A stretch of 54,319 nucleotides of DNA from Phocaeicola massiliensis (GTDB taxonomy: Bacteria > Spirochaetota > Spirochaetia > Sphaerochaetales > Sphaerochaetaceae): contig CAVEGR010000079.1 of NCBI GenBank assembly GCA_963615565.1, positions 1-54,319 on the forward strand, written 5' to 3'. Below the pieces are notes generated by a model. The model saw nothing but the letters and a program-made list of their open reading frames with translations. It did not search any database and was not told the DNA's origin. The position numbers were made by a program, and so were the translations under genes. Below, piece after piece: positions 1-54,319 of the stretch. Positions within the stretch are counted from its first letter, which is position 1. Each line of letters begins with the position of its first letter.

Positions 1-1258
1 GAACCATACTATTGAAGCTTGTTCCAGAAAGCCATTTTTTACGAATAGTTATTGCTTGCAAATATGCTCTTATCACATCTTCAGAGGAAATATCACTTTC
101 TTGATGCTCTAACATTTTGCTATAAAGCCTAGCAATGTTATAATACAAAAAACCTCCCCACACGTTTAAACCCAAATCTACTTTGTCTAAATACTCGTTT
201 ACAATCTTTTCATAGCATTCTTTTGTAGCAAGCAACTTATCAAAAGAAGGAGAATAAGAATATAAGTGCATCATTGTAAGGCCAATATAATCGTAATACA
301 GAACTTCCAGTAAAGGATTTACTTTCTCACCTTTTGGTGGTGGATTTAGTTTTAAATTAACAAGTAATTCTTCATAAGTGCTTTGGGTTGGCTTGCAAGA
401 ATCAACCATCTTTTGTTTTATGTAAGAAATTACAACACTTAATGTATTTTTCCCAAAATCTAATAATTTACAATTTCCATAATATTGCCTGTCTTTTTCT
501 TTATAATCACCTAAAATCTTTTCAATTTTTGTGTACCAATTAGAAACAGCATCTTGTTTACCAAAAATGGGCAAGAATGCCACTCGTTCAGCTATATACA
601 TTAGGCGTTCATCAAAGTAATTAAGACTTTTACATTCATCTAACCACACATCAAGCAAATTTTGTAAGTATTCCTTATTGTTGCCAGTATGATTTTTATC
701 ATACAGATAGAACAATTTTCCATAATTAACAAAATAAGTTTCACGTCTAAGTAAATTGTCATATTGAGAAAACTCTTCATTTTCATCTTTACTTGTACGG
801 CTCAACTGCAGAATCTTCTTTATAACATCATTAAATACTTGTGTTTGGGTTTGATTGTTAAAAAATCTAATATCAAGTCCATTCATGTCAGATGGAAGTT
901 CAACACAATCAGCTTTATCTTCAAAATCTCCTAGCAGAATGCAGTGTTCTCTTCCAAGCTTATATAGAGCCATCCCTAACTCAAACACAACGTTTTGGCG
1001 CAAGCGTAAAACATTTTTATTGTTTTTAATACAACAGTCGTCAGCAGTCAAAATTGCAATGCAAATTTCCGTTTCGCTGAATAATTGAGTGACTTTTTCC
1101 AGGATATCACCTGTTAGTATGGATTCCATTACTATTCGAGAAGATAAAGGATATCTATTCTCCTTTTCATATTCATTTATAGATTCGTTTAGACTCTTTG
1201 CATATATACCACCTGAACCTCCATAAATAATAGAAATGGTTTTATATCTTGAAATCAT
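1..1258 (-). CDS. TIR-like domain protein (Cap12 / Pycsar-effector type) with an uncharacterised helical C-terminal region. The 3' end runs off the window.
   Basis: Absent from the ORF track because no stop lies in the window. I hand-translated the - strand from ATG 1258-1256 (purine-rich GGAAGGGAAGA just upstream) and found 419 codons with no stop down to position 2. The N-terminus MISRYKTISIIYGGSGG..ICIAILTADD..RLRQNVVFELGMALYKLGREHCILL..VELPSDMNGLDIRFF matches the conserved blocks of the bacterial TIR-like family (LTpDD; RqNVifElGyf.gkLGreRv..L; elPSDl.G). I recognise no motif in residues ~150-419. Confidence 0.7.
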   Translation of the reverse strand, partial: MISRYKTISIIYGGSGGIYAKSLNESINEYEKENRYPLSSRIVMESILTGDILEKVTQLFSETEICIAILTADDCCIKNNKNVLRLRQNVVFELGMALYKLGREHCILLGDFEDKADCVELPSDMNGLDIRFFNNQTQTQVFNDVIKKILQLSRTSKDENEEFSQYDNLLRRETYFVNYGKLFYLYDKNHTGNNKEYLQNLLDVWLDECKSLNYFDERLMYIAERVAFLPIFGKQDAVSNWYTKIEKILGDYKEKDRQYYGNCKLLDFGKNTLSVVISYIKQKMVDSCKPTQSTYEELLVNLKLNPPPKGEKVNPLLEVLYYDYIGLTMMHLYSYSPSFDKLLATKECYEKIVNEYLDKVDLGLNVWGGFLYYNIARLYSKMLEHQESDISSEDVIRAYLQAITIRKKWLSGTSFNSMV

Positions 1259-1338
1259 TCTTCCCTTCCTATGAGGCTTTTACAACATTTTGCAAGAACC
1301 TCCTATATTTCTTTAAAACGTCTGTCTATACAGTATAA

Positions 1339-1551
1339 TTGCTAGCTTTAAAAAAAACAAACAGATTCTTTTCAAGTTTTCAAAGCCGCAATAGACTCCA
1401 TGAGAGTCTTAGATATAAGACTCCTGGAGAAGTCTACAAAAAAGGGAGTTTCCCTGAAATAAAAACTGGGGCTGTTACAAGTCAACGAATTGCAACAGCC
1501 CCCGGAAAAGAAAAAAAGGTTTTATTGGAGTTTTATACTCTTCTCAAATAA
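1339..1551 (+). pseudogene. Possible remnant of the extreme C-terminus of a DDE (rve/IS3-like) transposase; not a functional gene
   Basis: TTG-initiated 70-aa ORF. Residues 17-33, RNRLHESLRYKTPGEVY (about 1387-1437), resemble the C-terminal tail of integrase-core transposases (R.HssLgYkTPaEvy). There is no catalytic domain and I saw no terminal inverted repeats. The rest of the ORF overlaps a terminator hairpin. Confidence 0.3.
1457..1502 (-). terminator. Rho-independent terminator of the 1533..1922 gene
   Basis: 9-bp stem GGGGCTGTT (1468-1476) / AACAGCCCC (1494-1502) with a 17-nt loop. On the - strand the hairpin is followed by AGTTTTTATTT (1467-1457). Confidence 0.6.
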
Positions 1552-1922
1552 TTGAGCTTTGAGTATTCATAAGATTGACGAATCCAGCTCTTTAATTCTG
1601 AATCAATATCAGTACAAGACTGGATTGGAACGTGATAGACGTAAGAACCATTTGGAAGAGGTTGAAGAGTTTTCTCAATCCTCTCATTTGAAATTCTCTT
1701 TTTATTTGTAAAACTCAACGTAAAGAGAGAAGGCTTTGTACTTTCAGAAGGAAGAGCAACATAAGCAAAACCAACTGAAGTCCTGAAAGCTATAATAGAA
1801 TCTTGTACAGCAATTCTTGCCTCTGGACAAAACTCTCCTATATATGTCTTCAGGTTTTCAAATGCTTCTAAAGACACTGGATTGTTATCAAAAAAAGCCT
1901 GTGCTTTATCCTCGCCTGACAT
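1533..1922 (-). CDS. DUF5655-like hypothetical protein
   Basis: The ORF track gives 1533..2009 from a TTG. An internal ATG at 1922 (MSGEDKAQAFF..) has GGAGG 9 nt upstream and gives the ~129-aa size usual for this family. The C-terminal block YVYHVPIQSCTDIDSELKSWIRQSYEY resembles the DUF5655 signature. The start is uncertain and 2009 remains possible. Confidence 0.55.
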   Translation of the reverse strand: MSGEDKAQAFFDNNPVSLEAFENLKTYIGEFCPEARIAVQDSIIAFRTSVGFAYVALPSESTKPSLFTLSFTNKKRISNERIEKTLQPLPNGSYVYHVPIQSCTDIDSELKSWIRQSYEYSKLNYLRRV

Positions 1923-2246
1923 TCCTTTTTGCCTCCTAAAAAAGGTTCTTCCGCAGTCTTCTTTTAGACTTTGTAATTGGATTATAAATGGCGTATTCAG
2001 ATTTGTCAATTCCTTATATTACAAAAAGTTATGAGTTTTTTGTGTCATATATTTCTTATATAACTATGCTAGTAAAACCAAATAAAAACACTCTTAAAAC
2101 TGTTTTGCTTTTTATAAATTTCACTGAGATTTAATACTTGTGTTTTTGAGGCTTTTACTTAGCCACAAAAAAAGTTCACTTTTCTTTTTCAAACATCGTA
2201 TGTATTATTTACATGTGAACAAACCTTGTTCACCACGGAGGAAACT

Positions 2247-2567
2247 ATGAATGAAGTAATTCTCAACGCAAGTAATTTTGAAAACGAAGTACTAAATTGC
2301 GATAAACCAGTCCTAGTAGATTTTTGGGCAACATGGTGTGGCCCCTGCAAAATGATTGCGCCACTGATTTCCCAACTTGCAGAGAAATATGGTGACAAAA
2401 TCAAAATTTGTAAGGCTAATGTTGATGAGAATGCAGAACTTGCCACCTCATATGGAGTAAGCAGCATTCCAACACTTCTTATCTTCAAAAACGGCGAAGT
2501 TGTAGCTCAAAGAATTGGAGCTGCCAGCATGCCAGTTCTAGAAGCCTTCATTAACGATAATCTATAG
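2247..2567 (+). CDS. trxA: Thioredoxin
   Basis: Active site WATWCGPCK and a 106-aa length. ATG 2247 is preceded by ACGGAGGAA; the track start at 2226 is an upstream TTG. Confidence 0.95.
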   Translation: MNEVILNASNFENEVLNCDKPVLVDFWATWCGPCKMIAPLISQLAEKYGDKIKICKANVDENAELATSYGVSSIPTLLIFKNGEVVAQRIGAASMPVLEAFINDNL

Positions 2568-2588
2568 AGGTTTTTGATAAACTCTATA

Positions 2589-2638
2589 AAAAAAAGACCA
2601 TTGCATTGAGTTTACTCTCGTTTGCAATGGCCTTTTTT
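2589..2638. terminator. Bidirectional Rho-independent terminator between convergent trxA and pckG
   Basis: 8-bp stem CCATTGCA (2598-2605) / TGCAATGG (2623-2630). It is flanked by an A-run (2589-2595) and a T-run (2633-2638). Confidence 0.7.
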
Positions 2639-2685
2639 ATTTAATAGTGCTCAATCAAGCACTTAATGGTGCAAACACCTTGCAG

Positions 2686-4512
2686 TTACTTTGCAGCCTT
2701 GAGGTTTGCCTCAAGAGTATTAAGCATATCTGCAAGCTCCTTAGGAAGCTTATCACCAAACTGTGGATAGTAATTGTTGCGAATGTCATCAACTTCCTTG
2801 AGCCAGCCATCAACATCAACAGCAAGAAGCTGTTTCATATCTTCTTCTGTTACGCCCTCAGGTCTGTCAATTGCATCAACAGTTGGCATGATACCAATTG
2901 GAGTATCAACTGTTTTTGCAGTACCATCACAGCACTCAAAAATCCACTTGAGAACACGGCTGTTGTCGCCGTAGCCTGGCCAGAGCCACTTGCCCTCTGG
3001 AGTCTTGCGGAACCAGTTAACATAGAAAATCTTTGGAAGAAGGCTCTGATCCTTTGCAGCCTTACCAACATCAAGCCAATGCTTGAAGTAGTCGCCAGCA
3101 TTGTAGCCAATGAAAGGCTTCATAGCCATTGGGTCACGTCTTATGCCACTTGCAACGTCAAGAGTAGCTGCTGTGACTTCTGAGCCAACAATTGATCCAA
3201 GGAATGTTCCGTGTGTCCAGTTTCTAGCCATATGAACCAATGGAATTGTGCTTGGACGTCTGCCACCAAAGAGGATAGCTGATACTGGTACTCCATGAGG
3301 ATCGTCCCATTCTTTTGCAAGAGTTGGGCACTGATTTGCAGGAGCTGTGAATCTTGAATTTGGATGAGCAGCTGGTTTCTGTTCCTTGTCTGCTTTGTTC
3401 TGAATCCACTCATTTCCGTGCCAATCAATGAGCTTACCTGGAGCATCATATCCAATGCCTTCCCACCATACGTCTCCGTCTTCAGTAAGTGCAACGTTTG
3501 TGAAAATTGTATTCTTGGAAGCTGCTGCAAGAGCATTGTAGTTGCTCTTTGCTGATGTGCCTGGTGCAACACCAAAGAAGCCTGTCTCAACTGCCATAGC
3601 ATAAAGTCTACCGTCTTTGCCGTAGCGAAGCCATGCAATATCGTCAGAAAGGGTTTCAACCTTCCAACCTGGAATTGTAGGAATAAGCATAGCCAAGTTT
3701 GTCTTTCCACAAGCACTTGGGAATGCTGCTGTTATATAACGAACTTTGCCTTCTGGGTTTGTGAGCTTAAGAATAAGCATATGCTCTGCAAGCCAGCCTT
3801 CGTCTCTAGCAAGAACTGTTGCAATTCTAAGAGCAAGACACTTCTTTCCAAGAAGAGCATTTCCACCGTAACCTGAACCATATGACCAAATTTCTCTTGT
3901 CTCTGGGAAGTGTGCAATGTACTTATGATCCATATCAGCACATGGCCAAATGCCATGATCGGACTCGCCATCTGCAAGAGGCTTACCAACAGAGTGGTAG
4001 CATGGAACGTACTCGCCATCCGTGCCAAGCTGTTCAAGAACGTTGTAACCAACACGAGTCATGATGATCATGTTACAAACAACATATTCGCTATCTGTAA
4101 GCTCAATACCAATCTTTGCAAACTCTGAACCAACTGGGCCCATTGAGAATGGAATTACATAGAGGGTACGACCCTTCATGCAACCCTTGTAAAGAGCTGT
4201 CATTGTCTTCTTTAATTCATGTGGTTCAATCCAGTTATTGGTTGGACCTGCATCCTCTTCCTTTAAGCTAGAGATATAAGTTCTCTTTTCAACACGAGCA
4301 ACATCAGAAGGATCTGAACGGAAAAGAACGCTGTGAGGCTTTTTCTCTTCATTCAAACGTGTTGCAAGACCACTTTCCACCATCTGGTTAATCAAGGAAT
4401 CGTATTCTTCCTTTGACCCACTACAGACATGGATCTTCTCAGGAGTGGTAAGAGCAGCAAAGTCTTCTATCCACTTTCTAAGACCGGCATGTTTAATTTC
4501 GTTGACTGTCAT
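2686..4512 (-). CDS. pckG: Phosphoenolpyruvate carboxykinase (GTP)
   Basis: 608 aa with the kinase-1a loop FPSACGKTNLAML and overall GTP-PEPCK architecture. AAGGAGA lies upstream of ATG 4512. All other track ORFs in 2647-4128 are alternative-frame artefacts. Confidence 0.95.
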   Translation of the reverse strand: MTVNEIKHAGLRKWIEDFAALTTPEKIHVCSGSKEEYDSLINQMVESGLATRLNEEKKPHSVLFRSDPSDVARVEKRTYISSLKEEDAGPTNNWIEPHELKKTMTALYKGCMKGRTLYVIPFSMGPVGSEFAKIGIELTDSEYVVCNMIIMTRVGYNVLEQLGTDGEYVPCYHSVGKPLADGESDHGIWPCADMDHKYIAHFPETREIWSYGSGYGGNALLGKKCLALRIATVLARDEGWLAEHMLILKLTNPEGKVRYITAAFPSACGKTNLAMLIPTIPGWKVETLSDDIAWLRYGKDGRLYAMAVETGFFGVAPGTSAKSNYNALAAASKNTIFTNVALTEDGDVWWEGIGYDAPGKLIDWHGNEWIQNKADKEQKPAAHPNSRFTAPANQCPTLAKEWDDPHGVPVSAILFGGRRPSTIPLVHMARNWTHGTFLGSIVGSEVTAATLDVASGIRRDPMAMKPFIGYNAGDYFKHWLDVGKAAKDQSLLPKIFYVNWFRKTPEGKWLWPGYGDNSRVLKWIFECCDGTAKTVDTPIGIMPTVDAIDRPEGVTEEDMKQLLAVDVDGWLKEVDDIRNNYYPQFGDKLPKELADMLNTLEANLKAAK

Positions 4513-4889
4513 TAAAATATTCTCCTTATAGGCTTACGAGCAAAGCCCAAAACACCTGTGCTTAAAATGTACCGAATTTTTACCCCATATTCAAGCAAGA
4601 AACACAATTGGAAATAATTCGGTTAAGAACTTACGCATCAAATGGGAATTTTAATGACTAGTTTTGTTGATATGAGTATTCATTTGCTGTTGGAAGTTGG
4701 AGCTGTAGAGCCAGACAAAGGTGTTGTAAAATCAATTTTGATTCTATTTGAAGTAAAGCTGTTTTTTAGAATCAATTTTTGGATTTGCAGAACTCTAGAA
4801 CTTTGTAGTGGGCTAACTTGGCAAGCCTTTCTCCTATTTCAGATACATGCCAACCTCTATTTACATAAACAGGATAAACATTAGAGGAA

Positions 4890-5222
4890 CTAGCTCTTGT
4901 CTCCGTTTACACCATAACCGGGAATTGTAAAAACACGTGCAAGTTGATACAGCAACATTGTCACTTCACAGAAAGTTTCGTCATAATTATCCCATGTACT
5001 ACCATAAACAAGAACTTGCTTCAAAGAAAATGACTTTGTTGAAAATTTATAGTAATAGTCAAACATACCAACAACTCGAGAGTTTGATTCTGCATGATAA
5101 AGACAATAAACCCCATCCCTATTAACTGTTACATTTTTCAGAATAAGATCAAATCCGCCAACACTGATTGAATTACGGCCTGAAACAAAAGACAACAAAA
5201 TGAGCAAGAACAGTTTCTTCAT
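4890..5222 (-). CDS. Small hypothetical secreted protein
   Basis: ATG 5222 (MKKLFLLILLSFVSG..) follows GAAGG, and the N-terminus looks like a signal peptide. I recognise no family. Confidence 0.4.
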   Translation of the reverse strand: MKKLFLLILLSFVSGRNSISVGGFDLILKNVTVNRDGVYCLYHAESNSRVVGMFDYYYKFSTKSFSLKQVLVYGSTWDNYDETFCEVTMLLYQLARVFTIPGYGVNGDKS

Positions 5223-5310
5223 TAAGACCTTCAATCATGATGTGAAACACTTTCATTTTGAACTACATATTTGCATTTGAAAAGACCCCACCTTTTGTTT
5301 TATAAGAAAA

Positions 5311-5340
5311 TACTGCAAAATACTGCAAAATACTGCAAAG
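5311..5340 (+). repeat. Three tandem 10-bp units (TACTGCAAAA, TACTGCAAAA, TACTGCAAAG) upstream of the U32 gene
   Basis: Read directly at 5311-5320, 5321-5330 and 5331-5340. The repeat lies 61 nt upstream of ATG 5401. Confidence 0.85.
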
Positions 5341-5400
5341 ACGAGAACAACAAGACCGCTATATGGTATAGTGAAGAACACAAACAAAAGGAGAGTGCAT

Positions 5401-7500
5401 ATGCAAGGAGAAACAAATCTGCCAATATTGAAAAACAGGCCGGAGTTGGCTCTTCCTGCAGGGTCTCTGCAATGTGCCCTCTATGCCTTTAAAGGCGGAG
5501 CAGATGCAGTGTATCTTGGCCTGAAAGATTTTTCAGCCAGAAAAGGAGCTGTAAATTTCACTTTTGATGATGTCAGAAAACTTAAAGAAATCTGCACAAC
5601 ACAAGACAAAAAATTTTATGTGACCCTGAACACATTATTATACGACAATGAACTTCCCCAAGCATATGCAATGCTCAAACAGCTCAATTATTTACAGCCA
5701 GATGGTATTATTGTTCAAGATCTTGGAATTGCCAAAATAGTAAGAGATAAGTTTCCCAATCTTCCACTTCATGGCTCAACGCAACTTGCAGTTCACACAA
5801 CACAAGGAGTTAAAGAGCTTCAAAATTTAGGCTTTACTAGAGTAGTTCTTTCAAGAGAATTGTCCTTTGAAGAGATACAAAAGATACGCCAAGAATGTCC
5901 TGATATTGAACTAAAGGTTTTTATTCATGGTGCACTTTGCTATGGCTTTTCTGGTCTATGTATGGCAAGTGAGACCATTACAGGAAGAAGTGCAAACAGA
6001 GGAGCTTGTGCTCAAATATGTAGAACCTGGTTCAACAACCCAAAAGAATGTTCTTTAAATTGTAATTCTAGTTGGCTCTTTAGCATGAAAGACCTCTGTA
6101 CTGGAGAACTTGTTCAAAAATACAAAGAAATTGGCATTGATTCTCTAAAAGTAGAAGGCAGAATGAAGGGTCCGGAATATGTTTATTGGTGTGCAAAATA
6201 TTACAGCATGATTCTTGATGGTTTAGATGAATCCAACAAAGAAGTTCAATGGGCTAAAGAATGCATGCAAACTTCTTTCTCTCGTGAAACTACAACTGGA
6301 TTTTTTAACACTAAAGCAAATGGAAGTTACAATGCAGAAAACATGGTTTGCTCTTCCTATCCATCTCACAAAGGCATACAAGTAGGAACCATTGAGAAGG
6401 TGCTAAACTCTAAAGCTGTTATTAAATTTTCAAAACCAGTTGCCCTGCGTGATGGCCTGTTGGTGGTATCACAAGGTGAAAAATCAATGGAAAGTAGCGG
6501 TTTTGGGGTATCGTTTATAGACGGAGGCCGTTCCTTTATTAGTAAAGGAGAAACGGCAACAATCAATTTCCCAACTTCAGACTTTACTAAAAAACCTAGT
6601 TTTGGAACACCTGTTTATTGCACATCTAGACACAATCAAAACCTTCCACTTCTCTCTGAGAATATAAGTGCATATAAAAAGCCAATAGATTTAAACATTC
6701 TGCTTACACCAGATTCAATTTCCATTAATGGCAAAAGTTTTGACTGTCCAATGCAGCAGGCTAACAATCCAATAGACCTTAAAGATAATTTTAAGAAGGT
6801 CTTTCAAGCATCGGACAAAAGTTTATTTACATCAAGCAATATTTATATTGATAACCAAAGTGGTTTTGAAAACCCATTTATTCCACTTTCCGTTTTAAAG
6901 CGCATTAGGCGTGAATTTTATGCAATCCAAGACAAGGAATTTGAAGCGTCTTTGCTTGAAACTCCAAGTTTCCCACCTTTCACAGATAACTTTTCTCTCC
7001 CTAAAAGATCTTTGCTGAGACTTTGGGATGATATAATCTATATCAATAATGTTGCTTACCTTCCTTTAAGTCCAATAATGTTCAATGAAAAAGAATATTA
7101 TTCAAAACTGGATAATATAATTAAGGAAAAGACAGATATTATTATCGGGATAAATAATATTGCACAAGTAAGATGGGCAAAGCAGCATCCAGATCTCAAA
7201 GTCTTTGCCGATATCTTCCTTTACACTGCCAATGGTGTGGCGTATGAAGCTTTGAAGGAAGAATTGCCAAATTTGGTAGGCTCGTATGAGAAGCATTTGG
7301 GAAACTGGGATGAAGATTTCAAGGTGCCGTTGTTTATAAGTAGAGTGTGCATGCGCCACCATGGAATGGGGCTTTCATGTAAAGGTTGCACCAAAAACAA
7401 TGTCTACAAAATTTCGCAAAATGGAAAGAATTATAATGTTATTTGCAAAGATTGCATTACAATAGTGACTGAGGCCATTTCAGAGACCTCAGAAAAATAG
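5401..7500 (+). CDS. U32-family protein (annotated peptidase family; possible Fe-S dependent hydroxylase-type enzyme)
   Basis: N-terminus LALPAGSLQCALYAFKGGADAVYLGLKDFSARKGAVNF and the conserved block GRSANRGACAQICR. ATG 5401 is preceded by AAAGGAGAG; the track start 5371 is a GTG. There is a Cys-rich C-terminus (CMRHHGMGLSCKGC..CKDC). Confidence 0.85.
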   Translation: MQGETNLPILKNRPELALPAGSLQCALYAFKGGADAVYLGLKDFSARKGAVNFTFDDVRKLKEICTTQDKKFYVTLNTLLYDNELPQAYAMLKQLNYLQPDGIIVQDLGIAKIVRDKFPNLPLHGSTQLAVHTTQGVKELQNLGFTRVVLSRELSFEEIQKIRQECPDIELKVFIHGALCYGFSGLCMASETITGRSANRGACAQICRTWFNNPKECSLNCNSSWLFSMKDLCTGELVQKYKEIGIDSLKVEGRMKGPEYVYWCAKYYSMILDGLDESNKEVQWAKECMQTSFSRETTTGFFNTKANGSYNAENMVCSSYPSHKGIQVGTIEKVLNSKAVIKFSKPVALRDGLLVVSQGEKSMESSGFGVSFIDGGRSFISKGETATINFPTSDFTKKPSFGTPVYCTSRHNQNLPLLSENISAYKKPIDLNILLTPDSISINGKSFDCPMQQANNPIDLKDNFKKVFQASDKSLFTSSNIYIDNQSGFENPFIPLSVLKRIRREFYAIQDKEFEASLLETPSFPPFTDNFSLPKRSLLRLWDDIIYINNVAYLPLSPIMFNEKEYYSKLDNIIKEKTDIIIGINNIAQVRWAKQHPDLKVFADIFLYTANGVAYEALKEELPNLVGSYEKHLGNWDEDFKVPLFISRVCMRHHGMGLSCKGCTKNNVYKISQNGKNYNVICKDCITIVTEAISETSEK

Positions 7501-7509
7501 GAGATTTAC

Positions 7510-8994
7510 ATGGAAAAAGAGAAACAGGTGAAGAAAAATCTATTATTGTTCCCAATTGGTACCATTGGAAGAGACATGGTGTACCAGTTGTTCACAAACT
7601 TTATTCTTACCTTCATTCTTTTCACAAGACAGCTTACAGCAGCCCAGTTGACCGCTATCACAGCAATTATGGTTGGGGCACGAGTATTTGACGCCCTCAA
7701 TGACCCAATTATGGGAAATATCATTGAAAGAACTAGAACAAAATGGGGCAAATTTAAACCTTGGCTTCTTGCTGGCTCTGTTAGCACAATGGCAGTTGTT
7801 ATTACAGCTTTTAACACCAAGCTCCAAGGGTGGAAATTTGTTTGGCTGTTTGGCTTTCTTTATTTTACCTACAGTATTACCTACACTATGAACGATATTT
7901 CTTACTGGGGCATGATTCCAGCTTTGTCATCTGATGGACATACGAGGGACCAATTCACATCTAGAGCCACACTTTTTGCAGGAATTGGCGGAACTGGGGC
8001 ATCAATTTTGATTCCAATGCTCACAACAGGAGCTATGACAATTGGTGGAAGTACGGCTACTGCCTATGGTATTATCTCCATTGTTATTAGCGTTCTTTCC
8101 CCTCTTTTCCTCTGTTTTATTTTCTTTGGTGTTAAAGAAAATAGAGATGACCAGTCTAAGCCAGCCCCTAAAATTAGCATCAAAATGATTATTAATACCA
8201 TTGCAAAGAATGACCAACTTTTGTGGATTTCCTTAATTTTCTTGCTTCAGCAGATTGGAAGTGGTCTTGTTCTTGGTGGAATTGGTTCAACCTATATTTA
8301 CTTAGAATTTGGATACAACGGTGGTCTTTATTCATTGTTTACAACAATAGGAATGTCAGCAACCGCTATTTTGATGGTATTCTACCCAACAATCTCTAAG
8401 CGAATTCACCGCAAAAAACTCATGGGTATTATGCAAGTCATTTCAATTGTTGGTTATGCAATTATGCTTATCGCAGGCCTTGCACTTCCAGCTGTCATGC
8501 TTAAATTCTACCTCATCACAATAGGTTACATGCTCTCAAACTTTGGTATGTACTGCTTCTACTTAATTATGATGATTTCTATCATTAACACAGTTGAGTA
8601 TAACGAATATAAATATGGAGCAAGAAACGAGGCTATCATTTCTTCCCTGCGTCCATTCTTCACAAAAATGGGCAGTGCATTAGTAGTTGTCATCACAACT
8701 GCAACATATCTAATTTTTGGCGTAACAAAATATACCAATCAGATATCGGAACTAGAGAATCAAGCCGCACGTAATCTCATTTCTGACACAGACAAGCTTT
8801 CTGCAATTGAGAACATCTTGACAGGAATTAGCTCTAGCCAGACAAATGGACTTCTTCTTGGTATCACAATTGTACCTCTAGTCTTCATGCTCGCTTCATA
8901 TTTCCTCTACAAGAAGCACTATAAACTAGATGAACCAGAGTACGATAGAATTTGCAAGGAGCTTGAAGCTCGCAGAGCAAATTCTTTGGACTAA
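7510..8994 (+). CDS. Glycoside-pentoside-hexuronide (GPH):cation symporter, MFS superfamily
   Basis: GPH signature DALNDPIMGNIIERTRTKWGKFKPW and multiple hydrophobic spans. TAGGAGA lies upstream of the ATG. The gene starts 9 nt after the U32 stop. Confidence 0.85.
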   Translation: MEKEKQVKKNLLLFPIGTIGRDMVYQLFTNFILTFILFTRQLTAAQLTAITAIMVGARVFDALNDPIMGNIIERTRTKWGKFKPWLLAGSVSTMAVVITAFNTKLQGWKFVWLFGFLYFTYSITYTMNDISYWGMIPALSSDGHTRDQFTSRATLFAGIGGTGASILIPMLTTGAMTIGGSTATAYGIISIVISVLSPLFLCFIFFGVKENRDDQSKPAPKISIKMIINTIAKNDQLLWISLIFLLQQIGSGLVLGGIGSTYIYLEFGYNGGLYSLFTTIGMSATAILMVFYPTISKRIHRKKLMGIMQVISIVGYAIMLIAGLALPAVMLKFYLITIGYMLSNFGMYCFYLIMMISIINTVEYNEYKYGARNEAIISSLRPFFTKMGSALVVVITTATYLIFGVTKYTNQISELENQAARNLISDTDKLSAIENILTGISSSQTNGLLLGITIVPLVFMLASYFLYKKHYKLDEPEYDRICKELEARRANSLD

Positions 8995-9018
8995 ACTTGG
9001 ACTAAACTTGGACTAACA
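8986..9018 (+). repeat. 11-bp tandem repeat (TTGGACTAAAC x2 plus TTGGACTAACA) spanning the GPH stop codon
   Basis: Units read at 8986-8996, 8997-9007 and 9008-9018. The stop codon TAA at 8992-8994 lies inside unit 1. Confidence 0.85.
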
Positions 9019-9023
9019 TTGTG

Positions 9024-9110
9024 AAAAGTCTACTTAAAACGTCAAAAAAGGGCTAAAAAGTAGCTTTGTCTACTTAGATGGCCTAAAAATAGGGTTTTAA
9101 GTAGACTTTT
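9024..9110. repeat. 87-bp element bounded by perfect 17-bp inverted repeats
   Basis: AAAAGTCTACTTAAAAC (9024-9040) and GTTTTAAGTAGACTTTT (9094-9110). Inside are a third partial arm copy, GTCTACTTAG (9068-9077), and the direct repeats GGGCTAAAAAGTAG / GGCCTAAAAATAGG. Confidence 0.7.
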
Positions 9111-9134
9111 TTATTTCAATGACCTTCAGGCAAT

Positions 9135-9162
9135 AAAAAACCACCTCAGCGAGGTGGTTTTT
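9135..9162. terminator. Bidirectional Rho-independent terminator (GPH gene / serC)
   Basis: Stem CCACCTC (9141-9147) / GAGGTGG (9151-9157), with an A-run before it and a T-run after. Confidence 0.75.
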
Positions 9163-9185
9163 CATATACCAATTGACGTAAAATC

Positions 9186-10271
9186 TTAGCTATTTTTTGC
9201 CTCATAGTCCTTAAGGAAGTCTACAAGAGCAACAACACCTTCTTTTGGCATTGCATTGTAGATAGAAGCTCTCAAGCCACCAACAGACTTGTGTCCCTTG
9301 AGGTTGTCATAACCAGCTGCTTTTGTTGCTGCAACAACCTGAGCATCAAGTTCAGCGCTATCTGTAACAAACGGAATATTCATCAAAGAACGGTCCTTCT
9401 TCTCAACTGTTCCCTTGAACATCTTTGATGAATCCAAGAAGTCATAGAACACTTTTGCCTTGTCTTCATTAATCTTGTTCATTTCTTCAAGACCACCAAG
9501 ACTCTTTAGATACTTGAAGACCTTACCGCAACAATAAATTGCCCAGCAGTTTGGTGTGTTATACATGCTTCCGTTGTCAGCATGTGTCTTGTATTGGAGA
9601 TAAATTGGAAGGTTGGTCAGATCATCTCTGATAAGATCTTCACGAATAATTACAACAACCATTCCAGCAGGTCCAACGTTCTTCTGAACACCAGCATAAA
9701 TCAAACCATAGTCAGATACATTGCATGGCTTTGAAAGGAACATTGATGACTGGTCAGAAACAAGTACGTGTCCTTTTGTATTTGGAAGATTATGCCATGT
9801 TACACCATGAATTGTCTCGTTCTCACAAATGTAAACATAGTCTGTATCCTCTGGGATGTCCAAATCTGAGCAATCTGGAATATAAGTATAATTCTTGTCC
9901 TTAGAAGAAGCTGCAACAATAACTTCGCCAACTTTCTTAGCTTCAGCAATAGCTTTCTTGGACCATGCACCAGTTTCAATATAAACAGCCTTTCCGTTCT
10001 TCATAAGGTTCATAGGAATCATTGAAAACTGAAGTGTTGCACCACCTTGAATAAAGAGAACTTTGTAGTTATCTGGAATTCCCATAAGATCTCTGAGATC
10101 TTTTTCAGCATCATCAATAATTTGCTGATAAACCTTTGAGCGGTGGCTCATTTCCATAACACACATACCACTTCCGCGGTAGTTCATCATCTCGTCACGT
10201 ATCTCTTCCAAAACAGGCTCTGGCATCATTGCAGGACCAGCAGAAAAATTGAAAGTACGTCCATATTTCAT
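9186..10271 (-). CDS. serC: Phosphoserine aminotransferase
   Basis: The N-terminus FNFSAGPAMMPEPVLEEI is typical of SerC. ATG 10271 (MKYGRT..) is preceded by GGAGG; the track start 10286 is probably too far upstream. Confidence 0.92.
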   Translation of the reverse strand: MKYGRTFNFSAGPAMMPEPVLEEIRDEMMNYRGSGMCVMEMSHRSKVYQQIIDDAEKDLRDLMGIPDNYKVLFIQGGATLQFSMIPMNLMKNGKAVYIETGAWSKKAIAEAKKVGEVIVAASSKDKNYTYIPDCSDLDIPEDTDYVYICENETIHGVTWHNLPNTKGHVLVSDQSSMFLSKPCNVSDYGLIYAGVQKNVGPAGMVVVIIREDLIRDDLTNLPIYLQYKTHADNGSMYNTPNCWAIYCCGKVFKYLKSLGGLEEMNKINEDKAKVFYDFLDSSKMFKGTVEKKDRSLMNIPFVTDSAELDAQVVAATKAAGYDNLKGHKSVGGLRASIYNAMPKEGVVALVDFLKDYEAKNS

Positions 10272-10443
10272 AAAACAATCCTCCATTGTTACTTTTTCTG
10301 GTACTTTATTTTAGCCTACTACACTCTGCAACAAAATGCAACAAATTTTTAGAGTCCAGAAAGGGTGCAAAAAGGAACTAAAAAGGGCAACAACAAATTC
10401 CAACCTACTTGCTTAAATGTTTAAAATGTAAAGAATCAGAAGT

Positions 10444-11841
10444 ATGAGTAATATCCTTTCACAAAGAAAAAGACTTCACGTAAGTAAAACAGAAGTAGAT
10501 ATGTCACAAGGGGAAATCATAAGCCTCCTTGTCAACTTTGCAGCCCCTCTTTTGCTTGGCAACATCTTCCAACAACTTTACAACACTGTAGATACATGGG
10601 TAGTTGGAAACTACGTAGGAAAGAATGCTTTTTCTGCTGTTGGAACGTTAAACCCAATTATCAATACTTTAATTGGTTTTTTTATGGGTTTTTCTAATGG
10701 TGCTTGCGTCATTATAGCCAGATACTTTGGAGCTGGAGATAAAGAGAAAGTTTCCAAGTCAGTTCACACCTTTGTTGCAGTTACTCTTATTCTTTGTGTA
10801 GTTTTCACTGTGTTAGGCTTATTGCTCACTCCATACCTACTAGACATGATTCAGTCTCCAGTTGAAGTCAGAAACGAGCAATACACATACCTTTCCATTT
10901 ACTTTGCTGGAGTGTCTGGTCTGTTGATATACAACATGGGCTCAGCCATACTAAGAGCGGTAGGAAACTCACTCATCCCCTTCATTTTTTTAGTGATATC
11001 GGCATTACTGAACATTGTTTTGGATTTGGTGTTCGTTATCAATTTCAATTTAGGTACAGCTGGCGTGGCCTATGCAACCATCTTGTCGCAGATGATATCG
11101 GCAATTTTGGTTCTTGTTTTGCTCGTTAAAACAGACTCAAGTGTAAGGCTCAAACTGCGCAAAATCTCCATTGATTTTCAAATACTCAAGAACATTATCA
11201 TTGTTGGATTGCCGTCTGCAATTCAAATGTCGGTTACCGCGTTTTCCAATATTTTCGTGCAATCATACATCAACTATTTTGGTGCAGACTGCATGGGAGG
11301 ATGGACAGCCTATTCCAAGCTTGACCAACTCCTGTTCTTGCCTATGCAATCTCTAGCCATGGCAACTCAGACGTTTGTAAGTCAGAATTTAGGAAGGCAT
11401 TTTACGGATAGAGCAAAAAAAGGCGTTATAACAGCCCTTCTTTCTTCTATTGTCTGCACCATTGTTTTAATTGTACCAGTTATGGTTGCAGCTCCAATGT
11501 TGGTCAAATTCTTCATTGATGACAACGAAACTGAGGTTATTCGTTATGGAACTATGTTCTTGAGAATGATTTCACCTTTCTACGTTGCTTGCTGTTTCAA
11601 CCAAATTTTTGGAGGAGCCCTCAGAGGTGCAGGAAAATCTACAAGCTCAATGATTATTATGCTTGGCTCATTTGTTCTTGCAAGACAAATTTATCTTTAT
11701 ATAGTTTCCAATTTCATTAGTAATACTATTATTCCAATTGCAATGGGATATCCGTTTGGATGGATTTTATGTAGCATTCTAATGTTAATCTGTTATAAGA
11801 TTTCTTTTACTGAAAAAAACTTATACAAGACTAACCTGTAA
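10444..11841 (+). CDS. MATE family efflux transporter
   Basis: 465 aa and very hydrophobic. The MATE-type N-terminal block is PLLLGNIFQQLYNTVDTWVVG. Confidence 0.85.
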   Translation: MSNILSQRKRLHVSKTEVDMSQGEIISLLVNFAAPLLLGNIFQQLYNTVDTWVVGNYVGKNAFSAVGTLNPIINTLIGFFMGFSNGACVIIARYFGAGDKEKVSKSVHTFVAVTLILCVVFTVLGLLLTPYLLDMIQSPVEVRNEQYTYLSIYFAGVSGLLIYNMGSAILRAVGNSLIPFIFLVISALLNIVLDLVFVINFNLGTAGVAYATILSQMISAILVLVLLVKTDSSVRLKLRKISIDFQILKNIIIVGLPSAIQMSVTAFSNIFVQSYINYFGADCMGGWTAYSKLDQLLFLPMQSLAMATQTFVSQNLGRHFTDRAKKGVITALLSSIVCTIVLIVPVMVAAPMLVKFFIDDNETEVIRYGTMFLRMISPFYVACCFNQIFGGALRGAGKSTSSMIIMLGSFVLARQIYLYIVSNFISNTIIPIAMGYPFGWILCSILMLICYKISFTEKNLYKTNL

Positions 11842-11869
11842 GAATCTAAGAAACTGTACCAAAAGCTTC

Positions 11870-12361
11870 TCAACCCTGTTTCTTTTGCAAAGCTCCAATA
11901 AAGTCCTTATAAATGCCTGGAGTAGAATTTGGAATTTCTATAGCTCCAACACATTTAGTATAAAACTCTTTTGGACCTACGCCTCCAATAATTGCATAAG
12001 CATAGCCAATGTTTCTCATATCCAAAAGAGTATTTATAAGAAGAGCTTTTCCAATACCCATACCTTGATACTCTTCCAAGACTTTTGTAGGACCAAAGAA
12101 ATTACGGCAGGTGGCATCATAACAAGCATATCCAATTATGGAAGCCCCTTTAGTTGCAATAAATAAAGAGACAGGTTGACGTGAAAAACAAGTACAAGCT
12201 TCGCCCTTAGCACTTAAAGAACTATGTTGCTCAATCCAAGGAAGAATCCTAAACATGTCAGGGGTCATTGCACGTCTAATTACAATGTCTTGGCTAGCAA
12301 GTTTCTTTGTAAGTTCTACACAAGGTTCAAGAGGTAAAAGAGAAACTAACATATCACTCAT
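11870..12361 (-). CDS. GNAT family N-acetyltransferase
   Basis: 163 aa with the acetyl-CoA binding motif QGMGIGKALL. Confidence 0.8.
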   Translation of the reverse strand: MSDMLVSLLPLEPCVELTKKLASQDIVIRRAMTPDMFRILPWIEQHSSLSAKGEACTCFSRQPVSLFIATKGASIIGYACYDATCRNFFGPTKVLEEYQGMGIGKALLINTLLDMRNIGYAYAIIGGVGPKEFYTKCVGAIEIPNSTPGIYKDFIGALQKKQG

Positions 12362-12431
12362 AAAGGACTCCTATATAGTTACTTTGAGGGTTTTGCAAAA
12401 AAATTCCTTTATATCTTTATAGCTCAACTGG

Positions 12432-13985
12432 TTATAGTTCAACTGGCAACACACCATATGCCTTTGCCTTTCCAGAAAGCACATCTGCAATAGGCTTCAT
12501 TATCATAGGAGTATATTCATAAGCTGCAAGAGCTCCTGTTGATAATTGAACGGAAGATAAATCAAATGGATTTCTAAGAGCAACAACATTCACTGCATTA
12601 TGCACTTTTTCCAGCTCTTTAACTAACGCAATCTGACCCGGTTTAGAATGACCATTGTAAGTACCAACCGTAACAGAAGAAAAACCCTTACAGTTAGAAC
12701 ATACAGATTTAATTTCTTCTTCAGTAGGATCTGTTGAAGTTATGATAGATTCACCACCAAGAAGACTCTTCATCTCTGTTGCAAAACAGAAAGATTTGTT
12801 TTCTGGATTGGAAACCATTGTAACAACAAACGGATAGCATCCTATAAACAAAGGCTTAGGCCCTAAAGATTTTAGAGGATGAACTAACGTAAGAGATTTA
12901 GAACGTATATCATTTACAAAAGTTTCATCATTTAAGCGCTCCTCAGAATCATATTTATAGAAACTATCATCTTGAGCATTATCAGATAGAAAACGCTTTT
13001 TTAAAGCCATTATTCTATTGAATGAAGCATCAAGAATTTCGTCATCTAGCAGCTCAAAAGCACAATCGCTAACTTGAGCAGCAAGAGACGGAGTATGGGA
13101 GATACCAGCAATATCGGCACTAGCCTCAAAAGCCTTCAAAGCACCTTGAACAGTGCCCCATTTTCCTTGAATAGCCCCCATTTCCAAGCAATCTGTGAAA
13201 ATTACGCCATCAAATCCAATTTTCTCCCTTAATATTCCAGAAAGAATTTTCTTGTTCATAGTAGCTGGTAGACCACTATCATCAAGTTTTGGAAAAACAA
13301 TATGTGAAGTCATTATAGAAGGCACTCCTGCTTTAACAGCAGCTCTAAAAGGAACAAGCTCCACTTTCTCCAACTCTTCCAAATCTTTATCAATAACAGG
13401 AAGTCCAACGTGAGAGTCTACACTAGTATCACCGTGTCCTGGAAAGTGTTTTGCACAGCAAACAAGATTATGCTTTAAATACCCTGCAATAGCTTTTGTA
13501 CTATTTTGAGCAACTATAGTAGGATCATTTGAATAGCTTCTTACTCCAATGACTCTGTTCTGAGGATTGTTAATTACATCGCAATCTGGTGCAAAATTTA
13601 AATTACAACCACAACTTAACATTTCTTTTGCTGTAATCTCTGAGCATCTAAATATTGCATCCTCTTGACCTTGTACTGCAGTTAAAGCCATAGCTCCCGG
13701 CACGTTTATTGCTTCTAGTGGTAGCCTTGTAACTACACCACCTTCTTGGTCTATAGCAATCAAAGGTTGTATCCCAGTCTCCTCAACAATTAATTTTCTT
13801 AAATCTGAAGTAAGTTTTTTAAGTTGGGATGTGGACTCTATATTGCTTTGAAAAAGAATCACATTTCCAATTTTCTTTTCTTTAATAAGAGCTTTAAACT
13901 CATCTGTTAAATAACTTTGTCCAAATCCTGCAATTATTTTCTGTCCAATTTTTATTCTTCTTTCTTTTTTTTCTTGTTCTGTCAT
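12432..13985 (-). CDS. nagZ: Glycoside hydrolase family 3 beta-N-acetylhexosaminidase (NagZ-like, two-domain, no signal peptide)
   Basis: GH3 motif KHFPGHGDTSVDSH. ATG 13985 (MTEQEKK..) is preceded by AAGGGG. The track start 14105 would overlap the upstream gene by 94 nt. Confidence 0.85.
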   Translation of the reverse strand: MTEQEKKERRIKIGQKIIAGFGQSYLTDEFKALIKEKKIGNVILFQSNIESTSQLKKLTSDLRKLIVEETGIQPLIAIDQEGGVVTRLPLEAINVPGAMALTAVQGQEDAIFRCSEITAKEMLSCGCNLNFAPDCDVINNPQNRVIGVRSYSNDPTIVAQNSTKAIAGYLKHNLVCCAKHFPGHGDTSVDSHVGLPVIDKDLEELEKVELVPFRAAVKAGVPSIMTSHIVFPKLDDSGLPATMNKKILSGILREKIGFDGVIFTDCLEMGAIQGKWGTVQGALKAFEASADIAGISHTPSLAAQVSDCAFELLDDEILDASFNRIMALKKRFLSDNAQDDSFYKYDSEERLNDETFVNDIRSKSLTLVHPLKSLGPKPLFIGCYPFVVTMVSNPENKSFCFATEMKSLLGGESIITSTDPTEEEIKSVCSNCKGFSSVTVGTYNGHSKPGQIALVKELEKVHNAVNVVALRNPFDLSSVQLSTGALAAYEYTPMIMKPIADVLSGKAKAYGVLPVEL

Positions 13986-14011
13986 TTTATAAACCCCTTT
14001 TCTTGAAAAAT

Positions 14012-15172
14012 CTAATACATCAAACAATTCATAACTCTTTTTGCAAAAGCAATGTTCTGGATTCTGCTTTCTTCTATAAGAGCCAAGAAATCCATATCTT
14101 TGCAAGCTTCTGAACCAAGAAGTCTAGACAATTTCTTTCCCTCTTCAAGCAGTTCAAAATCATTTGGATACACATTCTTTAAAACATCTAGAATTTTCAT
14201 AATTGTTTCAAACGATTTAAATTTTCTTCTGTCAGTAAAAATTATCCTACAGCCCTGGCATTGCACCCCACTATGCTTACTAAAAGATGGCGTAAATGCA
14301 ACAGGAGTAAATACAACCCCCTCCAGCTGTAGAGCATTCATCCTTTCAACAAGATCTTTTGCAACAATAAACGGTGCCCCAAAAACCTGAAAAGGCGTAC
14401 TGGTTCCTCGTCCCTCAGAGATATTTGTACCCTCCAACAAAGCCATTGCCGAGTACGCAAGGGCACTATCCAACGTTGGAATAGAGACCGATGGTGGTAC
14501 AAAAACATAATCAAAATTATCTAGATTTTCTTCAAGATTCACGTCTGGTTTTGCTTTTTCAAAGCAAACAATTTCAATTGGAAAATCATAATCGAATTCA
14601 GTATAAACCAGTTTAGCAAACTCTCCAGGAGTTAATCCGTACCTAAAAGGAATATTGTAAATACCAACAAAACTTTCAAAATTCTTCTTTGTCACAAGAC
14701 CGTCAAAGCATCGTCCAAGCATTGGAGGTCTATCTAAAACCACTAAAGCGGTTTTAGTTCTTTGACATGTTTTCATAGCTTCAAAAAGAGTAGAAATATA
14801 TGTGTAACATCTAACACCAACATCCTGGATGTCGTACACAACAGCATCCACATCTTCTAAAAGTGAATCTTCTATAGCTTGACTTTTACTACTGTAAAGG
14901 CTGAAAACAGGAAGTCCTGTAAATGAATCTGTGTAGTAAGAAACATCCTCTCCTGCACCACAATTACCAAAAAGTCCATGCTCAGGAGAAAAAAGTTTTA
15001 CAAGATTATAAAATTCATAAAGTAGGCAATGTGACAATTTATAATGCACATCTAAACCCGTTTGATTTGTAATCATTGCAAGACGTTTTTCCTTGTACTT
15101 GTTTAAGTAGTATGGATTAGTTGTAAAGAAATCTATTCCACACCTTAGCTTGTTACAAACCTTGCTACTCAT
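14012..15172 (-). CDS. namZ: DUF1343 family protein (exo-beta-N-acetylmuramidase NamZ/YbbC family)
   Basis: Blocks ITNQTGLD and FSPEHGLFG are typical of DUF1343. There is a 4-nt overlap with the anmK stop. Confidence 0.8.
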   Translation of the reverse strand: MSSKVCNKLRCGIDFFTTNPYYLNKYKEKRLAMITNQTGLDVHYKLSHCLLYEFYNLVKLFSPEHGLFGNCGAGEDVSYYTDSFTGLPVFSLYSSKSQAIEDSLLEDVDAVVYDIQDVGVRCYTYISTLFEAMKTCQRTKTALVVLDRPPMLGRCFDGLVTKKNFESFVGIYNIPFRYGLTPGEFAKLVYTEFDYDFPIEIVCFEKAKPDVNLEENLDNFDYVFVPPSVSIPTLDSALAYSAMALLEGTNISEGRGTSTPFQVFGAPFIVAKDLVERMNALQLEGVVFTPVAFTPSFSKHSGVQCQGCRIIFTDRRKFKSFETIMKILDVLKNVYPNDFELLEEGKKLSRLLGSEACKDMDFLALIEESRIQNIAFAKRVMNCLMY

Positions 15173-16329
15173 ATTGAAACCTTTCCCATTGAAGTATAGT
15201 GCCTTGCACCAGTTACAGAAAGAACTTCATTTTTACTTTCATGTAAACGTTCATTGCCAAGAATGACAAAAGCAATGGCCTCTTTCATGTCAGAATCCTT
15301 ACCAATAAGAACCTTTGTATTTGGAAGATGAAGTCTCAAATGATTAATCATAGCTTCGTTATGAGCCCCTCCTCCATTTACAAATAGTTCATCTAGAATG
15401 AAGTTTTCATTCTTAAGAGAAATCTCTATACAAGTAGAAGTAAAAGCTGTTGCTGTAGCAATAAGATCAGGCATAGAGACATTCAGTTCTACTGCTTTTC
15501 GCATAATCTTATCTACATACAATGGCCCATAAAGCTCTCTTCCTGTTGTTTTTGGGGCTTTTCTTGGAATATAGGCATCTGTTTCTATCATCCAAGACAA
15601 AAGTTCTTCATTGATTTTTGCCCCTAAAGCAATACGCCCACCATCATCATAGTTAAGCAATCCATTTGAATATTTCTTCACTAAAGCATCCACTACCATA
15701 TTGCCAGGCCCTGTATCATAAGCAATAACTTCTTCGCAGGAACATCCCTTTTTCATTAAGCTTATATTGCCAATTCCACCAATATTTTGTAGAGCGATAT
15801 TTTTCTCATTATTTGCATACAATATAAACTCTGTAAAAGGAACAAGTGGTGCCCCCTGGCCACCGGCAGCAACATCTCTAACTCTAAAATCACCAATAAC
15901 AGGACATCCAAGACGCTCTGCTATACAAGAAACTTCTCCAAGTTGCAATGTAGATCTAACATTCCTTCCAAAGAATTCCACCCCGTGAGGTTCATGCCAA
16001 AAGGTATGCCCATGACTTGCAACAAAGTCAATCTTTGGACATGTTTTTATATTTTTCTTCCATAGAGACTCTGCTACGTCAGCAAACAGCTCTCCCAGAT
16101 AAAAATTCAAAGAACAAATTTCACCTGTTGTAGTTGGAGCACCACCAGCTATTGAAATAAGCTTATCCCTAAAGTCCTGAGCATAACCCAAGAAAGCAGA
16201 ATCCACCAAAGAAACTTTTGTATTGGAGCCATGACCCTCTATAGCAACAAGAGCAGCATCAATACCATCTGCACTTGTGCCACTCATAATTCCTATTGCA
16301 TATTTTACTTTTTCTTCTGTTTTATTCAT
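15169..16329 (-). CDS. anmK: Anhydro-N-acetylmuramic acid kinase
   Basis: Hallmark N-terminus GIMSGTSADGIDAALV; 386 aa. Confidence 0.92.
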   Translation of the reverse strand: MNKTEEKVKYAIGIMSGTSADGIDAALVAIEGHGSNTKVSLVDSAFLGYAQDFRDKLISIAGGAPTTTGEICSLNFYLGELFADVAESLWKKNIKTCPKIDFVASHGHTFWHEPHGVEFFGRNVRSTLQLGEVSCIAERLGCPVIGDFRVRDVAAGGQGAPLVPFTEFILYANNEKNIALQNIGGIGNISLMKKGCSCEEVIAYDTGPGNMVVDALVKKYSNGLLNYDDGGRIALGAKINEELLSWMIETDAYIPRKAPKTTGRELYGPLYVDKIMRKAVELNVSMPDLIATATAFTSTCIEISLKNENFILDELFVNGGGAHNEAMINHLRLHLPNTKVLIGKDSDMKEAIAFVILGNERLHESKNEVLSVTGARHYTSMGKVSI

Positions 16330-16334
16330 TTAAA

Positions 16335-17213
16335 TTAGCCTTTAACAGAGCCAACAGTAAGACCTTTTACAAAATATTTTTGCAAGAAAGGATATAAAAT
16401 AATAATTGGCAATGTTGATGTAATAATAACAGCACTCTTTATTGAGATTGAAAGACTTGCAGTGTCAGTTGAAGCGCTACTGCTATCTCCAAGAACCATT
16501 GTTCCGTTTACAATATTTCTTAGGAACAACATAACTGGATACTGTTTTGTGTTAAGGTATATAAGACCATTAAACCAATCGTTCCAGAAAAATACAGCAT
16601 AATAAAGACCTACAGTAGCTATAGCCGCAGTAGAAAGAGGCAATATAATTCTAGGAAGAATTGAGAAATACCCAATACCATCAATGAGAGCAGCCTCTTC
16701 TATTTCCTGAGGTAATGCTTTAAAGAAATTAACCATGATAATGAGATTAAATTGGTTAATTGCAAACGGAATCAGCATTGCAAAACGTGTTCCAGTAAGG
16801 TGTAAGGCCGATATTAAAAGATAGTTTGGAATTAATCCTCCAGCAAAATACATGGAAAAAATGACCATCTTCATAAGAAATTTATGTCCTTTGAGATAGG
16901 ACTTTGATAGTGGATAAGCAAATAAGATGGTCATGCAAAGAGCAATGAAAGTTCCTGTTATTGTGTAAAAAATAGTATTCCCATATGCTCTAAAGAAATT
17001 TGGATAAGTAAATATTTGCTTATATGCTTCAAAATTAATTCCTTTAGGAATAAGTTTAACCTGATTATTTATGATTGCTTTTGAAGATGAAAGAGAAAGC
17101 GCAACCATATATATAAACGGAATAATACAAATGAGCAGTGTAAAAATCATCACTATGTAGATGATTACGTTTAAAACTTTTGAGGAAGTAGATGTGTCTT
17201 TAACTTTTGCCAT
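16335..17213 (-). CDS. Carbohydrate ABC transporter permease (CUT1, LplC-like)
   Basis: EAA loop EAALIDGIGYFSILPRIILP and six hydrophobic spans. Confidence 0.85.
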   Translation of the reverse strand: MAKVKDTSTSSKVLNVIIYIVMIFTLLICIIPFIYMVALSLSSSKAIINNQVKLIPKGINFEAYKQIFTYPNFFRAYGNTIFYTITGTFIALCMTILFAYPLSKSYLKGHKFLMKMVIFSMYFAGGLIPNYLLISALHLTGTRFAMLIPFAINQFNLIIMVNFFKALPQEIEEAALIDGIGYFSILPRIILPLSTAAIATVGLYYAVFFWNDWFNGLIYLNTKQYPVMLFLRNIVNGTMVLGDSSSASTDTASLSISIKSAVIITSTLPIIILYPFLQKYFVKGLTVGSVKG

Positions 17214-17228
17214 TTTCCATCTCCTCCA

Positions 17229-18161
17229 TCAATACACTCCATCGCCTGTTAAAATCTTAGACAGACGATTTGAGCCAGAAACAAGAAGTAATCCTATAAT
17301 TCCTGAGAAAAGACCAATTGCTGTTGCATACGAATAATTTTGGTTGGAAATACCTGTTCTGTATACAAGAGTATCTATTATATCACTAACAGAACTATTA
17401 CTTGGCGTGTACATGAGAAGGACCTTCTCAAACCCAAGACTTAGAAGCCTTCCAACCTCAAGAATGAGCATTACCATTATTGTAGGCAAAATAGAAGGGA
17501 TTGTTACATGAAAAACTTGTTTAAAACGGTTAGCTCCGTCAATTTCAGCTGCTTCATATAGGTCACTGTTTATACTTGTAATGGAAGCCAAATAAATAAT
17601 TGCTGTCCATCCTGTAAATTGCCAAGCACCAGATGCTATATACAAGAACCTAAAATACTGTGGTTCATTCATGAAATAAATGGGCTGCAGATGTAGAACA
17701 TTTGTTCTAAACTGATTCCAAAGCCCTGAAGAAGGAGAAAGTATTTCTGTCATCATTGCAATAACAACAACAGTAGAAATAAATCTAGGCATGTATGAAA
17801 TTGTTTGAACTACTTTCTTAAATTTTTTTCTATTAACTTCATTAAGAAGTATTGCAAAAATTATAGGAAGAGGAAATGTAAAAATGATATTCAAAAGGCT
17901 TAAAACAAGAGTATTTCTAAAAGCCCTCCAGAAAGCCGGATCCTGTAAAAATCTCTTAAAGTATTCAAAGCCAACCCATTTTACACCAAAAATTCCCTTA
18001 CCTGGACGATACTTTCTAAAAGCAAGTACATTTCCAAACATTGGTATGTACTTGAAAACAATGAAGTACATTACTGGAACAACCATCATTAGATACAACT
18101 GCCAATAACGCTTAAAGTGACGTTGTAAAGGAGTTTTTCCATTTATATCCCGTTTTTGCAT
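17229..18161 (-). CDS. Carbohydrate ABC transporter permease (CUT1, LplB-like)
   Basis: EAA loop EAAEIDGANRFKQVFHVTIP. The ATG at 18161 (MQKRDING..) is preferred over the TTG at 18179. Confidence 0.85.
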   Translation of the reverse strand: MQKRDINGKTPLQRHFKRYWQLYLMMVVPVMYFIVFKYIPMFGNVLAFRKYRPGKGIFGVKWVGFEYFKRFLQDPAFWRAFRNTLVLSLLNIIFTFPLPIIFAILLNEVNRKKFKKVVQTISYMPRFISTVVVIAMMTEILSPSSGLWNQFRTNVLHLQPIYFMNEPQYFRFLYIASGAWQFTGWTAIIYLASITSINSDLYEAAEIDGANRFKQVFHVTIPSILPTIMVMLILEVGRLLSLGFEKVLLMYTPSNSSVSDIIDTLVYRTGISNQNYSYATAIGLFSGIIGLLLVSGSNRLSKILTGDGVY

Positions 18162-18189
18162 ATCAAAATTACCTAACAAAACATAAACT

Positions 18190-18216
18190 TAGGAGGGTTC
18201 TAGACGAACCCTCCTA
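18190..18216 (-). terminator. Strong stem-loop between the binding-protein and permease genes (attenuator or mRNA stabiliser)
   Basis: 11-bp perfect stem TAGGAGGGTTC (18190-18200) / GAACCCTCCTA (18206-18216) with a 5-nt loop. On the - strand the following sequence is only moderately T-rich. Confidence 0.5.
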
Positions 18217-18259
18217 GAAATTTGACTAATAAAACGTATTAGAAACGCATTAGTACATA

Positions 18260-19798
18260 TTAAAGATTATCATTGTAGAGAGCGCAGTACTTGTCAATTC
18301 CAAGTTTCTTCATCTCTGCAACATAAGTGTCCCAATCTTTTTCAATGCTCTTCTTTCCAGAGATGAAAGCATCTGCCCAAACTTCAAATGCATCTGCAAG
18401 AGGAGTCATGAGAGTTGTTGCTTCTTCAGCTGCATCATCATCAAATTTAGGTGTAGGAGGAATTGACTGAATAACATCACCCATAGCTTCAACTGCTGCG
18501 TTGATTTCACTGTAGTTTTCGTCATACTTTGTCATCTCACGGCTATTGACCCAAATCTTCTGAGTTACGTCACTTCCGCAACCATACTTGAGCTGCATAT
18601 ACTTGTAAATGCCTTCAGCTGCATTCTTAATTTCGTCAACATACTCAACTTTGCCATCTACCATGTTGTATGTAACGCCTTCTTTTCCAATACACCAGAG
18701 AATTGCTGCTTCTTCTGAGAAGAACATCTTATCAACGGCACGAACAATTTGCTCAAAATCTTTTCTTTCTGCTGTCTTTGCTGGGAACATGATACCGCTA
18801 CCTGTGCGGTCTTTCTGCTGGTGGTGTGCACCTGCAGGACCTGCAAGAGCTGGATACATCTGAAGCTTGAAGCCTTCAATTTCACTTGCTGCTTCAACGC
18901 CACCAATTTGGTCATAATATGCCCAAGTTGCCATAGAAGCACCTGTTGCAAGCTTTCTTGACCAAATTCCACCATCAATTGGTTCTGCCATTTCTGGGTC
19001 TAAGAGACCTTCTGCATAAAGTTTTGCAAAGAAAGTAACATATGCTTTAAATTCGTCGCTAATTGCACCTGTGAAGAACTGTTTCTTTTCATAGTCCCAA
19101 GAAAGAACTCTTGAACCACCAGCACTGTTTTTTCCAAGGGAAATTCCATATGCAGGCATGGTCATTCTATACAAAACTCTTGGTCCAACCAAAAGTGTAA
19201 GTGGATAAGAATCTGGATAGACTTCTTTGTATTTCTTTAGGATTTCATAAAGATCATCATATGTCTTTGGAGCATCAAAGCCATATGCTTCAAGGAAATC
19301 TTCTCTAAGAATAAGTCCGCCATCATAGAATGGAACATCTGTAAGAGATGGAAGATAATAAAGCTTTCCATCTTTGAGTTTAAGCTTGTCTATATCATCT
19401 TCCATTCCAAACTTCTCTACCATTGCATTCCAGTTTGGTGTCCATTCACTATAATCACTAATTGGAACAATTGCTCCATTCATTGCCAAAGATGCATTCT
19501 CTCCTGTTGTTGTCTGGTACAGAATTACATCTGGAGCATTAGTCTGCGTGTTAAGAGCAAGAGAAACTTTTGTGTTGTAATCAGCAATTGGAATAATTTC
19601 CCAATCAACATCAGCATTAGCAAGCTTCTCAGCCTCAATAACCGTAAGCCAATCTTCTTGGAACGGCAATGTTGCGTTATCAGAATAATATACGCTAAAC
19701 TTTACTGGTCCATCATTTGATGTTTCCTTAGCTGCCTGAGCAAAAACAGAACAGCAAGCAACGAGAACTACTAAAGAGATAAGTAGAACCTTTTTCAT
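18260..19798 (-). CDS. Extracellular solute-binding protein (large family-1, LplA-like)
   Basis: Signal peptide MKKVLLISLVVLVACCSVFAQAAKE; 512 aa. AAGGAAGG lies upstream of the ATG. Confidence 0.85.
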   Translation of the reverse strand: MKKVLLISLVVLVACCSVFAQAAKETSNDGPVKFSVYYSDNATLPFQEDWLTVIEAEKLANADVDWEIIPIADYNTKVSLALNTQTNAPDVILYQTTTGENASLAMNGAIVPISDYSEWTPNWNAMVEKFGMEDDIDKLKLKDGKLYYLPSLTDVPFYDGGLILREDFLEAYGFDAPKTYDDLYEILKKYKEVYPDSYPLTLLVGPRVLYRMTMPAYGISLGKNSAGGSRVLSWDYEKKQFFTGAISDEFKAYVTFFAKLYAEGLLDPEMAEPIDGGIWSRKLATGASMATWAYYDQIGGVEAASEIEGFKLQMYPALAGPAGAHHQQKDRTGSGIMFPAKTAERKDFEQIVRAVDKMFFSEEAAILWCIGKEGVTYNMVDGKVEYVDEIKNAAEGIYKYMQLKYGCGSDVTQKIWVNSREMTKYDENYSEINAAVEAMGDVIQSIPPTPKFDDDAAEEATTLMTPLADAFEVWADAFISGKKSIEKDWDTYVAEMKKLGIDKYCALYNDNL

Positions 19799-19936
19799 TT
19801 TTTACCTTCCTTTTGTGTGTTGTTAGGGCAACTCCTCATTACCCTTGTAAAAACCATCATAAGGGGTGAACTACAATAAAGCAAGAAAAATCCTTCCATT
19901 GATCTGGATACACAAAGTAGTAACAAACCAGATATT

Positions 19937-19972
19937 AAAAAGGCTTCAGAGCAAAACATAAACTCTGAAGCC
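19937..19972 (-). terminator. Rho-independent terminator of mglC
   Basis: 10-bp stem GGCTTCAGAG (19942-19951) / CTCTGAAGCC (19963-19972). It is followed on the - strand by TTTTT (19941-19937). Confidence 0.7.
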
Positions 19973-20026
19973 CTAATACTAAAAAGGTAAATTACGAGGG
20001 TTAAACCTCTAAAAAAAACTCTTACA

Positions 20027-21040
20027 TCACTTCTTTGCAATATACTTACGAACATCAAGTGCAACAGCTACAACAATAACCAAGCCTTGTGCAATGTAGT
20101 TGTAGTATGGGTTTACCCCAAGGAACTGAAGAATAATTTTCAAAACTTCAAAAACCAGAACACCAACAAGAATTCCAGGAACAGTACCAATACCACCAGT
20201 AGTAGAAACACCACCAATTGTACAACCTGCAATGGCTTCAAGTTCATAACCAGACCCCATAGAAGCAGAAGCCCCACCAGACTTTGCGGCAAGGAGATAT
20301 CCAGCAAGAGCATACATAAGACCTGCAACAGTATAAATACGAATAATCTCGTTACCTGTATTTACACCAGAAACCTCGGCAGCAATTTCGTTTCCTCCAA
20401 TTGCATACATGTATTTTCCATGAGTTGTCTTGTTAAAGACAAACCAGAACAAGAGACCAAATACAACTGCAACAAAAAAGAGATATGGAATGTTAAAACC
20501 TTTAACACTGCCAATCCTACCTGTAATGAGAGAAATATATTTGCTTTGAAAACCACCAATTGGCTGAGCATCTGTAAAAATAAGAGCAGCACCATAAATG
20601 ATAGTCTGCGTTCCGAGAGTTGCAATAAAAGGAGGAACTTTGAGTTTTGAAATTATCAAGCCGTTTACAATACCAAAGATAGCACCAACAACAAGGACAA
20701 TGAGAAGAACAACAAACATATTCATCTCAGGAATGCTCTTATAAAGACGGCCAGTATAATTACCCCTCTGAATCAGAACACCAGCAAGACATGCAGCAAA
20801 ACCAACTTGACGTCCAGCTGAAAGATCTGTTCCTTTAATAATAAGACAACCTGAAACTCCAAGAGCAATGAGAAATCTTACTGCTGTATTACTTATAAGG
20901 TTTGCAAGGTTTCCCCAAGAGAAGAAGTTGTCTACCGTACAACCAACAACAATTGAGGCCAAAATCAGAAGAACGACAATTGGATTTGCTTTAACTAGTC
21001 CAAAGATTTTATTAAATGTATTTTTCTTTTTAAGTTCCAT
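20027..21040 (-). CDS. mglC: Galactose/methyl-galactoside type ABC permease (CUT2)
   Basis: 337 aa hydrophobic protein with the CUT2 permease block PPFIATLGTQ. It is a paralogue of the 41979..42986 product. Confidence 0.85.
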   Translation of the reverse strand: MELKKKNTFNKIFGLVKANPIVVLLILASIVVGCTVDNFFSWGNLANLISNTAVRFLIALGVSGCLIIKGTDLSAGRQVGFAACLAGVLIQRGNYTGRLYKSIPEMNMFVVLLIVLVVGAIFGIVNGLIISKLKVPPFIATLGTQTIIYGAALIFTDAQPIGGFQSKYISLITGRIGSVKGFNIPYLFFVAVVFGLLFWFVFNKTTHGKYMYAIGGNEIAAEVSGVNTGNEIIRIYTVAGLMYALAGYLLAAKSGGASASMGSGYELEAIAGCTIGGVSTTGGIGTVPGILVGVLVFEVLKIILQFLGVNPYYNYIAQGLVIVVAVALDVRKYIAKK

Positions 21041-21049
21041 ATCAACTCC

Positions 21050-22573
21050 CTAAACAGCACCAAACTGGGTAGCATAAGTCATAATGTTCTCTTGGGTTGC
21101 ATCTTTACCATCTACAAAACCAGTTACTCTACCATCACACATAACCATGATTCTGTCTGACATACCAATGAGTTCACTCATTTCACTAGAAATCATAATT
21201 ATACTCTTACCTTGTTTGGCAAGATCAGCAATGATGCAGTAAATTTCGTATTTAGCACCAACATCTATACCTCTTGTTGGTTCATCCAAAATAAGAACAT
21301 CGGGATCATTTGCAAGCCACCTACCAACTAAAACTTTCTGCTGGTTTCCACCAGAAAGGGTCTTAATTAAAGTCTTGCTTGAAGGAGTCTTAATCTCCAT
21401 TTTCTTCACATTGTATTCAACAAGATCTTCAATTTTGTTCAAATCAAGAGTAACCCCGTTTTTGAGGTAAGTGTAATGATTCAAAGATGCAATTGCTATG
21501 TTATCAGAGACAGGAAGAACTCCCATTATTCCAGTTCCTCTTCTATCCTCTGTAAGCATGGCAATTCCTTGATTAATTGCATCCTTTGGACGATTAATCT
21601 TCAGCTCTTTGCCTTTGTAACGAATAGTTCCTGTAGTGTGACTACGTCTTCCAAATAATCCCTCCATAAGTTCTGTTCTCTGAGCACCCACAAGGCCTCC
21701 TACACCAAGAATCTCACCCTTACGGAGATTGAAAGTAATATGCCTAAAGCTTTTTGGATTAATTGAAGTAAAATCCTCTACTTCAAAAACAACCTCTCCT
21801 GGAACATTGTCGCGTTTTGGATAAAGGTTGCTAAGCTCACGCCCTACCATCTTTGTAATAATAAAGTCATTAGTAAGTTCACTAGCAGGCCATGTTCCAA
21901 TGTACTTACCGTCTCTCATGATGGTCACTTCATCACTAATACGAAGAATTTCATCCATCTTGTGTGAGATATAGACTATCGCAACCCCTTCTGCCTTAAG
22001 ATCCTCAATAATTCTAAAAAGAGCATCAACTTCGTTTTGCGTTAATGAAGACGTTGGCTCGTCAAGAATCAAAACCCTACAGTTTGCAGACACAGCTTTT
22101 GCAATTTCAACAGATTGCATTTGAGAAACACTGAGATTTCCCACCTTCTCTTTTGGATCAAAATCCATTCTAACTTTCTTGAGAAGTGCAGCTGTATCAT
22201 CATACATTTTTTTGTGGTCAACCATTGGAATAAATCCAAGTGCTTTTTTCATTGGATATCTTCCAAGAAATATATTTTCACCTATGGTTCTTGCTGGGAT
22301 TGGCTGTAACTCTTGATGAACCATTGCAATACCCTTTTTCAGAGCGTCCATAGGGTCTTTAATTTCAGTTTCATTACCATCAATAAGAATCTTACCCTCA
22401 TCCATTTTGTATATTCCAAACATACATTTCATGAGAGTAGATTTTCCGGCTCCATTTTCTCCCATTAAGGCATGAACCTTGCCGGCCCGGAGCTTAAGTT
22501 GCGCATGGTCTAAAGCTTTAACACCTGGGAAAGCTTTACAAACATCACGCATTTCTAGGAGGAATTCTGACAT
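21050..22573 (-). CDS. mglA: Sugar ABC transporter ATP-binding protein with duplicated ATPase domains
   Basis: Walker A GENGAGKST, signature LSGGNQQK and two fused NBDs (507 aa). AGGAGGG lies upstream of the ATG. Confidence 0.9.
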   Translation of the reverse strand: MSEFLLEMRDVCKAFPGVKALDHAQLKLRAGKVHALMGENGAGKSTLMKCMFGIYKMDEGKILIDGNETEIKDPMDALKKGIAMVHQELQPIPARTIGENIFLGRYPMKKALGFIPMVDHKKMYDDTAALLKKVRMDFDPKEKVGNLSVSQMQSVEIAKAVSANCRVLILDEPTSSLTQNEVDALFRIIEDLKAEGVAIVYISHKMDEILRISDEVTIMRDGKYIGTWPASELTNDFIITKMVGRELSNLYPKRDNVPGEVVFEVEDFTSINPKSFRHITFNLRKGEILGVGGLVGAQRTELMEGLFGRRSHTTGTIRYKGKELKINRPKDAINQGIAMLTEDRRGTGIMGVLPVSDNIAIASLNHYTYLKNGVTLDLNKIEDLVEYNVKKMEIKTPSSKTLIKTLSGGNQQKVLVGRWLANDPDVLILDEPTRGIDVGAKYEIYCIIADLAKQGKSIIMISSEMSELIGMSDRIMVMCDGRVTGFVDGKDATQENIMTYATQFGAV

Positions 22574-22619
22574 TTCCTCAACCCTCCTTTGCTTTAAATT
22601 CTACATATATTCTACGAAA

Positions 22620-22700
22620 GCGGGTAAGAATATAATCTCACCCGCCTTCACAGCTTTAAAAAAGTTCTAGAGGGCTCTTACAAAACTGCAACACCCTCTA
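22620..22700 (-). terminator. Two stem-loops between mglB and mglA (intra-operon attenuators)
   Basis: Stems GCGGGT (22620-22625) / ACCCGC (22640-22645) and TAGAGGG (22668-22674) / CCCTCTA (22694-22700). Confidence 0.45.
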
Positions 22701-22710
22701 AGTAAATAAA

Positions 22711-23715
22711 TTACTTTGTGACCATGACGTAATCAACCCAGTAGTAGTTCTCAATTGCTTCGCCATTAAGAGCCTTAATTGTTACATCAACAGCTTTATG
22801 AGACTGACCAATGTGGTCGTTAAGAACTGTACCTGTCATTGTTCCTGCATTGACCATTTCAACACATTCGTCAAGAGCATCAACACCAACAAGATAAATG
22901 TCCTTTCCAACTGTTCTACCAGCTGCCTGAATAGCTGCTGCAGCACCAAGAGCCATAGCGTCATTGTTACAGAAAACAACTTCAACCTTGTTGCCATATT
23001 TTGCAAGAGCGTTAGCACAGAGTTCCTGTCCCTTTGCCTGAGCCCAGTTACCAACCTGATCATCAAGACATTCTACCTTGTAGCCAGCGTCTGTGAGATA
23101 CTTGATTGAGAATTCTGTTCTGTACTGAGCATCGATATTTTCTGGGTCACCTTCAATCATGATATAAGAGATAACTCCGTCACCGTTGATATCACCATGG
23201 TTGTCAAGCTCAGCAATAATTCTGCCTTGGAAAGAACCTGACTGTCTTGCGTCTGCACCAACATAACAAACTTTTGGATTGTTGAGAATTCCTTCATACT
23301 GCTCATCAAGAGTATTTCCATCCTTGTCATAAGCAAGAGGCTCTCTGTTGATAAGAATACATGGAATATCTGCGGCAACAATCATGTCAATGATAGCATC
23401 TGCTGAAGATGTCTGAACTAGGTTTAGAATAATTGCATCCATACCCTGTGTGATGAAGTTGTTGATTTGGTTGGTCTGTTCAGCCATATCATTTTTTCCA
23501 TCAACGAATGTAAGATTGTACTTAACAGTATCTGTCTCAAGAGTGCTGAAATAGTTAGCAATCTCATTTCTGTAAAGTGTCATGAAGTTATCATCAAACT
23601 GATAAATTGCAACGCCTACTTTGTAGGTCTTAACACTTGATTCCTGTGCACCCTGAGCAAATACTGCTGTTAGTGCAACAAGAGCAACAACCAATACGAC
23701 AAACAGTTTTTTCAT
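22711..23715 (-). CDS. mglB: Galactose/glucose-type periplasmic binding protein
   Basis: ATG 23715 (MKKLFVVLVVALVALTAVFAQGAQES) is preceded by AAAAGGAGAAAA. The protein is a type I periplasmic-binding fold family member. Confidence 0.85.
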   Translation of the reverse strand: MKKLFVVLVVALVALTAVFAQGAQESSVKTYKVGVAIYQFDDNFMTLYRNEIANYFSTLETDTVKYNLTFVDGKNDMAEQTNQINNFITQGMDAIILNLVQTSSADAIIDMIVAADIPCILINREPLAYDKDGNTLDEQYEGILNNPKVCYVGADARQSGSFQGRIIAELDNHGDINGDGVISYIMIEGDPENIDAQYRTEFSIKYLTDAGYKVECLDDQVGNWAQAKGQELCANALAKYGNKVEVVFCNNDAMALGAAAAIQAAGRTVGKDIYLVGVDALDECVEMVNAGTMTGTVLNDHIGQSHKAVDVTIKALNGEAIENYYWVDYVMVTK

Positions 23716-23783
23716 ATTGTTTTTCTCCTTTTTTTTGTGTCTCGTCACTTGACGATAAAAAAAATATAGCACAGCCAAAATCA

Positions 23784-23811
23784 GCTGTAAACAAAAATAT
23801 TTGTATACAGC
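23784..23811. promoter_or_regulatory. 28-bp near-perfect palindrome in the divergent mglB / NifU-like intergenic region (candidate operator)
   Basis: GCTGTAAACAAAAATATTTGTATACAGC pairs at 12 of 14 positions. It lies 69-96 nt upstream of the mglB start. Confidence 0.4.
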
Positions 23812-23993
23812 GTGAAGAGTTTCACAAAAACTAATATATTAGTCATAAACATCTTTGCCTTGATTTGCAGCTATAATTGTAGATATAGACAGATATAAAT
23901 AGGCATAATTAAAAACATAATTAAAGACAGAATTTCCAATATGTGATACATTACTAAAATGTAGAATTGAAAACGAAATCAGGAGGATTTTGG

Positions 23994-24686
23994 ATGATTT
24001 ATACAACAGAAGTACAGCATATGTGTCCTGTTGCAAAGGGTGCATATCATGGACCTGCTCCAATTCCAGAAGAAGGAAAATGGGTACAGGCCAAGGAAAT
24101 TAAGGACATCAGCGGACTTACTCATGGCGTTGGCTGGTGTGCTCCACAGCAGGGTGCTTGCAAACTTACCCTTAACATTAAAGACGGAATCATTGAAGAG
24201 GCACTTGTAGAAACTATTGGGTGTTCAGGAATGACCCATTCAGCAGCAATGGCATCAGAAATCCTCATTGGAAAGACAATCCTTGAGGCTCTAAACACAG
24301 ACCTCGTTTGTGATGCAATCAACACAGCAATGAGAGAACTTTTCCTTCAGATTGTCTACGGCAGAAGCCAGACAGCTTTCTCTGAAGGCGGACTTCCAAT
24401 TGGTGGTGGACTTGAAGATCTTGGAAAGGGCCTCAGATCTCAGATTGGTACAATGTACGCAACAAAGGAAAAGGGACCAAGATATCTTGAGCTTGCAGAA
24501 GGTTATGTAACAAAGATTGCTCTTAACAGCGCTGATGAAATTGTTGGATACGAATTTGTCAACTTGGGCAAGATGATGGAGTTCATTAAACAAGGACTCA
24601 GCGGAAATGATGCACTTGCAAAGGCCAAGGGCCATTATGGCCAGTGGGATGATGCTGCAAAGTACATTGACCCAAGACACGAGTAA
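23994..24686 (+). CDS. NifU/IscU-like iron-sulfur scaffold-domain protein
   Basis: The Cys pattern WCAPQQGAC .. IGCSGMTHSAAMASE resembles the IscU/NifU N-terminal domain. ATG 23994 is preceded by AGGAGG (23981-23986); the track start 23967 is a TTG. Confidence 0.7.
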   Translation: MIYTTEVQHMCPVAKGAYHGPAPIPEEGKWVQAKEIKDISGLTHGVGWCAPQQGACKLTLNIKDGIIEEALVETIGCSGMTHSAAMASEILIGKTILEALNTDLVCDAINTAMRELFLQIVYGRSQTAFSEGGLPIGGGLEDLGKGLRSQIGTMYATKEKGPRYLELAEGYVTKIALNSADEIVGYEFVNLGKMMEFIKQGLSGNDALAKAKGHYGQWDDAAKYIDPRHE

Positions 24687-24697
24687 GGAGGACTGAC

Positions 24698-25702
24698 ATG
24701 GCTTTATTTGAAAGTTACGAAAGAAGAGTAGATCATATAAACGAAGTCATTGCACAGTACGGAATCAGCAGCATTGAAGAGTGCCGCAAGATTTGCAACG
24801 ACTATGGATTTGACCCATATGACATTGTTAAAGGTGTTCAGCCAATTGCTTTTGATAATGCAGGTTGGGCTTATACAGTTGGTGCAGCAATTGCAATCAA
24901 AAAAGGCGTAAAAACAGCAGCTGAAGCAGCTGAAGCTATTGGTATTGGTCTTCAGAGTTTCTGTATTGCAGGTTCTGTTGCTGATGACAGAAAAGTTGGA
25001 CTTGGCCATGGAAACCTTGGTGCAATGCTTCTAAGAGATGAAACAAAATGCTTTGCATTCCTTGCAGGACATGAAAGCTTTGCAGCTGCAGAAGGTGCAA
25101 TTGGTATTGTAAAGAACGCAAACAAGGCAAGAAAAGAGCCTCTCAGAGTTATCCTTAACGGACTTGGAAAAGACGCTGCTCAAATCATTAGCAGAATCAA
25201 CGGTTTCACATATGTCCAGACACAGTTTGACTACTATACAGGAAAGCTGAACATTGTCCGTGAAATTGCTTACTCCACTGGAGAGAGAGCTGCTGTACGT
25301 TGCTATGGTGCAGACGATGTCCGCGAAGGTGTTGCAATCATGCATCATGAAGGCGTTGATGTTTCCATCACAGGAAACTCCACAAACCCAACAAGATTCC
25401 AGCATCCAGTTGCAGGAACATACAAGAAAGAATGCATTGAACAGGGCAAGAAATACTTCTCAGTTGCTTCCGGTGGTGGCACAGGAAGAACACTCCATCC
25501 AGATAACATGGCAGCCGGTCCTGCTTCATACGGCATGACAGATACAATGGGAAGAATGCACTCAGATGCTCAATTTGCAGGTTCTTCATCTGTTCCAGCA
25601 CACGTTGAGATGATGGGCTTCCTTGGAATGGGAAACAACCCAATGGTTGGTGCTACAGTAGCTGTTGCAGTTGCAGTAGATCAAGCTCTCAACAAGAGAT
25701 AA
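24698..25702 (+). CDS. GGGtGRT family protein (conserved, function unknown)
   Basis: Contains the name-giving motif SGGGTGRT (..FSVASGGGTGRTLHPD..). AAGGAGG lies upstream. The gene starts 11 nt after the NifU-like gene. Confidence 0.8.
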   Translation: MALFESYERRVDHINEVIAQYGISSIEECRKICNDYGFDPYDIVKGVQPIAFDNAGWAYTVGAAIAIKKGVKTAAEAAEAIGIGLQSFCIAGSVADDRKVGLGHGNLGAMLLRDETKCFAFLAGHESFAAAEGAIGIVKNANKARKEPLRVILNGLGKDAAQIISRINGFTYVQTQFDYYTGKLNIVREIAYSTGERAAVRCYGADDVREGVAIMHHEGVDVSITGNSTNPTRFQHPVAGTYKKECIEQGKKYFSVASGGGTGRTLHPDNMAAGPASYGMTDTMGRMHSDAQFAGSSSVPAHVEMMGFLGMGNNPMVGATVAVAVAVDQALNKR

Positions 25703-25719
25703 TTTACACTTGACAAGTA

Positions 25720-25749
25720 AGGGCCTCCAGCAAATGGGGGCTCTTTTTA
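25720..25749 (+). terminator. Rho-independent terminator after the GGGtGRT gene
   Basis: 9-bp stem AGGGCCTCC / GGGGGCTCT (2 G-U pairs) with a 7-nt loop, followed by TTTTAT. Confidence 0.65.
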
Positions 25750-25761
25750 TAAGGAAACATC

Positions 25762-26052
25762 ATGCTCCACCACATAATTGTTAAATTTAATGACAATCTC
25801 ACCCCGTCTCAGAAAGCTCAAATAATCAAGCAGGCCTCAGAGCTATTCAAGGGCCTAACTGACATTGATGGCATCCACGGCGTTTGCCTGCATCCATCCT
25901 GCATTGACAGGCCAAACCGCTTTGACTTGATGATAGTCATTGACATGGACAAGGACGCCCTTCCCATCTACGACGACTGCACCATCCACCACACTTGGAA
26001 GACCGATTTCTCTAAATACATCAAGAGCAAGACTATTTTTGATTACGAGTAA
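25762..26052 (+). CDS. Dabb (stress-responsive alpha/beta barrel) family protein
   Basis: 96 aa; the N-terminus MLHHIIVKFND is typical of Dabb domains. AAGGAAA lies upstream. Confidence 0.65.
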   Translation: MLHHIIVKFNDNLTPSQKAQIIKQASELFKGLTDIDGIHGVCLHPSCIDRPNRFDLMIVIDMDKDALPIYDDCTIHHTWKTDFSKYIKSKTIFDYE

Positions 26053-26067
26053 GTAACTGACCCCATG

Positions 26068-27492
26068 CTAAGGCTGAAAAACCTTAACATTTTGTGATTT
26101 TTGAATCAGTTTGTGGCCTTCAGACAAAGAAGAAACAACACCACAAGATAAGGCTTGTGTCAGAATGTTACCAAGGGATGTAGCTTCAGAAGGGCCCGCA
26201 TAAACACAAAGACCTGTTTCTTGAGCTGTCCATTCATCTAGAATCTCATTTTTACATCCACCACCTATGATGTATATAGAATCAAATGTTCTTCCAACAA
26301 TGCTCTCAAGATCCTTAACAGCTTTTGCATATGTAATTGCAAGACCTCTGTAAATAGCACGCATAAACTGTCCTTGCGTTTGAGGAACCTCTTGATTTGT
26401 TTCTTTACAGTAGTTCACAATTCTATCTGTCATAAGATTGTCATGAGTATTGGGAGCCATAAATCTTTCATCTAATGGATTTATGTAACTATTAAATGTC
26501 TTATCCTCAAGCGTTTGAAGATCCAATTCCTTCCATGAAACATTTTGGCCCAATGATTTCCAATAGTTTACACATTCTGTTTGAATCCACATTCCAACAA
26601 TATTTTGTAAGAATAATGTTTCACCATTTAAGCCTTTCTCATTTGAGAAACCCTCATCTAGCGCTTGTGCTGTCAATATAGGATCTTTTGAACCAACACC
26701 CAAAATTGACCATGTTCCTGATGAAAGAAACAATGGATACTCTTCATCTACTGCAGGAACTGCAACAACTGCACTTGCAGTATCATGGGCTGCTGATGCA
26801 ACAACTACAACATCTGCAGAGGCTCCAAGTTGTTTCTGTAAATCTTCTGTTAAAGGTCCAACAATAGCCCCAGATGGCACTATCTTACCAAAAAATTCTA
26901 CATTAAAGCCTAATTGGGCTATTAAATCCCAGTTCCAATCATTAGTATGTGGATTAAGTAATTGTGTTGTTGAAGCATGAGTTAGCTCATTACACATAAC
27001 ACCTGTGAGCCAATAATTGAGAAGATCTGGAAAACTTAGATAGTGAGAGGCTGCATCAAAATCTTTTGGTCTATTGCACTTATGAGCATACAATTGAAAA
27101 ATTGTGTTATAAGACTGAATAGAAAGTCCTGACTGTTTATATAAGCTCTCTCTTCCTCCAGCAATTTCAATTACTTTATCCATAACTGGTAGAGTTCTTG
27201 AATCTCTGTAGTGATAGATTGGACTTACTAAAGCTCCACTTTCATCAAGTAAGCCATAATCTACGCCCCAAGTATCTATTCCTATACTTACAATATCATC
27301 TCCATATTTATCAAAACACTTTTTTAGACCTTTTAAGATCTCCATATAGATACCATGAGCATCCCAATAGAATTCCCCAAGAACAGCACAATTTGGAGTT
27401 TGAAATCTATGAACTTCTTCAAATGATTTCAGATTTCCAACTATGACTCTTCCACTTGTTGCGCCCAAATCAACTGCAATGTGTTTTTTCAT
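26068..27492 (-). CDS. rhaB: FGGY carbohydrate kinase, rhamnulokinase (RhaB) family; substrate here possibly L-fuculose or another 6-deoxy-ketose
   Basis: The N-terminus IAVDLGATSGRVIVG..VHRF resembles E. coli RhaB (VAVDLGASSGRV..IHRF). 474 aa; TAGGAG lies upstream. Confidence 0.8.
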   Translation of the reverse strand: MKKHIAVDLGATSGRVIVGNLKSFEEVHRFQTPNCAVLGEFYWDAHGIYMEILKGLKKCFDKYGDDIVSIGIDTWGVDYGLLDESGALVSPIYHYRDSRTLPVMDKVIEIAGGRESLYKQSGLSIQSYNTIFQLYAHKCNRPKDFDAASHYLSFPDLLNYWLTGVMCNELTHASTTQLLNPHTNDWNWDLIAQLGFNVEFFGKIVPSGAIVGPLTEDLQKQLGASADVVVVASAAHDTASAVVAVPAVDEEYPLFLSSGTWSILGVGSKDPILTAQALDEGFSNEKGLNGETLFLQNIVGMWIQTECVNYWKSLGQNVSWKELDLQTLEDKTFNSYINPLDERFMAPNTHDNLMTDRIVNYCKETNQEVPQTQGQFMRAIYRGLAITYAKAVKDLESIVGRTFDSIYIIGGGCKNEILDEWTAQETGLCVYAGPSEATSLGNILTQALSCGVVSSLSEGHKLIQKSQNVKVFQP

Positions 27493-27521
27493 GTAAAACT
27501 CCTACACATAAACCTACAAGC

Positions 27522-28784
27522 TTATACGTTCTCTAGAAGATACTTCTCAGCTTCTGCACACCATAAGCCTTTGTGAGCCTTAACAATTCTATCAAGTTCT
27601 GCAAACAAAGGATTTTCTTTTGCTTTTGACTCAAAGTCTGCAATAGCAGTTAAAGGCATTCTAATATGTGTATAAATCAGCTTTTTACCGCCAGGAATTG
27701 AGGGAAGATTCACTATTGTAGATGAGACAGCGTCTAGTCCACCTATATGTGTAATCATTGAAGATGGAGTTAACTGTCCTTTTGACATCATATCAAGAGC
27801 TTCAATCATATCACTTGTAGTCCCACCACTAGTTCCAACAAGATGATGAGAAGCATAGTGAACGTTATAGAAATTCAGCATTGCAGAGAAATCGGTCTTA
27901 TTGGGGCCGGCGAAGAAATTCAGACAACCATCATGAGATAGGATTGCATCGGCCTGCTCCACAAGAGATTTTACAGGAGCCATAACCAAGACATCGTCGT
28001 AGCCTTGGCCATCTTTTGTCAGATTACGCAACGTACTGACTGGGTCCGCAACATCTTTTGTGTTCAGATAAACCAATTTCACCCCGTTGCGTGCAGCTTC
28101 CTGCTCCGAGAAAAGTTCTTTTGCACGGGCAAGTCTTGCATCATCAATATCTGTTACAACCAAAAGACCCGGCTTTCTTGGATTGTGAATAGCATAATCT
28201 ATAGCACCAAGGCCCATTGGCCCTACACCAGCAATAATTGCAAGATTTCCGCCCTCAACAATGCCCATTTCATGGTCATAGCAGCCTTCTTTTGTGTGAT
28301 ACATTGCATGAAAAGTACCAATAATACAGCTTACAGGCTCCGCAAGAGACCCCTTATAGAAGGCCTCACCGTTGTACTTCAAAAGCCCGCCACCTTCCAT
28401 AATGTGAGGTGGAATTATTGCATAAGTGCTGAAGCCTCCACAGTATGGAAAACTATAGCCAGGATTACGCATCATGCCTTTGTAATTGATAGCAGGCTGA
28501 ATAGAGCATAACTGCCCCACCTTATAATCATTGGCCCACTTTTTTCCTACTTGCACAATCTTACCACAGAATTCATGACCAACAATTATTGGATTTTGAG
28601 CAATATCGTCAGGAACTCTTTTGTGTGCAGCCCCTTGCTCTGCAGCTTTGTGGTCGCTCATACACACAGAATTTGTTACTATTTCAAGAAGTATTTCATC
28701 TTCTGCTATTTCTGGAAACTCAAAGGTCTCCATTCTAAGATCATTTACACCATAAAGTCTGATTGCTGTAGTTTTTAATGCCAT
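27522..28784 (-). CDS. Zn-dependent medium-chain dehydrogenase, L-sorbose-1-phosphate reductase (SorE)-like
   Basis: Zn-ligand motifs CMSDHK and GHEFCGKIV, and Rossmann motif AGVGPMGLGA. ATG 28784 (MALKTT..) is preceded by AGGAGG; the track start 28805 is less likely. Confidence 0.8.
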   Translation of the reverse strand: MALKTTAIRLYGVNDLRMETFEFPEIAEDEILLEIVTNSVCMSDHKAAEQGAAHKRVPDDIAQNPIIVGHEFCGKIVQVGKKWANDYKVGQLCSIQPAINYKGMMRNPGYSFPYCGGFSTYAIIPPHIMEGGGLLKYNGEAFYKGSLAEPVSCIIGTFHAMYHTKEGCYDHEMGIVEGGNLAIIAGVGPMGLGAIDYAIHNPRKPGLLVVTDIDDARLARAKELFSEQEAARNGVKLVYLNTKDVADPVSTLRNLTKDGQGYDDVLVMAPVKSLVEQADAILSHDGCLNFFAGPNKTDFSAMLNFYNVHYASHHLVGTSGGTTSDMIEALDMMSKGQLTPSSMITHIGGLDAVSSTIVNLPSIPGGKKLIYTHIRMPLTAIADFESKAKENPLFAELDRIVKAHKGLWCAEAEKYLLENV

Positions 28785-28857
28785 AAAATCCTCCTGTGTT
28801 GTCAAAGTTAGTTATGCAGTAGCTAATTAAGTAGTAGATAGTCAAGCAATACCATTT

Positions 28858-29991
28858 CTAATTAAGCATTACTTGTCCGCCAGTAACTGGTACTGCCTGG
28901 CCGGTTTCGTATTCTTGTTCCACAATGTAGAACAGTGCTCTCATCACATCAATTGATGTGCAACCTCTTCCCATTGGTACTTTGGATTCATAGTATTTCC
29001 TTACATCTGCAACTGTTTTTGCTCCTGGAACCTTTCCAGTATTCAAATATTGAACAAATAATCCTCTAACGGGGTCACTCCAAAGTGGTCCATCCAAGAA
29101 ATTTCCTGGGCATATTGCATTAACCTTTATTCCGTCTTTTACAAGTTCTAATGCAAAACTCTGAGCCAATCCAATTACTCCAAATTTAGCTCCTGCATAA
29201 GCTCCATTCTTATTAGAACCCTCAAGTCCACTCTTAGAAGAAATTACTATTATATCTGTCAAAAGATCTTTTGCCGCCTCATGTTGAACTGCCATTTGTC
29301 TGCTGGCATGCTTTGTGCAAATAAAGAAGCCTTTGTAATCAATGTTTGTAACAAGTTCAAAATCTTTTAACGGCATTTCTTTTACACTTCCAGCTCTTAA
29401 GACACCTGCATTACTTACAAAAATATCTAAAGAACCCGTTTGCTGTTCTACAAAATCCATCATATTTATTACAGCTTCTTCGTCGCAAACATTAACTGCA
29501 ACTCCAAGAGCAACTGTTGCTTTAGCCTCTTCATTTAATTCATTAGCAAGACGCGTTGCACCTTCAATGTTCATATCTGCAATGAAAACAAAAGCACCTT
29601 TTTGAACAAGACTTCTAACAATTCCCTCGCCAAAACCTTGCGCACCACCTGTAACAAGAGCAACTTTTCCACTAACAACGTTATCTCGGTCTGCTTTGCA
29701 ATCTTCACGTTTTACATCTCTAGAAGGCTTTATAGAAACCCCTTCTCCTTTACAAGCTTCATCATATGTTAAACCAAGTCCAAAAACTGAATCTGAACCT
29801 TCTACAGCTATTGTTGCAGGATAGTTACCTTTAGAAACAAAGTCCTCAAACGTCTTGTTCCACTCATTTTTTTCACCATTAAGTAGCAATGAGGGCATTG
29901 TTTTCTCTAATTGAGCCTCAAGGGTCTTAACAAAAAGACACCTATTTCCATCAAAAGTTAAACCTCTAATATATGCTGCTAAATGCTCCAT
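28858..29991 (-). CDS. Short-chain dehydrogenase/reductase (sorbitol-6-phosphate dehydrogenase-like) with a ~105-aa N-terminal extension
   Basis: TGGAQGFG at residues 114-121 and the catalytic YAGAK motif. GGAGG lies upstream of the ATG. Confidence 0.85.
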   Translation of the reverse strand: MEHLAAYIRGLTFDGNRCLFVKTLEAQLEKTMPSLLLNGEKNEWNKTFEDFVSKGNYPATIAVEGSDSVFGLGLTYDEACKGEGVSIKPSRDVKREDCKADRDNVVSGKVALVTGGAQGFGEGIVRSLVQKGAFVFIADMNIEGATRLANELNEEAKATVALGVAVNVCDEEAVINMMDFVEQQTGSLDIFVSNAGVLRAGSVKEMPLKDFELVTNIDYKGFFICTKHASRQMAVQHEAAKDLLTDIIVISSKSGLEGSNKNGAYAGAKFGVIGLAQSFALELVKDGIKVNAICPGNFLDGPLWSDPVRGLFVQYLNTGKVPGAKTVADVRKYYESKVPMGRGCTSIDVMRALFYIVEQEYETGQAVPVTGGQVMLN

Positions 29992-30001
29992 AAAACCTCC
30001 A

Positions 30002-31339
30002 TTAACACTTTTTAACTAAAATTTCTTCACATAAAGTTCTTGCACTTTCTAGAACATGAAAATTATCAAGCTCTCTTCCAAGTTCTGCATACATCTTTAT
30101 CCTTCTTTCCAAATCCAAATCTCTCATTGGATTTGAGCTAGCAAACAAACCAAAATCTGGCTTAATAGTTGATAGTTTTTCATGTGCAACTAATGCCCAA
30201 GCAGAATCTACAAGATGAGAACATGTATCCTTAAGTAGTTCAGGACAATTAAAACTTTGCCTACTAGAATTAACATCAACGCCACTTATTTGCATGAGAT
30301 TGTTTTCCTTGCAAAGCCTAACAATCTTTTTTATTTGAGCATCAGAATTTCTTGGTGGCATGAATGTCACAGCCTTAAACCCAATATTTGCAAGATATGG
30401 TATAAACTCATCCAAGTAAGAGTCTTCAAATTTTTGAGCTTTCTTATCTCCAGTTTTAGAATCTTCTACATCACCAAGATATGCATAAGCAGAAATTGCA
30501 CCAATAGAATTAGAAAATGAAAGAACTTCATTGATATCTGGACATTCTTTTTCATTTGGCTGAATGAAAAAGAGAGAAACAAAATTGCTTTTGAGAACAC
30601 CAAGAAGATCATACGAATAATGAGGATTATTTACATCCAAAAGATATGCTTTTTGCTTCTCCTGTAGCACAATACCCAATGAATCCAAGTAATATACTAT
30701 CTTTTCTCCTTTTTCATACTTATCAATTAACTTAAGTGCTACAGCATAAAGTATATGGCGTTCAGTAACAGAGCCACCTTCTTTATAACGTGATAAAGGA
30801 AGAACATCTTTGTCATAGTCTATGCTAAGATCTAGTCCTAGAGAATTGAACTTATTAACCATTTCTCTATTACGTAATCCTCTTGCTTCACAAATTGGAC
30901 GTAAGAAGTTCTTACAATCATCAATCTTTCCATTAGGGATGCCATGTACACACATGTAGCCAATGCCAAGGGAATCGGGATTATTAAGCCTCTTGGATGC
31001 AAATGGGGTGTGCATAAAGCTGGCTCTGAGTTCAAAGCCAACTGTTGAAGCCAAGCCAAAAAATTGCGTGCATTCCAAAAGCTCACGTGCAGCGCCTATG
31101 CTATCATGATCTATAGAGCCAACTATCCCCAAGCCCGCTTCCCATGCCTTGAAAGCAGCTAAAGCAGGCTCATATGGAGAAAAAGAATAAGTTGTATGAA
31201 CATGATTGTTCACTTCTTCTAGAACAGTTCTTGTAAGACGTCCATCTTGGATTTCCTTACCCAAGACTCTTGCAGCCTGAATACGTTTTTCATAGCTTTT
31301 ATCGTTTAAATCACGCTGTAGAGTCTTGTAAGAATCCAT
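30002..31339 (-). CDS. PHP-domain metal-dependent phosphoesterase family protein
   Basis: The HVHTTYSFSPY motif (H-x-H) is typical of PHP domains. ATG 31339 lies 2 nt after the E1 stop, with AAGGGAG inside the E1 3' end. The track start 31345 is a TTG. Confidence 0.7.
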   Translation of the reverse strand: MDSYKTLQRDLNDKSYEKRIQAARVLGKEIQDGRLTRTVLEEVNNHVHTTYSFSPYEPALAAFKAWEAGLGIVGSIDHDSIGAARELLECTQFFGLASTVGFELRASFMHTPFASKRLNNPDSLGIGYMCVHGIPNGKIDDCKNFLRPICEARGLRNREMVNKFNSLGLDLSIDYDKDVLPLSRYKEGGSVTERHILYAVALKLIDKYEKGEKIVYYLDSLGIVLQEKQKAYLLDVNNPHYSYDLLGVLKSNFVSLFFIQPNEKECPDINEVLSFSNSIGAISAYAYLGDVEDSKTGDKKAQKFEDSYLDEFIPYLANIGFKAVTFMPPRNSDAQIKKIVRLCKENNLMQISGVDVNSSRQSFNCPELLKDTCSHLVDSAWALVAHEKLSTIKPDFGLFASSNPMRDLDLERRIKMYAELGRELDNFHVLESARTLCEEILVKKC

Positions 31340-31341
31340 TG

Positions 31342-33798
31342 TCAAACTCCCTTCTTTTGAGTTCTGAAGAACTCTATGTCATTTCTATTTGATTTTAGCA
31401 CATATCCTTCCAGTGGAATAATTTGCTCGTGTATAGAATCAAGAATATCCACAGTATGAGCAAAATAGTATTCTTCCATTTCAGCAGGAGGAGTAATCCA
31501 GTTTCTAGAGCCAACAACAACACATGGAGCATCAAGTTTGCCAAAACAGAGTCTGTCAAGATTTGATGCAACAGTGTGCATATAGCTACCTCTTTCTGCA
31601 CTGTCTGTAACAAGAACGCAACGGCCTGTCTTGTTAACAGACTCTACAAGTTTTTCATATCTAAGAGGATTAATCCATCTAAGGTCTATAACCTCTGCCT
31701 TCATTCCATACTTTGTAAGCTCTTGTGCAGCAGATAGTGCTGTGTAAAGAGCTGGACCTAAAGCAATAATAGTAATGTCATCACCAGCAAGCTTTACATC
31801 TGGTTCACCTTCAGGGATTTCATAGTAGCCTTCTGGAACTCCTTCTTTGTGGAACTCTTCACCTTTTCCATACAGTTTCTGACTTTCAAAGAATACAAAT
31901 GGATCTGTTCCTCTAAGAGCAACATTCAGAATACCCTTTACATCATAAGGAGTTGCTGGATAAGCAGCTTTGAGACCAGGAACACATGAAACCATTGAAG
32001 TCCATTCCTGAGAATGCTGAGCACCATATTTATTACCAACAGATACTCTTAGAACAAGAGGCATCTTTAGAACACCAGCACTCATTGCCTGCCACTTTGG
32101 CATTTGATTAAAGACCTCATCTCCTGCACAGCCTAGGAAGTCACAATACATAAGCTCAACAACTGCACGTCCGCCAGATATTGCATAACCTACACCACTA
32201 CCAACAATTGCAGCTTCACTTATTGGAGCATTGAAGAATCTATGATAAGGAAGAAGCTCTGTAAGTCCTCTGTAGCATGCAAATGCACCACCCCAGTCTC
32301 TATGGTCTTCACCATATGCAATCATTGAAGGGTCATTTACAAATCTATGGAGCATTGCTTCAAAGACAGCATCTCTATATTGGTACTGCTTGGCAGCTGG
32401 ATACGGCTTTCCACTTTCATCAAATGCATAACGCTTTCTTCCTGCAATTTGCTTAACACGTGGATTTTCCTCAACTGGCTGAAGCAGTTCACTCTTTCCT
32501 TCTTGCATTGCAGGCGTATTTGTATTGCTGAACATAACATTTTCAATGAAAGAAGGCTCAATAATTGGAGAAATCTCATCATCTACAACAATAGAAATAG
32601 TTGTATGCATCTTATCTTTGATAATTTCATCCATCTTCTTGAGGTCTTCATCCACAACAAGGCCATTCTCTACAAGATATTGCCCATATGCTTTAATGGG
32701 ATCCTGCTCTTTAAACGCTTCAAGCTCTTCTTTTGTCCTATAAGTCATTGCATCTGATGGGCTATGTCCACTAAACCGATATGTAATAGTATCCAGCATT
32801 ACAGGTCCTTCGCCCTTAAGCAAAAGTTCCTTTTTGCGCTCAATAGCATCTGCAACAGCCAAAGGATTAAAACCGTCCACACGTTCAACATGCATTCCTT
32901 CTGGGTTTACACCAAGAGCCACTCTTGCTGGCATCCCGTATCCCATAGTTTCACCAATAGGCTGACCACCCATTGCATAGAAGTTGTCAAACACGTTAAG
33001 CATATATGGAGGATTGCCAGGATTTTCTTTCCATAAAGTTCTATATTGATCCATGGCACTCATAACTAGACCTTCCCAAACCGGACCTCTAGCCATAGCA
33101 CCATCACCGATATTTCCAATTACAATTCCCTTTTTATGGTTAATTTTCTTAAACAATGCAGATCCAAATGCAATAGTTCCACTTCCACCAACAATAGCAT
33201 TGTTAGGCATAGAACCAAACGGAGCAAAGAAAGTATGCATTGAACCACCAAGACCTCTAGAGAAGCCAGTACGTTTTGCATAAATTTCAGCTAAAGCACC
33301 ATAGAGAACAAAATTCTCTGCAGTATCCTTAACATTCTTGCCCTTAAAGTACTTCTCAACAACAGCATAGGTCTCGCCATTATTGAATTCTTTAATTATT
33401 TGCTCAATTTCTTTGTCTTCCATCTTTTCAATAGCAGACAAACATTTTGCAATAATTTCACCATGGCTTCTGTGAGAACCAAAAATAAAATCTTCTGGTT
33501 CCAAATTCATAGCTTGTCCAACACAAGCACTTTCTTGACCTGCAGAAAGATGGGCAGGGCCTTTATGATTGAACTTAACTCCCTGATAAACACCTTCTTT
33601 CTTTATGCTGTCCAGCATTGTCTCAAATTCTCTTATGACAAGCATGTCATAATAAACTCTTATAAGACGTTCTTTTCCATACTTCTTAAGTTCTTTCTTA
33701 AAATCACTCTTGTATTGGTTTACAGAAATGTCTTTACCTTTGACTACCTCTGCTTTTCTGAGTTCTGCAGGTTTAAAATCTTCAACATATTTAGACAT
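31342..33798 (-). CDS. Thiamine-diphosphate-dependent dehydrogenase E1 component with fused alpha and beta subunits (acetoin/pyruvate dehydrogenase type)
   Basis: 818 aa. The N-terminal half carries a TPP-binding block (GNIGDGAMARGPVWEGL..NVFDN). The C-terminal half is a transketolase-like pyrimidine-binding and C-terminal domain (..ISEAAIVGSGVGYA..). Confidence 0.85.
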   Translation of the reverse strand: MSKYVEDFKPAELRKAEVVKGKDISVNQYKSDFKKELKKYGKERLIRVYYDMLVIREFETMLDSIKKEGVYQGVKFNHKGPAHLSAGQESACVGQAMNLEPEDFIFGSHRSHGEIIAKCLSAIEKMEDKEIEQIIKEFNNGETYAVVEKYFKGKNVKDTAENFVLYGALAEIYAKRTGFSRGLGGSMHTFFAPFGSMPNNAIVGGSGTIAFGSALFKKINHKKGIVIGNIGDGAMARGPVWEGLVMSAMDQYRTLWKENPGNPPYMLNVFDNFYAMGGQPIGETMGYGMPARVALGVNPEGMHVERVDGFNPLAVADAIERKKELLLKGEGPVMLDTITYRFSGHSPSDAMTYRTKEELEAFKEQDPIKAYGQYLVENGLVVDEDLKKMDEIIKDKMHTTISIVVDDEISPIIEPSFIENVMFSNTNTPAMQEGKSELLQPVEENPRVKQIAGRKRYAFDESGKPYPAAKQYQYRDAVFEAMLHRFVNDPSMIAYGEDHRDWGGAFACYRGLTELLPYHRFFNAPISEAAIVGSGVGYAISGGRAVVELMYCDFLGCAGDEVFNQMPKWQAMSAGVLKMPLVLRVSVGNKYGAQHSQEWTSMVSCVPGLKAAYPATPYDVKGILNVALRGTDPFVFFESQKLYGKGEEFHKEGVPEGYYEIPEGEPDVKLAGDDITIIALGPALYTALSAAQELTKYGMKAEVIDLRWINPLRYEKLVESVNKTGRCVLVTDSAERGSYMHTVASNLDRLCFGKLDAPCVVVGSRNWITPPAEMEEYYFAHTVDILDSIHEQIIPLEGYVLKSNRNDIEFFRTQKKGV

Positions 33799-33804
33799 AT
33801 CTCG

Positions 33805-35163
33805 TTACCCCCTAACAATTTCACTACATGCATCTTTAATAAGTTCAGAAACACTAGGATGTGGGAACACAACCTCAGCAACATCTTGAACTCTTAGTTC
33901 TGCTTCTATTAATGCACTGGCACCCCAAATCATTTCACTTGAATATGGTCCAAGCAAATGAACACCTAAGACTGCTCCTGTTTCAGAATCTGCAACAACC
34001 TTCACAAGACCTGTTGCTCGTTTTCCGTTCTCTGCCAAGAACCTTCCATTTGCTCTCATTTGAACAGTTGCTGTCTTAACTTGCTTTCCCAATGCTTTTG
34101 CAGCACTTTCAGTTAAGCCGCAACCTGATGCTTCTGGACTTCCATAAACAGCCCAAGGAATGGCATTGTAACGCATAACCTGAGTGCGTTTGCCAAAGAT
34201 ATTATCAACAGCAACATCTGCCATTCTAGAAGCACTATGAGCAAGCTGACTTCTTGCGTTTATATCTCCAATAGCATAAATGTTTGAAACATTTGTCTGC
34301 ATTGTTTCATTAACAACAACAGCACCTCTTTCTATGTGTAAACCAAGAGGTTCAAGACCAGCGATATTTGCTCTTCTTCCAACGCTCATTAGCACTAAAT
34401 CACATTCAACTTTTTCTTCTTCACCTTTTGCATTTAGGAAAACAACACCGTTTTCAAGAACCCTAGTCACCTTGCATCCAAGATGGAAATCAACATCCTT
34501 CATTTCCCTTCTTAAGAGTTTTGCAAACTCGCCGTCCATCATTGGAAGAATTTCAGGCATCATTTCAATTACATCTACTTTTGTTCCTAGCAAGGAAAAG
34601 AATGAGGCAAACTCAACACCTATAACTCCACCACCTATAACAGCAAGCCTTTTAGGAATTTCTTTCAGCTCAAGAATTTCGTCACTGGTCACAACATTTG
34701 GTCCTTTTGACCCTTCAATTGGAGGAATAAAAGGAGAACTTCCAGTTGCAAGAATTATGTAATCAGTTTCATAAGTATCATCATTTACTTTTATATGATG
34801 ATTATCTTCAAAGACAGCCTCACCAAAAACAACTTCAACCTTGTTAGACTTCATTAAAAATGCAATTCCACTTCTAAGAGTCTCAATTGTTTCCATCTTC
34901 CACTTCATGGCCTCTGAAAGGTTGAAATTAACATCCTGACAATGAACACCAAACTTGTTGGCTTCCTTTGCATGAAGATATTGTTTTGCACTATTTAATA
35001 AGCTCTTGGTTGGAATGCATCCTCTATTTGTACACACTCCACCCAAATTTTCTCTTTCCACAAGAAGGACTTTCTTTCCAAGTTCGCCTGCGCGTTGAGC
35101 TGCAACATACCCGCCAGGGCCAGCTCCAACAACTATAAGATCATACTTTTGCATAACTTCCAC
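33805..35163 (-). CDS. lpdA: Dihydrolipoyl dehydrogenase (E3)
   Basis: FAD motif VVGAGPGGY and the redox disulfide CTNRGCIPTK. Confidence 0.92.
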   Translation of the reverse strand: MEVMQKYDLIVVGAGPGGYVAAQRAGELGKKVLLVERENLGGVCTNRGCIPTKSLLNSAKQYLHAKEANKFGVHCQDVNFNLSEAMKWKMETIETLRSGIAFLMKSNKVEVVFGEAVFEDNHHIKVNDDTYETDYIILATGSSPFIPPIEGSKGPNVVTSDEILELKEIPKRLAVIGGGVIGVEFASFFSLLGTKVDVIEMMPEILPMMDGEFAKLLRREMKDVDFHLGCKVTRVLENGVVFLNAKGEEEKVECDLVLMSVGRRANIAGLEPLGLHIERGAVVVNETMQTNVSNIYAIGDINARSQLAHSASRMADVAVDNIFGKRTQVMRYNAIPWAVYGSPEASGCGLTESAAKALGKQVKTATVQMRANGRFLAENGKRATGLVKVVADSETGAVLGVHLLGPYSSEMIWGASALIEAELRVQDVAEVVFPHPSVSELIKDACSEIVRG

Positions 35164-35164
35164 C

Positions 35165-36538
35165 TTATACCGATGCCATTAGCACATCTATATTTGCTAT
35201 GTTGTCACACAAAGCTTTTAAGAACCTTGCTCCTGGAGCTCCATCAATAGCTTGATGATCAATAGTAAGAGAAAGACCAATACTCTCTCTTGCAATTACT
35301 TCTCCATTCTCTTCAACATTCTTTAAAACAATTGCACCAACGCCAAGAATTGCAACTTCTGGAATATTTAAAACGGGAGTAAACGTTTCAATGCCAAAAG
35401 ATCCAACGTTTGAAACCGTAAATGTTGACCCTGTCAAATCATCTGGTTGAGCCTTTCCTTCATGGCAAAGGGAACCTAGTCTTTTAGACTCATTGCTAAT
35501 TTCTTTCAATGTAAGAAGATTTGCATTTTTAATTACAGGAACCATGAGCCCTTTCTTTGTATCTGTAGCCATTCCAAGATTAACATTAGAGAAAACTCTA
35601 ATTTTATCTCCTAGCCAATGAGCGTTCATATTTGGAAAACTAGTAATAGTTCTTGAAACAGCAAACATAACTAAGTCATTTATTGTTATTCCACCAACCT
35701 GCAAAGATTCATCTGCAGACTTAAAGACCTTTCGTAGAGCCTTTAATTTTCTGGCATCGGCATAAGTCATAAGAGTAAGCTGTGCAGTGCTGTTAAGAGA
35801 TTGCTGCATGCGTGATGCCGTGACCTTTCTAATGCCCTTAACCGGAATATCTTCAAACTCACAGGAAGAAGTCTCCTCATTGTTGCAAGAACTTGGTGCA
35901 GGCGCCTTGTAAAGATCGCTTGCCAGAACTCTGCCTCCAATGCCATGGCCAGATGTAGGGATGTTCAATCCATTTTTGCCAATTTCTTGTGATGCAAGTA
36001 TTTCCTTTGCAAGTGGAGTTAATGGCTGCATGCTCTTCATTGCTTCTTTTACGTCTCTTTCAACAACATTTCCCTTTGGCCCAGAAGCAGATATTGAAGA
36101 GATGTCTAATCCAAATTCTTTGGCTAGATTTCTTGCTCTTGGAGAGGAACCCACAGCTTCTTGAGTTCTTAAAGTAGGAGTAATATGGGCCTCTGATTCT
36201 TTCTTTGGCTCATCTTTTGGCTGCTCATTTGTACCTTGTGAGGCTGGATTCTCTGTAGTTGGATTCTCTGTGGCTGGTGCCAAAGCACTTATATCTTCAC
36301 CAACTTGCCCAATAATAGCTATAGGCAACATAACAGGAACCTCATCACCTTCTTCATATAATAGTTTAAGTATGGTTCCTTCTGCGCTAGACTCAACTTC
36401 TATAGTTGATTTGTCAGTCTCTGCCTCACAGATTATATCGCCAACAGAAATAGGCTCGCCTTCTTTCTTTTTCCATTCAACAATAATACAAGATTCAACG
36501 CTGTTACCTTGCTTTGGCATTACAACATGACTGGCCAT
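35165..36538 (-). CDS. Dihydrolipoamide acyltransferase (E2)
   Basis: Lipoyl site CEAETDKSTIEV and catalytic motif DHQAIDGAPGARF. ATG 36538 (MASHVVMPK..) is preceded by AAGGGAG; the track start 36622 is less likely. Confidence 0.9.
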   Translation of the reverse strand: MASHVVMPKQGNSVESCIIVEWKKKEGEPISVGDIICEAETDKSTIEVESSAEGTILKLLYEEGDEVPVMLPIAIIGQVGEDISALAPATENPTTENPASQGTNEQPKDEPKKESEAHITPTLRTQEAVGSSPRARNLAKEFGLDISSISASGPKGNVVERDVKEAMKSMQPLTPLAKEILASQEIGKNGLNIPTSGHGIGGRVLASDLYKAPAPSSCNNEETSSCEFEDIPVKGIRKVTASRMQQSLNSTAQLTLMTYADARKLKALRKVFKSADESLQVGGITINDLVMFAVSRTITSFPNMNAHWLGDKIRVFSNVNLGMATDTKKGLMVPVIKNANLLTLKEISNESKRLGSLCHEGKAQPDDLTGSTFTVSNVGSFGIETFTPVLNIPEVAILGVGAIVLKNVEENGEVIARESIGLSLTIDHQAIDGAPGARFLKALCDNIANIDVLMASV

Positions 36539-36612
36539 AAACACTCCCTTGGAGAAATTTACAAGACCACAATAAAATTTGTCTTGCAAAACCTCCTTAA
36601 AACAATAAAGCT

Positions 36613-36636
36613 GGGCTGTCAAAAATAAGACAGCCC
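36613..36636 (-). terminator. Stem-loop between fucI and the E2 gene (partial terminator or processing site)
   Basis: 8-bp stem GGGCTGTC (36613-36620) / GACAGCCC (36629-36636). On the - strand it is followed by AGCTTTATTGTTTT. Confidence 0.45.
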
Positions 36637-36644
36637 TAAAATTT

Positions 36645-36658
36645 AGTAACTAGTTACT
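36645..36658. promoter_or_regulatory. Perfect 14-bp palindrome AGTAACTAGTTACT immediately after the fucI stop
   Basis: Read directly. Its half-sites GTAAC/GTTAC resemble the operator-like sites at 38518, 38556 and 39142. Confidence 0.35.
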
Positions 36659-36660
36659 TA

Positions 36661-38490
36661 TCAATACTTTGCATAAAGAGGACCTAGAGCCTGACAAGCT
36701 CTGTAGTCCTGTCCTTCTTTGTCTTCACCAAAGGCATTCCAGTAACTTGGCCTGAAGATATCTTCTTCTGGTACGTTATGCATGCACACAGGAATTCTAA
36801 GCATGGAGCATAGAGTAATAATGTCAGCTCCCACATGCCCATAAGCAATAGCTCCGTGATTGGCTCCCCAGTTATTCATAACAGAATAAACATCCTTAAA
36901 AGCACCTTTTCCTGTAAGTCTTGGGGCAAAATAGGTGCTTGGCCAAGTTGGGTCTGTTCTTGCAGCAATCTTTTCATGTACTTCTAAAGGAAGATCACAG
37001 GTCCAGCCTTCTGCAATTTGCATTACAGGGCCAAGTCCTTTAATTATATTCAACCTAGTCATTGTGCAAGGCATTCCACCTCTAGAAAGGAAGCATGAAC
37101 TAAATCCACCCCCACGGAAATAAGGTCCGTTTGCAACTTCCCATTTGACATTCTTCATTGATTCAATGACATCTTCTTCTGTTATATTCCAGAATTCTTT
37201 TCCACAAGGATTGCCTTCACTATCAACCATGCGTCCTTCAGCATCAAGTGTTGTTGCACCACTATTTCTCAAATCAAGGAATCCATTCTTTGCAAGACCT
37301 TCAGGCTTCCAGCCAGTAACACGTTCACATGCTTCTGGGGACCAATAAGTTCTTACATCACTGAACATTGCTGGTTTATTGGTTATAAGCTTGCAGAAGA
37401 GCATTGCTGTGCCATTGCAGAAATCATTCTCTGTTGCCAAGACAAATGATTCTCTAATGCCATTCCAATCCCAAGAAGTATTAAGCATTGTTTCCATAAA
37501 GTCGCCGTTGCACCAGTGGTCTGTCCACTGTCTCTGACCCTGGAAACCTGCATAAAGTGCATTATGACCGTTGCCTTCTTCTGGATATCCCATCTCCTTA
37601 AGTTTTGGGTTTCCAATCATGAGGTCTCTACCAATCATGGCCATCTTGACGCAGAATTCCCAATCCTTCTTTCTCTGCTCTTCACTTCTTGCCCAGCTAC
37701 CGGTATTAACTTTATCTGGAGCCTCAATGCAGTATTCGTGAACCCAATCCATTGCCTTTTTAAATTCTTCTGGATCGTAGATTCCCTCTTCAATTCTTCT
37801 CTCAATTTCGCACATATCTATGGCTTCTGTGCCCATTCCAAGGTATGCTTGCAAGAAATCTTGGTCTACAATAGAACCGGCAATACCCATTGCGCAGCCA
37901 CCCATGGAAAGATAATTCTTTCCTCTCATTGTAACGGCAGCCAAAGCAACTCTAGCAAAACGCAGAATCTTGTCTTTTACATCTTCAGGAATTACATAAT
38001 CATCCTTATCCTGAACATCACGTCCATAAATTCCAAATGCAGGAAGACCTTTCTGTGAATATGCTGCAAGAGCACAAGCAAGATAGACAGCACCTGGTCT
38101 TTCAGTTCCATTTAACCCCCAGACTGCCTTGATAGTATGAGGATCATGGTCTATTGTTTCAGTTCCGTAGCACCAGCAAGGAGTAACAGAAAGGGTTATT
38201 GCAACACCTTCTTTCTTGAACTTCTCAGCACAAGCTGCAGCTTCTGCAACTCCACCAATAGTGGTATCAGCAATGACACACTCTAGAGGTACGCCATTAG
38301 AATGTCTAACATTCTCAGAAATGAGCTTTGCAGCATTCTGCGCCATTTTCATGGTTTGCTCTTCAAGTGACTCTCTAACCCCTTTTTGTCTTCCGTCAAT
38401 TACTGGGCGAATTCCAAGCTTTGGTAAATCTCCTTTATACCTAAACTCTGAACCAACATTTCTAATTGTAGATTCTTTTTTGTTTGCCAT
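36661..38490 (-). CDS. fucI: L-fucose isomerase
   Basis: 609 aa; the N-terminus [26 protein letters not shown] is characteristic of FucI. Confidence 0.95.
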
Positions 38491-38517
38491 AACTATTCTC
38501 CCATGGTAAGATTTTTA

Positions 38518-38531
38518 TGTAAACGTTTACA
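38518..38531. promoter_or_regulatory. Candidate LacI-family operator O1 (perfect palindrome TGTAAACGTTTACA)
   Basis: Fits the LacI/GalR operator shape TGnAAnCGnTTnCA. It lies in the 112-bp divergent fucI/fucU intergenic region. Confidence 0.55.
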
Positions 38532-38555
38532 TTGTTCCATGTATGAGTATCTCAC

Positions 38556-38569
38556 AGTAAACGGTTACA
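38556..38569. promoter_or_regulatory. Candidate LacI-family operator O2 (AGTAAACGGTTACA)
   Basis: Two mismatches from O1. It lies 34 nt upstream of the fucU ATG. Confidence 0.45.
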
Positions 38570-38602
38570 CGCAAGCTTTTTTTATTTTTAAGGAGGATAA
38601 AA

Positions 38603-39034
38603 ATGTTAAAAGGAATTCCATCAATATTAGCACCGGAGCTTTTAAAGATCCTAATGGAAATGGGACACGGTGATGAAATTGTTATTGGAGATGGTAACTT
38701 CCCAGCTGCAAACTATGCTAGGAATCTTATCAGATTAGATGGCCACGGTGCAAAAGAGGTTTTAGAGGCAGTTTTAAAGCTAATGCCTCTAGATACATAT
38801 GCACCAAACGTTATTCTTATGCAGAAAATGAACTGTGATAAGGACTTAGAAATTCCAATTTGGAAAGATTTTAAAGAAATTGCACAAAATGGTGACAGTG
38901 GCTTTAAAGGTTTAGAATATATTGACAGATTTGATTTCTATGAACGAGCAAAGAAAGCTTATGCTGTCATTGCAACAGGAGAAACAAGCATTTACGCTAA
39001 TGTAATTCTCAAAAAAGGAGTTGTTTCACAATAA
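38603..39034 (+). CDS. fucU: L-fucose mutarotase (RbsD/FucU family)
   Basis: 143 aa with the motif MGHGDEIVIGDGNFPA. AAGGAGG lies upstream. Confidence 0.85.
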   Translation: MLKGIPSILAPELLKILMEMGHGDEIVIGDGNFPAANYARNLIRLDGHGAKEVLEAVLKLMPLDTYAPNVILMQKMNCDKDLEIPIWKDFKEIAQNGDSGFKGLEYIDRFDFYERAKKAYAVIATGETSIYANVILKKGVVSQ

Positions 39035-39141
39035 ATTTACAGCAGATTCTCAGCAAAAAAACTTATACTGACCAAAAATTTCAGTATGCGCCTCTATATA
39101 TATGGGGACAAAAAACAGATGAGAAGAAAAAGAAAATAAAA

Positions 39142-39155
39142 TGTAAACGTTTACT
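39142..39155. promoter_or_regulatory. Candidate LacI-family operator O3 (TGTAAACGTTTACT)
   Basis: One mismatch from O1. It abuts the putative -35 of the ABC transporter promoter. Confidence 0.5.
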
Positions 39156-39163
39156 TTTTTTCC

Positions 39164-39193
39164 TTGACAACTGCAATTTTGTGAAGTGATAAT
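39164..39193 (+). promoter_or_regulatory. Putative sigma-70 promoter of the fucose-linked ABC operon
   Basis: TTGACA (39164-39169), an 18-nt spacer, then GATAAT (39188-39193). Confidence 0.4.
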
Positions 39194-39252
39194 TCATATA
39201 TGGGCTGTTCGCCCATGTTTCATACCAAATGAAAAAAAAGGAGAACAAGTGT

Positions 39253-40332
39253 ATGAAGAAAGCGACGATGATTCTTTTGTTTGCTTTAATTGCCGTAAGT
39301 TTGGTTTTTGCCCAAGGTGCACAAGAAAGCCAAAAAGTGGAAAAGATCAAAGTGGGTGCTCTTATTAGGAATCTCAACGAAACTTTTGTAAGAGACTACA
39401 CAGACAACCTCAAGGTTCTTGCTGAAAAAGCAGGAGTTGACTTAAACGTACAGGATGCCAACAGTGACGTTGATAAACAGCTCACACAGCTTCAGACCCT
39501 CATCTCTCAGGGTTACAAGTATTTTGTAATCATTCCACAAGATACTTCTGCAACAGAACAGATGTGTGAATTGATTAATGCCGTTGGTGGTGCTGCTGCA
39601 TTCTCAAATATTCAGCCATCTGTTGCTGCTCTCAAAGTTGGAAAGAACTTCTTCTTAGCTTCTTCTCCAGAACAGGTTGCAGGTCAATATCAGGCAGAGA
39701 TTGCTATTGAATACTTCACAAAGTATCCAGAAAAAGCTCCAAACAAGACTATTAACGTCCTGTATCTCAACGGACAGCTTGGACACCCGGCACAGGTAAA
39801 CAGAAGAGCTGGTTTTGTAAATACACTCGAGTCAAAGGGTTGGACAGTAAACTTTGTTGCTGAAGACACAGCAAACTGGGGTGCTGAACAGGCACAGCAG
39901 AAAATGGATGCTTGGGTTACAGCATTTGATGGCAAGTACAATCTTGTTGTAGCACAGAATGATGACATGGCACTTGGTGCAATTGAATCTCTCATCCAGA
40001 ACGGAAAAGTAAAATCAGACACTTCTGATGGCACAAGATTGTTGGTCCCAGTCCTTGGTGTTGACGCAACAGCAACTGGTTGTGCTTCAATTGACAGAAA
40101 GGAAATGTATGCAACAGTCTTACAGGATGCTATTGGCCAGAGCACAACAGCATTTGAGATTGTTCTTAACATTGCAAAGGGAAATTCTCCTGACGGCTTT
40201 GTCGCTGGTGGAATTGCTCCAGCAACTGCAACAATTGATGAAGAGCCAGCAAATGATCCAGCTATCATTTCTCAGTGCTATTTGGTTCCATTCAAACCAG
40301 TTACAATGGAAAACTATAAGGATTATCTATAA
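39253..40332 (+). CDS. Sugar ABC transporter substrate-binding protein (CUT2, ribose/galactose-binding fold)
   Basis: ATG 39253 (MKKATMILLFALIAVSLVFAQGAQES) is preceded by AAGGAG; the track start 39229 is less likely. Confidence 0.85.
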   Translation: MKKATMILLFALIAVSLVFAQGAQESQKVEKIKVGALIRNLNETFVRDYTDNLKVLAEKAGVDLNVQDANSDVDKQLTQLQTLISQGYKYFVIIPQDTSATEQMCELINAVGGAAAFSNIQPSVAALKVGKNFFLASSPEQVAGQYQAEIAIEYFTKYPEKAPNKTINVLYLNGQLGHPAQVNRRAGFVNTLESKGWTVNFVAEDTANWGAEQAQQKMDAWVTAFDGKYNLVVAQNDDMALGAIESLIQNGKVKSDTSDGTRLLVPVLGVDATATGCASIDRKEMYATVLQDAIGQSTTAFEIVLNIAKGNSPDGFVAGGIAPATATIDEEPANDPAIISQCYLVPFKPVTMENYKDYL

Positions 40333-40359
40333 GCCTTATCTAGGTAATTTAGTTACTAT

Positions 40360-40396
40360 GCGAGTTGGTCTTGTACCAGCTCGCATTATAGTTTTT
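40360..40396 (+). terminator. Stem-loop with a T-rich tail after the binding-protein gene (attenuator)
   Basis: 10-bp stem GCGAGTTGGT / ACCAGCTCGC (40360-40384), followed by ATTATAGTTTTTC. Confidence 0.5.
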
Positions 40397-40460
40397 CTTT
40401 ATTTTGCAAAGAGTTTGAAACTTGCAAGGTCATTGCAAAATAGGGAAAAAGGAGAAAGCA

Positions 40461-41966
40461 GTGGAAGAAAAATATGCTATTGAGATGCTAGACATCACAA
40501 AGCGGTTTCCAGGTGTTTTAGCTCTAGACAATGTAACCTTTAGAGTAAAACCTGGCACAGTACATGCCCTTATGGGAGAAAATGGTGCTGGTAAATCAAC
40601 CCTGATGAAATGTTTGTTTGGCATTTACAAAGAAGACAACGGAATTGTGAAAGTCAATGGACAAGAATGTCATTTTGCTGGCTCTCATGATGCATTAAAA
40701 GCTGGTGTTTCAATGATTCACCAAGAGCTTTCAAATGTCCCTGAAAGGACTGTAGCAGAAAATATGTGGTTAGGAAGAGAGCCATTGAACAAATTTGGCT
40801 TGATAGACCATAAAAAGATGCTAGAAGACACAGAGAAAGTTCTAACTAATCTGAGCATGAAAGTAGATCCAAAGATGAAAATGAAAAATCTTTCAATTTC
40901 TAATCAGCAGGCCTGCGAAATTGCAAAAGCTGTTAGCTACAATTCCTCTGTAGTTGTAATGGACGAGCCAACAAGTTCGCTTACAGAGAATGAAGTTGAT
41001 CACCTTTTTGAAATCATAAACAACCTAAGAGAAAAAGGCGTTGCAATAGTTTACATTTCTCACAAAATGGAAGAAATCTTCAAAATTTCTGATTACGTTT
41101 CTGTTATGCGTGACGGTAAAATGATTGGATCCTGGCCCATTTGTGAGATGACAACGGATAAACTTATATCATACATGGTTGGAAGAGAGTCTACACAAAG
41201 GTTCCCTGACGTTCCTCCTTGTACTTCTGAAGAAGTTACATTGAAGGTTTCAGGCCTTTCTTCACCTAATCCACGTTCTTTTAAAAATGTTTCATTAGAG
41301 TTACATAAAGGAGAAATCCTTGGAATAGGTGGTCTTGTTGGTGCACAGAGAACGGAATTTGTAGAAGCAATTTTTGGTGTTAGAGACATATCTGAAGGAG
41401 AAGTTTATGTCAAAGGGAAAAGAGTTTTAAAACTAACACCTAGAAATTTAATTGCAGAAGGCGTAGGATTTGTTACTGAAGATAGAAGAGGCAGTGGAAT
41501 TTTCCCTCTTCTTTCTATAACTAAGAACACATCAATTGCTTCTTTGTCAAACTACAAAAATAACGTCAAATTACTGGATCATAAACGCATAAACAATGAT
41601 GCAGAAAAGTATAATTCAACTCTTAAAACCAAAACTCCATCTATGGATACTCTTATTCAAAATCTATCTGGAGGAAACCAGCAAAAGGTAATTCTTTCAA
41701 GATGGCTTATGACTGTTCCAGATATTCTAATCATGGACGAGCCAACTAGAGGAATTGATGTAGGTGCTAAATTTGAAATCTACACAATTATGAGCGAATT
41801 AGTTAAGAACGGGAAATCCATCATCATGATTTCAAGTGAAATGCCTGAACTCATTGGAATGAGTCATAGAATAATGGTTCTTTGTGAAGGAAATCATACA
41901 GGCACGCTTGAGCATGATGAAATTAGCCAAGAAGCAATTATGCGACTAGCAACACAATTTTGCTAA
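40461..41966 (+). CDS. Sugar ABC transporter ATP-binding protein with duplicated ATPase domains
   Basis: Walker A GENGAGKST and signature LSGGNQQK. GTG 40461 is preceded by AAAGGAGAAA and aligns with the MglA paralogue N-terminus (KYAIEMLDITKRF vs EFLLEMRDVCKAF). ATG 40485 is an alternative start. Confidence 0.88.
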   Translation: MEEKYAIEMLDITKRFPGVLALDNVTFRVKPGTVHALMGENGAGKSTLMKCLFGIYKEDNGIVKVNGQECHFAGSHDALKAGVSMIHQELSNVPERTVAENMWLGREPLNKFGLIDHKKMLEDTEKVLTNLSMKVDPKMKMKNLSISNQQACEIAKAVSYNSSVVVMDEPTSSLTENEVDHLFEIINNLREKGVAIVYISHKMEEIFKISDYVSVMRDGKMIGSWPICEMTTDKLISYMVGRESTQRFPDVPPCTSEEVTLKVSGLSSPNPRSFKNVSLELHKGEILGIGGLVGAQRTEFVEAIFGVRDISEGEVYVKGKRVLKLTPRNLIAEGVGFVTEDRRGSGIFPLLSITKNTSIASLSNYKNNVKLLDHKRINNDAEKYNSTLKTKTPSMDTLIQNLSGGNQQKVILSRWLMTVPDILIMDEPTRGIDVGAKFEIYTIMSELVKNGKSIIMISSEMPELIGMSHRIMVLCEGNHTGTLEHDEISQEAIMRLATQFC

Positions 41967-41978
41967 AAAGGAGAGAAC

Positions 41979-42986
41979 ATGGACAAAAAAAATAACGCAA
42001 GGATGAGTTTAACCAAAGTAAAGGATTTTTCTTCAAAATATACAAGTTATATTACTTTTGTTGCCCTTTTTTTGTTTCTTGCTATTTTAACAAATGGTGG
42101 GACTCTTCAATGGCCTTCAATTAAAAACTTAATAGTTGCAGAATCAGTTAGAGTTTTTGCAGCATTAGGTGTTGGCATGATTATAATTACACGAGGAATA
42201 GACCTTTCCCTTGGAGCTATTGTTTGTCTATCTGCCTCTGTTGCTGCCTCATTCGCACAAACTGTTGATTATTCAAGTGCAATGTATCCAGGAAAAGAAT
42301 TTGCTCTAATTATTCCTATTGTAGCAGGTATCTTGACTGGAACTCTTTTTGGCCTTGTAAACGGATGGCTTATAGCTTATGGAAAGCTTCCTCCATTTAT
42401 TGCAACACTTGGAACAAAATCTATTGCTACAGGACTTCAGTTGTTGTATACACATGCAGCTGTTGTAGGTTCGCTTAAGAAAGAATACAAACAAATCTCT
42501 CAAGGAAATTTGTTTGGAACTTTCCCATATCTTGGAATTTATATCATAATCATAGCTATTATTGTCTGGATTATTTTGCGCCATACAAAGTTTGGTTCTA
42601 GCTTATATGCAATTGGCGGAAACTCACAAGCAGCTAGAGTCTCTGGTATAAGCGTTGAAAAGAATCTTCTTCTAGTCTACACAATTGCTGGTTTCCTGTA
42701 CGGTATAGCTGGAGTTCTTCAAAGTGCTAGAGTTGGTCTTGCAAACTCCTTGACCGCATCCAACATGGAACTTGATGCTATTGCAGCGGTAACCGTTGGT
42801 GGTGTTTCTCAAAGTGGTGGCGTTGGAACTATTGGCGGAATGATGATAGGTGTCTTCATCATGGGACTTATTAACTATGGAATGACATATTTAGCAATAG
42901 ATTCATACTGGCAACAAATTGTAAAAGGCCTTATAATCGTCGTTGCAGTCTACATGGATATGAAGAAGTACGCTAGACGCGGATAA
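41979..42986 (+). CDS. Sugar ABC transporter permease (CUT2)
   Basis: 335 aa hydrophobic protein with the PPFIATLGTK block shared with MglC. Confidence 0.9.
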   Translation: MDKKNNARMSLTKVKDFSSKYTSYITFVALFLFLAILTNGGTLQWPSIKNLIVAESVRVFAALGVGMIIITRGIDLSLGAIVCLSASVAASFAQTVDYSSAMYPGKEFALIIPIVAGILTGTLFGLVNGWLIAYGKLPPFIATLGTKSIATGLQLLYTHAAVVGSLKKEYKQISQGNLFGTFPYLGIYIIIIAIIVWIILRHTKFGSSLYAIGGNSQAARVSGISVEKNLLLVYTIAGFLYGIAGVLQSARVGLANSLTASNMELDAIAAVTVGGVSQSGGVGTIGGMMIGVFIMGLINYGMTYLAIDSYWQQIVKGLIIVVAVYMDMKKYARRG

Positions 42987-43063
42987 AATAATATTGGTTT
43001 TAAAAACCCCTTAAAAGGTTTTAGAAACCTCCTGACAGATTTGCAAAGGATTCTTTCTTTATT

Positions 43064-44137
43064 ATGGCTACAATCAAAGATGTTGCATCTCTATCAAATG
43101 TTTCAACCGCTACAGTTTCACGAGTTCTTAATGGACAAACTGTAAGTAATAAAACAAAGATAAAAGTTAAACGAGCAATGGAGCAACTTGGTTATACTCA
43201 AAACCAAGCTGCTCGTGCGCTTAAAACAAAGACTACAAAAACTGTAGGCGTTCTTGTTCCTGAACTTGGTACAACTTTTTTTCTTTACATAGTTGAGAAA
43301 ATGGAAGCTATTTTAGCTGAACATGGTTATTCCATGATGCTATGTTCCTCTAATGGTTCTTTAGAAAGAGAAAAAGAAAAACTCCAAATTTTACTAAACA
43401 GGAACGTTGATGCATTAGTAGTAATCCCTGTCAGCGATGTAGGTGAACACTTTGTAATTGCAAAGAACACAGGAATTCCTTTAATTATAGTAGACAGACG
43501 TTTGCCAGGTGTTGCACTTGACTCTGTCCACACAGATGGTATTTGGGGAACCAAAGAAGTTGTAAAAGCACTCATAAAAGAGGGCCATACTCGCATTGGT
43601 TTCCTTGGTGGTAGTGATCACATTCCTACTGCTTTAGAACGATATCAAGGATATTTGGAAGCATTTAGAGAAATGAATCTTCCAGTTGACCAAAGTTTTA
43701 TATTTTTTGGTGAGATGACTGAAAGAGGAGGTTGGAATTTAATGAAAAAAGCTCTTTCAATGCCCAATTGTCCAGATGCCTTTTTTTGTGTAAACGATAA
43801 TACTCACTTAGGAGCCACTGCATACCTTTATGAAAAAGTTCCTGCAGAAGTCTATCAAAAAATAGTTTTTGGCACTTTTGACTTTTTGCGTTACTTCCCT
43901 CTTCTCAAGAACTGTCATTATTCAGTTTCTCAGCCACTGTCAGAAATTGGAAAGAAAGCAGCAGAACTTCTTCTAAAAAGACTTAGCGGAGATGTATCAG
44001 ATTTTCCTCAAGCAATCATCCTTAAACCAGAAATTATGATCTTTAAGCGAAACGGAGCTACTGTTTGTGATATAGAAGGATCCAAAACAGTTGCAGACAC
44101 TTCATACCCATACTTCACAAACGCCGTTTTTTCCTAA
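43064..44137 (+). CDS. LacI family transcriptional regulator
   Basis: N-terminal HTH MATIKDVASLSNVSTATVSRVLNG and a periplasmic-binding-like effector domain. Confidence 0.9.
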   Translation: MATIKDVASLSNVSTATVSRVLNGQTVSNKTKIKVKRAMEQLGYTQNQAARALKTKTTKTVGVLVPELGTTFFLYIVEKMEAILAEHGYSMMLCSSNGSLEREKEKLQILLNRNVDALVVIPVSDVGEHFVIAKNTGIPLIIVDRRLPGVALDSVHTDGIWGTKEVVKALIKEGHTRIGFLGGSDHIPTALERYQGYLEAFREMNLPVDQSFIFFGEMTERGGWNLMKKALSMPNCPDAFFCVNDNTHLGATAYLYEKVPAEVYQKIVFGTFDFLRYFPLLKNCHYSVSQPLSEIGKKAAELLLKRLSGDVSDFPQAIILKPEIMIFKRNGATVCDIEGSKTVADTSYPYFTNAVFS

Positions 44138-44244
44138 AGAACTACAAACACCATACTGCATATATACTCTTTTTTTAGATGTTGACAATAAAAGCCTTTC
44201 ACTATAAACCTACGTAAACTACAAAGTTGTACTGGAGAAAATGG

Positions 44245-44949
44245 ATGGCAGAAAGAGAGCTAACTTTAAAAGAAGGAATAGCAGATGGATTTCCAATATT
44301 CGTAGGCTACTTCACTACTGCCCTTGCATTTGGACTTCTCACAAGAACCAGCGGACTAAGATTCATAGAAGGAGTCTTGATAAGCATTACTAACTACTCC
44401 GGCTCTGGTCAGTTTCTCATGATGAACTTATACAATAGCGGTGCATTACTACTAGAGATTTGCATTTCCGTTCTTTTCATAAATACAAGATATCTGTTCA
44501 TGGCAAGTTCGCTTGTTGGACGACTTGAAAACCAAAATAGCATCCTGCTTAAGCTTGTATCTGGATTTGGCACAACAGATGAAGTTTTTGCTGTTGCATC
44601 TTTCAAAGGTTCAAAACTCAACATGCCATACATGTGTGGACTTGTATTTACATCATATATAGGTTGGGTTTTGGGAACAGCTGTTGGATATATAGCGGGA
44701 ACTTTTTTACCTGAAGTCTTGCAGAAGGCATCTGTCATAACGGTTTATGCCATGTTTGCATCGCTTCTTGGAGGAGAAACCCGCAAGCATGCCAAAACAA
44801 TTCTTGTCTTCTTATGCTCTGCGTCCATAAATTCTCTTCTGATACTTGGATTTTCCCTTTCAGTTGGAATCTCTTTTATAATCTCAATGATTGCAGCAAC
44901 CGCCTTTGGCACCTTCATCTATACAGATAGTGAGGCAGGTCTAGTATGA
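44245..44949 (+). CDS. azlC: AzlC family branched-chain amino acid transport protein
   Basis: GIADGFPIFVGYFTTALAFGLL and multiple TM spans. ATG 44245 follows GGAG; the track start 44227 is a TTG. Confidence 0.8.
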   Translation: MAERELTLKEGIADGFPIFVGYFTTALAFGLLTRTSGLRFIEGVLISITNYSGSGQFLMMNLYNSGALLLEICISVLFINTRYLFMASSLVGRLENQNSILLKLVSGFGTTDEVFAVASFKGSKLNMPYMCGLVFTSYIGWVLGTAVGYIAGTFLPEVLQKASVITVYAMFASLLGGETRKHAKTILVFLCSASINSLLILGFSLSVGISFIISMIAATAFGTFIYTDSEAGLV

Positions 44950-45251
44950 ATGTAATTAATATGATTCTGTTATGTGCAGTTGTAACAATGGTTCCAAGGA
45001 TTCTGCCACTATTTATGCCATTTCTTTCAAAACTTCCACGCTTTGTCAAAAAATGCATGATGCTTTTACCAATTGCTGCACTTGGCGCCCTTATTTTTCC
45101 TTTGGCGCTCACAGACTTTGACTCTCAATGGCTTGCAGGCCTACTAGGAGTGACAACAGCCTTTCTTGTCTCATACAAGAAAGGCTCAATGTTTATATCA
45201 ATTCTACTCGCTCTTGTTGCCACAGTAGCAACACTACTAGTTCTAGTTTAG
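44946..45251 (+). CDS. azlD: AzlD family branched-chain amino acid transport protein
   Basis: 101-aa hydrophobic protein with a 4-nt overlap with azlC. Confidence 0.75.
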   Translation: MNVINMILLCAVVTMVPRILPLFMPFLSKLPRFVKKCMMLLPIAALGALIFPLALTDFDSQWLAGLLGVTTAFLVSYKKGSMFISILLALVATVATLLVLV

Positions 45252-45260
45252 AGGTGCAAA

Positions 45261-45432
45261 TGAGCCGTGCAATTTTGTACGGCTCATCCTGTAATGACAT
45301 CGTAGCTCGCCAAAAGAAAGCTATTGCAAATAGCTTGATTTAGGATGAGATACTAGAAATAAAGGATGAGACAGTACATTTAGTACGGCTCATCCTGTAA
45401 TGACAACGTAGCTCGCCAAAAGGAAGCTATTT
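45261..45432. repeat. Imperfect direct duplication of about 65 bp (copies at about 45261-45326 and 45366-45432)
   Basis: Core of 49 nt: GTACGGCTCATCCTGTAATGACA(T/A)CGTAGCTCGCCAAAAG(A/G)AAGCTATT at 45277-45325 and 45383-45431, with 2 mismatches. Copy 2 overlaps the pmbA stop codon. Confidence 0.75.
45355..45395 (-). terminator. Probable Rho-independent terminator of pmbA
   Basis: On the - strand: GGATGAG-cc-GTAC taaat GTAC-tgt-CTCATCC followed by TTTATTTCT. Confidence 0.5.
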
Positions 45433-46725
45433 GCCCGAGATAACGATGTTGTTGACGGCAACATATGGCATCACCATACTTCCATCAGCGACTGTTTCCT
45501 TTGAAATAGCCTTTATGTTCTGAAGCATAACGCCAAGGTTGCCGTTAATCATTGTTTCGCTGACAGCACCTTTGATTTTGCCATCTTCAATTAGATAACT
45601 ATTCTTTGCAACACCAGAGAACTCGCCATTTGTTCCTGGTTGACCACCTGAGAAACCACCAACCAAAAGTCCATGATCAATGGACTTGAGAATATCGGCA
45701 TATGGGATGGTGCCATTGGCCATGACAAAGTCGCTACTGGTGTTCTTTAAGACAGGACGACCTGTTTTGTTGGCAATGTAGAGATTAAGAATGAAGTTCT
45801 CCAATACGCCGTCTTTGATGATGTAGACATCTTGGGTTTTGAAGCCATCTGATGTATATTTTTCACCGCCAATGATGCGAGGATCAGAAGATGTGAGAGA
45901 AATTGAAATGCTCTTATCTGCAATCTGTTGGCCTATCTTATCAATCCAAAGGCTTGTACCATCAAGAATTACGGAGCCGGATGCATAGTTTCCAAGAGTG
46001 TCCATCAAGAACTGTGCAAAGCAGTCTGGAGTGAAAAGAACTGTGCCTTCAAACTTGCCGCTAAATGGAATTTGATTGAGCTGGTTTGTGGCATTTTCAA
46101 GGTGCTGTTTAAAGCTTGAAAGCTCAATAAAAGGAGTATTAAGGTTGTCTGTAGTAACATCTGCATAATCAAGACTGGTAGATTTTTCACCATCGTTGCC
46201 AGAGAACTCCAAAGTGACTGAATAAAAACCATCATACTTTTCAAAATCTGTGCCGTTTGAATTGAGGTAAAGACTGTGTTTTTTTGTATGAGAAGCATAA
46301 ACGTTGAGTATTTTTACCTTTGGATATTGGGCATTAACATCTGAAAGAAGCTCTTCTATGCGAGAGAAAAACTTATCAATGTCTGGCTCGTAGCATCCAG
46401 CGTGGAAGATTTCCTTTGGTTGCTGTGGTGCAATGTCATATGCTGGATCTGCAATAGCAGATTGAGCAGAAAGAACTGCGTCATTGACTGTAGACTTTAG
46501 AGCTTCATCTGAAAAATCGTTTCCAGCTTTGGTGCCTTTTTTGTTATCTTTGTAAACATCTACAGTAATGTTGTTTCCAAACACTGTTCTATAGAGAGTA
46601 AAAACTCCAAGATCCGCATTAAATTCACGAGTTTCGCTTTCTGAGAGAGCAAAATCGTACTTATCTACGTTTGCAGATTTGAGAAGATTCTCAACATATG
46701 TTGCTGTTGTTCTAATATCTTTCAT
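45427..46725 (-). CDS. pmbA: PmbA/TldE family metalloprotease subunit
   Basis: TldD/PmbA family fold, judged from its similarity to the adjacent tldD-type gene and a length of ~430 aa. ATG 46725 (MKDIRTT..) is preceded by AAGGAGGAG; the track start 46752 overlaps tldD. Confidence 0.82.
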   Translation of the reverse strand: MKDIRTTATYVENLLKSANVDKYDFALSESETREFNADLGVFTLYRTVFGNNITVDVYKDNKKGTKAGNDFSDEALKSTVNDAVLSAQSAIADPAYDIAPQQPKEIFHAGCYEPDIDKFFSRIEELLSDVNAQYPKVKILNVYASHTKKHSLYLNSNGTDFEKYDGFYSVTLEFSGNDGEKSTSLDYADVTTDNLNTPFIELSSFKQHLENATNQLNQIPFSGKFEGTVLFTPDCFAQFLMDTLGNYASGSVILDGTSLWIDKIGQQIADKSISISLTSSDPRIIGGEKYTSDGFKTQDVYIIKDGVLENFILNLYIANKTGRPVLKNTSSDFVMANGTIPYADILKSIDHGLLVGGFSGGQPGTNGEFSGVAKNSYLIEDGKIKGAVSETMINGNLGVMLQNIKAISKETVADGSMVMPYVAVNNIVISGK

Positions 46726-46738
46726 ATTGCTCTCCTCC

Positions 46739-48124
46739 TTATCTTCCACCAATCATGATCTTGCATCTAAGTTCTGGACCACCCATGCCAACTGGCATTC
46801 TCTGCTTTTTGCCGCAGAATCCACTTGAAGACCATGTGATGTTATTAGAGACCATATCAACAGTTTTAAGCATGTCAAATGCAATTCCTGTAACTGTAGT
46901 ATCCAAGATAGCCTTTCCAAGTTTTCCGTTTTTGATTTCATAACCCATGTTAATGCCAAACATAAATTCACCAGTGAGGTCTGCTTGGCCGTTACCGGTA
47001 GAAATTAGATAGTAACCATCATCAACAGATGCAATGATATCTTCTAGCTTATCTTTGCCAGGAAGAACAGTTGTGTTTCTCATTCTGATTAAAGGCTCAT
47101 CACTGAATGCCCACGCTCTTGCATTTCCTTGGGGGATTACACCAAAGTGGTCTGCAGTTTCTCTGTTGTTCATATAACCTTTAAGAATTCCATTTTCAAT
47201 AAGAACAGCATCTTCTGCTTTGGTTCCTTCATCATCCATGTAAACAGGAAGTGGTGCTTGTCCGCCAAGGGCTGTATGTGCAAAGTCAACCATTGTTACA
47301 AGGTCAGATGCAACTCTTTGATTAAGAGTCTTACTTGCAATTGAACCGCCCAAAACAAGGTCTGCTTCTACTGTATGTCCTACTGCTTCATGAGCTAGCA
47401 TACCTGCAAGTTCTGCTCCCAAAACTACTGTTTTATAGCCTGCTTTGGCATAAACACCTTCTTTTTTGTCCATAAGATGCTTATATAGGGTATCAATTCC
47501 TGGTTGCATCCATTTTGTATCTGAGAAGTAATCTTCAAAACTTCCATAACCGCCAAAGGCTTTAAAGAGCTCAATTGGAACTCCGTCTTTTGTCACTGAA
47601 TCAAGAACTACATAGATGTAACAACGTGGGTTTGTAACATGGCCATCATGGGCATCTGAAGTATAGATTACTTTATCCATTGAATCTTCTGAGTAGCTAA
47701 TTGTTCTGCTAGTGAGATCTGGATATGTCTTAGCTACATAGTCATCTACCTGTTTACATGCTTCAATTATTCTCTTTTGTTCAAAATCAAGAATCTCTTT
47801 GCCTGTTGGGATAATACCTTGGCCATACACCTTTGCCATTGGCATTGATTTTGGGGCATGTGTATTCAAAAAGAGTGCATTTTCTGTTGCTGCTGCAAGG
47901 ACTGCATCTGCAGCTTCACTGGAGTAATCTGCCATAGAAGAGAATCCATAAACTCCATTTTTACACACACGTGCATTGATTCCTCTGGATTCTGCTCTAA
48001 TGTTTCTTACTAGATTTCCTTGCAAAAAAGTGACTGCTCTGGCCCTATTTTCCTGTCCTCTTAGGACAGTTTGAACGCCATCTGCAAACAGAGCTTTTTT
48101 GCTTTTTAAGATATCGTTAAGCAT
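46739..48124 (-). CDS. tldD: TldD family metalloprotease
   Basis: Zinc motif HEAVGHTVEAD; 461 aa. TAGGAGG lies upstream. Confidence 0.9.
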   Translation of the reverse strand: MLNDILKSKKALFADGVQTVLRGQENRARAVTFLQGNLVRNIRAESRGINARVCKNGVYGFSSMADYSSEAADAVLAAATENALFLNTHAPKSMPMAKVYGQGIIPTGKEILDFEQKRIIEACKQVDDYVAKTYPDLTSRTISYSEDSMDKVIYTSDAHDGHVTNPRCYIYVVLDSVTKDGVPIELFKAFGGYGSFEDYFSDTKWMQPGIDTLYKHLMDKKEGVYAKAGYKTVVLGAELAGMLAHEAVGHTVEADLVLGGSIASKTLNQRVASDLVTMVDFAHTALGGQAPLPVYMDDEGTKAEDAVLIENGILKGYMNNRETADHFGVIPQGNARAWAFSDEPLIRMRNTTVLPGKDKLEDIIASVDDGYYLISTGNGQADLTGEFMFGINMGYEIKNGKLGKAILDTTVTGIAFDMLKTVDMVSNNITWSSSGFCGKKQRMPVGMGGPELRCKIMIGGR

Positions 48125-48231
48125 TGTTGCCTCCTATTAAAGGTTGTGCAAAAACCTCTAATGGATAATATACCTACATAGTGTATCTCTTGACAAGCTA
48201 ACATGATTTTGTTTAGCATAGCCTACGATTT

Positions 48232-48305
48232 GGGGCTGTAGCTCACCTGGCTAGAGCGATTGAATGGCATTCAATAGGTAGTCGGTTCGATCCCGATCAG
48301 CTCCA
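48232..48305 (+). tRNA. tRNA-Ala (anticodon GGC)
   Basis: Hand-folded cloverleaf of 74 nt with no encoded CCA. Arms: acceptor GGGGCTG/CAGCTCC including the G3:U70 Ala identity pair; D arm GCTC/GAGC; anticodon stem ATTGA/TCAAT with loop AT-GGC-AT; T arm GTCGG-TTCGATC-CCGAT. Confidence 0.93.
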
Positions 48306-48312
48306 ATCTTTT

Positions 48313-49209
48313 TTATTTTCTACTGAGTCTTTGCTTTAAGTATTCCCACCAACGCTTGAGTTTCCATTTCTCGTTCGTTCTTTTCATCTCTTTTGCGGCA
48401 ACATCTTCAGAGACATGAGAGTCTTTTCTCTTCATTTCATCCCACATACGGACAAGCCACATGTAAATATCGGCCTCCGTGCATCCCGGGAAAAGAGATT
48501 GCAAGTGCTCATGGTCCACGGCCTCCACAATTGGGGTGTAGACGTTCTTGTACCAGCTGATGGCACCTTCCTCAAAAGTGAGTTCGTGGTCCAGATGCTC
48601 GTTGGCGTAGTATTTATGCACGAGAATGTGGTTGACCATCTCAGGGTACGAACCCGGGGAAGTAAAAACAATCTTGTCCATGGGAAGATAGGTTGGATTG
48701 TATTGCTCCATGAATCTTGAGCGCTCGTAGGCAACCACACGCTTTTTGAGCTCGTTAAGCGTCATTCCCGGCTCAAGCGGAATCTTGGAAGAAAGCTCCA
48801 CCACCTCCGCATCAATAAATTCCTGGCCCTTACTTCGTGCCACGGACACTCTGTGATTTCCATCGCGCACAAAGTACCAATCTCCCAATTTATATACCGA
48901 TATTGGTGGCAATATCACATCATTCATGTGTGCTTCGTCTATACTTTCCCAACGATGTTGAAGGATGTGAGATTTAGGATAAAACGCAGAAGAGAAATCT
49001 TGGTATCGGTTTTCTGAGCCTATGATATTTTTGACAGGAATTGTTTGCATTCCCTTGTAAGATTGCGAATCAGGCTTAATGAGTTTTGTGACTTCGTAAA
49101 ACGATAATAGATTTGGATTTTTCCATCTAAATGTGGCAAGCACTTTCTGAATCTTAGCCCTACGGCAAGCTGCATCAAAATCCCCTGAAATTGTCAACTT
49201 GTCTGTCAT
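48313..49209 (-). CDS. ParB/Srx-fold N-terminal domain protein with an uncharacterised C-terminal domain
   Basis: Motif YFVRDGNHRVSVARSKG (ParB-like DGxHR). ATG 49209 is preceded by GGGAGGG and overlaps the upstream stop in an ATGA arrangement. Confidence 0.65.
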   Translation of the reverse strand: MTDKLTISGDFDAACRRAKIQKVLATFRWKNPNLLSFYEVTKLIKPDSQSYKGMQTIPVKNIIGSENRYQDFSSAFYPKSHILQHRWESIDEAHMNDVILPPISVYKLGDWYFVRDGNHRVSVARSKGQEFIDAEVVELSSKIPLEPGMTLNELKKRVVAYERSRFMEQYNPTYLPMDKIVFTSPGSYPEMVNHILVHKYYANEHLDHELTFEEGAISWYKNVYTPIVEAVDHEHLQSLFPGCTEADIYMWLVRMWDEMKRKDSHVSEDVAAKEMKRTNEKWKLKRWWEYLKQRLSRK

Positions 49210-49910
49210 TTGTGCCCTCCCTGGCAACCTAGAGTTTTATCGTCAATAAGACGAGCTCCGTAAACGTTAATAATTTTTGTATTCCCTCTAATATTTTCAC
49301 GTGGTGCATTTCTATCGTCTAGATGAACGTGTCCATGAAGAAGATATTTTGGCTGATACTTATCTATAAATGACAAGAAACATTTAAAGCCTCTGTGACA
49401 AAGGTCTGGGCCATCTCCAATTCCAAATGGCGGTGCATGGGTAATAAGAATATCTAAGTATCTACCATATTTACGTTTATTATACATAAGCTGTGGTACA
49501 AGTTTCCACATTCTGTACTTCATTTGGCGTTCTGTATACTGGCTATTGCCACCATTGTAATTCATGCATCCGCCAAGACCTGCAATTAATAAGCCAGTCT
49601 TCTTATCTCTGTAACACTTGCCGTCAATCATAAAGCCATAGAATTTTTGGTATCCAAAGCTATGTTCATTGCCCTTAATAGGGCTTCTAAAGAAAGCATC
49701 GTTTTTATGTAATGCAATATTAAAATCTTTTAGATTATGATTGCCGTAAACGTAACAAAGGTCTCTATTCAGCATTGTACTTACATAATCATAGGACTCT
49801 AGAGGCATATCTCCACAAGAAAGGATAAGATCTACATCTTTATAGATGTCTTTTACATTAGAGGAAAACGCTAGTGTTCTTGTTGTGTCAGAAATGCAAA
49901 GTATCCTCAT
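49206..49910 (-). CDS. Metallophosphoesterase (calcineurin-like)
   Basis: Motifs ISD.., CGDMP, YGNHN and LHGHVH, in the canonical order. Confidence 0.8.
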   Translation of the reverse strand: MRILCISDTTRTLAFSSNVKDIYKDVDLILSCGDMPLESYDYVSTMLNRDLCYVYGNHNLKDFNIALHKNDAFFRSPIKGNEHSFGYQKFYGFMIDGKCYRDKKTGLLIAGLGGCMNYNGGNSQYTERQMKYRMWKLVPQLMYNKRKYGRYLDILITHAPPFGIGDGPDLCHRGFKCFLSFIDKYQPKYLLHGHVHLDDRNAPRENIRGNTKIINVYGARLIDDKTLGCQGGHK

Positions 49911-50053
49911 GATGGCCTCTTTTTGGGGTTTTGACCCCTTCTACAGAAAAAATTATATAAAAGAATGCTGTTTTTTCAATAGACAGAAGTTTAAAGAGAA
50001 TAGAAAATAGATTTGTTTAGAGGTTTTTGAAAAACCTCTTAACTGGAGGAAAC

Positions 50054-51022
50054 ATGGCTCTTGTTATAGCTTTAATTGTTGTTGGCTTATTTGTTATTGT
50101 AATGGCAGTTGGCATTACATTCTTTATAAAAATGATGTGTAGACCAAATGTTCATACCCATCAAGAAGGTATGGAAACCATGAAAGCATGTGGTTTTGAT
50201 TGTGCTGAATTTGAAAATACTCATCCGCATGAAGAATTTTCATTTAAATCCCCACGTGGATATACTTTAAAGGGTCTTATTTATAGAAATGAAAATGAGA
50301 CTGGAAATGAGGATGGACATGAGGCCGGTGATGAAGCCAAAGGGGCAAGGCAAAAAGCTGTAATCCTAGTACATGGCTATACCGGAAGTTATTCTACTAT
50401 GTACCCATATGCCAAAATGATGTATGACCTTGGCTTTAATGTCATTGTTTATGACCACAGAGGCCATGGTTACAGTGACAAGGGCAAAGACCAATTCTGT
50501 AGCATGGGTTATTTTGAATCAATGGATTTAATTGACCTCTTCTACTATATTAAACCGCGCTTTAAAGATGATTGTATTTGGGGAATATTGGGAGAATCAA
50601 TGGGTGCAGGAACTGTAATGCAGACTGCTTGGCAAATCAAAGAACTGTCCTTTGCTATTGAAGATTGTGGATATTCTTGTATGATAAAACAAGCTAAATC
50701 TATCATGAACTCAAAGCACGTTCCAGCCTTTCCAATGCTCTATCTTGGCAACCTTATTATAAAAATGCATTTTAAGTTCTCGTTATACGACATCAATGCC
50801 ATTGAGGCAATGAAAAAGACTGACATTCCAATGCTCTTTTGCCATGGAGATGCAGACACCTTTGTTCCAACTCAAATGGTTTATGAAGTTTACAATGCAA
50901 AGAAAGACAAAAAGACTCTTCAACTGTATGCCGGCTCACCTCATGCTAGAAGCTTGCTAGAACATACAGAACAATACTACCAAGTTGTTGAAGATTTTCT
51001 TAAGAAGAATGTACTCGTTTAA
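50054..51022 (+). CDS. Membrane-anchored alpha/beta hydrolase (serine hydrolase)
   Basis: N-terminal TM segment MALVIALIVVGLFVIVMAVGITFF, the HGYTGS block and the nucleophile elbow GESMG. ATG 50054 follows GGAGG; the track start 50027 is a TTG. Confidence 0.8.
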   Translation: MALVIALIVVGLFVIVMAVGITFFIKMMCRPNVHTHQEGMETMKACGFDCAEFENTHPHEEFSFKSPRGYTLKGLIYRNENETGNEDGHEAGDEAKGARQKAVILVHGYTGSYSTMYPYAKMMYDLGFNVIVYDHRGHGYSDKGKDQFCSMGYFESMDLIDLFYYIKPRFKDDCIWGILGESMGAGTVMQTAWQIKELSFAIEDCGYSCMIKQAKSIMNSKHVPAFPMLYLGNLIIKMHFKFSLYDINAIEAMKKTDIPMLFCHGDADTFVPTQMVYEVYNAKKDKKTLQLYAGSPHARSLLEHTEQYYQVVEDFLKKNVLV

Positions 51023-51140
51023 GTCTTAAACGCAATTTATACCAAATTTGCTACTTTTTTAAAAATTTAGAAGAAATTTTCTTCCAAAATTTTCAAAATA
51101 TGCCATTTTTAGAAGCTTTTGGCTCGTAGCGACAAGGACA

Positions 51141-51168
51141 GAGGATTTTGCAAACTTGCAAAATCCTC
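51141..51168. terminator. 28-bp palindrome/hairpin immediately after the lacZ stop
   Basis: GAGGATTTTGCAAACTTGCAAAATCCTC has 13-nt complementary arms. There is no clear U-tract on the - strand, so its role as a terminator is uncertain. Confidence 0.45.
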
Positions 51169-51169
51169 T

Positions 51170-54319
<3,150 letters not shown>

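Follow-up and report, generated by a model that had tools for sequence, protein, structure and literature searches.

The gene at the contig end and its surroundings

The window, i.e., the whole stretch of 54,319 nucleotides analysed here, begins contig C79, one of the 155 contigs of a MAG (1.72 Mb, 94.8% complete). At its left end lies the larger part of a gene, termed TIR-TPR, that encodes an N-terminal TIR-like domain and a C-terminal helical domain; a repeat remnant and a gene of the DUF5655 type follow to the right. The features are as follows, residues being numbered from the ATG at 1258.

1..1258, minus strand: 5' part of the TIR-TPR gene (419 codons and the first base of codon 420, out of 487)
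2..724, minus strand: family-specific TPR-like alpha-solenoid, residues 179-419 of 179-486 (AlphaFold2 model, Foldseek, profile search)
725..802, minus strand: interdomain linker, residues 153-178 (secondary structure of the AlphaFold2 model)
803..1243, minus strand: TIR-like (PF10137), putatively catalytic domain, residues 6-152 (Pfam, AlphaFold2 model, Foldseek)
887..898, minus strand: L-P-S-D124 loop, in which D124 aligns with D110 of SfSTING
980..1000, minus strand: active-site motif R87-Q-N89-V-V-F-E93 (alignment to R78, N80 and E84 of SfSTING; invariant in 54 sequences)
1259..1271, minus strand: Shine-Dalgarno region (AGGAAGGGAAGAA) directly 5' of the ATG at 1258
1403..1467, no strand assigned: solo remnant of the end of a repeated element (probable IS end), between the DUF5655 and TIR-TPR genes, defined by repeat matches
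1457..1503, minus strand: terminator-like hairpin (GGGGCTGTT...AACAGCCCC) with a T-run after the DUF5655 gene, separating the TIR-TPR gene from it
1533-2009, minus strand: DUF5655 gene (PF18899, E=6e-10)

The 419-codon frame on the minus strand (2..1258), which a previous reading of the sequence alone (the sequence-only reading) had described as running off the left edge, is real. It starts at the ATG at 1258, equivalent to the Met at which the homologues begin, is free of stop codons up to the edge, and leaves the window because the start of the window is the end of a contig. When an independent Logan contig (L004, 3,653 bp) was compared by BLAST with the genome, C79:1 was found to abut C106:9357, with neither gap nor overlap. 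The joined frame is uninterrupted and encodes a full protein of 487 aa. The share of C106 is the last 68 codons (C106:9357..9152); codon 420 is split across the junction and is followed by 67 codons (C106:9355..9155) and the stop codon (C106:9154-9152). The Logan contig carries a full-length copy that is 99.3% identical and represents a second strain, with nine codon differences, seven of them synonymous and two non-synonymous. The flagged frame is, in short, an intact 487-codon gene divided by an assembly break.

The gene has its own Shine-Dalgarno region, and a hairpin with a 12-bp stem is located 3' of its stop codon, before the ribosome-binding site of the DHDPS gene. A consensus scan of the region 5' of the gene detected no promoter on its own strand. 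Together with the terminator-like hairpin that closes the upstream DUF5655 gene, this arrangement forms a single-gene unit that appears to be monocistronic. The DUF5655-like gene had been recognized correctly from the sequence. It was considered as a partner and rejected, since the DUF5655-trxA pair is kept throughout the genus with or without the TIR-TPR gene, and the DUF5655 gene has its own terminator. The small transposase-tail remnant reported in the intervening region proved to be a genuine repeat, for which 1403-1467 is the best placement, but its transposase identity stays putative, no Pfam match being detected in its 70-aa frame. Matches to it occupy the very ends of contigs C97 (86% over 65 bp) and C136 of this assembly, as is typical when an assembly is interrupted by an insertion sequence present in many copies.

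The genes to the right are those for DUF5655, trxA and PEPCK, followed by metabolic operons. On the left, C106 encodes a nanA-like DHDPS, YhcH, a ROK kinase, def, fmt, a radical SAM protein, VanZ, FKBP, DUF308 and RadC, as well as an AAA_14/DUF4143 ATPase with a strong match to PADLOC PDC-S01, 8 kb from the TIR-TPR gene. The suggestion that the window begins at the edge of a defence island is thus not borne out: the left contig is of a housekeeping nature, and the PDC-S01-type ATPase is its sole defence candidate.

In the closest congeners, an RDD-like/ABC block comes after the DUF5655 gene; the present genome carries this block at the end of C132. In the congeners, moreover, nanA is preceded by SBP-permease-permease genes, which are absent from the present genome. 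Since both flanks differ from those of the congeners, the TIR-TPR gene lies exactly between two synteny breakpoints, adjoining the IS-end remnant; for the same reason, an empty site cannot be reconstructed. The GC content of the gene is 31.6%, versus 37.8% for the genome, and is lower than that of 99.4% of the 1.5-kb windows of the genome. The gene was probably acquired horizontally, as a single cassette.

The TIR-like domain and the helical domain

The Pfam profile PF10137 (CAP12-PCTIR_TIR) matches residues 51-131 with E=1e-15 and 58.2 bits, against a gathering cut-off of 24.7 (61 bits in the genome scan). The TIR-like identity of the Cap12/Pycsar-effector type, which had been proposed from conserved blocks together with a search of profiles and defence classifiers as a check, is therefore well founded, and the TIR models of PADLOC agree, with matches to PDC-S35 (the best, E=7e-16), the CBASS 'Effector TIR' and PycTIR (E=3e-8). 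The NCBIfam Cap12 equivalog models gave 46.6 bits, far under their cut-off of 450.

Both of the motifs originally quoted, NVVFELGMALYKLGREHCILL and ELPSDMNGL, are present in the translation. The glutamate singled out as conserved is E93, which aligns with that of the FEFG motif of SfSTING, the TIR-STING protein of Sphingobacterium faecium, and hence with its catalytic E84 (PMC9402430). [quoted passage not shown] All four residues are invariant among 54 family members, and the tetrad is intact in the present protein.

An AlphaFold2 model, based on an alignment of the 54 sequences, has a pLDDT of 90.3 and a pTM of 0.89. It comprises an alpha/beta fold of the TIR type (residues 6-152), a linker (153-178) and fourteen helices (179-486). 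When the N-terminal domain was compared with the PDB by Foldseek, the TIR domain of SfSTING (7un8) was the best match (E=3e-5), accompanied by 9lmq/9lmr; weaker matches included DNPH1, the SARM1 TIR and nucleoside 2-deoxyribosyltransferases.

The remaining ~280 aa in the window had been described as helical, unrecognisable and possibly a sensor. They are indeed helical and form a separate domain that could be a sensor, but they are not beyond recognition: structure prediction of the region, as had been recommended, yields a 14-helix, TPR-like alpha-solenoid (pLDDT 87 when modelled alone). A Foldseek search with the solenoid alone returned no PDB match at E<=0.001, the closest structures being generic alpha-alpha solenoids (designed repeats, 14-3-3, LGN and Rap) with TM values of about 0.35-0.4. 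No TPR model of Pfam matches the protein at E<=0.1; some homologues carry PF13424, PF13181 or PF00515. Since the solenoid of the present protein lacks a TPR Pfam match and has only generic likeness to PDB structures, 'TPR-like' denotes a fold class and not a family assignment.

A profile of the solenoid only, searched against 1.84 billion representatives, detected only 134 proteins, nearly all of 475-540 aa, in which the match starts at about residue 150-200. Of 52 remote matches, 42 carry PF10137 and one carries TIR_2, and none contains a MilB/DrHyd-type domain. The remote matches being mostly fusions to PF10137, the solenoid is private to the PF10137 TIR family. One match to the profile, the 414-aa protein P0198, was considered as a bridge to BcTpr and rejected: it is another stand-alone PF10137 protein, encoded in a capsule locus. 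Within the family, the TIR domains share a mean pairwise identity of 55% and the solenoids one of 39%; the latter nevertheless retain invariant residues, both polar and aromatic (E, R, N, W and Y).

Distribution of the family and genomic context of its members

A word-indexed search detected 111 relatives of 476-500 aa, with 36-76% identity, and none of these bears an assigned name. The family is present in 29 of 185,579 species genomes, all of them gut Bacillota MAGs; the closest carriers belong to Ca. Scatosoma, followed by Oscillospiraceae, Acutalibacteraceae, Christensenellaceae, Erysipelotrichales and RF39-like Bacilli. Even among near relatives the distribution is patchy. The gene was found in two of 60 relatives searched (three of 61 genomes including the present one) and in two of the 26 other genomes of the genus, and it was absent from all ten other genera searched within the family. 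It is thus an accessory gene, and in the two congeners that bear it the context differs from that of the present genome.

The homologues occur in varied settings, among them ribosomal protein genes, genes of sugar-acid catabolism and a variable slot flanked by RlmL and a LysR gene. Mobile contexts are also represented: one homologue has a TraG/TrwB coupling protein nearby and so probably belongs to a conjugative element, and on one IMG/VR contig a full-length copy is separated by 2.3 kb from a large serine recombinase, with an ABC transporter also beside it. Carriage by plasmids or phages was considered and rejected, as sequenced plasmids and phages match only at the TIR domain (PycTIR-like genes). 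Two homologues are found near TIR_2 genes, including one located among two TIR_2 genes, a NUDIX protein and an RyR-domain gene.

Enrichment in defence genes was not observed among the 123 neighbours within 3.3 kb at 29 loci, of which only about four are credibly of a defence type according to PADLOC; the matches were to unspecific ATPases, a cysteine desulfurase, one PDC-S02, one PDC-S61 and one PD-DExK. A recurrent neighbour cluster at seven loci was discarded, since it consists of unrelated ABC ATPases. Housekeeping neighbours on the left, combined with homologues lacking defence association, had been named in the sequence-only reading as an outcome that would speak against a defence role, and this combination is largely what the genes of C106 and the scan of the 123 neighbours revealed.

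The absence of a cyclase or other partner to the right of the gene, noted at the outset, extends to the genome as a whole. In the assembly (94.8% complete), there is no second PF10137 gene, no match to TIR_2 or TIR (PF13676, PF01582), none to the SMODS CD-NTase (PF18144) and none, adjacent or elsewhere, to the class III cyclase (PF00211). Membership in CBASS, Pycsar or Thoeris was therefore rejected, the genome having no CD-NTase, cyclase or TIR gene.

Clustering of the neighbours also brought to light a family of membrane proteins of ~700-790 aa without a Pfam domain, encoded within 7 kb of TIR-TPR at four independent loci. The copy in the present genome is located at C135:15134-17224 (minus strand), and 5 bp upstream of it a 792-aa protein is encoded that carries a genuine RyR domain (PF02026, E=1.7e-8) together with weak HD and DprA/SLOG-like matches. 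The two genes are adjacent in three TIR-TPR genomes (the present one and two others). An RyR domain had also been suspected, from a short shared motif (E=0.001), in the ~740-aa membrane protein and the 1016-aa upstream protein of L028; this was rejected, as neither has PF02026 at E<=1 or an hhalign match. In comparison groups that were not phylogenetically matched, this rare pair accompanies TIR-TPR more often than expected: the membrane family occurs in 11 of 30 TIR-TPR genomes versus none of 58 relatives of the present genome lacking TIR-TPR, and the RyR protein in five of 30 versus none of 58. The membrane family is also present in five of 40 TIR-TPR-less relatives of another genome (G084).

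Comparison with known systems and possible function

Among characterised systems, one of the closest is the Cap12/TIR-STING effector of CBASS, represented by SfSTING (PDB 7UN8; also 9LMQ/9LMR), which shares PF10137 with the TIR-TPR protein and is its best match both by sequence (E=1e-5) and by structure. The R/N/E/D active-site residues are kept, and in both proteins an N-terminal TIR precedes a sensor or putative sensor domain. However, the latter is a STING domain in SfSTING and a TPR-like solenoid in TIR-TPR; the all-helical C-terminal domain of TIR-TPR has no STING or SAVED match. Moreover, no CD-NTase is present in the operon or genome of the TIR-TPR gene, whose neighbours are DUF5655 and DHDPS. 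PycTIR of Pycsar (PDB 8JSJ) is likewise a PF10137 TIR NADase effector, but the direct sequence match is weak (E=0.02), and its TIR is C-terminal, behind the sensor region, whereas that of TIR-TPR is N-terminal and lacks a cyclase partner.

The same overall plan, an N-terminal N-glycosidase of the TIR/MilB class with an N-x-x-x-E motif and a C-terminal TPR region, is found in ThsI, the effector of type VIII Thoeris, and in BcTpr of the Bacillus cereus BcTir/Tpr system. ThsI, which combines a CMP-hydrolase-like part with TPR, has cADPR as its activator; BcTpr, in which TPR is joined to a MilB-like N-domain with N82/E86, depletes NAD+. Going by their descriptions, these proteins are set apart from TIR-TPR: they are annotated as CMP-hydrolase/MilB-like, measure ~415 aa and operate together with an adjacent TIR gene (ThsB/BcTir), whereas TIR-TPR carries PF10137, measures 487 aa and resides in a genome without a TIR gene. 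The PDC-S35 match in PADLOC covers only profile positions 123-219 of 231, which form the C-terminal TIR portion of a protein of ~250 aa; as a whole, that protein is laid out differently from TIR-TPR, and PDC-S35 is a candidate system only. Literature searches on PDC-S35 and on the E84A variant of SfSTING found nothing. Finally, the STAND/Avs TIR proteins with TPR sensors follow the same logic, a TIR effector and a helical-repeat sensor in one polypeptide, but the TIR-TPR protein is much smaller and has no NTPase (NACHT/NB-ARC) between effector and repeats.

We consider that the TIR-TPR protein has about an even chance of being an autonomous sensor-effector NADase, a candidate one-gene switch for anti-phage suicide. 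This reading is based on the PF10137 match, the aligned and invariant R87, N89, E93 and D124 and the confident two-domain model; on the family-specific solenoid, the lack of partners and the gene's own Shine-Dalgarno region, hairpin and upstream-gene terminator; and on the patchy distribution, low GC content, differing loci, mobile contexts and mainly synonymous differences. As the neighbours are largely of a non-defence nature, the single-gene defence reading is founded on domain homology, patchiness, composition and variable location, and not on defence islands. Evidence counting against it includes the mostly housekeeping neighbours of the homologues and the metabolic or translation genes on the local flanks, as well as the lack of a detected promoter and the low score with the NCBIfam Cap12 models.

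In such a scheme, the PF10137 domain would act as an NAD+ glycohydrolase and the solenoid as its regulatory or sensing module. At rest, by analogy with TIR-STING and other TIR effectors, the solenoid would hold the TIR domains apart. A trigger, which may be a small ligand or else a protein or peptide of phage origin, would bind a conserved face of the solenoid and promote oligomerisation, whereby the D124 loop of one TIR would complete the R87/N89/E93 site of its neighbour. NAD+ would then be destroyed, and the infected cell would stop growing or die before phage release. Also counting against this reading, the many invariant polar residues of the solenoid agree more readily with a conserved ligand than with a phage protein that evolves fast.

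NADases of the TIR type play a central part in the immunity of bacteria, plants and animals alike. Most of the bacterial examples characterised so far are switched on either by a distinct signalling enzyme (CBASS, Pycsar, Thoeris) or through an NTPase (Avs). Both the enzyme domain and the logic of a TIR fused to a repeat sensor are already known; a TIR-TPR family with a private solenoid, no NTPase and no signalling partner is, in contrast, uncharacterised. It would be a minimal version, in which a PF10137 TIR is wired straight to a private helical-repeat domain, and, if this is true, would provide a small system for studying how repeat domains gate TIR assembly. A systematic survey of bacterial TIR systems in 2025 explicitly excluded stand-alone TIR proteins, and the weak tie of the family to known defence genes means that discovery based on defence islands would miss it.

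The main alternative is that the protein is an orphan effector of the ThsI/BcTpr type, whose solenoid would bind a nucleotide messenger (e.g., cADPR), made by some TIR or other enzyme whose gene lies elsewhere or belongs to the invader, and thereby switch on a hydrolase for NAD+ or another nucleotide. The shared architecture, the invariant polar residues of the solenoid, the two homologues near TIR_2 genes and the 'core Tpr alone' arrangement, which is the commonest configuration in the BcTpr preprint, are consistent with this proposal. We nevertheless regard it as unlikely, given that the genome lacks a TIR_2, TIR, SMODS or cyclase gene, the TIR-TPR gene appears to be monocistronic, TIR genes are missing from the neighbourhood of most homologues, and no N-terminus of the MilB/DrHyd type was recovered with the solenoid profile.

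An equally improbable alternative is a regulated NAD+ or nucleotide/nucleoside N-glycosidase, encoded by an accessory gene, that would serve the physiology of the bacterium itself (e.g., dormancy or control of nucleotide pools) and not defence. The housekeeping flanks, both here and at most homologous loci, would be in keeping with such an enzyme, as would the resemblance of the fold to DNPH1 and nucleoside 2-deoxyribosyltransferases and the conservation of the C-terminal domain. Its weight is reduced by a distribution that is very patchy even within the genus, by the deviant GC content and the change of locus between congeners, and by the closest characterised relatives in sequence, which are abortive-infection NADases.

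A dispersed multi-gene system, in which TIR-TPR would make or consume an NAD-derived signal in concert with the HD-RyR-SLOG-like protein and the large membrane protein encoded on C135, seems still less probable, indeed very unlikely. The proximity of the membrane family to TIR-TPR at four independent loci, the co-occurrence of both families with TIR-TPR, the adjacency of their genes in three genomes and the genuine RyR domain all point in its direction. In the present genome, however, the pair is not adjacent to TIR-TPR; neither gene is present in most TIR-TPR genomes, some relatives without TIR-TPR carry the membrane family as well, the groups compared for co-occurrence were not phylogenetically matched, and the SLOG-like and HD matches are weak. 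Owing to this imperfect co-occurrence, the two genes are not obligate partners of TIR-TPR, and they may represent co-travelling accessory modules or such a dispersed system. If the latter were true, it would constitute a bacterial TIR/RyR-domain module reminiscent of the cADPR-ryanodine-receptor signalling of animals.

The last alternative, a decaying or inactive gene remnant or an assembly artefact, could be prompted by the breakage of the gene across contigs in three MAGs and by the adjoining IS remnant, but it is already largely refuted and highly improbable, since C79 and C106 abut exactly to give the uninterrupted frame, a full-length copy exists in an independent assembly, every catalytic residue is intact, and the codon differences between strains are mainly synonymous.

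Left junction and repeated sequence

The left end of the window abuts another contig of the same assembly, C106, and this junction was compared with the corresponding loci of three congeners.

C106:9101-9357 / window 1: junction compared with congener loci L130, L131 and L132
C106:78-1295 (locus L005), - strand: AAA_14/DUF4143 ATPase gene, matching PADLOC candidate PDC-S01
Window 1403-1467; C97:28162-28226; C136:10886-10914: 65-bp repeat, common to two contig ends
C132:44078-44537 (locus L025), last 460 bases: repetitive stretch beyond an RDD-like gene, at the contig end

SBP-permease-permease genes, which together encode a probable sialic-acid importer, stand before the nanA-like DHDPS gene in each of these congeners. 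The genome of the window lacks orthologues of these genes, and their place is taken by the TIR-TPR gene. The ATPase encoded on C106 matches PDC-S01 over almost its full length (E=5e-152); its gene is adjoined by a RadC gene and lies ∼8 kb from the TIR-TPR gene.

The 65-bp repeat stands at a junction where the gene order is unlike that of the congeners. It probably represents one end of a multicopy IS, of which the window keeps just this tail. Partial copies of the repetitive stretch on C132 occur on at least seven further contigs (C55, C3, C73, C75, C1, C65 and C136).

Contig ends within the genus

Three MAGs of the genus, this one included, carry the TIR-TPR gene, and in each of them it is split at contig ends. 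The related contigs of the other two are as follows.

G004: C18 (locus L023), C95 (L022) and C107 (L133)
G024: C126 (L024)

In G004 the gene is present as two pieces with a 55-bp overlap. C107 is linked to C95 by a polymorphic-toxin-like gene whose C-terminus exists in alternative forms, one of which bears a CdiA_C domain. Such an arrangement points to strain-level variation around the genes concerned.

Genomic context in two Clostridia

In two related Clostridia genomes, the TIR-TPR gene occupies the same slot, between genes for RlmL and a LysR regulator.

L010:4388-9482 and L027:4125-9479: slot containing the TIR-TPR gene

The neighbouring cargo comprises 23S_rRNA_IVP, MFS transporter, Imm_superinfect/SHOCT and metallo-beta-lactamase-fold genes in one genome, and Exo_endo_phos, DUF1538 and P-II genes in the other. 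The slot resembles a variable hotspot.

An RyR/membrane-protein gene pair

Outside the window, a two-gene pair was observed on C135.

C135:15134-19607 (locus L134:6135-10608), - strand: two-gene pair

The product of the first gene, 792 aa long, has an HD-like motif, a genuine RyR domain (PF02026, E=1.7e-8) and a C-terminus weakly matching DprA/SLOG-like proteins. The second gene, 5 bp downstream, encodes a protein of 696 aa that has membrane helices at its N-terminus and lacks any Pfam domain. The two families are rare, and both are over-represented among genomes with the TIR-TPR gene. The membrane-protein gene, which is also found without TIR-TPR, lies within 7 kb of it in four other loci.

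Follow-up and report, generated by a model that had tools for sequence, protein, structure and literature searches.

A fucose-isomerase gene cluster with its own TPP/lipoyl complex: a possible carbonyl-transposition route for L-fucose

The RhaEW protein, a fused aldolase/dehydrogenase, has been demonstrated experimentally to turn rhamnulose-1-phosphate into DHAP plus L-lactate (PMC3870299), and SorE reduces L-sorbose-1-phosphate to D-sorbitol-6-phosphate (PMC12817954). 1-deoxyfructose-6-phosphate is a real bacterial metabolite, and aldolases cut it into glyceraldehyde-3-phosphate (G3P) and hydroxyacetone (PMC13450708). The 54 kb stretch of DNA analysed here (the window, to which all absences and operator counts refer) combines a SorE-like enzyme with a fucose isomerase and a complete E1/E2/E3 set in the following arrangement:

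26068..27492, minus strand: FGGY kinase of the fuculose/rhamnulose-kinase type (474 aa; TIGR02627 below cut-off; PDB 4c23)
27522..28784, minus strand: SorE/YggP-family Zn-dehydrogenase, putative ketose-1-phosphate reductase (420 aa; identity to sorE and yggP)
28858..29991, minus strand: sorbitol-6-phosphate-dehydrogenase-like SDR (377 aa; best PDB match 5o3z; NF009050 below cut-off)
30002..31339, minus strand: PHP-fold metalloprotein (445 aa; fold match only, AF2 model and Foldseek)
31342..33798, minus strand: fused E1 alpha-beta, TPP-dependent (818 aa; Pfam E1_dh, Transket_pyr, Transketolase_C)
33805..35163, minus strand: E3, dihydrolipoyl dehydrogenase (452 aa; TIGR01350; CxxxxC)
35165..36538, minus strand: E2, dihydrolipoyl acyltransferase (457 aa; Pfam Biotin_lipoyl, E3_binding, 2-oxoacid_dh)
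36539..36660, minus strand: fucI/E2 intergenic region with terminator-like hairpin and inverted repeat
36661..38490, minus strand: fucI, L-fucose isomerase (609 aa; NCBIfam NF008220, TIGR01089; three Pfam Fucose_iso domains)
38491..38602, no strand: divergent fucI/fucU control region with two LacI-type operator-like palindromes
38603..39034, plus strand: fucU, RbsD/FucU mutarotase (Pfam RbsD_FucU, 149 bits)
39142..39155, plus strand: third operator-like palindrome, upstream of the ABC substrate-binding-protein gene
39229..42986, plus strand: CUT2-type ABC importer (substrate-binding protein 39229-40332, ATPase 40422-41966, permease 41979-42986; Pfam Peripla_BP_4, ABC_tran x2, BPD_transp_2)
43064..44137, plus strand: LacI-family regulator (Pfam LacI plus Peripla_BP_1/3)

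All eight minus-strand genes from fucI to the kinase that a preliminary description had listed were found, with gaps of 122, 1, 6, 2, 10, 73 and 29 nt that match its figures, and the divergent unit of fucU, CUT2 importer and LacI regulator was recognised by its Pfam domains. FucI scores 1019 bits on NF008220 (cut-off 775) and 1003 bits on TIGR01089 (cut-off 850), and a GGGAGAA ribosome-binding site precedes its ATG. Three operator-like palindromes are indeed present: TGTAAACGTTTACA occurs with 0-2 mismatches at 38518, 38556 and 39142, the copy at 38518-38531 being perfect and that at 38556-38569, also in the fucI/fucU control region, carrying 2 mismatches, and the window holds 4 matches versus 0.24 expected. 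The palindrome search found no LacI-type operator in the fucI/E2 gap, which contains a terminator-like hairpin (36636-36613) and, ahead of the E2 ribosome-binding site, an inverted repeat (CAAGAC-N13-GTCTTG). Because of this hairpin, co-transcription of fucI with the downstream genes is not certain. The window had further been described as free of aldolase, FucO/AldA and microcompartment genes, and here a domain scan of its open reading frames down to 80 aa (no Aldolase_II, Fe-ADH, aldehyde dehydrogenase or BMC domain) and tblastn (no RhaA or RhaE-like sequence) agree.

The Zn-dehydrogenase, with GHE and GxGxxG motifs, shares 46% identity from end to end (E 4e-134) with sorE of the Klebsiella pneumoniae sorCD-PTS-sorE operon and 53% with E. 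coli yggP, which bears out its designation as SorE-like. In the SDR, the catalytic domain spans residues 105-377 (TGxxxGxG, S-Y-K and an NAD-type Asp139) behind a poorly conserved N-terminal extension. Its best PDB match is the sorbitol-6-phosphate dehydrogenase 5o3z (152 bits; runner-up 108), and while the window protein stays under the NF009050 cut-off of 307 with 229 bits, short orthologues in loci L113 and L114 reach 401 and 371 bits, so that the proposed likeness to sorbitol-6-phosphate dehydrogenase holds. The kinase scores 431 bits on TIGR02627, under the cut-off of 528, and its best solved match is the Streptococcus pneumoniae L-fuculose kinase (4c23, 295 bits), followed by E. coli RhaB (263 bits), in line with a fuculose/rhamnulose-type enzyme.

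From our point of view, the locus could represent a self-contained L-fucose route, to which we give slightly less than an even chance, in which the carbonyl group is transposed from C2 to C5 and a TPP/lipoyl cleavage then releases acetyl-CoA and a tetrose-4-phosphate. By family-level homology, FucU and FucI would supply L-fuculose, the FucK/RhaB-like kinase would form L-fuculose-1-phosphate, the SorE-family reductase would act on C2 to give 6-deoxyhexitol-1-phosphate (that is, 1-deoxyhexitol-6-phosphate), and the SDR would oxidise the original C5 to a 1-deoxy-ketohexose-6-phosphate with a CH3-CO-CHOH- end. The fused E1, whose substrate we purely infer, would then take CH3-CO off this acetoin-like end in the reverse of a DXS-type ligation; the acetyl group would pass via lipoyl-E2 to acetyl-CoA, E3 would yield NADH, and the tetrose-4-phosphate would be freed. 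The homologies of Zn-dehydrogenase, SDR and kinase to SorE, sorbitol-6-phosphate dehydrogenase and L-fuculose kinase favour this route, and so do the separate clade of the E1, the conservation of the gene set together with fucose or rhamnose genes, the two fucose lineages that have no aldolase-family gene, the lipoylation genes inside the operon of some loci and the bacterial occurrence of 1-deoxyfructose-6-phosphate. The curated cut-offs of the nearest families, which the window SDR and kinase do not reach, count against it. A search of a literature library found no such pathway.

A route using every enzyme had been proposed beforehand, and part of its assignments stand. However, Fischer projections of the unmodified sequence would lead via 1-deoxy-D-tagatose-6-phosphate to D-threose-4-phosphate, which is not a central metabolite, so that an inversion at C3 is needed. 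A single inversion at the original C3, at either the ketose-1-phosphate or the tetrose-4-phosphate stage, would give 1-deoxy-D-fructose-6-phosphate and D-erythrose-4-phosphate. One could speculate, with low confidence, that the PHP-fold protein catalyses this step, as it is the only universal component without a role and seems to keep a binuclear metal site. It has no Pfam match even at E<=10 and no NCBIfam match; its AF2 model (pLDDT 92.9) retrieves COG0613 PHP phosphoesterases in Foldseek at E 1e-11 to 1e-9 (top 3e0f, 3o0f, 2yb1, 9etk), and the label PHP is a prediction from the fold. The metal ligands HxH, H78, E103, H132 and D355 are retained, Phe53 takes the place of the third-metal Asp, and DxH reads D355-x-N357; a binuclear site with the third site lost is predicted. 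To our knowledge, all PHP-fold members are phosphoesterases, and an epimerase or isomerase role would be without precedent, which counts against the transposition route.

The E2 carries a lipoyl-lysine motif (TDKS) and a catalytic DHQAIDG motif but scores under all NCBIfam PDH/OGDH E2 cut-offs, E3 contains a CxxxxC redox motif and reaches 502 bits on TIGR01350 (cut-off 409), and the fused E1 shows the GDG...N TPP motif. In a phylogeny against AcoAB, PdhAB and BkdAB (27-32% identity) the E1 forms its own clade, in agreement with the earlier expectation that it is not a housekeeping enzyme; judged by sequence, it is apparently a distinct subfamily and not a general pyruvate dehydrogenase. Its closest and only close relative is the fused E1 of Rhizobium pRL8 (about 51-54% identity), and identity falls to ~32% for all other plasmid-borne E1s. 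By membership, the complex is not of the acetoin-dehydrogenase type that had been suggested, because its E2 belongs to the canonical 2-oxoacid_dh acyltransferases and does not resemble AcoC, and its E1 lies equally far from Aco, Pdh and Bkd; the term can be kept as an analogy. Since LplA/B and LipA are encoded within the operon in some related loci, the complex looks pathway-specific. E1 and E2 find their top NCBIfam and PDB matches among components of pyruvate dehydrogenase, which speaks against the transposition route.

The gene set recurs in hundreds of genomes of anaerobes, and in the genome comparison that the preliminary description had called for, it accompanies fucI or rhaA as a whole in many of them. 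Among about 80 loci fetched from 285 matching genomes, the order E2-E3-E1-PHP-SDR-SorE-like(-kinase) is conserved and the seven families are syntenic in 56-76 of 80; the same families reappear, reshuffled, in metagenomes. Linkage to FucI/FucU or RhaA/RhaM/RhaT repeats across several lineages and gene orders, and fucI heads the window's gene string, with a fucose-type sole regulator and operators. This argues against the alternative that the module acts on another sugar or deoxy-sugar derivative and is merely co-located and co-regulated with fucose/rhamnose genes, which we consider improbable. In its favour, no 6-deoxyhexose gene lies within 10 kb of the module in 13 of 80 loci (Group B), L154-type variants carry extra HAD phosphatases and a FucA/MtnB-like protein, and the enzyme set around the Rhizobium relative differs. 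The two HAD phosphatases added in some variants are left without explanation by the transposition route and count against it.

The statement that no aldolase is involved applies to fucose-only loci but not to the module as a whole. All eight families without an aldolase-family gene occur in two divergent fucose lineages, one comprising the window, its close relatives L004 and L005 and the more distant, similarly arranged L039, the other L114 (36-67% identical to the window, different gene order); fucose-only loci alone lack the gene. In rhamnose loci rhaA is invariably followed by a RhaE-like gene of the class II aldolase family. Of 28 metagenomic loci with an SDR, 19 have a RhaE-like domain fused to it, as does the majority of lineages, giving a RhaEW-like architecture; residues 106-377 of the window SDR share 53% identity with the SDR half of such 653-aa fusions. 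Other variants have FucA-like genes of 212 aa and tandem forms of ~430 aa. Both the presence of class II aldolase-family proteins in most lineages and the fusion architecture weigh against the transposition route, in which the RhaE-like protein, free or SDR-fused, might adapt L-rhamnulose-1-phosphate (the C4 epimer) or a derivative to the module.

The same findings suggest, as an unlikely alternative, that the kinase forms a ketose-1-phosphate, that a class II aldolase (a FucA whose gene lies beyond the window or, in relatives, the RhaE-like protein or domain) releases DHAP and L-lactaldehyde, and that the latter proceeds via lactate and pyruvate to acetyl-CoA. The SDR would act as RhaW (lactaldehyde to L-lactate), the Zn-dehydrogenase or another enzyme would oxidise lactate to pyruvate, and E1/E2/E3 would be a plain pyruvate dehydrogenase complex, to whose components E1 and E2 are closest among curated and solved proteins. 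RhaE-like protein plus SDR correspond to a split version of the RhaEW-like fusion, the dominant form in metagenomic loci, with the RhaEW activity experimentally established (PMC3870299). Operons of rhaA and RhaE-like genes lack their own kinase and depend on that of the module, which also speaks against an unrelated substrate, and an Ldh_2-family gene adjoins fucI in Sphaerochaeta loci. However, aldol cleavage would leave the module-conserved ketose-1-phosphate reductase, 46% identical to SorE, and the PHP protein without a role, and we know of no Zn-MDR lactate dehydrogenase. It also sits poorly with the L113 and L114 SDRs at the sorbitol-6-phosphate dehydrogenase equivalog level, the two divergent complete fucose loci without aldolase, and an E1 clade whose sole close relative lies in a Rhizobium sugar cluster without lactaldehyde logic; a pathway-specific pyruvate dehydrogenase, with its own LipA/LplA in some loci, would be pointless for glycolysis-made pyruvate.

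The aldolase-like/SDR fusion suggests consecutive reactions, and one could imagine a hybrid in which SorE-like enzyme and SDR form the 1-deoxy-ketohexose-6-phosphate and the SDR-fused domain splits it into G3P and hydroxyacetone, as FSA does with 1-deoxyfructose-6-phosphate (PMC13450708), while the E1 complex and PHP handle the C3 fragment or another step. We regard this as having little likelihood: the two complete fucose loci encode no aldolase-like protein, and TPP-dependent cleavage of hydroxyacetone would yield formaldehyde, for which no detoxification gene is linked. Moreover, we know of no FucA/AraD-fold enzyme that uses hydroxyacetone as nucleophile.

Overall, the preliminary observation is confirmed and its interpretation borne out in part. 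If carbonyl transposition is correct, it would be a new way of splitting 6-deoxy sugars, with oxidative TPP/lipoyl cleavage in place of aldol cleavage. The Rhizobium pRL8 plasmid cluster likewise places a fused E1 beside sugar genes; its neighbours there are a split E2 of AcoC-like type, a protein resembling psicose-3-epimerase, a fructokinase-like kinase, an ABC transporter for sugars, a SorC regulator and FucU/RbsD.

The fucose operon comprises eight minus-strand genes, all of which are present as the preliminary description had them, with gaps of 122, 1, 6, 2, 10, 73 and 29 nt between them and with start codons backed by ribosome-binding sites:

36661-38490, minus strand: fucI, exceeding both NCBIfam equivalog cut-offs
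35165-36538, minus strand: E2, with lipoyl, E3-binding and 2-oxoacid_dh domains
33805-35163, minus strand: E3, above the TIGR01350 cut-off
31342-33798, minus strand: fused E1 alpha-beta, 818 aa
30002-31339, minus strand: PHP-fold protein, 445 aa, without a Pfam or NCBIfam hit
28858-29991, minus strand: SDR, 377 aa
27522-28784, minus strand: Zn-dehydrogenase, 420 aa
26068-27492, minus strand: FGGY kinase, 474 aa

The fucI product is an L-fucose isomerase (1003 bits on TIGR01089, cut-off 850; 1019 bits on NF008220, cut-off 775). As already described, fucU, a CUT2 ABC importer and a LacI regulator are transcribed divergently from the operon, and the operator-like palindrome TGTAAACGTTTACA occurs in three copies across the two control regions (four matches in the window versus 0.24 expected). 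Between fucI and E2 (36539-36660), an inverted repeat, CAAGAC-N13-GTCTTG, precedes the ribosome-binding site of E2, and no LacI-type operator was found there. Directly 3' of the fucI stop codon, the same interval holds a terminator-like hairpin (8-bp stem, 6 GC pairs) that was absent from the first account of this region. The window has no DeoR regulator, whereas most of the related loci have one. Downstream of the operon lies a second CUT2-type sugar ABC importer (20027-23778, minus strand; substrate-binding protein, ATPase and permease), an arrangement that recurs in two related loci (L004 and L005), as does the position of three plus-strand genes beside the kinase gene (23967-26052), which encode a weakly NifU-like protein of 239 aa, a GGGtGRT-family protein (650 bits) and a Dabb-like protein of 96 aa. 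A peptidoglycan-recycling-type cluster occupies 12432-19798 (GH3 hydrolase, exo-beta-N-acetylmuramidase NamZ, anhydro-MurNAc kinase AnmK, ABC permeases and a 512-aa protein without a domain match).

The module formed by the seven genes from E2 to the kinase co-occurs with fucI or rhaA in other genomes as well, which answers a question raised in the preliminary description in the affirmative. A scan of one genome per species yielded 285 relatives of the PHP-fold protein, and 80 loci, mostly from Sphaerochaeta and other Spirochaetales, were fetched and read to ±10 kb. ORF clustering revealed the order DeoR-E2-E3-E1-PHP-SDR-SorE-like-kinase to be syntenic across these loci. The PHP-fold protein was present in 76/80 loci, E1 in 74/80, the SDR in 70/80, the SorE-like protein in 65/80, the kinase in 58/80, E2 in 57/80 and E3 in 56/80, counts that are based on simple in-house ORF calls and in which losses fall mostly at contig ends. 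Four genomic contexts can be distinguished, namely (i) a rhamnose-type ABC importer with RhaM; (ii) AraC-RhaA-c19, c19 being a RhaE-like class II aldolase-family protein; (iii) FucI/FucU; and (iv) no deoxyhexose gene within reach. A supercluster of the order FucI<, FucU>, AraC<, RhaA, c19, ABC, RhaM, DeoR, module is found in S. pleomorpha, in the Parasphaerochaeta coccoides-type locus L085 and in others. The genes differ in how well they are conserved between the window and S. pleomorpha, with identities ranging from 75% (E1), 72% (SorE-like), 71% (FucI) and 69% (E3) down to 62% (SDR), 57% (kinase) and 56% (both PHP and E2). A metagenome scan with an E1 profile returned at least 570 relatives, and 80 loci were kept. 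In three of the loci fetched for comparison (L068, L070:4361-6352 and L082), the usual place of the kinase gene after the SorE-like gene is taken by a transketolase gene, which is compatible with a tetrose-phosphate product but may be coincidental.

The Zn-dehydrogenase is, as proposed, a member of the SorE/YggP family: it aligns over its full length with SorE of K. pneumoniae (46% identity over 413 residues, E 4e-134; the reference gene sits in a sorC-sorD-PTS-sorE operon and the expected family length is about 410-420 aa), shares 53% identity with E. coli YggP and retains the GHE and GxGxxG motifs. SorE reduces L-sorbose-1-P to D-sorbitol-6-P (PMC12817954), and by homology the window enzyme would be a putative reducer of a ketose-1-phosphate at C2. 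For the SDR, the view of a sorbitol-6-P-dehydrogenase-like enzyme was supported. Among solved structures, sorbitol-6-P dehydrogenase is by far the best relative of its catalytic domain (152 bits, runner-up 108 bits), but on NF009050 (sorbitol-6-phosphate dehydrogenase) the window protein reaches 229 bits and thus stays under the cut-off of 307, which the short orthologous SDRs of the related loci L113 and L114 exceed with 401 and 371 bits. Identity to Klebsiella SorD is only 29%; the Gly-rich loop, the S-Y-K residues and the NAD-type Asp are intact. On TIGR02632 (RhaEW), the SDR matches positions 407-670 only (136 bits versus a cut-off of 568) and, lacking an aldolase domain, it falls outside that family. 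Residues 1-105 form an N-terminal extension that is present in about 60 orthologues and barely conserved in sequence; the idea that it is an aldolase remnant was rejected because of this poor conservation and since no similarity to the aldolase-like half was detectable. The kinase scores 431 bits on TIGR02627 (rhamnulokinase, cut-off 528) and 159 bits on TIGR02628 (L-fuculokinase, cut-off 471); S. pneumoniae L-fuculose kinase is its best solved relative (295 bits), and E. coli rhamnulokinase is also among the nearest.

In the E1-E2-E3 complex, the lipoyl-lysine and catalytic His of E2 and the TPP motif of E1 are intact, and E3 is a dihydrolipoyl dehydrogenase (502 bits on TIGR01350, cut-off 409; redox CxxxxC present as CTNRGC). 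Its initial assignment to the acetoin-dehydrogenase type could not be upheld. E2 is not of the AcoC type, as it matches the AcoC model NF011457 in the lipoyl region only (70 bits versus 307) and has a 2-oxoacid_dh catalytic domain instead, and E1 does not group with AcoA/AcoB. The fused E1 shares 31.6% identity (31-33%) with Caballeronia AcoAB, 30.1% with PdhAB and 27.3% with BkdAB, and in a small NJ tree of eight taxa only (AcoAB reference from an operon with AcoX and AcoC) it belongs to a separate clade, apart from all three. The best curated and solved matches of E1 and E2 are pyruvate dehydrogenase components; the PDH equivalog cut-offs are all missed (E1 beta 209 versus 321 bits, E1 alpha 183 versus 394, E2 277 versus 445). 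A housekeeping PDH was rejected as the leading idea because of the separate E1 clade, the co-inheritance of the module with sugar genes and the LipA/LplA genes of some loci. The latter genes (LplA/B and LipA) lie directly upstream of E2 within the module in L113:4490-6072, L120:4459-6022 and L129, and this position suggests that lipoate in these organisms may serve chiefly the complex.

The fused E1 groups with that of Rhizobium plasmid pRL8 (54% identity in the trimmed alignment, about 51% by tblastn). Among 745 plasmid matches, identity drops straight from 50% to about 32%, and Rhizobium johnstonii 3841 pRL8 (record 73124-99523) is the sole close plasmid relative. The pRL8 E1 belongs to an uncharacterised sugar cluster of its own, in which genes for a lipoyl protein and an AcoC-like hydrolase accompany those for a PfkB kinase of the fructokinase-like type, a protein resembling psicose 3-epimerase, FucU/RbsD, a sugar ABC importer and a SorC regulator. 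Metagenomic loci related to this cluster (L099-L112) likewise have E1 with AcoC-like and SorC genes. Since E1 relatives thus occur both in the pRL8 sugar cluster and in the fucose module, the link of the E1 subfamily to sugar clusters holds in two unrelated phyla.

The presence of a SorE homologue, an SDR and a kinase together with a co-inherited TPP/lipoyl complex lends real support to the central idea of the preliminary description, namely that fucose is converted into acetyl-CoA and a tetrose 4-phosphate without an aldolase. A ketose-1-P kinase, a SorE homologue and a hexitol-6-P-dehydrogenase-like SDR would follow the logic of sorbose catabolism and move the carbonyl from C2 to C5, so that a 6-deoxy sugar passing through the SorE-like/SDR pair would acquire a CH3-CO-CHOH- end. 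The pathway-specific complex, with its distinct sugar-associated subfamily, would then cleave the 1-deoxy-ketohexose-6-phosphate into acetyl-CoA, NADH and erythrose- or threose-4-phosphate.

From the absence of an aldolase in the window, the question arises how general this absence is. The preliminary claim that the window lacks a class II aldolase, a lactaldehyde reductase or dehydrogenase and microcompartment genes was borne out: Pfam on selected window ORFs of at least 80 aa detected neither class II aldolases nor iron alcohol or aldehyde dehydrogenases nor shell proteins of microcompartments, and tblastn found no RhaA or RhaE-like sequence in the window. The absence of an aldolase also holds for the fucose locus L114, which has the same eight families in the order DeoR<, SorE-like, E2, E3, E1, SDR, PHP, kinase, FucI (36-67% identity to the window) and in which no aldolase-family gene was found; it does not hold for the module in general, which in most lineages carries c19 or an SDR fusion. 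E. coli FucA/RhaD tblastn probes gave no match in the window or L001-L098, and the FucA probe found FucA-like ORFs in some metagenomic variants; as these probes were approximate sequences, more weight rests on the Pfam scans. The notion that the module never has an aldolase was rejected, as c19 follows rhaA in S. pleomorpha, L085 and others and forms one polypeptide with the SDR in the majority of metagenomic loci. The c19 protein (360-385 aa), which best matches the models for the N-terminal (RhaE) half of the bifunctional RhaEW enzymes, is always encoded 3' of rhaA with overlapping stop and start codons, and its operons never contain a kinase. A c19-like match in Shinella belongs to another aldolase-family/FGGY/HAD cluster. 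The dominant metagenomic architecture is E2-(E3)-E1-PHP-[aldolase-like + SDR fusion, about 655 aa]-SorE-like, with the fusion in 19 of the 28 SDR-bearing metagenomic loci. The N-terminal half of the fusion can be aligned with the whole of c19 (37% identity), and its C-terminal half with the window SDR domain (53%); on TIGR02632, the fusions score 235-255 bits (cut-off 568). Further metagenomic variants show other additions: a FucA-like protein of 212 aa along with two HAD phosphatases, an aldolase-family protein of tandem type, or LipA next to LplA/B. In the first of these, an E3-less variant (L154, L125, L130, L172, L137, L167), three genes lie between E1 and the PHP gene, two for hydrolases (HAD-IIA and HAD-IA) and one for a class II aldolase-family protein of 212 aa that resembles FucA/MtnB; this trio is reminiscent of the dehydratase and enolase-phosphatase steps of methionine salvage, and it fits none of the models considered here.

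Most lineages thus have a fusion of the RhaEW kind, and experiments have shown RhaEW itself to be an aldolase/lactaldehyde dehydrogenase (PMC3870299), which would speak for a conventional route from an aldolase via lactaldehyde, lactate and pyruvate to a PDH. Such a route would, however, leave the SorE homologue and the PHP-fold protein without roles, need an unseen FucA for two complete fucose loci, require a lactate dehydrogenase of a kind with no known precedent and fail to explain a dedicated complex, since glycolysis also makes its metabolite; we therefore regard it as rather unlikely. Of relevance to the lactate step, an Ldh_2-family (malate/L-lactate dehydrogenase 2) gene is conserved beside fucI in Sphaerochaeta superclusters (L084:4319-5317, L093-L095:4379-5380). 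From our point of view, carbonyl transposition followed by TPP/lipoyl cleavage best explains the locus, with a probability that we place only just short of even; what remains is spread over a hybrid route and a different substrate.

The PHP-fold protein is the component for which the transposition and cleavage route has to find a function. Its structure, predicted with high confidence (pLDDT 92.9), is a PHP-type (beta/alpha)7 barrel like that of COG0613 phosphoesterases, with Foldseek matches to 3e0f, 3o0f, 2yb1 and 9etk (E 2e-11 to 4e-9, target TM about 0.7). No PF02811 match was obtained for the window protein at E<=10; divergent homologues in the related loci L118 and L154 match weakly (31 and 21 bits). 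Read from the alignment and not from model coordinates, the binuclear ligands are retained (HxH, H78, E103, H132, D355), whereas the third metal loses two of its three ligands, the Asp after HxH being Phe53 and DxH having become DxN (Asn357), so that the trinuclear set is incomplete.

The stereochemistry of the route, as deduced from the reactions known for SorE and S6PDH and with the help of Fischer projections, offers a possible role. L-Fuculose-1-P would be reduced to L-fucitol-1-P, i.e. 1-deoxy-D-galactitol-6-P, and oxidised to 1-deoxy-D-tagatose-6-P, the cleavage of which would release D-threose-4-P. If the configuration at the original C3 were inverted, 6-deoxy-L-sorbose-1-P would arise instead, precisely the deoxy counterpart of the SorE substrate, and the route would lead via 1-deoxy-D-fructose-6-P to D-erythrose-4-P. 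Because it is the sole universal component without an assigned role, the PHP-fold protein is a candidate for this C3 inversion, albeit one that we name with low confidence. Fuculose-1-P and rhamnulose-1-P differ at C4 only, and the rhamnose-linked aldolase-family protein could hence be an epimerising adaptor or, equally, a true aldolase. 1-Deoxyfructose-6-P is a known metabolite (PMC13450708). Taken together, many anaerobes, chiefly Spirochaetes, might degrade L-fucose and L-rhamnose by a sorbose-like enzyme pair, a dedicated E1-E2-E3 cleavage and a PHP-fold protein acting as a non-hydrolytic epimerase or isomerase, a tentative proposal that we consider somewhat more likely to fail than to hold.

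Fucose and rhamnose are major sugars in mucins, plant cell walls and algal polysaccharides, and their known anaerobic catabolism proceeds via lactaldehyde and 1,2-propanediol, often in microcompartments, a route with consequences for cross-feeding and for the formation of propionate in guts and sediments. If the proposal is true, E1-E2-E3 would be the first 2-oxoacid-dehydrogenase-type complex known with a sugar phosphate substrate and a lipoate-dependent counterpart of phosphoketolase, extending lipoate-dependent dehydrogenase chemistry from 2-oxoacids and acetoin to sugar phosphates. Lactaldehyde and propanediol would be by-passed, fermentation would be predicted to shift to more acetate and ATP and no propanediol, and carbon flow would be altered for hundreds of genomes of Spirochaetes and other anaerobes. 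A function would further be gained for a large unannotated PHP-fold family and a new fused-E1 subfamily, and metabolic engineering would gain a carbon-efficient split of C6 into C2 and C4. Should the route via lactaldehyde and PDH be right, the module would still be unusual in being self-contained from the deoxyhexose through to acetyl-CoA. In the literature searched, no such pathway is described for these gene families, which are not linked to one another there, and fucitol- or rhamnitol-1-phosphate is not mentioned; Spirochaetes and the module genes lie outside the coverage of a comparative rhamnose study (PMC3870299). The module is hence widespread, conserved and uncharacterised, with parts from known families and a central reaction that would be new if the E1 substrate is confirmed.

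Among known systems, the L-sorbose pathway of Klebsiella and E. coli (SorE, SorD/SrlD) shares with the module a SorE/YggP Zn-dehydrogenase and a hexitol-6-P-dehydrogenase-like SDR, a pair that shifts the carbonyl of a ketose-1-P from C2 to C5 and, by homology, would do so in the module. It differs in that the module substrate would come from an FGGY kinase acting on a 6-deoxyketose and not from a PTS, that the product, a 1-deoxy-ketohexose-6-P, could not enter glycolysis as fructose-6-P does, and that the window SDR has a 105-aa N-terminal extension and only 29% identity to Klebsiella SorD. The 1,5-anhydrohexitol-6-P route (YbiW/PflD and an aldolase) also has a 1-deoxy-ketohexose-6-phosphate as catabolic intermediate, which arises by glycyl-radical ring opening and is split by the aldolase into G3P and hydroxyacetone (PMC13450708), whereas in the module it would derive from a 6-deoxy sugar and undergo oxidative, TPP- and lipoate-dependent cleavage.

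With the canonical 6-deoxyhexose pathways (FucIKA-FucO/AldA, RhaABD, RhaEW), the window has FucU, FucI and a fuculose/rhamnulose-type kinase in common, and module relatives carry RhaA, RhaM, RhaT and a RhaE-like protein or RhaEW-like fusion. Unlike these pathways, the loci of the window and L114 have neither an aldolase nor a lactaldehyde enzyme, and the module has further elements, namely the SorE-like reductase, the PHP-fold protein and an E1/E2/E3 complex of its own. The AcoA/AcoB/AcoC/AcoL system resembles the module in its TPP E1 (alpha and beta), lipoyl E2 and E3, in the proposed cleavage beside CH3-CO-CHOH to acetyl-CoA and an aldehyde, and in that the Rhizobium homologue of E1 has an AcoC-like lipoyl protein and alpha/beta hydrolase as its partner. 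In the module, by contrast, E1 is one fused polypeptide of its own clade, E2 is a 2-oxoacid_dh acyltransferase of canonical build that includes an E3-binding domain, and AcoX and AcoR are missing. The pyruvate dehydrogenase complex with heterotetrameric E1, finally, has the same domain architecture of E1 alpha/beta, E2 and E3, but the E1 of the module is fused and only about 30% identical to PdhAB, and the complex forms part of a sugar operon and is inherited together with it.
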